Below the pieces are notes generated by a model that ran no database searches, had not been told where the DNA came from, and saw only the letters and a list, made by a program, of their open reading frames with translations. The translations under genes were made by a program, and so were the position numbers. A DNA stretch of 64,000 nucleotides from Octopus vulgaris (taxonomy: Eukaryota). Of the stretch, positions 1 to 64,000 are shown piece by piece. Positions within the stretch are counted from its first letter, which is position 1. Each line of letters begins with the position of its first letter. The stretch is taken from NCBI GenBank assembly GCA_951406725.2, contig OX597838.1:41726001-41790000 (forward strand), given 5' to 3'.

Positions 1-420
1 ATTCTGTTGATTCCTCACTAATATCTTCTCTCCATCATTGCTGGGTAGATGCCTTCTACCATGGCCTCAAGCTGATTACAGCCTACGAGTTACAACCAAA
101 AACTGTGCAGAAGCCTTTCATAAGGATTGTTTCTGTTCTTGTGTCTAGCAGCTGTCTTAATACACTTCTCTGCCCACCACCACTGCCACCACAACCTTAC
201 TCTTGGATGCCTTTAGCTGAGTTCTCCCTGTTGTATACCTTCAGACCAGACTTTTGATTTAGGAATTCCTCAATCATTCTGTCCCTTCTATCTCAGAAAT
301 CCTGAAAAGATCCAATTTCCTTACCTTTCTGATGAAGTTACGTAAATAAATAAAGGGAAAAAATCAAATTTACAAAATTCCATTATTATCATCATCATCA
401 TCATCATTATTATTATTATT

Positions 421-979
421 GAGTGAGAGAGAGCAGTGCATGCCATCAAAGTGACACTGGGGTAAAATATACGAAGCCCAGTATACCCATCATGACTACC
501 CGTCTGATAAGGGTACACCAGGCTCATGCATCACAACCATATGTGCGCAACATGGTGATCTCATATCAAGGTAAACAGCACATGACCTTGCAGGTGGGGC
601 CCAGTTAGAATTTTTTTCAGGTCGAGTAACCCATCCCGCTCAAACGGTCCCTGAATAAGGGTTGTTTAAGGATGTTGATCAAAACACAAATGTTTCCAGA
701 GGTGAATTATTCAAACCCCCAAAGAATCCCTCTCAACACATGGCTATGATGCTCCCCCACTACTTCTGCTCGTGATCAGAGATGCACATATCGTCAGCCA
801 CTAAGGGACATGCTCAACTGGTTAAGGTCAAACAACTGACAAGCAAATTTGTGGTATTGAGCAGAATATTTGCTGTAGCCCATCTTTTATACCAAGACAA
901 AACAATGTACATGATAACACTTCCAATCAGTTAAGATCAGAAGCCATGAGAGCCACTGCCTGGTTCTGCATCAGGGCAT

Positions 980-980
<1 letters not shown>
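421..980. mobile_element. Unclassified interspersed repeat embedded in an (ATT)n tract
   Basis: Flanked on both sides by (ATT)n; a diverged partial inverted copy lies at ~59340-59530. Confidence 0.65.
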
Positions 981-1010
<30 letters not shown>

Positions 1011-1019
1011 TATTATTAC

Positions 1020-1056
<37 letters not shown>

Positions 1057-1320
1057 GTTATTGTTATTGTTATTGGTGAGCTGGCAGAATCATTAGGATG
1101 TCAAGCGAAATGTTTAATGGCATTTCATCCATCTTTACATTCTAAGTTCAAATTCTGCCAAGGTTGACTTTGCTTTTCATCATCTTGGGGTCAATAAAAT
1201 AAGTACCAGTTTGGCACTGGGTCAATGTAATCAACTTATCCTCTCCTTCGAAATTGCTGACCTTGTGTCAAAATTTGAAACTATCATTATTATTATTATT
1301 ATTATTATTATTAATTACAG

Positions 1321-1458
1321 GAACAAGAAGATATGGCAGTCCAGATAGCTGAAATGATTATAAAAGATGTAACAGCCATCACTCAGGGTTCCAGTGTACC
1401 AAAAAATCCCTGTTCAGCACCTAAACAGACGACATGACCCTTACAAATATGAGATGAG
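1321..1458 (+). other. Candidate exon of a plus-strand transcript (phase 0 reads EQEDMAVQIAEMIIKDVTAITQGSSVPKNPCSAPKQTT*)
   Basis: ttacAG|GAA acceptor and perfect GAG|GTAAGT donor around unique sequence between two SINEs; stop at 1435-1437, other frames close early. Confidence 0.4.
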
Positions 1459-1959
1459 GTAAGTTGGATGAGGGGCAGGTATCAGAAATTGTTTGACAAC
1501 TGATAGATAGACTGTTACTGTAGGATTGTTTAATGATGTTGTTGTTGCTGTTGTTGTGGCAGCCAATTGTTAGTGTGTTGGATGAAATGTTTTGCAGTAT
1601 TTCTTCTGGTTCTCTGCATTCTGAGTTCAAATCTTGCTGAGGTCAACTTTGCCTTTCATCCCTCCAGGGTCAATAAAGTTAAGTACCAGTCATGTACTTG
1701 GGTGAATGGTTGAAATGTATTGACCTAACCCTTTCCTTCATCGGCCAACCCCTGCCCCTCAAAATTACTGGGCTTTTGTTAAAATTAAAAAACATTATTT
1801 TAATTAAATGACACCTCAAAGTGATAAACGTCTATGCATGAAAGATTGATGGAAAGGACCAAAAACAGTTGTGAATAAACCCCCATCATCAGCCAACTTT
1901 TATCCAGTGTCATCAGGATTTTGGTACTCAGGAATAGTTGGTGTGTGTATACGTGTCTA

Positions 1960-2373
1960 TTTACTCTTTTACTCTTTTACTTGTTTCAGTCATTTGACTG
2001 CGGCCATGCTGGAGCACTACCTTCTAGTCGAGTAAATCGACCCCGGGACTTATTCTTTATAAGCCTAGTACTTATTCTATCAGTCTCTTTTGCTGAACCG
2101 CTAAGTTACGGGAACGTAAACACACCACCATCGGTTGTCAAGCAATGGTGGGGGGGACAAACACAGACACACAAACATATACATACATACACATATATAT
2201 ACATATATACAACGGGCTTCTTCCAGTTTCCGTCTACCAAATCCACTCACAAGGCTTTTGTCGGCCCGAGGCTATAGCAGAAGACACTTGCCCAAGATGC
2301 CACGCAGTGGGACTGAACCCGGAACCATGTGGTTGGGAAGCAAGCTACTTACCACACAGCCACTCCTGCGCCT
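1960..2373 (-). mobile_element. tRNA-derived SINE family B (others ~16425-16820-, 20210-20613-, 23190-23365-, 27490-27620+, 28790-28935-, 35630-35745-, 58030-58195-)
   Basis: Head AGGCGCAGGAGTGGCTGTGTGGTAAG...GGGTTCAGTCCC, internal (TA/TG)n, tail GAAACAAGTAAAAGAGTAAAAGAG; three near-full-length copies align by eye. Confidence 0.9.
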
Positions 2374-2384
2374 ATATATGTATC

Positions 2385-5300
2385 ATCATTATCATCATTT
2401 AACATCTGGTTTTTTTTTTTATGATGTCATGGGTTGGACAGTTTGACAGGAGCTGGTGTCCCAGAGGACTATGCCAAGCTCTACTCTCAGTTCTGGCATG
2501 GGTTCTTCGGTTGAATGCCTTTTCTAATGCCAACCACTTTACAGACTGTGCTGGATGCTTTTTACATGGCACCAGCAGCAATGAGGTCACCAAAGAACTT
2601 ACAAGACAAGAACTCTCATCTGAGAGGGGGAGTGGTGTTGAGGGGGATGGCATTTTGTCAGGTGATGAAAGACTAAACTGTGATAAAAGGACAGAAACAG
2701 GTGTCTTGCTGTGGAAGAGATACATGGCTACCCCCGAGGGGGAGAGAGGAGATAGTGGTGAAGATGTGCCAGGATGTGCCATCAAGGGACAGGGGTGAGT
2801 GAGCAAAGAGAATAAGGGAGAGGGGAGGAGAAGGGGAATGCAGGAAGGGACAGGATGGCAACGAGACAGTTGGCAGCGGGGGGGGGGGCAGGAGAGAGAG
2901 ATGCTGCAAGGAGACGAGCTTTGTAATTTGGTAAATTTGGGGGGTGGGGTGGAGGTAGGGAGGTTGAATGAATGTAACGTGTAATACACTGCACTTGTGG
3001 ATGAGGTGAGCATGTCTTCTCAAGAACTTCATCTTGGTCCCTTGTCATCACCTCTGTGAGGCCCAACATCTTGAGATTGGCCCTCCTTACTTCATCCCAT
3101 GTTTTACTGGGTCTCTCTCTTCCACAGGCGCCTTCTTCTCTAAGCAACCAGCACTTCTTTATGCAACTGGGTTCATCCAAACCATTGCATTCTTCTCTCT
3201 TGTATCTGATTCCTCTTTTGTGCCCAACTTTTCTTTCAACACATTTGCACTTTGTTGTTGTACAACCATTGCAGCATACTAGCTTTTATTCTTTTCCAGT
3301 CTTTGCATGTTCTCTGCATTTGTGGCCCATGTTTCACTACCATGGAGAATAGTCAATAGTACACAAGCATCATACATTCTGCCTTTCATTACGAGAAAGA
3401 GGCCTTTTGTTGCCAACAGAGGTAATAGTTCTCTGAACTTCTCCATTCCATTCTATTCTTATTCTAGCAACTATACTTTCAGAACATTCTTATCCACTGC
3501 TAGTTTGGCTGCCTAGGTAACAGAAACTATCTACAACCCCTAGGGGTCCTCCTGAACATCTATTTCTTGTGTGTTCTTAAGGCTTTGCACATCTACTGCA
3601 TACAAAGACTGTTAACCTACCTGTTATTCCACTGCATCCCTTATGTGTCCATACTTATGGCCAACCCTCACCCTGCTCACAGCACCACTATACATGGCTT
3701 GTACAGCTCTAACAAGCCATTCAGCTTCTTCTAACTTCCTTAGAGATCACCAGGTAACAAAGCAAGTGATTCTGCCAAAAGGTTTCTCTAGATCTATGAA
3801 AGCCAAGTACAATGGTTCACTTTCAGCAAGATACTTCTCCTGCAACTGTCTCACTAGCAAGATGGCATCTGTGGTTCTCCACCTTGCCACAAAACCAAAC
3901 TATGTCTCATCTAGTCTAATTCTCAAATCATTTGGGCTATAATTCTCTCTCTGTGTAACATTCATGATGTGGTCCAGCAGTTAGATACCTCTAGTTTTCA
4001 CCTTGTAACAGTCAACTATAATGCTGCTACACCAATCATTGGGCATGACTCCTTCCTCTACCACTTGGTTGACCATACAGGTGACCAGGCTGTATCCTTC
4101 TCCACCACATATTTTAAGCATCACCACACTGATTCCTAATAGGTGAGGCCCTTTCTCTGTCTTCAGATCTTTCATTGCTTTATCTGTTATACTGCTGGTA
4201 ACTCTGATGGCTGATCCCTCTCTTTCGTTCATATTAGGTAGATTCTCCTTCTCCTATGCATTCTCCATATTTAGCAGCCTTTCATTATCTCTTTCTTCCA
4301 AGAATCACCAACTGCCATTATATCATTATCCATCTGCATACAGCTTCTCTTTTCTCTCTGATATTGTTCTTCAATCCAAAACACCCCATTATTTACATTT
4401 GGCGGATATTTGTCCTCATCTTGTTTGTTGTTAACACATTTCGGCTCATATACCCTCCAGCTTTCATCAGGTGTCTTGAGGAAATTTTGAACCTGGGTTC
4501 TCAATCCTAAGGTAATTTTTCGATGTTATCATTATTATTATTATTATTCAGGTCACTGCCTGGAATCGAACTCGGAATCTAATAATGATAATAATAATAA
4601 TAATAATAATAATATCTAAAAATACCTTAGGAATGAGAACCCAGGTTCGAAATTTCCCCAAGACACCTGCTGAAGGCTAGAGGGTATATCCACCAAAATA
4701 TTGTGTTAACAACAAACAAGATGAGGACAAATAACCATCAAATGTAAATAATGTACATAATTCCTCATCTCTTAAATATAGAACTGCAGAACACCTGATG
4801 CTTCTGCTTCTCATGTTGTAAAACTTTGGCAAATCTCTTACTTTCTGCTTCTTCCTTTGCTATGTAAACCTGTCTCTGAGCTTCCCCCCATCTGGCTACC
4901 TGATATAATTCTCTGCTACCACCATTTTTCCAGTCTTTCCAGGCTTGTCTCTTTGCTTTATGCATGGTCTGTCTCCTATTTCTTTATTAACAAGGGGCTA
5001 AACACAGAGGGGACAAACAAGGACAGACACACAGATTAAGCCGATTACATCAACCCCAGTGCGTAACTGGTACTTAATTTATCGACCCCGAAAGGATGAA
5101 AGGCAAAGTCGACCTCGGCGGAATTTGAACTCAGAACATAGCGGCAGATGAAATACCGCTAAGCATTTCGCCCAGTGTGCTAATGATTCTGCCAGCTCAC
5201 CACCTTTCAGCCTGGACAGGACTTTGCACCAGTCAGGGTTGGTCCGTTGTCTTACAGGAATTTCTAGTTGTCCTTTAAAACTATGTTTCCAACTCTTGTT

Positions 5301-5900
5301 CCTTCTTGTCAGATGCTTCCATAAAAACATCTCTAAATTTCTATCAGTCAGCTGGATCTCTGAGCTTCCATAACCTCTTTTTCCAGGCTGGCTTCTGTCT
5401 CTGAGTCCTTCTAGCTCTAATTCTGAAGTCACTAGCTACTAATCTATGTTAGGTTGTACATTCCTCACCAGAGAAAGACCTTGCATTTGCAAGTTTGTGT
5501 CTATCTCATTGCTGGGTGAGGATGTAATCAATCTGGCTTATGTGTGTCCCAGACTGATGAATGATTAGGTTGCTGGCTGGTTTCCTGAAGCTAGTGTTGC
5601 AGATCATCAAACCATTTGCATTACAGAACTGCAGCAACCTTTTTCCCTCCTCATTCCTAGAGCCAAAGGCATTACCATCATGTACACCTTGGAATCCATG
5701 TGAGTGCTGCCAACATGTCCATTAAAGTCACCAGATTCAATAACCAGGTGTCTGCCATTTGATATTGAGGAAGTCTGCAAAAGGATCTCCTAGAATTGGT
5801 CCTTCTGATCGTCAGCCAGCCTAAGCTGTGGAGCATTGGCAGAGATAAATGTAACTGGTGATTTATCTTAAGCTTAGCCTCAGCTCAACTTTCCCATCAT
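2385..5900 (-). mobile_element. Decayed long RTE LINE (endonuclease, RT, 3' end) interrupted by a PLE fold-back and a SINE
   Basis: RPSKTWDEV (3056-3130), MPNDWCSSIIVDCYK (3981-4232), GDFNG-like endonuclease motif ~5715-5735, (CAT)n tail at ~2385-2398. Confidence 0.85.
4387..4753. mobile_element. Inverted pair of Penelope-type terminal repeats, each with a minimal hammerhead-like motif
   Basis: Arms ~4387-4548 and ~4580-4753 are reverse complements; minus 4431-4475 reads GACAC-CTGATGA-AAGCT..AGCC-GAAA-TGTGTT. Confidence 0.75.
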
Positions 5901-5923
5901 ATATGCTCACCACCTCACTTTAT

Positions 5924-6298
5924 ATCATTCATTGTTTAATGTCCCTTTTCCCATTCTGGCATGGGTTGGATTATTTGACAGTAATTGATGAGCCAAAGGG
6001 TTCTTCTTTTGCATGGCTTCTGCAGCTGGAAGCCCTTCCTAATGCCAACCATTTTGCAGTGTGTACTGGGTGCTTTTTTTCTTGGCAGCAGTACAGGTGA
6101 GGTTGTGAAGCACCTGCAAGACAAGACCCCACCTCAACTGAGTGGAGTCTAGTATTGAAGAAGGGGAGAGTGTAATAGAGGGACAAGAGCAGGAGTCATG
6201 CTGAAGGGGCCAATACATAGCTTTCCCTTCGAGAGAGAGAAAGATGGTGAGGACACACCCTCAAGGTACAAGGTGAATATAAAAGAGAGGATAGAGAT
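5924..6298 (+). repeat. 375-bp direct repeat, copy 1 (RTE 3'-end-derived sequence in minus orientation)
   Basis: Near-identical to 58213-58587; ORFs 5936-6124 and 58225-58413 differ at one residue. Confidence 0.95.
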
Positions 6299-6470
6299 AA
6301 AGGTGGGTGGGCAGATAGTAAGTTAATAAGAGGGTGACAGATAAAACCATAAGCTCTGTGTATAAACACCTTCTTAAAAACAATTGTGTTAATCTTGAAA
6401 AAAATATTTCTTATTATTCTTCACTTCCAAATCTCCTAAACTCTTGTGTTTTTTTTTTCTTGCTTTACAG

Positions 6471-6614
6471 GTGTCAGGGGATGTAACATGGTGATCAATA
6501 TCAGGGGCTGCTCATTGTCGGGGAATCTTATATGCTGATCTAGAAAACATCAAAAGAAATCGTCCACCAAAACCTTCACAATTCTAACCAGAATCTCTGT
6601 CAATGATGAAGCAG
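6471..6614 (+). other. Candidate non-coding (UTR/lncRNA) exon
   Basis: Very strong acceptor ttttttttttcttgctttacAG|G; weak donor CAG|GTGCTG; stops in all three frames. Confidence 0.28.
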
Positions 6615-6792
6615 GTGCTGTGTGTGTGCATGTGTGTGTTTGGCCTTCCTCAACCGATGTTGTTAATAGAGGGGGGGTGCAGAGGGCAGCTGGCTTCCCT
6701 TTTTTTTTTCCTTTCTACTCACATCCTTCTTTCTCTTGGAGCCACCACTTCCATCACACATTCTTCTCTGCCTCCCCCTCAACCTCCTCCTC

Positions 6793-6835
<43 letters not shown>

Positions 6836-6890
6836 TGCCTTATTCTCTTCCTGCTGTACTTTTCCTTCTCTGTCTTTCTTTGTGTGTATG

Positions 6891-6943
<53 letters not shown>

Positions 6944-6983
6944 GTACATACACATATATACATATTTGTATATTATATAAATT

Positions 6984-7031
<48 letters not shown>

Positions 7032-7038
7032 CACATAC

Positions 7039-7071
<33 letters not shown>

Positions 7072-7206
7072 TATGCATTGCTATATACTTCTGCTCATTA
7101 ACCCTTCTTTTGCTGTTCAAATGTCAGTGTGTATATAGCCATGTTTGGATAAGTATTAATGTAGATATGTTGCAAAGGAGGAGGCAGGGTGTGGGTAAGG
7201 AGGACG

Positions 7207-7243
<37 letters not shown>

Positions 7244-7739
7244 GCAGTGTGATGCTGAGGACATGTAGTATGGGCTAAAGTGGTTGATGCTTACCTCTTT
7301 CTCTGCGTCATATCCTCAGCTCATCACTACAATGTTGTTTGAGAGAATCTGGCTGTCAGGTGGCTCTAAAGATGCCTTTTCTGTGGCCACCACCAGCTGT
7401 TGTTGTCGATGTTCTTTCTGTTATTGTTTGTGTACATGTGTAATTTTACACACACACACACTACAAACACGTAGACATGATGGTGAATGTGTGTAGAGTC
7501 TGGTGTTTGAATGGACTTCAAAACTTTAAACCTGCATCAAAAGGTACCGTCATCCGTGGTAAGGCCTTCACAAAGGAGAACAATTACTTTCATACAAAGC
7601 AGGCTGTTGGACGAACAATCTCCATGTGGGATTTGATGGTCAATTTACCTCATAATCTGTACAACAGACATGTAGTCACAAATTGATGTTCACTTTACAC
7701 TTTTATCTGTACATTGCTATATTAACACAATTGCCAGGT

Positions 7740-9010
<1,271 letters not shown>

Positions 9011-10250
9011 TGAAAGAGAGAAAATTCTTTCCCCGTCCTCTGTTGTTAATGATTTACTTTTGTAAAAGAACTGAATTTAACCAAAATGTTGTTTAGGAAG
9101 AAATGAAAATAGACAAATATAACCACATTATGATGGGAAATATATGTAAATATATACACACATAGTAATGTTGATGTTGACTTGCAACTCAAGTTTCACC
9201 AATTGACTCAGTTTTGACTCCTGATTTGAGGGGAATTTGGCTGCTATTCTTAGTAGGTCAGCTGACTACATGGAAACGATCTCTCTAGTGTAATGAAATA
9301 GGCATTAATTATAACCCCCCCCCCCCCCTAAAAAAAACAAAATCTGTGATTTTGTGCCTAAATTAGAAATTGTTATTTTGGTGAGCTGGTACAATTGTTA
9401 GCATGCCAGAGAAAATGCTTCGTGGCCTTTCTTCCAGCTCTGAACATTCTGAGTTCAAATTCCACTGAGGTTGACTTTGGCTTTTATTCTTTTGCACCAC
9501 CACCACCCTCATTCTCACCAAAATTCCAGACCTGGTGCCTATCGTCAAAAGAATTATTATTATTCTAAGAACAGTGGCAGAATTGATAGAATGCAAAGCA
9601 ATGCAATTTTTAATTCCATTTTCTGGGTTCAAGTCTCCCTTGGTGTCTCCGAGGGAATAAAATAAATATTGACTGTGAACATCTTCAATGTTTGTGGCCC
9701 TCTTTGTTGAAGTTGGAAATTATTCTTGTTATTAGCTTATCTGAATGGTGGTTGTGGACTGGCAGAATCGTTGGAGCATCAAATGAAATCTTTGTGCAAT
9801 TTGTTTTGGCTCTATACATTCTGAGTTCAAATCCTGCCCAAGCCAGCCTTGTTTTTTTACTCTTCCAGGGTTGATTTAATCATTGATTTCTTCTGAGTGT
9901 TTCTTTGGCCTTCAGCTGATCATTTTAGGGATACAAGTTCCTTTCTGTGAAATGTCACCAGAAAACAGTTACCAAATGGTGGAATATTCTAAAAACAGGA
10001 AGTCTCAGTGTATTGTCAGATATTTTAGCCCAGCTGACCCTTATTCAAATTCTTCAACCAATAATCTGCAATAAACATCAAACAAAAAACCACCAAAGGA
10101 GCCTCTGTGAGATAGATCAACATGCTAGTAACAGGAGCTAAATTCCCATGCCATTGAAGAAGTCTCTATGTAATTGCTCAACCAACATGTAGCAGCCAAA
10201 TGTCTTTGCACCATACGTATTGACTAATAGAAATCTTATCCCTGTACATT

Positions 10251-10339
10251 TTAGAATCCTAAACCCTTAAACCTCTGGGACGCCTGCTCAGTGGTTCGGT
10301 TCTGCCGAAGTCGGTTGTTGTCGTCGTCCTCTTTCATGT
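10251..10339 (-). other. Candidate small exon (D-MKEDDDNNRLRQNRTTEQASQRFKGLGF*)
   Basis: ctactttcAG|AC acceptor, locally CpG-rich non-repeat sequence, phase compatible with the 17362 donor. Confidence 0.28.
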
Positions 10340-13300
10340 CTGAAAGTAGACTTGAAACTACCGAAATATTTGTTATACAGTCCCAGCTTCTTGAAAGAGA
10401 TGGCACAGTACCTTCTCCAAAGCACAGTACCTTCTATAAGACTAAAATCTCTTTAGTCCAGGCCTTTCTGCTGACCCAATGATGGGACAAACTAGAAAAC
10501 TAACCATTTTCTTTTGTTTTCTGTTTTTGTTCAAACTGATCTACTCCCTTTTGTTGTGGTATTCTAAAGGATGTCCAACGAGGGCCAGATGCCCTTCCCA
10601 ATGCCAACCACTTCACAGAATATACTGGATGCTTCTTTCTGTGATACCAGTAGCAGTGATGTTGCTGAGTAACTTGCGAGTCAAAGAAAAGACTCTGCTC
10701 AGTCAAGGGTTTTGATTTGTGAGTCACTTGGCAACCTCACTTTCTGTAAAGAGACTGGTTTTAGGAAAGGGCATCCAGCCATAGAAACCATGCTGTTTTT
10801 TTTATCTCTTTTTTCTGTATCAGAGTTGGACCCTTTGGAAATCAAGTCATTGTAGTCTTCTTGTGTCTATTTCCGTTGGCAATTTTCTTGAGCTTCTGTA
10901 GAAATACCAGGAGATTTCAAAGAACTGTTGATGTCTGACAAACATTCCATGTTTCTGTGTCCTTGTGTCATTTATCTGTAAAGCAGTTTGTCTATGGCCA
11001 CTCAACTTCATAATGGTAGAGAATTATGAAAAACTAAGTCCAACACCCTCAGTCTTTCACACTGAGTTTAATGTCACTTCAGTCTTCTTTCAAAAGACAC
11101 TCACAGGTTGTTTATAGCAACAAAATAGTGAAGGCCCCTCCTACTCCAACAGAAAGGCTAGAAAGACATAAGGGAACCCATGTTTAAGTGTTGATATGGT
11201 GTCATAGCAATCATACATTGTTAACGATTGAATGGACTTGGATGTTGTGGTCATCTTGTCCTTTTCTCCATCAAACCACATTGTCTCATCATGTCTTCTC
11301 TGAGTTGAGGGAGATTCAACTGGTATTTACTGAACAAAATGGAGAGATATAACTATCACAGGTATTTTTGTTTGGGGGCATAATAATTACTGGTACAGGG
11401 TTACTAACTACTCTTGGGTGTCTTTTGAGCTTAGTATTACAAGCTAATCAAACATTCACCAATGATATAGTGTTCCTGCTGCCTACAGCAGTGACCTCTA
11501 CTTCTCTCCCCTAATATTTTACTTGGTGGGTTCAGTAATTTGTTGGTTTTGTCCTCCACAACAAAGCAGGAAGAGCCGTGGGAGACAAACCAGAAGCTGT
11601 TGAGATGGTAGGAGGGCCCTAAAATGTTGGGGGGTTCTGGCTTTGGTTTGTGGGGATCAGAAAGATGTTGAGGTGTGTCAAAGCAGACGTGTCTGTTTAT
11701 TGATGTAAATGCATGAATCAATGAGTCAGTATGGTATATATACACACACACACATATACATATTTATAAACACACACATACACGTGTATATGTCTATGTG
11801 TGTGCGTGTGTATATACATACACATATGCTCATACTAAACATGATGTAAAATATTAATGACTTTTTGGAGATAGGGGTGGGAACTAAGTTTTCTTTTTAG
11901 GCAAAATTTATTAACAACGGAGGGTGAGTAAAAAAGGTAAAAAAGCGGGGGAAAGAATATAGAAGAAAAATGGAGAAAAATAAAGATGTCTGAAATAAAA
12001 ATGAATGAAAGGTGATGAGAAAAGATTTTGAAAATGTTGTTATATGTAAAATAAAATTGTGAAATTGAGAATACAGAAGAGAGTGAAAACAGAAAGGATT
12101 TAGGAAGAAATTCCTTTATATTTTGCTGCCTTTAGCATTTTCTGTCTTCAAACTTGTCCAAGGCACACAAGAAGATTATCAACTTTGTTTCTCAGTTCAT
12201 CCCTTGTCCATGGTGATGAGCAAACAGATGAGCTGGTAATAATAATAATGATAAAAATAATAATAATAATAATGATTATAATGAATAAAATGAAATAAAC
12301 AAGTCTAATAATATTGGAAGCAGATTTCAGAAGATGTAATTTACCATACAGTCAACTAGCATCTTAGAGTAAACTGGTTATGATATCCAAAGTACCTTGA
12401 CTGTGGAGTACCTCAACCATCCCGGAGGGTTGCTCTGCAGACAATGGCACAGAAGGTAGCAGCTAGATACAGCCTGAGCCTCCTTAAGTTGCAAGGCATT
12501 GAGGACCTTCTGCTGTTCATCCCTCCCTAGAATTTCTTACTATTTTCATCCCACCCACTTCCTGTAAGACTGTTTTCCATCCACTTTTCTATGCTAGCAT
12601 GGATGGGATGAGATGAGATGGAGGGAAGAAGGGTCTTTCGCTGGTAAATTCAGAAGCTTAATTAATATTGTTAAAACCCTTTTTTTTTTTTTTTTAACAT
12701 TATGGAAATTCTTTATTTTACAACTGGATATCCATTTGTTGTTACTGCTAATTATTAACGTGTCAAAGAACTGTCTCAAGAACTATATTTAGAATCGAAC
12801 ACAATGGCAACGTTGGCAGCCAGGAATGGTCGATTAAATAAAACTGTCTTCTGGTATTTCCCAATGTCTCCAAACCTTCTGCCATGCGTGATTGACTTTT
12901 ATCCGTCATCCTCCCCCCTCTCCCCCCTCCCGTAAGATTGATCAAACCAAATATTAGTAATGATTAATAAACTTATTGGTGACTGATGGATGATTCGGTG
13001 GAATATTGGCCCCCAACACAACCACCTAAAAAAAAGTTGGTTCTTTGTGCCAAGCAGAAAGAAACCCCTCAAAATAGTCCAAGCCATGCCATTGTAGAAA
13101 TATGGAAGTTGATGATGAAAATATCATTGATCTGCATTGATTTTCCTTGCACACCCACCCCTCCACACCAATTTTATTAATTTTTTTTTTTACCAAAACA
13201 CCCCACCCTCGTCTCATTCACACCAAATATCAAAAATTCAGTTGTTTTTCATTTGTATTATATGCTTTATTTTTTTTTTCCAAATTTTTTTTTTTCAAAT

Positions 13301-13814
13301 TTTATTATTTTTTTTATGATTTTTATTTTTCTGTTGTTATTGTTGGTTGAGAAATGAAAATTGAAAAAGGAGAGAAAATTCAACTTGTACAATAAATTCT
13401 ATCTTCTAAACCTAATTCCCTTGTTTGCTTATTTCGTGTTTCCTCTTATTTCATGAATAACGAAGAGAACTGATCGTCAAATATGACTAACAGCTTCCTC
13501 CGTCTCATCCTCAAACATGCACATCCTCAAACTTCAGGGCCACCTTCATCTTTTCAGGGTCAATAAAAATATAAGAAACCACTCCATTTTCCAGCATGAA
13601 ACCATCTTACGTATAATAAAACGTAATGTCTCACCTGTCAGTCACACTAAAGAAAGAAGAGTAAAACAACAAACAAGGTGGGAGTGAGAGGCTGTCAAAG
13701 ACAGGTGAGCAGCATGCAAGGGTTTCGCTCTGAGGATGCTGGGATTTTAATTGAAATAAAACTGCATGTTTTTATTGTAAATCGTATTTAGTTTCTCTGT
13801 TCCACACACACCTT

Positions 13815-13847
<33 letters not shown>

Positions 13848-13852
<5 letters not shown>

Positions 13853-14875
13853 TTCCGTTACCTAGGTGATCAAGTAAGTAGCAGGGGCAGGTGTACTGAA
13901 AGTGTAACTGCTAGAGTAAGAATAGCCTGGGCAAAGTTCAGAGAGCTCTTACCTCTGCTGGTGACAAAAGGCCTCTCGCTCAGAGTAAAAGGCAGACTGT
14001 TTGAGGCATGTGTACGAACAGCCATGCTACATGGGCCGTGACTGCTGAGGATATGCGTAAGCTTGCAAGAAATGAAGCCAGTATGCTCCAATGGATGTGT
14101 AATGTCAGTGTTCATACCCGACAGAGTGTAAGTACCTTGAAAGAAAAGTTGGGCCTAAGAAGCATCAGATGTGGTGTGCAAGAGAGACGTTTATGCTGGT
14201 ATGGTCATGTGGTAAGAATGGATGAAGTTAGTTGTGTGAAAAAGTGCCACACCCTAGTGGTTGAGGGAACCTGTGGATAGGTAGACCCAGGAAAACCTGG
14301 GATGAGGTGGTGAAGCACGACCTTAGCTCTTTAGGTCTCACCGAGGAAATGACCAGAGACCGAGACCTTTGGAAGTATGCTGTGCGTGGGAAGACCCGGC
14401 AAGACAAGTGAGACCATAACCCGTGGCCTCTACTGGGATGTAGTCAGTCCACCTGTGCATGCCTTCCTTCTTGGGACACAAAACTCTACTTGTGAAGACC
14501 TGTTGAGGCAAGTGAAAATCGAAATCGATCAACATCAATGGAATTTGTAGTTGTGATACCAGTGACGGTGGCATGTATGAGAACCATCCGAACATGGCCG
14601 TAGCCAGTGCCCTCTGACTGGCCTCCGTGCCGGTGGCACATAACAAATACCATCCAAGTGTGGCCGTTGCCAGCCTCGTCTGGCACCTGTGTCGGTGGCA
14701 CATAAAAAGCACCCACTATACTCACGGAGTGGTTGGCGTTATGAAGAGCATCCAGCTGTAGAAACACTGCCAGATCTGACTGGGCCTGGTGCAGCCTTTG
14801 GGCTACCCAGACCCCAGTTGAACCGTCCAACCCATGCTAGCATGGAAAGCAAATGTTAAACGATGATGATGATGA
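13848..14875 (+). mobile_element. 5'-truncated RTE LINE, same coding family
   Basis: SFRYLGDQV, ERRLCWYGHVVRMDE, PRKTWDEVVKHDL; small frameshifts; (GAT)n tail; starts directly after (TA)n. Confidence 0.92.
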
Positions 14876-15002
14876 GATATATGTATGTAGATATATATAT
14901 ATATATGTAGATATATATGTATATGTATATATATGAAATTAAATATTAAACACTCTTGTTTTCAGAGTATTATTGTTCACATAACATTTATATATATGTA
15001 TG

Positions 15003-15044
<42 letters not shown>

Positions 15045-16203
15045 CATGTTATGCGATCATGATCATCATTTAATGTGTGCCTTCCATGCATGCATGAGTA
15101 GTATGGTTGACAGGAGCTGGCCAAGTAGAAAACTAGCCTAGGCTACTGTGTCTGTTTTGACAAGGTTTTTACACCTGGATGCCCTTCCTAACACCAACCA
15201 GAGTGGACTCAGTGCTTTTTACATGGCACTAGCACATGTGAGGTTAGCTTTGGCAAGATTTTTACGGCTGGATACCCTTCCAAATGCCAACCACTTTACA
15301 GTGTGGGCTGGATGCTTTCTACATGACACCAGCACTGGTAGGGTCACCAAGTAACTTGCAAGACAAAGGAATAATGAGAGGGGCATTTGAGGATGGGAAC
15401 TCGTGTCAGAGGATGAAAGGTTAGAGGGTGACAAAGAGACAGAAACTGGTGTCTTGCTATAACGGAGGAGGAATTGAAGGAGGTGATCCAGTATCAGATG
15501 AAAGGTTAGAGTGTGACAGAGAAATAAGGAGGAAGAAATAAGGGTCTTGCTATAGAGGAGGTACATAGTTACCCAGTGAGAGAGTGACCAAGAATGAGGG
15601 CAGAAATAGGTGTGCTAATGTATATATATATATATAAAAAATTAGAAAAAAACCACCTTTTATCAATTCAAAATGAACAATTAAATTACACCATCTAGAA
15701 AATTACATATAATAGAAAAGTTAAAATTAAAATAACAATAAAATGTAAAGATTAAGTAAATTGCAAAAATAATAAAAACGTATTATTGTTATTTTAATTT
15801 CAACTTTTCTATTATATTATATGTAATTTTCTAGATGGTGTAATTTAATTGTTCATTTTGAATTGATAAAAGGTGGTTTTTTTCCAATTTTTTATATATA
15901 ATATTGTGTGAAATTTGATTTAGTATTTCTAAATTGAATTTTTTTCCTTGTTAGTTTGGATTTTATTCCCTCAAATAATATATATTTATATATATATATA
16001 TTGTTTTAGTCCATTTTCCCATGCTTGCCCTTTCTGATACAAGCCCTTATTTCCTTTTCCAAATTAAGGATAACATTTTACTGATTCCATCAATCTGAAA
16101 AATGTAAACAAACAAACATGTGCACGCATACATTCACACACTCACACCTACGCACATGTATACGTATGCATACTCATAGGTATATATAAATATATACACA
16201 CAC

Positions 16204-16236
<33 letters not shown>

Positions 16237-16249
16237 TGTCTATATATAA

Positions 16250-16284
<35 letters not shown>

Positions 16285-16309
16285 TATATATGTATATACG
16301 TGTGTGTGC

Positions 16310-16348
<39 letters not shown>

Positions 16349-16370
16349 CCTAAATGTATGTATATGTACA

Positions 16371-16410
<40 letters not shown>

Positions 16411-17361
16411 CTGTGAAGAAGTATATACTCTTTACTCTCTCTTTTACTTGTTTCAGTCATTTGACTGCGGCCATGCTGGAGCACCGCCTTCAGTCGAGCA
16501 AATCGACCCTGGGACTTATTCTTTCTAAGCCCAGTACTTATTCTATCGTTCTCTTTTTGTCGAACCGCTAAGTGACGGGGACATAAACACACCAGCATCG
16601 GTTGTCAAGCAATGCTAGGGGGACAAACACAGACACACAAACACACACACACATACATATATATATACGACAGGCTTCTTTCAGTTTCCGTCTACCAAAC
16701 CCACTCACAAGGCATTGGTCGGCCTGGGGCTATAGCAGAAGACACTTGCCCAAGGTGCCACACAGTGGGACTGAACCCGGAACCATGTGGTTGGTTAGCA
16801 AGCTACTTACCACACAGCCATGATGGAAATGTTTAGTTTTTCATGAAAACAACCACATGAGATTCTAATCAACACTTTCCACTTTTTTTCTGATATTTGT
16901 CAGCCACAACATGGACCCTTTGTTTCTTTAAACAAAAAAAAAAAACCTTCCAAATAAATAGTGAAATAATTTAGATGAAGTCACCATTTGTGAAATAATA
17001 TTTTAACATTTGTAAGATCAAAATAAAATCTCAAATAACTTTTTAAATATTTTTAAGATCAAAAGTTATAAAATAGTGAAATAATTTTAAAGAAATATAT
17101 TTTATACTGCATGATATTGGTGCACAAAAGTTGAAAAGATGTGATTGCTCAATTGGCTAGAAATAGCAACTAAAGTCTCCTTGAACAAACAGTAAAGGTT
17201 AAGTGACTACTGCCCCTCCCCACCCCTAGATTTATATGAAACACAGAAACTAATAAATTAATAACAGAGGAGTGTAAAGCATTTCTTTCATCTTCATAAA
17301 TGACTGATATGAATAATATTTGGGAGGAGTCATAATTGATAAGCCTTATAAACTCACTCAC

Positions 17362-17454
17362 CGCTTGTTGCTTGTTTATATTTCACTTCTTTTGTTTTTA
17401 CCATGGCACTGATCTTTTCTTCCATGGATAGCCATTGGGAATATTACAGATTGG
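17362..17454 (-). other. Candidate small exon
   Basis: tttttcattaAG acceptor and consensus GCG|GTGAGT donor; stops in all frames from the acceptor, but an internal ATG (17425) is open to the donor. Confidence 0.33.
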
Positions 17455-17685
17455 CTTAATGAAAAATATTTAGAGGACATAAACAAACACAAACTGACAT
17501 GGGGTAAAAAAAAAGTGAAATATAGACAAACAATAAGTGGTATGTTTAGAGGCTTTAATAATTATGACTCTTCTCAAGTACAAGATTGATTTCAACACAG
17601 AATTTCAGATGAAAATTCTTGCAAAACAAATTCGAAATATTAATATTTCTCCAGCAGAAAGATTGAAACAAATGATTACAATATT

Positions 17686-17892
17686 CTTTTCTACTCTAGG
17701 CACAAGGCCTGAAATTTTGGGGGAGTTGGGGGGGAGTCATTAGATCGACCATGCATGCAACTGGTACTTAATTTATCAACCCTGAAAGGATACATCAGCC
17801 TCAGTGGAATTTGAACTCAGAACATAAAGACAGATGAAATACTGTTAAGCATTTTACCTGGCATGCTAATGTTTCTGCCAGCTTGCTACCTG
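17686..17892 (-). mobile_element. SINE family A copy with 16-bp target-site duplication
   Basis: AAATGATTACAATATT (17670-17685) vs AAATGATGACAATATT (17893-17908). Confidence 0.85.
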
Positions 17893-18216
17893 AAATGATG
17901 ACAATATTGTAATTTATATAAAACTGAGAATGTGTGTGTGTGTGTGTATGTCTGTCTGTCTGTATGTGCACATCACTAAAACTTGAGAGCTACCCAACCG
18001 TTTTCATACAAATTTTACACATGCCTTACTTAGGGTCCATGCAGTGACATGGGCCAAAATAAATTTCAACTTCTTGCCTAATGCAAACCTAGAGCAATCT
18101 CTTATCTCTTCCACTGTTTCAGTATTACGTGTCAAAAGTGAAACAATAACAATCTCTATTGTAATGTGAGATACTTTCAGTTTAATACTGAAACTATTAT
18201 CTCACATTTATACATG

Positions 18217-18250
<34 letters not shown>

Positions 18251-18251
<1 letters not shown>

Positions 18252-18968
18252 TCTGCTGTTTACACTCGGACTTGGAAGGAAAGTATGTAGCGTGTGGTCA
18301 TTGCATTGACAGTGACAGAGAAAGTTTAGCAGAGAATCGGCATCAAACTGTGCCAAAAGCTTGATGATACCTGCTCAGAAGGCCTACACAAGGTTTTCAA
18401 ATAATTTTCATCCTTCTCAACACAATGGAGGAAATCTTGTGCAACTGAAACCCCGGGTGTCTTTTTTGGTCAGCTGAAAGTAGTTTTGGCACAAACTTGG
18501 CAGACACGTGTCTCATACCCAAATCTTCAGTGATAATGGACTGAACTGAACCGTAACTAATCTGCACACACATCTGTGACGTTTTTCTCAGTTTTGCTGG
18601 TTGTGAGTCTCCCAGAACATTCGTCAATATTGACATTTTTTCAGCCATCTTGGAAACATCTGAACCACTCGTACACTTGTGTGTGGCTCATGCATTCCTC
18701 TCCATACACTTTCTGCAACTTTGTGTCGGCCCCTGACCAGGTATCACAACGACCCCCACTTTCTCTGTCATAATCATTGTGATGCTCACATGGCTACACA
18801 CCTTCCTTCCAAGCACTGCTGTAAACGGCAGAAAGGAGCTAGAATGTTAAACTTAGTGCCCATGCACAGCAGAGTTTAAGGTCAATCTGTGCCAAGTGGC
18901 TTCACTCTGCGTGCTTTAGCTTCGTTACTATGGCAACAGTCCAGATACTTATTGATCAGACTTCATAT
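18251..18968 (-). mobile_element. Mariner relic: 5' half on minus (18397-18968) abutting an inverted 5' fragment on plus (18251-18396)
   Basis: LGMRHVSAKFVPKLLSADQK; TIR-like TATGAAGTCTGATCAATAAGTATCTGGACTG at ~18938-18968; 18251-18330 resembles the reverse complement of 18755-18835. Confidence 0.85.
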
Positions 18969-20619
18969 ATATATATTTCTTACAGTAGAAGAAATAGCAA
19001 AATTTTTTTGCTGCTATTTCTAAAAGTTCGGTATGTGGTAAAGCAAATTTTTTTTGCTGAACCCTAATTATATAAAGTAATATATATATATATATATATA
19101 TATATACCTAGTACTTATTCTATTGGTCCCTTTTGCTGAAGTGCTTAGTTATTGGGATGTAAACACACAAACACCTGTTTGTGGGTGGGGGAGGCAAATG
19201 CAGACACAAATATGCACCAGCTTCCCTATTGTCATTATTATTTTAATCTATCCTAGAGACGTGAATCAAATGAATCATTTGTATGTTGTAAACGACAGGC
19301 CATGCATGAATTCTTTTCTGGTTCATAACCTTTTGAGTTCAAATCTGGCCAGGGTCAATTTTGCCTTTCGACCCTCCAAGTACTGGCTTTGTTGGTACCA
19401 ACTGAAGCTTTCTCCTCAAAACTCCTGGCTTTGTACCAAAATTAGAAACCCTTATATTTAACTATCTTTTAAGTATTCGGCAAGATCTTCCATTTGCATT
19501 ATAGGCGCCTGGGAAAGGCAGCAAGCTGGCAGAACCGTTAGCACGCTAGATAAAATGCTTAGCAGCATTTCGCCCGTTACTACATTCTGAGTTCAAATTC
19601 CGCTGAGGTCAACTATGCCTTTCATCCTTTCGGGGTCGATAAAATAAGTACCAGTGATAACACTGGGGTTGATATAATCAACTAGTCCCCCACCCAACAA
19701 ATTTTCAGGCCTTGTGCCTCCAGTAGAAAGGATTATATGTGTTTGGGATATACGGGTGCAAGAATAATGATAAAAATAACAACACAGGAGTCAAAGTGAG
19801 AGTAAAGTGTAATTATTAATTTGATGCTGAGCGAAAGTAGAAGTTTGATGTTTCAAGGTTAAAGCATTTTTCAAAAATACAGAAGAAAATGTTGAATGAA
19901 GAAAATGGGAGAAGTGGGAATGAGTGGAGGTAGAATGAGCAGAAGGGATGGGGACAGAAAGAAAGAAAGGTTTCAAAGGCACAAAAGCAACAGGAGGGGG
20001 GGGGAACTGTGTATATATAGGCATATGTATGTTCATGCACTATAAAGTGTATATGAGCATGTGTGTTTCTATCAGTGTTGGTGTGTATATTGTGAATCTA
20101 GCATGTAGGGTCCAATACCTATTGATGTTTTGTTATGGTGTGTGTGTGTGTGTGTGTGCTAGTTGGTGTGAAGGGGTTAAGGTAGTGGTGGTTGTTTATC
20201 TATGTGTGTATACTCTTTTACTCTTTTACTTGTTTCAGTCATTTGACTGCGGCCATGCTGGAGCACCACCTTTAGTCGAGCAAATCGACTTATTCTTTGT
20301 AAGCCCAGTACTTATTCTATCGGTCTCTTTTTGCCGAACCGCTAAGTGACGGGGACGTAAACACACCAGCATCGGTTGTCAAGCGACGGTGGGGGGACAA
20401 ACACACACACAAACATATACACACACACATATATATATATACATATATACGACAGGCTTCTTTCAGTTTCAGTCTACCAAATCCACTCACAAGGCATTGG
20501 TCGGCCCGAGGCTATAGCAGAAGACACTTGCCCAAGATGCCATGCAGTGGGACTGAACCCGGAACCATGTGGTTGGTAAGCAAGCTACTTACCACACAGC
20601 CACTCCTGCGCCTATTTGT

Positions 20620-21093
20620 TCTTTGCGCTTGTTGCTGTGCCATTGTCTATGTTACAAAGGTTTAATCTGTATGTGTGTACCATTTAAGGGTGTGTGTCTG
20701 GGTAAATGTACACGAGAGAATGATACACTCACTTATAACTACAATGTTTGCAGTCTCTGGCCAGTTTTAGACATTTAGAAATTCACTTGTTGAGGTTTTG
20801 TGTGGTTGTTCATTTCTAGTCTATGGTTTGAGCTTAACCTCTTGTCTGTTGATTGGAAAGTTTGCTTTCTGTCTTGTTGAGAGCTTGTCACCTTATGATT
20901 CACTGGAAGGGAGCAAGTGGAAGACCCTTACCTAAAGTTTTTCATGGGATTTTTTGATAGAGACACACTTCTGAGTCCCTTTTATTTTTTTATTTTAAGC
21001 AGATTCTATGGCAAAATTTGCTAATCCCATTTTATGTTGTTTGCTTACTTTGTCTGCTTAACTCATTCAGGTTGTTTACTTGTTTGAGGAGAA

Positions 21094-21124
<31 letters not shown>

Positions 21125-22330
21125 GTGCGTGTGAGCATGTGTGTGTGTGAGTGCTTGTGTTCTTCAGTAAAGTATTTTATTGAGAAATTTGTTTTTTTGG
21201 TGAGGAATATTTTGTATTCCTTGGATGCTGATGATAGAATTCATAATTAAGAGGTTTTTGTTTTTTGTTTTTGTAGATGGTTTTGTTGATGTATTTTTAT
21301 TTTTATTTTATTTTCTGTGAGTATAGGTATGTTAGAATTTTCATTTGGTTGAGATTAAAAGACTTCAAGACTTTACAAACACAAACACATGTTCAGAGAT
21401 GTACCCAGATATGCATGAAGAAAACCACCTCTCTGTGAATACACCAAATTCCTTGGAATTCACAGAGAGGTGATTTTCTTCATGTATATCTGGGTACATC
21501 TCTGAACATGTGTTTGTGTTTGTGCTTGTATCCTTTTACTTAAAGCGTATAATTTGTGTGTATGTTTATGGAAATGTGTGTGGTATATAGTATGTTTCAT
21601 TTGGATGGACCGTGGTTTGACACTTGTGTATGTCAAGGACTTTTCTGTGGTGTTTTGTATAATTATGTTATTTCTGTATACAATAAAGGCATTTTCTGGA
21701 ATCATTTATATAAAATGGTTCATAGTTTTTATGTTTATTCTGTTTTCTTTTAACTTCCAGATATATTTAGAGAGAGACGTTGTATTTCTTCTCTTTATGT
21801 TCTGGAATGTATGTATTATATATATCTGTCTTTAAAGTACCTGTTGGTTGTGCCTGTGTAGATTTTTTTTCATTTCCTTTCTTTTCATGAAATATTGTTT
21901 GTTTGTAGATTATTTTAAAGCATCTCTGTAATGTCTGGTCCTTGGTATGTTATTGCTTAATCACTGTATGGCATGCTTTTTATATCTGTACAGCTGTAGC
22001 CAACTTCTGTATTGTTTTTATGGAATAGTTTGTGGTATTTATGTTCAGTTGGGAAGTGTTTGCTGGTTAGTGTGGGTTAGTGTAGTGGTAGTGTACCACA
22101 TTTGTTATGTCATTGAACCAATTGATGTTTCTTTTTTTGTACTTTCTTTGCTTATTTTTCATTTTGGGTGCTTGGGTTTTTTTGGTTTGTTATATTTTGC
22201 TTTCAAATTCACTGGAAGTTAGAGCTTTGATTTAGATTGGTGCTATTTCATTGCTTATTTCTTTGTTGGATGAAATATTGAAGATTTTCTGGCTTATGTT
22301 GTAAACTAAGTTTTTGGTTACCAGTGATAT
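20620..22330 (-). mobile_element. Decayed Penelope-like element(s) with GIY-YIG endonuclease remnants
   Basis: Minus strand ~21740-21865 reads KIYTGTTNRYFKDRY..TFQNIKRRNTTSLSKYIWKLKEN, matching the PLE YIG.T...FK.RY...T.LS..IW.LK pattern. Confidence 0.7.
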
Positions 22331-23784
22331 GAGTTTACAATATATATATTTATATTTATATAAACGGCATTTTGTTGATTTTTCTGTCCCAGAAGCATTT
22401 TCTATTGTTTAAAATTTTCTACGTGTTAAAGTTGAACGCTTAAAGGCATTTACTAGCATTTTCCTAAATTTATCTCCATCCATACTTTAGGAAATGGCTA
22501 CATCATCACCCTTAAATGGATCTATGCTGGATTTCTTGGATACTTTCATTCAAAGATTTGCAGCCCTACTGTTTCGCATGTCTCAGCACTGTTATAGATC
22601 CCATACTGATCCCAAAGAATTCATCATCTTCTGTTTTTGCATTCAAGATGAGTTGTCACTGGATGCAAAGAACTTATTTACGTGCATAATTATCTTTATT
22701 GCTTGCTGATTGTAATGAATTTCTTTGACACCAAGAATAACAACCAATAGGTACCAAAAAAAACCCAATCAACTGACACATAGCAATCAACAACCACACT
22801 AATTGTAACAGCTCTTAACTGAAGATCACAATCACATGAAACTCAAATTACGAAATATGTATGTATGTGTGTGTGTGTATGTCTGTATGTATGTACGTCT
22901 GTACATATGTATGTATATGATGAGCATTCATGTTCATTATATATAATGTCCATCTTTCCATGCTGGTATGAATTGGATGGGGCCATTTTACATGCTCTTC
23001 CTGCTACCAATCCATACCTGTTTTCATTTCATTGGTTTTTGAAAGTCCCGAATGACTGACCCAAATGCCAACAAACAATGTAAGCATCTTGTCATCCTTC
23101 CAATCAGACTGCGACAAACACCAGCTGTGAATAGCAACATTTATGGACATATAAGCACATCTACACACACACACATATTTGTGTATATATGTGCATATAC
23201 ACAGCAAGTTTCCAATCAAGTTCAGTCCATCAATTCCACTCACAGGGCATTGATTAGCCTGAAACTTTAGTAGAAAACACCTTCACCATGTGCTGTGGGG
23301 TAGAAATGAACCTGAAGCCACATACTTCTGAAGCAAATTTCTTAACCACAGAGTCATGCTTGTGTCTAGAAATGCATTAATCTGCATGGATACACACACA
23401 CACACACGCGCGCACACACACCCACATGCACACACACACACACACGTATATAATACAAAAAAATCATATATGTAAGCATGTATAGATAATCAACACATAC
23501 TTTTCAGTTCACAATCTCAGTTCATCTAAAAATAATATATTTCTCATTCAAAAAGTGATCATTAAGAAATTCATAATTAATTAAATTAATTAGAACAATG
23601 ACAACACTATGTGAATGAAACAAAACGCATTTGTATAATTACATTTAATATACATATGAATGCATGTGTATATATAATATGAATGTATATATGAATATAT
23701 AAGATGAATGTCTGTAAAATAATGAATGTATGATTATATGCATATATGTATATATGATGATGATATAATATGAATGCATGTATG

Positions 23785-23828
<44 letters not shown>

Positions 23829-24205
23829 AATAAGCGAGAGAGCTGTTCCATTAGATGTATTTGAAACAGGACTATGTACTAATGCTACTTTTTTTTTTTA
23901 TTTGACATTTTTCAAATAACTAATGATGTAAAATCTAAAAATGATCAAATTTCAAATATCAATGATAATATATACAAACAAATTGAGATGATCAAGTGTG
24001 TGGAAATCACATTTGCCTATCATAGAAGAAGTCAGTGACAGACATTAATAAGATTCCACGTCCTGATGATGTGTGTGTGGAAGTCTAGAAATGAAGCTGG
24101 AAGGGACTCATATGAAAATAGGAAAAAATCCAAATAAAAAAGTCATAAATGGGACATTGTCATGTATTCTATACACACACACATATACATCTTTATAAAT
24201 TAGTG

Positions 24206-24290
<85 letters not shown>

Positions 24291-25030
24291 TTGTGTGTGT
24301 GTGTGTGTGTGAATGAGTGTGCATATATGTGTGTTATTGGAAAGTGGATTTCAGTTCAGAGTGCAATGGTTTGGAGTAAATATCCACACACATCCTGTCT
24401 GCCTGTCTGCCTGTCTGCTGCTCTAACAACTCTTAAATACAATCCCAGTGCGAGTCCCTGCAGCTGTTGCATTGTGGGTTTTTCTGATGAACCAAAGCTG
24501 GGAATACCAAGAGAGTGTTTATGTCTGCTCATGACTCTGTAAGCAAAAGCATGGTACATGCCACCCACCCACCCACCCATACTTGCCAGCTGAAGTGTTT
24601 TTGCAAAATAACATACAGAAAGAAACAGCCCTGTGTACAATAATAGACATTACAGACACCAGTTTGTGGCAGAACCTCATTTGAAAAGAGGAAGCAATGG
24701 GCGCTCTTTTGTATAACACAGTTGCCCAGCAAGCAACAGATACAGAGTTCAATTTCTGCTAGATCCCATCTTGCTTTGCCTGCCTCTAACTAATATCTAT
24801 AATGTTTCATATCTTTACATGAAAATCTTACCAGTTAGTTAACTCAGTCTCATTTTTGTTTGATATATATATATATATACTTTTTTTATTTGAGAGTTAA
24901 CAAGGCTACCAATGGTTTCATGTGAAGGGATCTTCACAATTTTTCAAGTGTGCCACATGGAAGTGTTGGTACTCATCTCCAGTTTGAACAATGGTGTTTA
25001 GCACTCATTCTCAGTGTTCGATATTAATGT

Positions 25031-25065
<35 letters not shown>

Positions 25066-25493
25066 CACAAATATGCATACATATATGATTTGGAAATTCC
25101 TTGTGGTCAAACAAGACACCCACCTGCTGGCAGATGTCTGTACCTGATGAGTTTCACATGGACTAAGTTGTACACCAGCCATTCTATACATTCCATAATT
25201 TGAAGTACAGACCCAATGACATGATAATCAGAGAACTTTGGTAGATTCCACTCTTTTTCTTATCTGGAATATTCCAAAATGATTTGGTACTCCCCGATAG
25301 CTTTGCAAACTGAAGCAATGTAGAAATGAAGGGTTTTGCTTAAAAACAGATTTGAAATCACAGTCCATGAGCAGCAATTCCAATATCTTAACCACTTGAC
25401 TGCCTCACATCAACACACACAATTTACACACCCACACATTATTACATACATATACACACACATATGCCGATAAGACATGTAAAAGCACAGAGC

Positions 25494-25831
25494 TTAACAA
25501 AATTCTGTCCAGATTTCGTTGTATTTGTAATCCACTTCTGGGCAAGGTGTGATTTGTCCTCCATTAAGTCTGCACTCAGAGAAAAATCGCAAAAGGAGAA
25601 GGGTAGAGTTTTCAAATGATATGATTGGTTGCAGGAATGAAGTGATGTCAAACAAGAGGTAAAACTGTGTGAGGCGTATAATCCATGTCCTGTCTTCGTT
25701 TACAGACAGAGATATCCACATGTTTGTGGCATTCAAGTTCACAGATATATTCGTAGCAACATATGCTAGATGGAGGACAGAGCTCTTGGCTGGAAGCTGC
25801 ATTGACGTGTTGAAGCTGGATGGTGTATTTT
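25494..25831 (-). CDS. Coding exon 3 (probably last) of the same gene (E-NTPSSFNTS...YNEIWTEFC*)
   Basis: Acceptor tcttttttatAG|AA, phase 1 (G+AA=Glu) in frame with exon 2; 111 sense codons of non-repetitive, globular-looking sequence with 4 sequons, ending TAA at 25494. A weak GTTAAG donor overlaps the last codons, so further exons cannot be excluded. Confidence 0.72.
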
Positions 25832-26119
25832 CTATAAAAAAGATATTCAAAAATAAATAAAGTGCCAAAAAATGTAAATAAATAAAACAATATCTTTGTA
25901 GTATGTGGAAGTGAAGCAATTCACGTGCACAGAGGTTAGCAGAGGGTACAAAAGTCTGATACTAATAACTAATAAATAATAATGAGTAAATGATTAACAA
26001 ATAGAATGTTTAGTAATTAAAAAAATTGGCTGACATATATACATAGCAAGTTGAGTCAAAAGATTTTCAGATTTTCACTGATGGCTTTTGGCCAGTTGCA
26101 TGCTTCAAGTTGTATCATT

Positions 26120-26386
26120 AATGTGTCATCTCTTGTGAAAGGTAGGAGAGTCCAGTTTGCTGGACATTGTTGTAGAGCTGAAAATGAAGTAATTTCTACT
26201 CTTCTCCTCTGGAAGCCATCTACTCGCAATACCAGAGGGCGCACACTCTCCTACCCTGATGTAATCTCCAGGGATACAGGCATCCAGCAACAGGACCTCC
26301 GTAATGCCATGATGGACCGTGAAGTCTGGCGTAGCATGGTAAATTCCATTGTCTCGACTACGGTCAAACAATGATGAATGATGATG
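26120..26386 (+). mobile_element. 3' end of a different RTE-like LINE family
   Basis: RRVQFAGHCCRAENEVISTLLLWKP...AMMDREVWRSMV followed by (ATG)n tail. Confidence 0.8.
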
Positions 26387-26419
26387 TATCATTAATTCAG
26401 TACAACTTGTTCAATTATT

Positions 26420-27290
26420 CTTTATTTTCAACAATAACATATAAACATTAACTGATCATTCTATATTTTACAGCTTTGATAATGGGATCTTCTGTTGTGG
26501 AAGATGAGGCCTTGCTTGAAATGGTTGAACAACAGCCAAGTACATACATTGTTAGCAGAAGTTGATCCGTCTGAGCAGCATCAATCAGCGCTTCCATAAG
26601 CTTGGCCTTGTGAACTGACACTGCGAAAGAGCTTCTCATGAACTGACCAACGACAAAGCTCAACGTTGTGTGAAGATTTGCAAGTAAATGCTGGCAAATC
26701 CTTGAGGTGCCCATTTTTGACTTCAAATTCTAATTGGGGATGAAAAATCAGTGGCTTCATTCTGGCCAGGTTTCAGACCCTGTTGTCAAACAAGGGCAGT
26801 TTGAATAGAAGGTCATGCTGGGAATGCTAACCTTTATGTTCAACAGCTGCAGTGAGTATGTGATGCTTTAAAGCCCATTACCTAACATTGGTCAATCGAA
26901 GACACACACTCCTACAGCATGACAATGCCCCAACACATATGACCAATGTGACCAAGTGCAAACTGGAGGAACTCTAGGGGCTGCTTCACCCAGCCAACAG
27001 TCCATACCTTGAACCATCAGATTATCACCTTTCCTGAGGCATGGCTCTTTTCCTGCACAGACAAATATGGATGATGTTGAAAACAGGTGCAGAGAGTATT
27101 TTGTCTGTAAGCCATGGAAATGGTATAAACATGGAGTTGAATTTCTGGCACAACAATGGCTACAAACAACAGAATACATTTTCGTTCCAGCACACGATCT
27201 CAGATCAAATCACTTGCTATGCGAGTACATCTCCATTGAGATATATTTTGATGAATAAACACTTTTGGTATGTTTGACCTCTTAAAGCTT
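26420..27290 (+). mobile_element. Decayed mariner transposase
   Basis: ILIGDEKS, LLQHDNA (~26910-26930), SPYLEPSDYHL (YSPDLAPSDYHL-like, ~27000-27030), frameshifted. Confidence 0.85.
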
Positions 27291-27677
27291 GAAATACAAA
27301 AAATGCTTGACTCAACCTGGTACACATGACTCTAGCAAAATATCAAAATTACTTTTCTTTGAATTAAACGTCATGTCACACCTCAATCCATTTTAATATC
27401 ATTCACACAATCTCAGTATTCTGCTAATAAATTATAAGAAAATCTGTTTCCTTCCTTTACACTCCATTCTGTACAAATGACTTGTTGCAGGCAAAGATGT
27501 GTGGTTAAGAAATCTGCTTCCCAACCACTTGATTTTAGGTTCAGTCCCACTGTACAGCCCAAGGTCAACCAAAGCCTTGTGTCCTTGTCTGTAGATTTGG
27601 TGGACAGAAGTTGGAAGCCTATAATTTATCCATTCCTCCATCTATTTATCTGTCTGTTTGTCTGTCTGTCTGTCTGT

Positions 27678-27822
<145 letters not shown>

Positions 27823-27831
27823 GATATATCA

Positions 27832-27938
<107 letters not shown>

Positions 27939-28085
27939 TATACATATAATATTTTAAATTTGTCTATGGGAAACGTTTTGAATATGCCACCAAAGTGCCA
28001 ATTCCATTGTGTCAGCCACCATCTAATGAAGCTGACTGGGGAGTCAGTTTTTCAGGGTTGCATCAAACTGTGCTGATATAAAGTA

Positions 28086-28333
28086 AAATAATAAATGCGC
28101 CCTTTTGAAGCCTAGCCAGGCTCATGGGCCTGGTTTGCCGGTTTCTATGGCGTATGTGTTCCCTGGCTGGATGGGACACCAGTCCATCGCAGCGTTACTC
28201 ATTTTTGCCAGCTGGAGCAACGTGAAATGAAGTGTTTTGCTCAAGAGCACAATGCGTCGCCCGGTCCAGGAATCGAAACCACAATCTTACAATCATGGTG
28301 CTGACACCCTAACCACTAAGCCATGCACCTCCA
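28086..28333 (-). mobile_element. tRNA-derived SINE family C with perfect 15-bp TSD (second copy ~35230-35465)
   Basis: TGCTGATATAAAGTA at 28071-28085 and 28334-28348; A box TGGCTTAGTGG and B box GTTTCGATTCC on minus. Confidence 0.92.
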
Positions 28334-31300
28334 TGCTGATATAAAGTAGGATAAATATAATAATAATAATAATTGGATCCTTGGATGGATAATTTATAAA
28401 CTTTAAATGCATCACTGCACGTGTTTCTACAAATCGCACGTCTCTTTAAGATCCCAGTCCATATTCCTGGGATAATCCCTGTGCAGTATCCATGGGCATT
28501 GGGTTGATCATCTTTGTGGATTCATCTCTTCAGGTGTTATAACATTAATGGATATTCAACAAAGGTTTGTTTATCCCTTTTTACCAGAATGAACGTTAAG
28601 CAAGTTTTTTCTGTCTCCTTCAGGCAACAGTCGCAAAACGAACATCAACAACATACAAATGGTGTTCTCCATTTCCAGTCTTCCAAAGAAACATGTCTGC
28701 CTCATCGAATTCCATCTGATCCATGCAACGAGATGGTAAAGTGAACATTAAAATGCCAACAACGTCGACGACGACGATGATGATGATGTGGACTCCATTA
28801 CCATCTGCCAGTTCCACTCACAAGACATTGATAAGCTCAGGGCTAAAGTACAAACCCTTGCCCAAGATCCCATGCAGTGAGATTGAACCTGTAACTACAT
28901 GATTACAAAGCAAACTTCACAGCCATACAGCCATACAGCTATACAGTCATCGTATAACATTTTTTGTATGTTACAAAAACTGGTCACAGACAGGTTGATT
29001 ACTTTCATAAAAGTCTTCAAGACAATAAATAAGAACTGAGGTATTTTAATTTGTCAGTTCATTCCAGGAATCACGTTTTCCTCTCTGATTTCATTTAACA
29101 TTTTAATTTATTCCATTCCCGTCAACATAAACAACAGCCAGTAAAGAAACTTCCATTGCTTAATACATCTTTCTCTTTTCTTTCCCACACTTTATAACTT
29201 TCTTCTTTGGTTTTCAAGTTTTCACATCGAATTCTTTGCTCAACCAAAACAAAAGATCCTTTTTTTTTTTTATTCATTAAAACAGTCTGGAATTTATCAT
29301 CCAAATTATAGTTGAACTATTTGCTCTCTTACAATGTGGATCTCTACACACTATACATGCCAAGTTTTAGCAGAAGTGTGTAGAATGAAGATCTGCAAAG
29401 GAAAAGGTACTCCAAAAGCCCTTTCAATATCACATCAGACCTACCAAAACAGCTTGACTACCATTTCTCTGGCTGGGCTTCTTACTGCATCCACTACAAA
29501 AAACTCTGGTGCAATTAGCAATCAAAATTTCATGATTAAATCTACGAAATATATTACAACTGTTCAATAAGTTCCTCTTATCTTTATCTTCCACAGCTGA
29601 GCCTAATTAGACATACAACAAGCAGTAACTCTGGAGACTCCCCACCATTCACTCCCTATTTTGCATGCACACACACACACACACACACACACACAACATA
29701 GCAAGACTATTCCTGGACAAAACCAATTTCTTCATCACCACATATATAGAATTGCCAACTGGAAAACCTTTTGCTATCACTTTGGCTCATCAAGGCATTT
29801 CCAGCAACTTACCTGTAATATGTTTCTAAGGTAATCTCAGTCCCCACCAAATTCCCAACTTGTCCTTCTCTAGTTCTGTCCATTCCTAACTCATCAAAAT
29901 ATACAAATATAATCCACCCCTTAACACTGTTCCTACTTACCCCTGACCAGGGTCATGTTTCTGCCAACCCAATCACCCACATTTCTAACATCTCAAAATT
30001 GGACACAAATCAGAAACAACAACCTTTTGTATTACTCTGAATCCTTTTCACCCTTCAGTGAATACCAAAAGACTTTCCATGGAAACTGGACCATTCTTAA
30101 CCAGATGATAGGGTCAATAATTTTTCGACACTTGTAGGTTAATTATTAGAAAACGAGAACATAGGCCCTTGTTGTTGTTGTATAACTTCTAGTCAGTTTT
30201 GACTGAACATACCTACGATGAAAAGGCATTCCAGCTATGACCATCCTGTCTTTTTGTATATCTAGAACTACATTATCCAATGTCTTACATTTTTTTAAAG
30301 CAGAAGATCCAATGTAAGGATGATTCTGCTGCTATTTCTAGCAGGCTAAGCAACAACAAACAGGCTTCCTCTTTGTCTTGGGAAAGGACCATAGGTAGAT
30401 ATGAACCATAGCAGCAGTGGGGTGGAGAAAAGGAAATAAAAGGAGAAAGGAAGACCAGGAAAAGTGGATTTTGGCAAAAGTGATAAAATGAAGAGGATGT
30501 GGGTACATATTTGTTTGGGTGGAAGTGAAAACAAGGTGTACCTGCTGATAGGTGTGTGTATAGGAATAGGGGAGGAGGGAGAGTAGATATCACAGTAAAT
30601 GGCAAAGGTGAGAGGAAATTATTGAGAAGTTTGTAATATTGTAAGGATTGTTGGAATGGTGGGCCTTCTCCTTCACAGAGTTTCTTCATTTTACACCCTT
30701 CGACCAACACATGGCATGTAGAATCTATTTGCATTACAAACTAATGCTTTTGAGAATGGTCATTCCAACTAGTTTGTGCACACACACACACAACATTTAT
30801 TTTGGGCTTAAAATTCACAAACTGTCACCTCAAGCAATAAAAGAAATCAATCAAGTGATCTTATATCCAAAAACTATTCAACCAGAACTCTAAGAGTAGA
30901 AAGCATTCTGGATTGGTTGGAGCAGATAGGAATATTATAAGAAGACTGTGCCTGGCATTCATCCAATAAATATTCTGGTTGACAACATCAAAACCATTGA
31001 ACATGGAAAGATGACAAATTATGAAAGGGAAATTTTTGATTTGTTTTGAGTGAATCTATTTGTAATGGTCCATGGTTGTTTGTTTATCCTGAGAAAATCC
31101 CAAAAGCTGTAGGCTTTGAGAGAGTGTCACTAACTCCTCAATGACAATATCAGTGTCATCCCACTTACCTCTCAACAACTCATTTCTCTTCTTAACATTT
31201 TTTCGCTGTACTTCCACCATTTCCGACACTATTACCAACTTCTTGGACATCTCTGGTTCTATTTACAATCGCCATCTCTTCGTCTCCATTTTTGTTCCTC

Positions 31301-31447
31301 AACTCCAATCCCTTTCCCATAATTCTTCCATTTCTGCTATATTCCTGCAACCTGACACTCTGATTCTGAGTGCCAATCAAACTGATCTCATCCTTTCTTT
31401 ACATGATGTTACTCCCAACCTGTTATCACCAATCACAAACCATTGAT

Positions 31448-31509
31448 CACATCTCTCCCACATCTCTCCCACATCTCTCCCACATCTCTCCCACATCTCT
31501 CCCACATCT
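31448..31509. repeat. 11-bp minisatellite (CACATCTCTCC) x ~5.6
   Basis: Directly visible. Confidence 0.95.
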
Positions 31510-32595
31510 GCCCCCATCCACTAATCACAAGCTCTTCCTTTCCCCCTTCCATCATGCTATCAACTTCCTCTCCAAAACATTCTACACTCTTCAATCTCAC
31601 TAATTCTTTCACAATCTCCTGGTCAATAGTTCTTTCATCCCAAGTTACAATCAACCTGAAACCCCTGCCTCCTCCCATTCTCATTGCAACACATTCTTTT
31701 ATCTTCAACATCTTTTATCTGCCTAGTCTCAAGTCCATATTCCAAGATTCCGATCACTTTCCATGTACCTCCCTCATTATAAAATTTTGTAAAGAGGCAA
31801 AACTTGTTAATATTTGGCAGACTGCTTTTGGGAGCAGCTTCTTCACCCTCGTTTCCCCCCAACTGTTGATTTCCATTTCAACTCTTCATATCACATTTCA
31901 ACTACAAATTCTCTGATTTTGGATAATTCCAATACACTTCTACAAGACAACTTTGAGAACAATGATTTATCTTCCCTCCTGATGGCATCAACAACAGGTT
32001 ACATTTCTTCTAATTAATTCTCCTCCCCTGACACACACACACACACACACTCAGTATTGGGTGTGCTCATTGACATAACAGCTCCACATACTGACATCGA
32101 TTGACACACACACATACATACGCACAGACACCAACTCTGCTTCTGATTATTGCAAACATCCAACATTTCAGCCACAATTTGTTTGTATTCTTATAGACTT
32201 CCACATAATAATGACTTCCACATAATGACTTCCACATAATAATACATAAAGCCATTTTTTCTTTCTTGATAAAGAGCTGAAGCTCAAAATATTGGATTCT
32301 TTTCTTCGCAGTAGCAACATTTAGGGACATCTTTCCTTCTTCTTTGCTTATTTGTTGTTGACACACCTGTTTTTCCAATTCTTAATTCTGCTTTATCCTT
32401 GTCCCCAGCTAAGTAAAGATTCAAAGGAGTCACAGGCTACAGGTATGGCACCTTATAATCTGGAATAGCTAGGACTAAACAGAAAACATTAGCAGAGAGA
32501 CATGGGGGAGAGAGAGGAGGAGAGAGAGATTAGGAAGCAGGAGGGAGGGATGGGGGCAGGGAGAATATAAAACAAACTAAAATTCATTCATTTAC

Positions 32596-32748
32596 CTATT
32601 TTGTCCGTGTGAAAAGACTGCGTTACTTTGTAACAAAAATGGCTACTGTTTGTTGAGGTTCTGGTATTGTTGTTCGAAAGCACTTGATGACTACAGTCTG
32701 AACAGTTAATATGCGAGAAATTAAAACTACTACAATTATTACTACTAA

Positions 32749-32785
<37 letters not shown>

Positions 32786-33123
32786 ATTGTTTTTGTTTTT
32801 GTTGGTGTTATTGGCACAGTTGTTGTCTGTGCGATTGCTGTCTTTAAAAATATTGGAATCATACTTGTTGTTGTAGAATACAGTAGAGACATTGTTAGTG
32901 TTGTTGTTTTTGTTATTGTTGTTGTGATCCAAAGTTGGTGTTGTTTGGTTTACGGCATCTCCTCCTCGCACTGACGAGCTGCCTGCTTCCATTGCATTTG
33001 CTAGTTGTGTTGCATTCATATGAGAAACGTCTGGCTGCTCTCCAACTTCAGACGTCTGTTCTGTCACGTTGGGTGCTCTTGAGGAAGCAGTCAGCTTCTC
33101 TATCAGCGTGGCCAAAAGTCCAG
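32596..33123 (-). CDS. Coding exon 2 of the same gene (S-GLLATLIEKLT...Asn-rich...FHTDKI)
   Basis: Strong acceptor ttttctctttcttttccctcctgcAG|CT, donor G|GTAAAT; 528 nt, phase 1 to phase 1, in frame with exon 1 (T+CT=Ser); 13 N-X-S/T sequons. Confidence 0.82.
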
Positions 33124-33164
33124 CTGCAGGAGGGAAAAGAAAGAGAAAAATTAAGAAAACAATC

Positions 33165-33364
33165 AGCATCATTATTGTCATCATCAACATCATCCTCAAT
33201 ATCATCATCATCATCATCACCATCACCATCATCATCATCATCATCACCATCACCATCGCCATCATCATCATCACCATCACCATCACCATCACCACCATCA
33301 TCATCATCATCATCATCATCACCATCATCACCATCACCATCATCATCATCATCATCACCACCAC

Positions 33365-33432
<68 letters not shown>

Positions 33433-33487
33433 CCATCACCATCATCATCATCATCAACATCATCATCACCATCACCATCATCATCAC

Positions 33488-33519
<32 letters not shown>

Positions 33520-33550
33520 CCATCACCATCATCATCATCATCACCATTAC

Positions 33551-33613
<63 letters not shown>

Positions 33614-33634
33614 GATCCTCATCACCATCATCAC

Positions 33635-33691
<57 letters not shown>

Positions 33692-33701
33692 TACCATCAC
33701 T

Positions 33702-33757
<56 letters not shown>

Positions 33758-33778
33758 GATCCTCATCACCATCATCAC

Positions 33779-33823
<45 letters not shown>
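33165..33823. repeat. ~660-bp (CAT/CAC)n array with 144-bp higher-order duplication
   Basis: Variant motifs CATTAC (33545, 33689) and CATGATCCT (33611, 33755) recur 144 bp apart. Confidence 0.95.
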
Positions 33824-34289
33824 TTATTGCCTGTCTTCCATGTTGAACAGTTTGACAGGATCCAGCAAACCAGAGGGCTTCATTGAGGTCCATATATCAA
33901 TATATATACAGGTGCATGTGTGTCCCACCCATGCCAGTATGGAAGGTGGATTTTTAATGATGATGATGATGATGATATAAACATACACATAGATACACAT
34001 GCATGCACACACACACACACACACGTGCATGCATGTGTGTGTGTGTGTATTTAAGCATTAGACATTAGAACTTAGTGTAGCCCTGTGGCTTGTCTGTTCA
34101 TGTCGGACCATCCAGCCCGTGATAGCATGAAAAAAAGGATGTTAAATGATGTCAATGACAATGATGATGATGATGATGATGATGATGATACTGATGATGA
34201 CATTATGTAAATATATCATAATTCTACATATAGCGACACTTGTCAGAACCAAATCTACGTTTTTTGGGGGGTTTTTTCAGCAATCTAAA

Positions 34290-35158
34290 TCAGTTTAGTA
34301 GTCATATACAGCAAAAAGAGAAGCTAGATGGAAGGTATATTCAGCCATGAAAAGAAGAGGTAAGAAGTGGTCTGGGTTGCAAGACAGAGCACCAGAGAAA
34401 AGTGAGATGCTGGTAAGAAGTAAACTGAGTGGCACTTGTTGCTCCAGCTAAGGCTGAAAAGAAAGATGCAATGAAGGTGATATTATGAGAGGTTGTTGAA
34501 TAAGGAGAATACATGAGCAAAAGAGGGCTCTACTTTATGTAGACCCTACACAGGGACCAGCTACTAAAGTTAAGAATGGTATGATAGATAAAGCAATTAA
34601 GGATATGAAGGAAGGAAGGCACTTTGTCCATCAGGAATTACTCCCAAGATGCTTAAGGAATTGACACATCAGAAAGAGATTCTCTTAAATACTCAGATGG
34701 TTCACTAGAAACAGTTGATTGCTTTTGTTACCAAGGAGATGCAATTAGGAGGGGGGGCGTCACTAAAAATGTATAATTGCTTGAATAAGAACCAAGTTGA
34801 AGAAAGATCAGGAAGCCACGACAACAAGAACCTGCTCCATCTGCTTTTCTCATATTTTATCCCTTATATCCTAGGATAAAACCTCTTCCTACCTCAGGTT
34901 TTAGGGTTCTTGCAAGCTGCATGGCAATGTTACTAGTGCTGGTAAGATGAAAAAAAGCATTCTGTATATGTTATAAAATGGTTGGTGTTAAGAAGGGCAT
35001 CCAGCAGTAGAAACCATGCCAAAGCAGACACTGGAGCACAATGAAGTTCTTGGGTCCATAAGGTTCTGTCAAAGAACCCAACCCATGCCATCATGGGATG
35101 TGGACATTAAATGATGATGGCGATGACGACGACGACGACGATGATGATGATGATGATG
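34290..35158 (+). mobile_element. Highly decayed, internally deleted RTE LINE
   Basis: Similarity to the 2385-5900 copy (DKAIKDMK, PSGITPKMLK), shared 3' end and (GAC/GAT)n tail. Confidence 0.7.
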
Positions 35159-36510
35159 CACACACCTAGTCTTACAGTGTGCATTTAAAAGTGTTTCCAT
35201 AAAGACTGGAAGGTAAAGTGACCTTTCCGTGTCATGCCAGGCTCACGAGGGCCAGTTTCCCAGTTTCAGTGGCGTATAGATTCCTCACCTGGCCGGGACA
35301 CTGATGTGTTGCAGGATGACTCATTTTTGCCAGCTGAGTGGATTGGAGCAACGTGAAATGAAGTCTTTTGCTCAAGAACACACTGCATCACCCGGTCTAG
35401 GAATCAAACCCACAATCCTACGATCATGAGCCCAACACCCTAACCACTAAACCACGTGCCCCCACTTTCCTAAAAACTTTGCTAAATAGGGTCTCTTTTA
35501 ATTCTGAAACCCAAAACAAAACAACACCTCACTTGTCAGATACATTTACCATAAAGAAGACAAATAAGTAATCACAAAGATAGAAAACAATCTTCTTGGA
35601 AAATGGGTCAAAAAATTAATTTATACTTCAGTAAATTCTATCCACGGGGCATTGGCCAACATGAGGCTGTATTAGAAGACATACCATGCAGTAGGATTGA
35701 ACCCATAGCCATGTGGTTAAGAAGTGAACATTTTAACCACATGGTTATTGTGTGAGCTTATAGAAAAGAAGAGAGGAAGGCATTTAACCCATTTCAGTAC
35801 AACAAATCCACCTTGCAAAGTTAATTTGGTTGTTCATAGCAGAGATATCACACAGACTGATGTTTTGGTAGCAATTGCAGAAATTCATTCTCATAACCCA
35901 TCACAAATGTCATTACCCTCTTTGTTAGGGGTGTGTGAGAGAGGTGTGTGTGCACATGCACACTCACACCCACGCTCCAGACACAAGGAGGGGGTGCAAA
36001 GATGCAGTTCCTATAATGGGATTCTAGTGTAAATATATCTATTTGCACAATGCACAATTTCTTTGAAATTATATAGTCTACAACTTTAGGCCTTTTGCTG
36101 TTTTTTCTTTTTCTTTCGCAGCTTCTATTTACAAACTGGCAGAACATCTAATGCTGCATACACAGGCAGAAAAGTAATGATAAATGGCCTAGAATTACTC
36201 CAAATGAATGCATATTTGGTTTAATAACATTTCCCTTGAAAAGTTACCTTTCCTGTAAAAAATAGAATCGTTACTGGTGTTCTAATGAACTGTGCCCAAT
36301 ATCAGTAGAAAATATTTTGTAATTTAAGGAGTCTAAATGAAGTAAATCTAATTGGAAAATATCAAATAAGAGCACAAGATTAAGTAAATATGAAAACAAT
36401 TTTATTTCATTTGAAAGAATTATTGCACAAATTATAATCCTTTTATTTTATTTATTTTAAAATAAATTTTAAAGAATGGTTAGAAACTAGAGTGTTAACT
36501 TCTCATCTCC

Positions 36511-37600
36511 CAGATCTTGTTATCCTTGGCGATGGACATATTTTGTTAATTAAATACATGCACCACTACAGACATGTTTTTAATCGACAAAATATAATCA
36601 TCTCCAAGTATAACAATATTTCCCTCTGGTCTTTACCAGATATTTTTGTAGTCCTACAGTAAATAGTCTTTAATAGTTTTTCTAGCTTTCATGTTAAGTA
36701 TAACCTGTGTCAGCTTTTAAGTTATTCTAATAGCAGTCACTTTCTTATTTTTACCTGTCTAATCTTTCTAATTTATTTAGCTTCCAGTTGAGAATAATAT
36801 AAATCATAACTCCCCCACCACCACCACCACCTCCACTGAACTATTGATATCCATGATGTTATTTCTGACATTGAGATCACCTTTAAGAATTAATCTTTTG
36901 TGTCTTGAATATTTCTTTGTAATATTTTCTTTCGTTTCTCTCTCATATATTCTGTCTGATTCATTAATTCTTTTTTGTAATTCTTCAGTCTATATTTGAT
37001 CTAATTACCTCTATTTCTTTATCTAACTTCCCGTTAGTAGTTGAATTAATTGTTTTTCTATTTCAAGGTTAATTTGACATGTTTTTTTTTTCTAAATGGA
37101 CTTTCACATCAGTTCTTCTTTCACATTTGTGTCCAGCCTGGTTTAATAAATTGGTTAAAGCTGTTAATGCCAGACAAGAAAAAGGGTAGAAAGAAGGGGC
37201 TCCCTTTGGATGTATTCCTCTTCTAATTAAAAGGATGGGATTCCTTTTAATCATTCCCTCTTTTGTCTGTATCTTAGATATTGTTTACCATTTAGTCATG
37301 GCCTGTTAGATATAGTCCCTTGTCATTGTACTACTCCACCTCATGGCTAATACATACATACATACACACACATACGTACATACATACATACATACATACA
37401 TACATACATACATACATACATACATACGTACGTACATACATACATACATACATACATACATACATACATACATACACACATACATACATACATACATACA
37501 TACTTATATATATAATGTAGGTAGGTATGGTAAAATCTCAGCTGTTTCCTCTTGAAGCACATCTGCTTATTCCATTATGGAAGTGTTGGTACTCATCTTC
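36511..37600 (-). repeat. Left arm of 1.1-kb near-perfect inverted repeat
   Basis: Reverse complement matches 42873-43997; identical 61-aa ORFs at 37069-37254(-) and 43257-43442(+); only a handful of substitutions and microsatellite length differences seen. Confidence 0.97.
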
Positions 37601-37729
37601 AAAATAGAGATGAGTAACAACACTTCCATGCAGAATACTTAAACAATTGTGAAGTTCACTTCACATGAAACCATTGGTAGCCTTGTTAGCTCACAAATAA
37701 AAAAAGTATATATATATACATATATATAA

Positions 37730-38180
37730 AGGGAAAGTTTACGAAAATAAACAAAAGACGAAGGCAGGTGGAGTACAAGCAAACAAATGTATTAGTATAG
37801 TGCTCAGGAATAGAAAAAGTGTTTTACATTTCGAGCCTACACTCTTCGACAGAAAGATACACAGAAAAAAATGCGTGCAGGAGCTAACGATCTATCATGG
37901 CATCCTGACTTCGGACAGTGGTCAGACGCAAGAGGGACAGCAGGGGAGATAACAGGGTCAAGTGACTTCCAATACGAAGGTGCCCCCAACACAAAGGTGT
38001 GTGTGTGTATAAGAGAGTATGTATGTGTGTGTGAAAGAGGGCTGGTGGTCTGGACGTGTGTGTGTGTGTATGTGTGGGTGGTGTGTTGTGATGTGATGTG
38101 TAATGTTGTATGGTGTAGAGTAGTGTGGTGTGATGTTGTGGGGAGGTGGGGGAGGCGAGAGTGGGGAAAGCATAGGTGGG
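37730..38180 (-). mobile_element. PLE-terminal-like element in (TA)n with hammerhead-like core (second copy 46422-46574)
   Basis: Minus 37821-37856: TTT-CTGTCGA-A-GAGT-GTAG-GCTC-GAAA-TGTAAAA; shared AAACAAAAGACGAAGGCAGGTGGA block with 46473-46497. Confidence 0.55.
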
Positions 38181-40289
38181 GTGTATATATATATATATAT
38201 GATTTTGATTTTGATTTTTCCAGTTTCAGCTAATGAGCTGTGGCCATGCTGGGGCACCGCCACCTATATACACATATGTATATATTTCTCCCTCATTTCT
38301 ACCCCATCTTCATTCCTTTTATCCATCCAATCACTGTTACCCATTCTAAAATGTGAGTAGTCACGTGGCTCCTCTACATCAACAAACTTGTTCTTCTCTG
38401 AGGTGTTAACTTCTCATCTTCCAGTGTAAATCTGCACCCTTGGGATTCATAACCTTGCAGGCTGCATGATTACCTCACTTGTTACCATAGTTACCCATGG
38501 CAAAAACCACCCAGGACTTACTGTGGAGTGGTTGGTGTTAGGAAGGGTTTTGAACCATAGAAACTCTGCCAAACCAGAGACTGGAGCATGATGCAGTCCT
38601 TGGACTTCTCAGATTCTGTCAAGCCATCCAACCTATGCCAGCAGGGAACATGGATGTTAAATGATGATTTTATATATATTTTATATAATCGCCAAAGCAG
38701 ACACTTGAGCATGATTCAGTCTTTGAACTGATCAGATCCAACCAACCTATGTCAGCATGAAACTGGACATTGAATTTGGACATGATCAGGTGTGATTCAT
38801 GAGTAGCAAAAAATCACAATATATGAATTAAAGAGAACAGCATTTTATAATGATCTTATGGACAAAACATGTTACGTAACTTAGTTTTGCACAAGGCTCA
38901 GGAGACTTACGATCCCCAGAGATGCTTGCTTGGATCTGGAATAGCTTCAACAAAATGACTGCGGAGAAAGTGATAGCCACATCTACTAAGCATGATAGGA
39001 AAGTGTATAAAAGTATTATAAACAAATATTTTTAGTGCAAAGGTGATAAATCAGGGATCAAGCCTGAAGACTTACATCCCCTGATATGAGAACTGATAAA
39101 ACAAATTAGCCAGAAGGGAGAAAAAGAAGTGATGATAGGGATGGAAGAACAGATAAAGGATAGATATAATGAAAGACGAAAATAGCTAAATCTAGAGGAT
39201 GAAGGGGAAAATGAAAGGAAGGAAGAGAGGAATAAAAGAAAAAAGAGTGCATTAAGGTCAGATGGTGAAAAGTGATTGAGATATATGGAGCAATGGTGAC
39301 ACCTTATAGTGGATTAGACCAGTACTGGAGGATGTATTTTGTCTGGTGCAAGTAAAGTGATCAAGTCTCAGATTTACCAGTCAAGTATGGTCCAGGTCTT
39401 AGTGAGTTCTTTAGTATTAGTCATCACTTTTTCACTGAACGCAATCTGAATTTTATGCTATTCTCTGAGTAAAGCTTGCATTTTCTAATTAGTTTCATCT
39501 AATATCATATTCTGCAGCTTCCACCTTCAAAAGCTATTTGTACTTGGCCAGTGTAGAGATGCTTCACTTCTCATAGCTCGTTAATCACTTGATGTGACTG
39601 GACAAGTATACCTTGAACAGGTTCTCCATCATACTACGGTAGCATTTCAGACTGGAAGCATTATTCTTTGAACCTGATTTCCACCCCATACACAGCAACC
39701 TCTATGTTGTGGTGAGTATTAAATGGGCACATGATGTTATCTCCTCATGAATAACTGATCTTAGTACTAGGGGGGTGGACTTGTGTGAAAGGAGACACTT
39801 CATGCTGGTTGTGCAGCTAAAAGAACCCTAACCCTTACTAAATAGCTCCCTATATTTATGAGTGAGAAGAAAAGGATTTGTCAACCAACCTAAAGGAAGG
39901 TCTTAACTATACTGGAGTTCAAGAGAAAGGACGTATAGACAAACTATCTTTATGATACCATTAACACCATTTTCTTCGAGGGTGGGTTATTCTGGCTGGG
40001 TATGAAATTAGTCTTCTCTTTGAACTTAATTGCTGTTAGGCTGTTGTTTTAATCACCACACAATATTTCCACACAAAAGATCTGACCTCAGATCCTTCTA
40101 TGTACCCAGTGTCAATGAAGGAGAGTTTCTCATTGGGATTATAGATGGGCTCGGATGAACTAGTTTCTGTCATGATACTGAATCTGAAAGGCTTGAAATA
40201 ATATTCTTCCATAAATTATCTGAGGAGAATCCATTGGTGCTATGGATGCTCTCTTATTTGTGAGACAACTACAAGAGAATTTGGTCTTT

Positions 40290-40505
40290 TATTTAAAAAG
40301 TAAGCCTTTCTATTTAACATTTATTGATGTGGAGAAGGCTTTTGACAGGGTACCATGGTCTGTAGTTTGGTGGTCTCTAAGAAAACTAGTTTAGATGAAA
40401 TTGTTTGGGAGAGCAGCACAAGTCCTGTACAGAGATGCAGTTAGCAAAATAAGAGTCGGCAAGGAATTCAGTGAGAAATTTAATGTGCAAATAGACATTC
40501 AACAG
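40290..40505 (+). mobile_element. RTE reverse-transcriptase fragment
   Basis: FIDVEKAFDRVPWSVVWWSLRKL reads through 40319-40390. Confidence 0.8.
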
Positions 40506-40714
40506 TCTCAATTATGTTGCATAAACTGAGAAAATAATGGCTGTTACTTTGCTGTAACTGGTTTAAGCTTAAATCTTCTGTCAAATGTTCTGCTTCAATT
40601 ACTTTATCCATTTCTCTGCCACCAGTATGCGGATTTCACCCAAACCAACATTGTTAACTACACTGATGAATTTTACTCATGTCCTTTGTTTGTGATTGTG
40701 TCTGGGTCAATCTA

Positions 40715-40936
40715 TTAACCCTTTTGATATCAACTTGCCTGAGACCACTCCTGCCTCTATGACACAAACATCTTATTTTAAAGCAATCTCAATTGAAACA
40801 TTCCATCAAAAGTTCATATGTCCCAAGAACCAGCATAATAATGGCAAACTTATTTTGCTAAATTCTTTGTTATTTTCCAAATGAATTGAAACAATGGCAG
40901 TATATTTCAAAAGAAATATGGTAACAGAAAGATAAA
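40715..40936. mobile_element. piggyBac-like MITE, decayed
   Basis: Starts TTAA-CCCTTTTGATATCA, ends TGGTAACAGAAAGATAAA (degenerate inverted terminus). Confidence 0.45.
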
Positions 40937-41813
40937 CTACAAGTGGTGACGGCACAGGAGTTCAATGGAGTTAGGCCTTAGTCACCACAACTCCCAGGAC
41001 TGCTTGAAGTGGTAGAACCTACCAAGGACCCCAGTTATCGGTCAAATAACTGAAAAGCATACAGGACTTGGAGGAGGGTTGGCCCATCGATACATCTCAC
41101 ACAGGCCCACAGGTATGTGGATATGTGAACCAGTACCCCTGCCGAAGAGTTCAAAAAGTCCTGTGCCTCAAAGGTAAGCTCAAGGGAGCAGAGAAAACTG
41201 TAAATAAACAACAGAAGGTGACAGGCACACATTGCTGTAGCTTTCTCAAGAGAAATCAAGAATCTTCAGACGTTGGGATGAAGGTCCATAGGGCCAATAG
41301 GCAGGGAACATGAAGAGTGGGGTGGGGGTGCTGTCTGTGTCTGAGCATGTGCACGTGTGTGTGTGTGTGTGCATGCAAATGCATGAATGTAAGGTCTATA
41401 TTGAAATGTGCACTATAATTTCACAAAGCACTCATAAATCATGTAGGATTCGTGCTGCCTTCAGCTGTGCGCTTTGACAATTACAAAAATAAAAAAAAAT
41501 TTTTTAAAAAACCCACAATATTAACTGCAAATTGAATTGAGGTCAGAAAATGCTAAATGTCTTGGCCATGATGTCAGTGCAGCACCAGTGAAGGTTTGTG
41601 ATTCATTAACATTCTGGTTGGCAGGTCAAAAGCCCCATTGAGACAGACTTCTGTAACCCTCTCGCATGGGAAAGGAAATAAAAAAAATAAATCATGAAAA
41701 ACATATAATCGCTCCCACAAACATACGCAATGTACACACATATATACATATACATGAATGTGTGCATGTGTGTGTACGTATATGTATGTACATACATACC
41801 TATATACACACAA

Positions 41814-41870
<57 letters not shown>

Positions 41871-41935
41871 TAATCCAAACAAGAAAACAAAAAGACAACA
41901 ACGCAAGGATGTGGAACATATATATATACATACAT

Positions 41936-41990
<55 letters not shown>

Positions 41991-42872
41991 CATACATGCA
42001 TACATACTTTTACATACACACACACAGATACATATATATGCATATTTGTATACATATATAAACATACATATACACACATATGTATATATATATATATGCA
42101 TATGCACATTATATGTATGTATATGTATATGTATATATTGTTGTTGTTGGCATCCTTTTGTCTCGGGACACAATGGAGTTGCGCATAAACTAATCCAGTC
42201 TGGTTTTTACATTTCATGTCCTCTCCAGTTTCCTCTCCAGTTTTGTCATATATATATATCCGTATGGCAATAAGAAAATGGAGGGGATCAAGAGGTGGTA
42301 GTCATCAACTTTTAGACATTATGTTCTGTCTATTTATTTATTTTTTAAAAAGAGAATTATACATACATGTATAACATATTATGCTTTACATATATAAAAT
42401 TACCAGTAATTATTGAAATATTAAATGTAGAACTGACTTTGGGCAAAACAAATACAGGAGGATCAGTTAATGGGATTTTATTGAATGTATTCTGCTCTCA
42501 GATTCACACACTTTTTGCAGCGGTCCTTCAGTTTTTTAAGCCCTGTAAAAGAACTCAGAGGGTTGAGCCTCCAACCAGGCCTTTTGCAATACCCTTAAAG
42601 CCAGGAATTTTCAGCATCCCCTCATATAAACAGCAGTAGAAAAGAAACAGATATAAATACAGAATAGAGGAAATTTTTGTATTCAATTATTTACTGGAAG
42701 CTTGTGTGAAATATAGCAAAACTGATATTATGAAAAGTAGTAGCCATGAGTGAAGTAGTTCAAATGACAAGGAACTATATCTAACAGACCAAACGGTAAG
42801 CAATACCAAAGATACAAATAAAAGATAGATTTATTAAAATGAATCTTATAAGAAGAGGAATATATTGAAAGG

Positions 42873-43997
42873 GAAGATGAGTACCAACACTTCCATAATG
42901 GAATAAGCAGACGTGCTTCAAGAGGAAACAGCTAAGATTTTACCATACCTACCTACATTATATATATAAGTATGTATGTATGTATGTATGTGTGTGTGTG
43001 TATGTATGTATGTATGTATGTATGTATGTATGTATGTATGTATGTATGTATGTATGTATGTATGTATGTACGTATGTATGTATGTATGTATGTATGTATG
43101 TATGTATGTATGTACGTATGTGTGTGTATGTATGTATGTATATATGTATGTATGTATGTATTAGCCATGAGGTGGAGTAGTACAATGACAAGGGACTATA
43201 TCTAACAGGCCATGACTAAATGGTAAACAATATCTAAGATACAGACAAAAGAGGGAATGATTAAAAGGAATCCCATCCTTTTAATTAGAAGAGGAATACA
43301 TCCAAAGGGAGCCCCTTCTTTCTACCCTTTTTCTTGTCTGGCATTAACAGCTTTAACCAATTTATTAAACCAGGCTGGACACAAATGTGAAAGAAGAACT
43401 GATGTGAAAGTCCATTTAGAAAAAAAAAACATGTCAAATTAACCTTGAAATAGAAAAACAATTAATTCAACTACTAACGGGAAGTTAGATAAAGAAATAG
43501 AGGTAATTAGATCAAATATAGACTGAAGAATTACAAAAAAGAATTAATGAATCAGACAGAATATATGAGAGAGAAACGAAAGAAAATATTACAAAGAAAT
43601 ATTCAAGACACAAAAGATTAATTCTTAAAGGTGATCTCAATGTCAGAAATAACATCATGGATATCAATAGTTCAGTGGAGGTGGTGGTGGTGGGGGAGTT
43701 ATGATTTATATTATTCTCAACTGGAAGCTAAATAAATTAGAAAGATTAGACAGGTAAAAATAAGAAAGTGACTGCTATTAGAATAACTTAAAAGTTGACA
43801 TAGGTTATACTTAACATGAAAGCTAGAAAAACTATTAAAGACTATTTACTGTAGGACTACAAAAATATCTGGTAAAGACCAGAGGGAAATATTGTTATAC
43901 TTGGAGATGATTATATTTTGTCAATTAAAAACATGTCTGTAGTGGTGCATGTATTTAATTAACAAAATATGTCCATCGCCAAGGATAACAAGATCTG
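42873..43997 (+). repeat. Right arm of the inverted repeat; contains PLE-terminal remnant, (TATG)n and a decayed LINE APE-endonuclease fragment
   Basis: Match to 36511-37600 reversed; LKGDLNV (GDFN-type motif) at ~43624-43645 amid frameshifts and stops. Confidence 0.95.
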
Positions 43998-44480
43998 TTG
44001 CAACACACGATTTTGCATCAAGAATCTTGTAAAACAAATACAGAAATGTAATAAAGGGAAATTAAAGGAAAAATCTTGAAAACTTGAATAAAAAGAAAAG
44101 AAAAACAATAACAAACAGCATTTAGTCTTCAGGAAAACAACAGAGCAATAACAAAACAAAAAAACTATATAATGAAGAAAAAAGAAAGTAAACTAAAAGC
44201 TGGATTAAAGGTGAACACTCTGAGCTGTTTGTGAGTAAAGGCATTGCATAAGCAATACCTGATACGACTGAGTGAATGAAGACGAAACTCAGAGTTTTCT
44301 CTTGCGTTCCTGGCTAGAAACTTTCACAAGTATAAAGTAACTGCAGGATATGTGGAATCCATGTGGAAACAATTAATCACATTCTTTCTAACTAATCAGT
44401 CTTAATTAAAACACATGGCAGAGTTGGAAGTTTTATTCACAGGTAACTAGAAGGAAATACATCAAACAGAAAAATATGAA

Positions 44481-44545
<65 letters not shown>

Positions 44546-44695
44546 GCATACATACTTTATTTAAAAGCAGCAGAAATATAACAATATTTCTGCTGCTTTT
44601 AAATAAAGCATATTACTCTACCTCTGGTATTTGAGTACTCTTTTTTCCACCTTGTTTCACATTTATGTGCTTACTCCGGTATATATATATACATA

Positions 44696-44731
<36 letters not shown>

Positions 44732-44783
44732 CACACACACACACACACACACACACCTCTGTATATATATACACACATACATA

Positions 44784-45688
44784 CAAGGGGTACCCCAAAG
44801 TAACCTGAAACATTCCCTGTGGGACAAACCCTTTGTAGTTCAGGCTTCTGCCACTGGAAGCCACTTGATGCAACCCTCAGGCATCAGTCTGCCAACTAGC
44901 AGCATCAGGTGGAGTCATGCTTTCATGTGGTGCATTTTTGTTTTGCAGTACTTCTCTCTTGTTTTTTGATTTTTGTGATGGCTGAAACAAAGGAACAGCG
45001 TGCTTCCATGAAATTCTGTTTCCTGCTGAGGAAAACGGTAACCAAAACAGTTGTCATGCTTCAAACAGCTTTAGAAAGACACGGCCATGAGCAAAACACA
45101 AGTTAACAAGTGGTTTTCATGCTTCAGGAATGGTCATTTGTCACTTGAAGACCAACCTCATACAGGACCACTGTCGACCTCCCAAATGAATGAAAGCATT
45201 ACGAAAATTCATGAACTGATCTTGGAGTACCATCACCAAACAAGTGAAGAACTTGTTGATATGACTGGTGTATCCTGGAGTTCCTGCCAATGATTTTTGA
45301 GTGAGGAATTGCGAATGCAAAGAGTTGCAGCAAAATTTGTCTTGCTTGTTGACGGAAGATCAAAAGCAGTCACGACTGAATGCTTGTTGTGAAATGAAAG
45401 AACAGTTGGAAGTTAATCCAGACGTTTTTTGCAAAGGTCATTACTGGTGATGAAAAGTGGTGTTATGAAATTTGCAGATGGGCAAAAGGTGAAGGGAAAA
45501 ACGATGGAAGCATTAAAGGACATCACTTTGCAAGAGGCCCAGCACTGCTTTGAAGAGTGATAGACATGGTTGGACCGATGCATTGCTTCAAATGGTGAAT
45601 ACTTTGAAAGCAAAAAAAGTGTAAATATGTGAAACTGTGTGAATAAAATAATGTTACAAAATTCTGGTTTCTTTTGGGTATCCCTTAG
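44784..45688 (+). mobile_element. Internally deleted mariner (Tc1/mariner) transposon with both TIRs
   Basis: TIRs CAAGGGGTACCCCAAAGTAACCTGAA / TTCTGGTTTCTTTTGGGTATCCCTTAG after TA; transposase fragments EQRASMKFCFLL, MSKTQVNKWF, VITGDEKWCY. Confidence 0.92.
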
Positions 45689-45695
45689 AACATAT

Positions 45696-45754
<59 letters not shown>

Positions 45755-46308
45755 TGTCGTTACGTTACAATAATTTCATGAAAAAACAATTTTTCATGAA
45801 ATTGAAGGAGTAAAAGATTTATTATTATTCTTTAACAAGAATTGTAGAGACAGTGACTTCGCAGTTTTGAAGTTAAATATATAATATTGTGGGGTGGGGG
45901 TGAGAGTGTGTGTGGAGGGAGGGGTGATTATGTGTGTGTGTGTGTGTGTGTTTGTGTGTTTGCGTGTGTGCATCTTTGAGATTGGCCTACCACTGCTTCA
46001 CAACTGGTGTGGGTTTATTTATGTCCTCATAACTTTCAGCTGAAAGAGTTTGACAGGATCAGAATCAAAAAAGGGTTTCATTTTACTAAATCCTTGTATG
46101 GTTGCTGACAAGTGATAGAAACAATTGAAAGAATAAAAAATACAAACATATACACTCACACATTTTTATATATACGCATACATATACACACATACATATA
46201 TATATTTCACATACATGCACACTAACACATACACACACACATAAACATTTGTATACATACATATATACATATATACATACATGTATATATATATATATAC
46301 ATATATGG

Positions 46309-46422
<114 letters not shown>

Positions 46423-46847
46423 CGGGAAGCTTTATGAAAATAGACAAAAGACGAAGGCAGGTTTACGGAAATAAACAAAAGACGAAGGCAGGTGGAATAC
46501 AAACAAACAATTGTATTAGTATGGCGCTCAGGAAATATAAATAAAACAAGTCTTTAATGTTTCGAGCCTACGCTATATATATATATATATATATATATGG
46601 ATGTATACATATATATATATTATTTCTTTACTGCCCACAAGGGGCTAAACATAGAGGGGACAAACAAGGACAGACGTGTTTAAGTCGATTATATTGACCC
46701 TAGTGTATAACTGGTACTTAATTTATCGACCCCGAAAGGATGAAAGGCAAAGTCGACCTCAGCGGAATTTGAACTCAGAACGTAAAGACGGACGAAATGC
46801 TGCTAAGCATTTCGCCCAGCGTGTTAACGTTTCTGCCAGCTTGCCGC

Positions 46848-46907
<60 letters not shown>

Positions 46908-46915
46908 TACATGAA

Positions 46916-46946
<31 letters not shown>

Positions 46947-47460
46947 TTGTGCAAGTGGAGCCAGTCATCCCTTATCATCAGATTTGCCTTGCCCTTGAGT
47001 CTACCATACTGTCACTGTTTTAGGTGCATATGTACCGTTGAGGAGACATAGACATACTACTGCCCCACCCCCTCACCTCACCCTTGACACGTACTTGTAG
47101 TGCATCACCAAATCATCATCATCATCATCATCTTCAAGCATTCGTTTATCTTCTTGTGTTACATTTGCAACGAAGCTCCCTTATGACTTGTTCCCAAAAA
47201 GAAGCACTTCTCCTTTCATCCCGTCTGCAGAGTCCCACATTGAAATGCAGTTCTCTAGCACCAATGGGTGTGCATCCATCTGCAGAAATCTGCAATGTGG
47301 TTAGGACTGTGGTGGTTGCTACATCTGCAGTTAGGTCGTTGTATTCCGCATTTGATGTGCACCAAATTATTTTATCAATTGCTCTCGTTAGTTTTGTTTT
47401 TGTTAAGTTTATTATTAATTAGATTTATTAATTGCAGCTTAGAATGTAATTCCCTTTCGC

Positions 47461-47462
<2 letters not shown>

Positions 47463-47498
<36 letters not shown>

Positions 47499-48047
47499 TG
47501 TATGTATGTATGTATGTATGTGTGTTTGTATGTATGTGTGTATGTATGTGTGTATGTATGTATGTATGTATGTGTGTGTGTATGTATGTATGTATGTATG
47601 TGTGTATGTATGTATGTGTGTTTGTATGTGTGTATGTATGTATGTATGTGTGTATGTATGTGTGTATGTCTGTATGTATGTGTTTGTATGTATGTATGCA
47701 TGTATGTGTGTATGTATGTATGTATGTGTGTATGTATGTATGTATGTGTGTATGTATGTATGTATGTATGTATGTGTGTATGTATGAATGTATGTGTGTA
47801 TGTATAGGCAATAAAAACAAAACTGTATGCATAGTGAATGTTTACCACTGGCACCAGAACCAGAACCATCACCATGTAAACCACCTCCATCACCAACACC
47901 ACCATGTGAAGCACATCTACCACCACTGCCGCCACCGCCGCTACCATCACCACCACCCCTGCCACCACAACCACCACCACCACCAATACCAACACTATTT
48001 GAACCATCACCACCATCATCATCACCAACACCACCGCCACCATCACT

Positions 48048-48090
<43 letters not shown>

Positions 48091-48240
48091 CCATCGTCCC
48101 CACTACCATTGCCTCTGTCAGTTGTGTTAGTGGCAGTGATATTGATGATGCTGATGCTGATGTTGATGATGAGAGTAGTGGTGGTCATGGTTATGATGGT
48201 TGTGTAACAGCTATTGCTGTTGGTGTTGCCAATGAAATTA
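47463..48240. repeat. (CA)n, (TATG)n and (CAC/CAT)n simple-repeat cluster
   Basis: Directly visible. Confidence 0.95.
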
Positions 48241-48597
48241 GTGAATATCGTCAAACAATAACAGGAAAATAAATACCAAAAAGAGGTGGGATTTAACCAG
48301 CAAAATCCACAACAATAGCAATAATAATAATCATAATCATAATAATAATAATAATAATAATAATAATGGTTTCTATTAGAAGAAATATTCTAAGAAAGAG
48401 AGGGAGGGGAGATGAAGAGAGGAAGAGAGCAAGAAGAAAAGAAAGAGGAATCTTAGCAAAACAGGAATTGTGGGAATTGTTTCATAGTGTTGTTGTTTTT
48501 AAGGGGGTAGGCAATTTTTGTATATATAGATTTGGTTTTTTTTTTTCATATTTTTTTTAGCATATTTGTCAAAGAAAGCCATAAAAATCTCACTCAC

Positions 48598-48913
48598 ATT
48601 GCGTTTCCGGGACTGCACCATGGCCATGTGGCTGCACTGGTTGTGACTGCAGTTGAGACTGGAACAGCTGTCTGTAAAGCTGTGCGTATAATTCTGATGA
48701 CAGACGCATTCCAATCCTTGTGGAATTCACTATCCGACTTGCAAGAGAACCGGTTTGTGGCTTAGGAGGTTCACTGATGTTTGCCGAGGGAATCTGTTCC
48801 TTCAAGCTCTGCACGAAAGATCTCGCAATCTGGCCAGAGCTGGTGAGATTCAAAGCACTGGCACCGCAACAAAATCTGGTGAGGAAGAGAATCAGTAGGA
48901 GATTCCACTTCAT
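48598..48913 (-). CDS. Coding exon 1 of an uncharacterised secreted glycoprotein (MKWNLLLILFLTRFCCGASA-LNLTSSGQ...PETQ)
   Basis: ATG at 48913; signal-peptide pattern (K, hydrophobic LLLILFL, ASA cleavage motif); non-repetitive ORF ending at a consensus donor T|GTGAGT (48597-48592), phase 1; long pyrimidine tract upstream (48970-49050 on minus) implies a preceding non-coding exon. Confidence 0.82.
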
Positions 48914-49184
48914 ACTATCTTGTTGCCCTGTTGCTTAGTAACCGGAACTTTGGTTAAATATTTAAAGGATAATAAAAAAATGACAAAAAATAAGTAAAAA
49001 TAAATGGAGAGTAAAACGTGAAAAACTGGGGGCAGAAAAAAAAAATTTGAACAAATGCAAGAGTGATCCATGCATGCTCCTGCGACTACAACATCTAACA
49101 TTTCAGCCACAATCAGCGATCTACTTGGACAATAGAAACAGCAACTACAACAGAAGCATCAAATGTAATTGCAACATTTACATG

Positions 49185-51390
<2,206 letters not shown>

Positions 51391-52039
51391 TATATAACAA
51401 AGTAAAGTTGTAAGATACCGCACGAGTGGAAATATATATGAAAGAAGGTTTGAAAATGCAATTTTAAAAGATGTTTATTCACTTGAACGGTTTCACTTTT
51501 TTAGAAAAAGATTGTCAAAAATAAAATGTAAAGCTTTGTATGAACTTTGTTGTGTTAAGTACTGGTTTTCACAAAAGTATTAAAATACAGATATACATTC
51601 TTTGATAATAATAAGAAAATGTTAAAAACAGTTTACAAGGAAATATTTGAGAAAATATTCAACAAAAAAGTATTAGGAATTCAATATAAATCATGTTTGT
51701 TTGGAAGTATATATAAACACAGAAGGAGATATGTTTAAGAATTTACATAAAATTGGAGAGGAACCAACCTGTCTTTTTGGCATTTTTTCTATTTTGTGTG
51801 TAGCTAAGGAATGTTTGCTATCTTAAGGGACAGTGTGGGAGGTTCGTTGGGGCGAGGAGAAGGAGGAGCAATGTGGAATTAAAAGGATTTTTTTTTGTTT
51901 CTGGGCTAGTCTGTCATGGTTCAGTGGTTTTGGGGACTGGTCTCAGAGGTCAGAATGGTGTGAGTGTGTGTGTGTCTGTGCACAGAGGTGTTCACAGACA
52001 CACACACACACTCACACACACACACACACCTCCATCCAT

Positions 52040-52800
52040 CTTCTTGACCCACTATTGTTGGGGTGGGTCTGAGTGCAGAGTTCTTACACACTTCCTCCGT
52101 AGGGCCCTATCAAAAATAACTGTCATTAGACTTTCTGGTTGGATTTCCAAACACGACCAGCTGAGACAATGCATATCGTCCTAGTCATCTCATTCTTGCT
52201 CTATCCCAGGGTCTCTTGGTGGGCTCAGTCTGAAGAATCTGTCTTGCAATTCTTTCCTGCAACATTCTAATCCCATGTCCTTTGCACCAGAACTGTAAAC
52301 TTTCAATATGGAAAAGTTGTGACTCAACCTGAAGAGGTCTCCAGGCTATGCACCTTGTCGACTAACTTTATTCCAAAAATCCTTCAGAAGAACCCCATTT
52401 TGGTTGCACGTATTTGCAACCATGCTCTTTTGGTCATTACCCAACATTTATGAGTATAGGTGAATATAGGTACAAATACCAAATTGAAGAAAGTGAGTTT
52501 GGCTTTTTTACCAACCTTTCTTCTTTTGAAGACCAAATGTCGCAGGTGGCACTCTACTGTGCCAGCATATGCAATTCTAGCATCCAATCAGTTTTCAGCT
52601 CCCTATTACTCATGAATACAGTCCTAAGATAATTACACTTCTCCATCTGTCTCAATGGTATTCCATTATATATGTATGTATGATGGACTCTTCCATCAAA
52701 GGTGACGTATGAGTGTTCAATGAGAAGACAGAAGGCAAATTGAACAAAGCAGACAATCAACAACGCACATTGCTATTACTAGTTTTCAATTCAAATGCTT
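52040..52800 (-). mobile_element. Decayed RTE-like LINE 3' part (related fragment at 57620-57960)
   Basis: KAKLTFFNLVFVPIFTYTHKCWVMT motif (ORF 52384-52587), NYLRTVF (FKYLG-like). Confidence 0.7.
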
Positions 52801-53081
52801 TCAATTTATTCACTTTACCTGGTGACTCCTCGTGTGAGTTCTCAGGCCATCAAAAGCAATATGGATTTCCAGAATTGTCCTATTCTTTGTCCTATCATCC
52901 CACATGAAATCTGTTCTGTTAAGTAATGTTCCTACGATAAAGTGTCCAAGTCTCTTTTCCATGTAAGAGTTGTTATGTCATCTGACTTATACGCATCTAT
53001 TTTTGTGTGTGTATATATGTACATCATACGTACATATATGTCACACACACACACACACACACATACACATATATATATATC

Positions 53082-53112
<31 letters not shown>

Positions 53113-53777
53113 TATGTATGTGTGTGTGTGTGTGTGTGTGTTTATGTGTGCGTTACATATATTAGTGTGTGATTTTACTAAGATCTGGTGTACAGGAAGT
53201 AGTTGTGCAGATGAATAATTTTCAGTGGGTGTAGCTTGCACTGCGCTACCGCCACCTATTGAAGAAGACTTTTGCCAGTGTGACATGAAAATTGACAAAA
53301 CCAGGAACTTCCAAGGCCTTAAGTTTTATTCAAGAGATTTCCTTCTCCTGGAAAGATTACCAACCAAGTAATGCCTCAATATACAAGTTAATTCATTCCT
53401 AGAGAATGCTCATAAAACAAAAACTCATAACCAGAAAATATAACTCGTTAAAACTTGTAAACGAAGGGCCTCATAAAGTTAGGTATTACTGTATATATGT
53501 ATATGTCACACATACACACACGTACGTACGTACACCTATTGAACATGTGCATGCATACATGTTCATAAACAGAAATAAATGGAAAAAATGTTGTTAAATT
53601 TGAAGATTAACACTCGCACGATTTTCACTAAGAAAAAAAATCGTTTTTTTTGCATGGAATCAACTACTCTGGCCTCAAAACCTTTTTTGCAGTGCGTGAA
53701 ATGGAGTGCGGTGTGGTGGAAGCCTCACAAATTGTACCCATTTATATTGTGTAATTCACTGACAAATTGTTACTCAC

Positions 53778-53900
53778 CTTTTTGTTTCTTTGTTGTTAAA
53801 TAAATGGATTGTCATCAAAACACTTTTTTACTCGGTGTAAAATAAAAACAAAACTCTTTCGCACCCAAAGTAATGTGTGTGAGAGAGAGAGGGGAGGGAG
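53778..53900 (-). other. Candidate 5' UTR exon of the minus-strand gene (5' limit unknown)
   Basis: Consensus donor AAG|GTGAGT at 53778/53777 in unique, TE-poor sequence ~4.8 kb upstream of the acceptor preceding the ATG exon; GA-rich tracts nearby. Confidence 0.35.
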
Positions 53901-54364
53901 AAAGATGAACGATTTAAAATAAATAAATGATTTAAAATAAATATATTGTAATTGTTGTGTGAAACATTAGCTGAAACTGGAAAAATCAAAATCAAAATCA
54001 AAATCATACTATGATTATAAAATATAGTGTCTTTCAAAAACAAAAAACAAAACATTTTACATTTTATTTTTTATGAACGTAGTCACTTACTCTCTCTCTC
54101 TCCCTCTCTCACTTTGTCTTTCTCGTGAAACTCTCTGCTTCCTTCTTCCACTTTTCTTTATCTTTTTTTTTGTTAGACGCCATCGAAAAGCAATGACTGA
54201 TATTTGTTATGGTTAAAAGCTATGGTTGAAAATAGATTTTTACCCTATCTGCGGGTGCCTCGGGCAAAAAATAAGTTGACAAAACCCAGATAGGGTGTTG
54301 ACAAATATCCTCCTAAAATTTGAGCGGCACGTGTGCTAATTTGTGGATGTGCATAAATTACAAT

Positions 54365-54400
<36 letters not shown>

Positions 54401-54989
54401 CATCCTCCCTTTTATAGGTATGATATATATATATACATACACATATATGTAAATATGTAAATATAAAGAAAATAACATTTGTCTTTTTTATAAGCCTCAA
54501 AACGTGTATTGTACAATAAAAATAAAATCTTTTTCGGAACACAGAATTGCTGTTAAAATTGCAGAAATATTGAGTAAATTACCCTTACAAAGCAGAAAAA
54601 TTTGTCAACAAGTAGCCATGAGACTCAAACTCACATCCTCCACGACACCAGGAGTGTGCTTGACCATTAAGCTAAACTACCCACTGACAAATTTATCCAC
54701 TAAATTTATCTGCTATGTGTATATAAATATAAATTTTCCACTTTGTAAGGGTAATTTACCCAGTTTTTTTGCTATTTTAATAGCAATTCTGTGTTTGAAA
54801 AATATCATCTTATTTGTATCGTACAATATATATATATATATATAAATGTATGTATGCACACAAATATACACATATATATGGTTAGTTCATACTACTCCAT
54901 AAGGAGCATAGGACCGTGACCATTTCTTTTCTAGCTCTATTCTATATGAGCCAGATTATCAGCATATATATATATATGTATAAGTATAT

Positions 54990-55180
54990 AAAGTTAATCC
55001 AAACATGAAAACACAACAATGTGAGGACGTGGAACAAGTATAGTATAATTGGACGCTCAGGAAAAAGGAAAGAAGGAGGGTTTAATGTTTCGAGCGGAGC
55101 TGTTCGTTAGAAACATTGGAAAAGAAGGGAAGACGGAGGGAAAAAATCGCCAATGGTACACACGAGGTCACATTTTGAAT
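54990..55180 (-). mobile_element. Short PLE-terminal-like element in (TA)n with hammerhead-like core (truncated relative at 41866-41918)
   Basis: Minus 55081-55113: TTT-CTAACGA-ACAGC-TCC-GCTC-GAAA-CATT-AAA. Confidence 0.55.
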
Positions 55181-55185
55181 GTATA

Positions 55186-55269
<84 letters not shown>

Positions 55270-55270
55270 A

Positions 55271-56384
55271 TGCTCAATCTGTAAGAAAGGTACAGGTAGA
55301 AACTCCATAAGATGCACCCAATGTAAGCTATGGACACATAAGAGGTGCAGCAACATTAAAGGGAAATTAACAGATAAGATAGCTTTCATGTGCTGCAGAT
55401 GCACAGGGACAATAGACACAACAGACACTCAGAAAACAGATTCCATCACACTCCAGGGAGAGAAACTAGAAGTAGTTGATAGTTTCCGCTACCTGTGTGA
55501 CCAAGTTAGTAGCGGAGGTGGATGCACAGAGAGTATCACCACTAGAATACGAATAGCCTGGGCAAAGTTCAGAAAGCTCCTACCCCTACTGGCAACAAAA
55601 GGTCTCTCCCTCAGAGCGAAAGGTAGACTGTATGATGCATGTGTGCGAACTGCCATGCTTCACGGTAATGAAACATGGGCTGTGACTGCAGAGGACATGC
55701 GTAGACTTGAAAGAAATGAAGCTAGCATGATCCGCTGGATGTGTAGTGTCAGTGTGCACGCAAGACAGAGTGTAAGCATCCTGAGAGAAATGCTGGATAT
55801 AAGAAGCATCAGATGTGGTGTGCAAGAGCGACGCTTGCGATGGTATGGTCATGTGCTGCGGATGGATGAAGAGAGATGTGTGAAGAAGTGCCACTCCCAA
55901 ACAGTTGAAGGTATCAGGGGGAGAGGTAGACCCAGGAAGACATGGGATGAAGTAGTCAAGCATGACCTCAGAGCATTGGGCCTCACTGAGGCAATGGCGA
56001 AGGACCGAGATCTCTGGAGATATGCTGTGACTGCAAAGACCTGGGCTGCTTTCTGCAGCAATTCCACATACCCCCTACCCATTCAAAGTACCCCGGATCC
56101 CCAAAGTACCCCAGATCCCGTTGCCCCCGTGCCTCTGGCACGTTAAAAGCTCGAACCGATCGTGACCGATGCCGGACCCCCCGGCCCCTGTGCAGGTGGC
56201 ACGTAAAAAGCACCCACTCCACTCACGGAGTGGTTGGTGTTAGGAAGGGCATCCAGCCGTAGAAACTCTGCCAGATCAGACTGGAGCCTGGAGCGGCCCC
56301 TGGCTTCCCAGACCCCGGTCGAACCGTCCAACCCGTGCTAGCGCGGAAAGCGGACGTTAAACGATGATGATGATGATGATGATG

Positions 56385-56386
<2 letters not shown>
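55271..56386 (+). mobile_element. 5'-truncated RTE-clade LINE with open C-terminal ORF and (GAT)n tail
   Basis: Uninterrupted ORF with Cys/His finger (CSIC...CTQCKLWTHKRC...CCRC), LEVVDSFRYL, RRLRWYGHVLRM, RGRGRPRKTW motifs typical of RTE post-RT region; 3' (GAT)n; flanked by (TA)n. Confidence 0.93.
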
Positions 56387-56416
<30 letters not shown>

Positions 56417-57222
56417 TTATATATATGCATGTATGAATGTATATGCATATGCATATGTGTGTGTGTATACATTTATACATATGTATCTATGTATGAATAT
56501 GTTGTCGTCATCATCATCATCATCGTTTTAACATTTGCCTTCCATGCTGGCATCGGTTGGACATATGTGTGTGTTTGTGCGTGAGTGAGTGTGCATATTG
56601 ATGTTTCTTTTTCTCTGTATCTTGTTTCTTTTTTTTGTTTTTCTTGTCAGTCTGCACTACAACCTGACAAACTCCTTAAACGCACCAACCTTTCTTAACT
56701 TCCTACCCCCTGCTAACCTTTAGCATACCAAGTAGACTGTCTAGTCTACCTCATAAATTATGCATTACCAGTAGAGGTTTTTGATATCCATACTCTGTAG
56801 AATATATTTCCTTATTTTTCTTAGTTTTGATCAATTACATATCCATGTTAATGAAACACCAGCAAACAGCAAAAAGTAATTGAAAAGAATTGCCACAGCT
56901 TCTATTGAAATGGAAAAAAAAAAGCATTATAATTCATGGAGGTGGTGGTAATGGTGATGATAGTGGTGGTGAGGCTGGTGGTGGAGGCAGTGGTGGTGAT
57001 GATCCAATAATATTGAGCTATTTATTATGGTGATACTTTTGTAGGAGGTACTTCAGAAATATCCTGCTTGTATTATTGGTTGCAGTGATGTGATGATTAT
57101 GGTACTTGCCACTGGTATTACTGGTATGACATAGTGACAAAGTTCTAGTTGCAGGAGTTTTGGTGTTCAGGATGTAGTGGAGTTGTTTTACTTCAAATCC
57201 AGCCATGACCATGCCATCTTGT

Positions 57223-57575
57223 TTATTACCTCCATCTTAGCGAAGGCAGAGGTATACTTTCAGCCGTGTTTGTTTGTGGACAAGATATCTCAAGAACCGC
57301 TGGATGGATTCAGATGAAACTTTCAGGCATGTCTGGCTTTGTGACTGGCATGAACTGAAAAGATTTTGGGATCGATCTGGTACCGGACAAGGTTTCTGGA
57401 TTATTTTTCCAGTTTTTTTACTAATTTTTGAGAGTGACCAGGTTCATTTTTAGTATTCTCACTTGTGAGAGCAGTCGAGTTTATTTCAGACATTCTCATT
57501 TTAAAAATCCTCTCCAGCTTATCATTGAGAGGACATTGGTGTTGCCTTGGCAGAGGTTTGCACTCTCTGAGTGCT
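57223..57575 (+). mobile_element. Non-autonomous Helentron/DINE-like element
   Basis: 5' TTATTACCTCC...GGCAGAGGTA hairpin, GTTT microsatellite, 3' GGCAGAGGTTT-GCACTCTCTGAGTGC hairpin followed by T run. Confidence 0.65.
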
Positions 57576-58212
57576 CGGTTTTTTTTTTAGATTTACCTTT
57601 TGCCAAACTGGAGTGTGTCTAGCCATCCAACCCTCTTCTCCACTCATTAATCCTGGGAAGGTAGAGCCCTTGGGCACTTCCTCCCTACGGTCATTAAACT
57701 CTCTGGTTGGATTTCCAAGCATGACCAACACTGTAGATAATATCTGACCATCTCACTCTTGGTTGACATTTAATTCTCCTAATCAGTTGGCACAGCTTGA
57801 AGAATCTGTCTTGCAATCTTTTCTTGCAGCATTCCAGCCACATGTCCATAGCACTGGAGCTGTGACCTCTCAAGGCACCCTGTCAACTAATGATACTCCG
57901 GGATCCTTCAGAAGAAACCCATTTCAGCCGATTGTATTTGCAATCACACTCTTTCTTAATGGACATTTTTTTCACAGAATAATGGAACAGAATAACAAAC
58001 GTTTACACAGTGTCAAGACAAAGAGACACAAACATACAAGTAATGGGCTTCTTTCAGTTTATACCAACCAAGTTCACTCACATGGAATTGGTTAGCCTGG
58101 TGCTGTAGTAGTAGACTTTTGCTCAGAGTGGGACTGAACCTGAAACTACAAGGTTGCAAAGTGAATATCTTAACCACATAGCCATGCCTGTGCCTATATG
58201 TATATCATCATC

Positions 58213-58587
58213 ATCATTCATTGTTTAATGTCCCTTTTCCCATTCTGGCATGGGTTGGATTATTTGACAGTAATTGATGAGCCAAAGGGTTCTTCTTTGG
58301 CATGGCTTCTGCAGCTGGAAGCCCTTCCTAATGCCAACCATTTTGCAGTGTGTACTGGGTGCTTTTTTTCTTGGCAGCAGTACAGGTGAGGTTGTGAAGC
58401 ACCTGCAAGACAAGACCCCACCTCAACTGAGTGGAGTCTAGTATTGAAGGAGGGGAGAGTGTAATAGAGGGACAAGAGCAGGAGTCATGCTGAAAGGGTC
58501 AATACATAGCTTTCCCTTCGAAAGAGAGAAAGATGGTGAGGACACACCCTCAAGGTACAAGGTGAATATAAAAGAGAGAATAGAGAT
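58213..58587 (+). repeat. 375-bp direct repeat, copy 2
   Basis: Near-identical to 5924-6298. Confidence 0.95.
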
Positions 58588-60036
58588 GCAGGTACAGAAA
58601 AGGCAGGCAGTAGGTAGGTGGGGTGACGTGAAAAGAGTGCGACAAATAGAGATGAGGATTGGGGGTAGACCCAGTGAATACCTGGTTCTTTGGGGAGGAG
58701 AGAAATGAAGGAAAAAACAGTAGGCAAGGGAGGAGGAGGAGGAGGAAGTGATAGGGACAGTAACAGGGAGACAATGTCAAGTGGAGTGACATAAATGGTT
58801 TCATTTACAGCATCTGAGTCACTTTCATCATCATCATCATCATCATCGTTTAGCGTCCGCTTTCCATGCTAGCATGGGTTGGACGGTTCAACTGGGGTCT
58901 GTGAAGCCAGAAGGCTGCATCAGGCCCAGTCTGATCTGGCAGTGTTTCTACAGCTGGATGCCCTTCCTAACGCCAACCACTCCGTGAGTGTAGTGGGTGC
59001 TTTTTACGTGCCACCCGCACAGGTGTCAGACGGAGCTGGCAAACGGTTTTCTAAATACAAACACACACATAATTTGTAATAATGAAATCAAACCAAATAA
59101 TAATATTTTGAAAGTATTTAATATGTTTATATAAATTACGTCTAATTAAATTACATATAAATTACAAAATTTTAATTTTTTTAGTTTGTCTTTGGTCAGG
59201 AAGTGTTATTTCCTATTTGCTTTTAACTCAAAATCAAAAGAAATGACTGCTATTCCCTTCAAACTTCACTTTTCTGACCTGGACATCAATGTTTTGAAAC
59301 TGACCTATTTCCCATTACATTTCAGACAGATTCAGCATCTAAGTTGCTGAAGCAGAAATATCATTATAGCAAATCTTCTGCACAATACCACAGATTTGCT
59401 TGACCTTAATCATTTGAGAATGTCCCTTGGTGGCTGACAATATGTGCATATCAGACCATGAGCAGGAGTAGTGGAGGAGCATCATAGCCATGTGTTGAGA
59501 GGGATTCTTTGAGAGGGGTTTGAATAAATATAACAAATACAAATTTCACTGGAAATATTAGCCATTTTACATACTTTCTAGGGATCAGCATACAGGAAAC
59601 AGTTGGTACCCAAGGAATAAAAAAAGGGTTACACAGTGTCGTGAATTATTTGGGGCTACAACAATAAGTCAATACAGGGTAAGAATTAATGACAAATGTC
59701 AATTTTTAACACATGATACAAAACAATAGGGGTCATTTCAGTTTGTAGCAGGTCTTCCACAACAAATCCTTGTTTCAAGAACTGTGAATCTCATCAGTTG
59801 CTAAAAAAAAGAACAATAAGATAAAATCCTTCTTTGACTAGGAGCCTTTAATAATGTGGCAATGTAAGATTAGGTAGATAGCTGGCTATAACAGATGAAG
59901 GGGCCAAAAAGCTTCCTGCAGTTGTGTATGTTGATGGGGTGGGGTAGAGAGATCTCTCCAGAATAAGACAGAATGATTAATAATGGCTTAAACAATTTGA
60001 TTGAACAAGTTTAACTCGGGACTGAACGATACGTCG

Positions 60037-60263
60037 TCGAGCTGGCAGAACCGTTAGCACGCCGGGCGAAATGCGTAGCTGTATTTTGTCTGCCGTTACG
60101 TTCTGAGTTCAAATTCCGCCAAGGTCGACTTTGCCTTTCATCCTTTCGGGGTCGATAAATTAAGTACCAGTTACGCACTGAGGTCAATGTAATCGACTTA
60201 ATCCGTTTGTCTGTCCTTGTTTGTCCCCTCTGTGTTTAGCCCCTTGTGGGTAGTAAAGAAATA
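60037..60263 (+). mobile_element. tRNA-derived SINE family A, near-intact copy (others ~1076-1280+, 1555-1790+, 4978-5205-, 9380-9550+, 9760-9875+, 19515-19735+, 46622-46849-, 61880-62050+, 63625-63815+)
   Basis: A-box-like TGGCAGAACCGTT and B-box GAGTTCAAATTCC; recurring core GGTCGACTTTGCCTTTCATCCTTTCGGGGTCGATAAA. Confidence 0.9.
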
Positions 60264-60352
60264 TGTATTCGAAAAAGCATTTCATATACACATATAATGC
60301 TAAACAGCACAAGTGATTTGTTAAACATGTTTTTTTCTATGTTAGGCTAAAT

Positions 60353-60555
60353 CACTAGCGTAGCTAGAAGGGGGCAGTCCGCACCACTTTTGGGTCTGCT
60401 GTAGACTATAAGCCTCTATTGGCTGTAGTGAAATCAAATAATAGTGGTTTTAAACAATTGATATAGTCACTGTGCAATATGTAATTTTTGTGGGGACCCA
60501 GGGGTGGAAAACAGAAGGGCTGCCCTGAGTGGCACAAACTCTAGCTACACCACTG
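60353..60555. mobile_element. hAT-like MITE
   Basis: TIRs CACTAGCGTAGCTAGA / TCTAGCTACACCACTG; flanking 8-mers GGCTAAAT / AACTAAAT (6/8). Confidence 0.6.
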
Positions 60556-60693
60556 AACTAAATTTGTCAGAGCAAGTGGTTAATATTGGATACTTGCTAC
60601 TGATGACTTGCAAATGGGCAGAAATCTAGATCTAACAATTCCACCACGGCTCTTGAATGCTTTATCATTTGCTACTGTGTGCTTTTCAATAGG

Positions 60694-61290
60694 CAGGGCT
60701 GCCTTAGCAATATTATAGGCACTAGGCCCCACAGTATATATTCATAGACATCTAGCCACAACATACATAGATGAGAATTGGGCCCCTAAACCCATGAGGC
60801 CCAGCGTGTCCATACCTTAAGATGGCACTGACTATACGGCTGTATGAGAAGCTTTCTCATGACGAATGCTGCAGTATTGGGAAAGACTTCCCCCCATTTT
60901 CTCCCAAAGTTATGGCCAGATATGGAGACTCCGGAAAATTGCCAAAAATCGGCATTTTGAAATTTGTCCCCTCCCCCCAATTTCTTAATTTTTCTCTTTT
61001 TACGATAACCCTAATCGTAACTACAAAGGTTTTTGTAAATTTATTTCAGAATCATAATCTCCGTATTTTTCCGATTTGAAAAAAAAAAAAAATTCTGAAA
61101 AAAATTAAAAATGAAGAATTTAGTGGGAGGGGTAATTTCAAAATGCCGGTTTTTGCCAATTTTTTTTACAGATTCGTATTCTCCGTAGCCGAAAACAGGG
61201 GTTTGTCTCGAAAAAAAAAAAAAAAAAATTTTAAAGGGGTGTTTGGGTGGGGGCTACAAAAGGAAGTCTTGCCCAGTTTTGTGACTTTCT
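60694..61290. mobile_element. Adjacent MITE-like / non-autonomous DNA elements
   Basis: CAGGGCTGCCTTA / TAAGATGGCACTG ends (60694-60830); internal inverted repeat AAATTGCCAAAAATCGGCATTTTGAAATT (~60936-60964) vs ~61134-61162. Confidence 0.45.
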
Positions 61291-61424
61291 TACAGTATTC
61301 TGAAGCAATTCTGCTTCGGTTGCTAATAATATCTATCTAATGTCTTAGCAAGAATTTAAAAAGAAAAAATGTCGGAAAACAATTATATTATAGCCTAAAG
61401 CATAAAGAAGAGAGCATGATCATG

Positions 61425-61875
61425 TTCCCGACATGGCGACATATCCGATGAGAAAATAAAATAGTGGAAGTTGCTTATTGTAATCGCTTTGGCTGAGCCT
61501 CTTAGAGGATAATAACCAACTGATGACATTGAGCAAAAGATGTAACAATATTTTGTGACTTCCTCATTTTGACACTCAATCCAGAAAAATCATCTGCCAT
61601 TATGATAAACGGTTTTCGTTGTACTTAAATTTCAATGGTACAGTCCATATAACTCGAAATATGCCTTGTATAAAATTTCCCCATTGCGAGCAATAAAATC
61701 ACTGTAGAATAGAGAAGTATTTTGATGAGTTTCAGTGAAAGACCAGAAAACGATTGAACAACGAGCGAAGTAAGTTGCGATGGAACCCGTTTCTCCTCCA
61801 TGGAACACGTTTCTCTTCCAACCGCTTCAAACTGCTGAAAACCAATTCGGAGAAGCTCGCTGCTGATTGGTGGCA
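61425..61875. promoter_or_regulatory. Candidate promoter / first-exon region
   Basis: CpG-retaining unique sequence; ACATGGCG (61431), GTAAGT donor-like site (61770), opposed CCAAT (61841) and ATTGG (61866). Confidence 0.3.
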
Positions 61876-63854
61876 ATTTTTGGCAGAATCGTTTGCGCGT
61901 TGGTATCTGTTTCGGCTTTTACGTTCTCAGTTCAAATCCAGTTGAGGTCAATTTTGCTTTTCATCCTTCCGAGGTTGATAAAATAAAATATTAGTCGAGA
62001 ACTGGGATCGATGTGATCGACTGTTCCCTGCCTCCAAATTTGAGGCCTCATCTCTATGCAAAGACATCAACTTTCAAATATTTAAGTCATGAATTGTTTA
62101 TAAATAACATACATAGACACACACATACATAAACACCATACACACAATTAGACGTACATAGATATATACACGGAGTCTCTTTGCAGCCAGGAACAAACGA
62201 TAAGACAATTTTTTGGAGATACATACGCCATAAAAAGATTTCAATGCGGTAATAGTTCTTCATTGAACAATGAAAGTTTCCGTTATTTTTACCTTTCTCT
62301 TTACAAGTAAGTATTTAAAAGTCTCCGTTGAACAACTTCCATTGCTTGTTTGAAAATGTCGTTAGAAAAGAACAACATTGACGGTCATCTAACGTAACAA
62401 ACATTTGTTTCCTTAAGAGTGTCACGTTTTATATGTCTCCACTTTTATTTTCCTGTTTTGATTATTTTTCAGTGAAACATTTTCCTAATAAATCGTCGGT
62501 TTGGCCCCACGGTGTTATTTTTCTACTTCTAATAGTACTTATTGACCAATTCTGTGGCCATCTTTATATTAGGTTCGTGTCTCTCTTTTTGAGGCCATAT
62601 AAAACATTGAATATCGTCAAAACAAATCTTTTCGAAAAAACGTAATTCATTGAAACTTAGTTTTTCTCCTAATTCCTTTCCTTTTATTAACATTTCTTTC
62701 CTTAATTGAAATAATGGATTGATTATCTTTCAACTTTAATCTACAAGAACCTCAAGAACGTACGACACATTTTGTTATGTTCGAATTGAAAGGAAATATC
62801 TAATAAACTTTTCATATTAATAATTAAATAGCAATCAATGAGAAATGCCTGAATTAATAAAAATATGTGTACACTTCTGGACCCGAATAATCAAAAATCT
62901 GATTTTCATACTGAATTAACATTCATTGGAATTTCAGAAGTATTAACATCTTCCAATTAATAATTTTGACTTCGAGCGTGACGTGTTCCCCTTTTTCTTT
63001 TTTTTTAGGTTTAGTAAACAATATTAAAAGATTGTAATAATTATTTGTGTTATAATGTCAGTCGTGTTAGAAATGGGATTAAACATCAATATATTAGAAT
63101 GTCGTTCGTAGAAATAAAGGATAAAAAATATTTATTTTACACTGTCGAAAAAGTAGCATTTTTTTTTTTGTCTAAATATTAGTTGTTTATTTTACTTGAC
63201 TCTTCACTTGCTTAGAAAAATCAAGGAGTTGTCTTGTCGGAAGACTTCAAGATGGTTTCAGTTCTCAATTGCAGCTCTTTGTTAAAAACGTGAATCTCAA
63301 AACATCTCAATTTTCTCCCCCTATACTATAAAAATCGTTAAATTATCTCGTTTGTAATTCCATTCATACCCAAGATGTCTTACTGACATATAAAGCAATT
63401 AAGTCCTTCAATAGTAATTTGTTTTTATTGATCCGAGGTGGAAGAACGACATAATTGATGCTGGTAGAATTTTGACTCAGAACTTGAAGGACCGTAAATA
63501 CATTTGCGGTCCTTCAAGTCGTGCAATGCAATTTGTCTAATGCTCTAATGACTGCGGCGCAATGGTTATATTTTACAAGATTATTGTATTTAATTATTGT
63601 ATCATTATATCTGCATTTCTAAGTCGGCGAGCTGGCAGAATCGTTTGTGGTATTTCGTCTGCTGCTACGTTCTGAGTTCAAATTCCGCCGAGGTCGACTT
63701 TGCCTTTCATCCCTTTCGAGGTCGATTAAATAAGTACCAGTTATGCATTGGGGTCGATGTAATCGACTTACCCCCCTCCTAATTTCAGGCCTTGTGCCTA
63801 TAATAGAAAGAATTATATCTCCATCTCTAATTCCTACACCAAACAGGTATGTAC

Positions 63855-63895
63855 GTGGATGGCCATTTTGATAGATAATGGCGGCGCCTCTCTCA
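63855..63895. promoter_or_regulatory. Probable TSS-proximal region with two YY1-type motifs
   Basis: GCCATTTTG (63862-63870) and AATGGCGGCG (63877-63886); 61400-64000 retains more CpG and fewer microsatellites than the rest of the window. Confidence 0.4.
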
Positions 63896-64000
63896 TCTCT
63901 AATAATGTTTAGCCGTTGACTTGTCTGCTAGAAACTCTTCTGTCATTTGACAAGTTTTATCTTTAACCAGTCAGCCAGTAAACTGTGGAGTTGAAACACT

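What the first reader, a model, noticed from the sequence alone, without database searches (positions are those of the whole stretch)
36511..43997. Young 1.1-kb inverted duplication enclosing 5.3 kb inside an intron
Seen: arms 36511-37600 and 42873-43997 are ~99% identical, including interruptions in the (TACA)n tract, although their content is an old decayed LINE fragment, so the identity is not explained by two independent insertions. Both arms lie in one intron, so the pre-mRNA could form >1 kb dsRNA. Known: coleoid cephalopods have extensive ADAR A-to-I editing and long inverted repeats drive editing, endo-siRNA and inversion. Inference: editing/splicing modulator or an inversion-polymorphic segment.
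Basis: partly seen in the sequence, partly recalled or inferred. Interest (0 to 1): 0.7.

Follow-up and report, generated by a model that had tools for sequence, protein, structure and literature searches.

The report
Hairpin-bounded micro-inversion scar in octopus intron
Inside an intron of an octopus gene, 1.1 kb of old jumping-gene debris is present twice, back to back around 5.3 kb, and both ends of the copy sit at small DNA hairpins; it is likely the harmless scar of a copying error that probably also flipped the DNA in between.

Summary
The inverted pair is real: arms 36511-37600 and 42873-43997 differ by 5 substitutions and one 3-bp indel outside the (TACA)n tract, occur only twice in the 2.8-Gb genome, and lie in intron 1 of a three-exon gene. 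Short-read contigs of other samples show the same outer junction and about double depth, so it is no assembly artefact. The arm is no transposon but a mosaic: R4-like LINE debris between two fold-back hairpins of Penelope-like repeats. The right arm is the donor (its LINE and repeat run on beyond it). The inner end is whole only on the left, which suggests the 5.3-kb loop is inverted relative to the ancestor. A 22-nt templated insert with 5- and 3-nt microhomologies sits at the left junction. Best reading: replication template switching at the two hairpins gave an inversion with one duplicated breakpoint flank, a known kind. Plain inverted insertion without a flip remains possible. Editing, small RNA and orientation polymorphism are untested; no function is indicated. 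The scan noted a similar 565-bp inverted intron copy elsewhere in this genome (e1-9856754).

The parts
36511..37600 (-). Left arm: derived copy of the right arm at its outer end; its inner 22-24 nt form a hairpin with the adjacent E repeat
42873..43997 (+). Right arm: donor position on its outer side; inner end cut at the top of the E hairpin stem
37601..42872 (.). 5,272-bp loop of mixed old repeats, inferred to be inverted relative to the ancestor
   Evidence: inference
36492..36513 (+). 22-nt templated insert at the left outer junction (21 of 22 like 38403-38424; 22 of 22 like the copy in L117); 5-nt microhomology to the left flank, 3-nt to the arm
38403..38424 (+). Likely template of the insert; native inside an old repeat family (38317-38668; RTE-like 3' end, label recalled)
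36140..36496 (+). Old repeat family H, cut off at 36496; its continuation was not found in 464 kb
37577..37629 (.). E fold-back hairpin: 22-bp stem, 9-nt loop, -21.8 kcal/mol as DNA, z -8.8; inner arm end 37598-37600 is the top of the stem
37598..37723 (+). Body of repeat family E (85-90% to other copies), Penelope-like by structure only
43889..44055 (+). Repeat family G: 106-bp fold-back (43889-43994; -26.4 kcal/mol, z -6.2) plus 3' part that is present only on the right; hammerhead core in other copies
42895..42958 (+). 64-bp 3' end of repeat family F, fused to the 22-nt E head; this fusion occurs only in the two arms
42959..43161 (+). (TATG)n tract (165 bp in the left arm, 37350-37514)
43161..43889 (+). 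Decayed LINE reverse-transcriptase region (aa 390-661 of an 870-aa family ORF with RVT_1 and zf-RVT); R4-like label recalled
44324..44473 (+). Continuation of the same LINE (CCHC region) beyond the right arm only
42737..42874 (+). X: old 72-75% paralogue of arm 43158-43310, cut at the right inner junction
48598..48913 (-). Host gene coding exon 1 (aa 1-105)
32596..33123 (-). Host gene coding exon 2
25494..25831 (-). Host gene coding exon 3; the 390-aa product has no Pfam family
33124..48597 (-). Intron 1 (15.5 kb), holds both arms

Best explanation
The two arms are one 1.1-kb stretch of old repeat debris copied once in inverted orientation, likely by replication template switching at two fold-back hairpins, in an event that probably also inverted the 5.3-kb loop and is probably neutral. 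Shown: two copies only; right arm native at its outer end; E hairpin whole only on the left; arm ends at the two stems; 22-nt insert from 1.9 kb away with microhomologies; same outer junction in other samples. Inferred: ancestor = flank A, reversed loop, one arm, flank D; the fork stalled or broke at the hairpins; the strand left A, copied 14-22 nt at 38403-38424, entered at the base of the G hairpin, copied arm and loop on the opposite strand and rejoined at the top of the E hairpin. One step, or an inverted insertion followed by a flip between the arms, give the same sequence and are not told apart. If the intron is transcribed the arms would form long dsRNA that ADAR would likely edit, as a by-product.
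For: Donor side: family G runs across 43997 to 44046-44055 in 4 of 4 matching loci first examined and in the copies printed; the LINE resumes at 44324-44473; neither on the left. Inner end: the 22-nt E head abuts an E body only on the left, making a fold-back, and 5 of 23 other E copies carry a 5' inverted copy (0 of 13 and 3 of 14 in two control families); E has only 3 matches in 1.0 Mb of control DNA, so a chance meeting of a stray head with a second E body is unlikely; the head-F fusion exists only in the arms. Breakpoints: inner end 0-2 nt from the stem top, outer end 0-6 nt from the stem base depending on how the stem end is drawn; such hairpins occur 27 times in 1.0 Mb, about 0.0008 per breakpoint for a 3-nt margin (post hoc). 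Templated insert with 5- and 3-nt microhomology, the pattern of complex MMB-TI events (PMC8421209, section 10). One-sided inverted duplications of 46 bp to 1.9 kb at inversion breakpoints are common in Drosophila (PMC1885836, passages). Other samples: X7 contig bridges the left junction (36414-36836); in X2 and X4 the flank contig stops 30 letters inside the arm and an arm contig starts at 36511 with depth 88 vs 37.3 and 47.6 vs 30.1; X6 covers 42632-42900 in one piece.
Against: No outgroup shows the ancestral order. X (42737-42874), an old paralogue of the arm's LINE start that carries upstream LINE sequence, lies in the same direction just before the right arm and shares 31 non-majority positions with it (against 14 and 11 private); this fits an old, unflipped loop as well. 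The inverted E part is atypically short (positions 8-32; in the 5 other copies it reaches positions 104-119). E's own upstream sequence offers 6-9 nt of microhomology that could have joined the arm to an unrelated E body. X2, X4 and X6 reach only 28-30 letters into the arm, under the tool's 31-letter bar for bridging. Template switching versus nicking and end-joining cannot be separated from sequence.
Confidence: 0.55

Rival explanations
1. No inversion: the arm was copied backwards into a break next to an E repeat 5.3 kb away (templated insertion), and the loop keeps its old orientation; the left hairpin is then a product of the event.
Against: Needs an orphan 22-nt E head on the right and a second E body close by in the right direction (3 E matches per 1.0 Mb).
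Confidence: 0.2
2. Same inversion, but made by staggered nicks (for instance cleavage at the two hairpins, 1.1 kb apart on opposite strands), fill-in and end-joining with a short templated patch.
For: Geometry equals the one-sided staggered-break class of PMC1885836 (passages); ends at stem top and stem base.
Against: Needs 1.1 kb of unwinding; the 22-nt insert and the loss of family H's continuation point to synthesis-driven repair.
Confidence: 0.15
3. The repeat is kept by selection as an ADAR, small-RNA or splicing modulator of the host gene. Not exclusive of the origin above.
For: [quoted passage not shown]
Against: Arms 3.4 and 4.6 kb from splice sites, no modelled exon in the loop; content is decayed repeats; arm-to-arm difference (0.5%) is of the size of sample-to-reference differences (2-4 in 1,041; 4 in 586; 4 in 269), so youth alone explains the identity; 7 shorter close inverted pairs per 1.0 Mb.
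Confidence: 0.06
4. The arms are the long terminal inverted repeats of a foldback-type transposon, or a retrocopy made by a Penelope-like enzyme.
For: Overall shape; Penelope-like pieces at both ends.
Against: Two copies only; no target-site duplication around the pair; right arm is continuous with its flank; the left copy lacks G's 3' end, where reverse transcription would start; the 22-nt repeat is not a target duplication because 38403-38424 is native on both sides.
Confidence: 0.02
5. Assembly artefact.
For: None beyond the high identity.
Against: Arms differ; junction and doubled depth in independent samples.
Confidence: 0.01

Closest known systems
Inversions with inverted duplication of one breakpoint flank, Drosophila melanogaster group (PMC1885836; abstract and 12 passages)
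   Same: Formerly single sequence now inverted at both ends of the segment; one-sided; size within the 46 bp-1.9 kb range reported
   Different: Loop of 5.3 kb, not megabases; intronic; ends at retroelement hairpins; templated insert; inversion inferred from repeat continuity, not from an outgroup
Complex microhomology-mediated templated insertions, MMBIR-like (PMC8421209; abstract and section 10 part 1)
   Same: Several nearby templates, reverse-direction copying, short microhomologies, quasi-palindromes involved
   Different: Copied tract here is 1.1 kb (6.4 kb if the loop was copied in the same step); germline and shared across samples
Inversions between inverted repeats that recur (PMC3961182; abstract)
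   Same: Near-identical inverted repeats around a few kb could recombine and flip the loop
   Different: Their repeats were 1.6-24 kb; recurrence here is untested; the repeat seems a result of the event, not its first cause
Penelope-like element insertions with inverted 5'-truncated copies (PMC8557442; 12 passages)
   Same: E and G show inverted 5' copies and end in microsatellites; G has a hammerhead core in some copies
   Different: They supply the two hairpins; the 1.1-kb arm is not itself such an element

Membership tests
Inversion with breakpoint duplication | Formerly single sequence duplicated in inverted orientation at both ends | tested here: met
Inversion with breakpoint duplication | Enclosed segment reversed relative to the ancestral order | tested here: inconclusive
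   E hairpin for, paralogue X against; no outgroup order obtained
MMBIR/FoSTeS-type templated event | Microhomology at junctions | tested here: met
   5 nt and 3 nt at the left outer junctions; 2 nt at the right inner junction is inferred
MMBIR/FoSTeS-type templated event | Short insert templated from nearby DNA | tested here: met
   36492-36513 vs 38403-38424
MMBIR/FoSTeS-type templated event | Dependence on replication or break-induced synthesis | not testable with these tools
   needs experiment
Foldback / long-TIR transposon | Dispersed copies with the same ends and a target-site duplication | tested here: not met
Penelope-like element (families E, G) | Inverted 5'-truncated copy next to the body | tested here: met
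   E 5 of 23; G 9 of 23 (query held the fold-back, so biased; 2 of the 9 are distant inverted hits)
Penelope-like element (families E, G) | Hammerhead motif in the pLTR | tested here: inconclusive
   Recalled core pattern with stem II in 4 of 23 G loci, 2 of 23 E loci, 1 of 16 F, 0 of 42 in three other sets; no Rfam hammerhead among the 150 rows shown of 155
Penelope-like element (families E, G) | RT plus GIY-YIG coding body | not tested
   only 3' ends were fetched
R4-clade LINE (arm core) | Non-LTR RT followed by CCHC and restriction-like nuclease | tested here: inconclusive
   RVT_1 1.7e-27 and zf-RVT 2.7e-5 in a family ORF; nuclease and tree not tested; clade name recalled
ADAR-edited intronic inverted repeat | A-to-G clusters in RNA against matched DNA | not testable with these tools
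   no RNA laid
Recurrent inversion polymorphism | Both orientations among individuals | not testable with these tools
   all 24 listed runs are short contigs that break at the arms

The most novel reading that the evidence does not exclude
Fold-back hairpins left by Penelope-like insertions act as base-precise breakpoints for micro-inversions in octopus genomes: here two of them, 1.1 kb apart, set both ends of a duplication that inverted 5.3 kb and created a fixed, flip-prone, ADAR-ready inverted repeat. If general, dead retroelement hairpins would be a source of local rearrangement in cephalopods.
Probability: 0.25. Interest if true: 0.6.

Novelty: new member of a known kind. Interest (0 to 1): 0.3.

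Why it matters
As a single locus it is a well-resolved rearrangement scar without a shown function. Its value is mechanistic: both ends map to retroelement hairpins and one junction holds a templated insert, which gives a testable rule (do young local inverted duplications in octopus end at such hairpins?). It also offers a natural test of whether a new 1.1-kb intronic duplex is edited and whether repeats this short let a loop flip.

Tried and rejected
Target-site-duplication reading of the 22-nt direct repeat: rejected, 38403-38424 is continuous with its family on both sides. Direct ancestral join of flank A to the loop's far end: no family copy spans it. Continuation of family H: not found by a profile of 10 copies in 464 kb. 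Outgroup polarisation: X14, X15 and X16 gave nothing on 42632-42900, and X16 has no cover at 36430-36491; blanks prove nothing. In X16 one contig fits 36511-36835 and goes on for 237 unlike letters, another fits 36955-37157 and goes on for 835; letters not shown, so unresolved. No RNA holder listed. Gene conversion between arms: 18 difference rows were not shown, so shared changes could not be checked. Rfam on 20 of the repeat loci gave only simple-repeat noise. Protein search with a 71-aa arm fragment found nothing; a genome search did. Pfam on 9 frames and on the host protein gave no family above cut-off for the gene. Paper search 'Penelope' + 'inversion breakpoints' + 'hairpin' gave 0 papers in the held library; this is one search of open papers only, and I recall, unchecked, reports of Penelope at Drosophila virilis-group inversion breakpoints. 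No supplements were read. Control scan dropped hits under 300 bp, under 90% or of low complexity; its five 200-kb blocks were my choice (two adjacent, three arbitrary).
Full report
Observation. Outside the (TACA)n tract they differ by 5 transitions and one 3-bp indel in about 925 bp; the tract is 165 bp on the left and 203 bp on the right. The 830-bp non-repetitive part has two matches in the 2.8-Gb genome; the next best is 80% over 107 bp (40 of 154 candidates scored). In 1.0 Mb of control DNA there were 7 inverted pairs of at least 300 bp and 90% within 10 kb (longest 635 bp) and none of at least 1 kb and 95%.

Host gene. A minus-strand frame matched two NCBI proteins, O. sinensis (100% over exon 1) and O. 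bimaculoides (92%). They map to three coding exons with GT-AG introns. Both arms lie in intron 1 (48597-33124), 3.4 kb from the acceptor and 4.6 kb from the donor. The 390-aa product starts with a hydrophobic, signal-like stretch, is Asn-rich and has no Pfam family.

Not an artefact. Contigs of four runs were laid on 35500-37345. In X7 one contig bridges the left outer junction (36414-36836). In X2 and X4 the flank contig ends 30 letters inside the arm and a second contig starts at 36511 at 2.4 and 1.6 times the flank depth: the graph signature of a two-copy repeat, though under the tool's 31-letter bar for bridging. So 3 of 4 runs show the junction or its signature; the fourth, the distant X16, does not settle it. 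Of four runs laid on 42632-42900, X6 covers it in one piece and three gave nothing. These samples differ from the window by 0.2-1.5%, the same order as the arms from each other, so the event is about as old as their split or a little older.

Anatomy of the arm. Read on the right arm: 22 nt of the head of repeat family E, 64 bp of the 3' end of family F, the (TATG)n tract, about 730 bp of decayed LINE reverse-transcriptase region, and the 106-bp fold-back of family G. E and G look like Penelope-type ends: inverted 5' copies in 5 of 23 and 9 of 23 loci (the G count is biased by the query), and a hammerhead core in 4 of 23 G loci. That structure is described for such elements in PMC8557442 (passages); coding bodies were not tested.

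Which end is native. Outer end: G runs on to about 44055 and the LINE resumes at 44324-44473 on the right only, so the left arm is the copy there. Inner end: only on the left does the E head meet an E body, forming a 22-bp stem with a 9-nt loop; on the right the arm begins at the top of that stem, against a cut LINE piece X. If one ancestral arm was joined both to flank D and to the reversed E body, today's loop is inverted. Against this, X is an old paralogue of the arm's LINE start (72.5% to it, 56-62% to 9 other copies; 31 shared non-majority positions) and lies in LINE order before the right arm, and E's upstream sequence offers microhomology that could have joined the arm to an unrelated E. 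But E gave only 3 matches in 1.0 Mb and the head-F fusion occurs only in the arms, so I favour inversion by about three to one.

Junctions. Left of the arm an old family H stops at 36496. Then come 22 nt (36492-36513, the first 5 shared with H and the last 3 with the arm) that match 38403-38424 at 21 of 22 and a 93% copy 0.4 Mb away at 22 of 22. The template is native in its own family, so this is a templated insert, not a target duplication. With the 3 shared letters given to the insert, the arm starts at the end of the G palindrome (43994 by BLAST; strict stem end 43991). The inner end lies 0-2 nt from the top of the E stem. Hairpins of this strength occur 27 times in 1.0 Mb, about 0.0008 per breakpoint. 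The figure is post hoc, and if the loop was never inverted only the G end counts.

Mechanism. Best: template switching at the two hairpins, copying insert, arm and loop from the opposite strand and rejoining at the E stem (0.55). It resembles the complex templated events of PMC8421209 (section 10) and, in geometry, the one-sided inverted duplications at Drosophila inversion breakpoints (PMC1885836). Inverted insertion followed by a flip between the new arms gives the same sequence. Rivals: insertion without inversion (0.2), staggered nicks with end-joining (0.15), transposon or retrocopy (0.02), artefact (0.01). PMC13334657 (abstract only) describes much smaller inverted triplications and is not a match.

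Function. A 1,083-bp duplex is possible in the pre-mRNA, and squid data place ubiquitous edits in introns, 3' UTRs and repeats (PMC9068888, passages), so editing is likely if the intron is transcribed; nothing here shows it or gives it a role. Flipping between 1.1-kb arms is plausible by analogy with human inversions between 1.6-24-kb repeats (PMC3961182, abstract) and is untested.

Verdict. Real, shared, young; a new member of a known kind of rearrangement, most likely neutral. The one point of wider interest is the match of both ends to retroelement hairpins. Interest 0.3.

Noticed in passing
window 5924-6304 and 58213-58593: 381-bp direct duplicate, 98% alike, 52 kb apart; next best match in the genome 75% (40 of 3,135 candidates scored): a second young local copy of old repeat debris in this window.
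   Followed up: partly
L117 (G000:C25:41364994-41365106) vs window 38370-38482: 93% copy sharing a distinctive deletion, 0.4 Mb away on the same contig: an older local copy event; could also be the source of the 22-nt insert.
   Followed up: partly
window 42737-42874 vs 43158-43310: Old 72-75% duplicate of a LINE stretch; may mark an earlier rearrangement or a 5'-inverted LINE insertion at the same place (breakpoint reuse).
   Followed up: partly
window 25494-48913 (minus): Three-exon gene for a 390-aa Asn-rich protein with a signal-like start; only two relatives found, both Octopus (longer proteins only); NCBI names are automatic low-complexity labels.
   Followed up: partly
window 44555-44608 and 21375-21523: Further fold-backs (25-bp and 68-bp stems).
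   Followed up: no
window 37707-38185: Young high-copy repeat (up to 93% elsewhere, 5,618 candidates) inserted behind the E body.
   Followed up: no
window 33162-33823: 660-bp (ATC)n tract ending 40 bp before the exon-2 acceptor on the gene's strand; 1.27-kb (TA)-rich tract at 7740-9010.
   Followed up: no
L171 (C1 block 4836-6009) and L220 (C20 block 92177-92992): Short young inverted pairs, 465 and 314 bp, 97.8%, spacers 245 and 189 bp; candidates for the hairpin-end test.
   Followed up: no
run X16, arm 36955-37157: In the distant organism E a contig leaves the arm at 37157 and goes on for 835 unlike letters, so the inner part of the arm may differ there.
   Followed up: no
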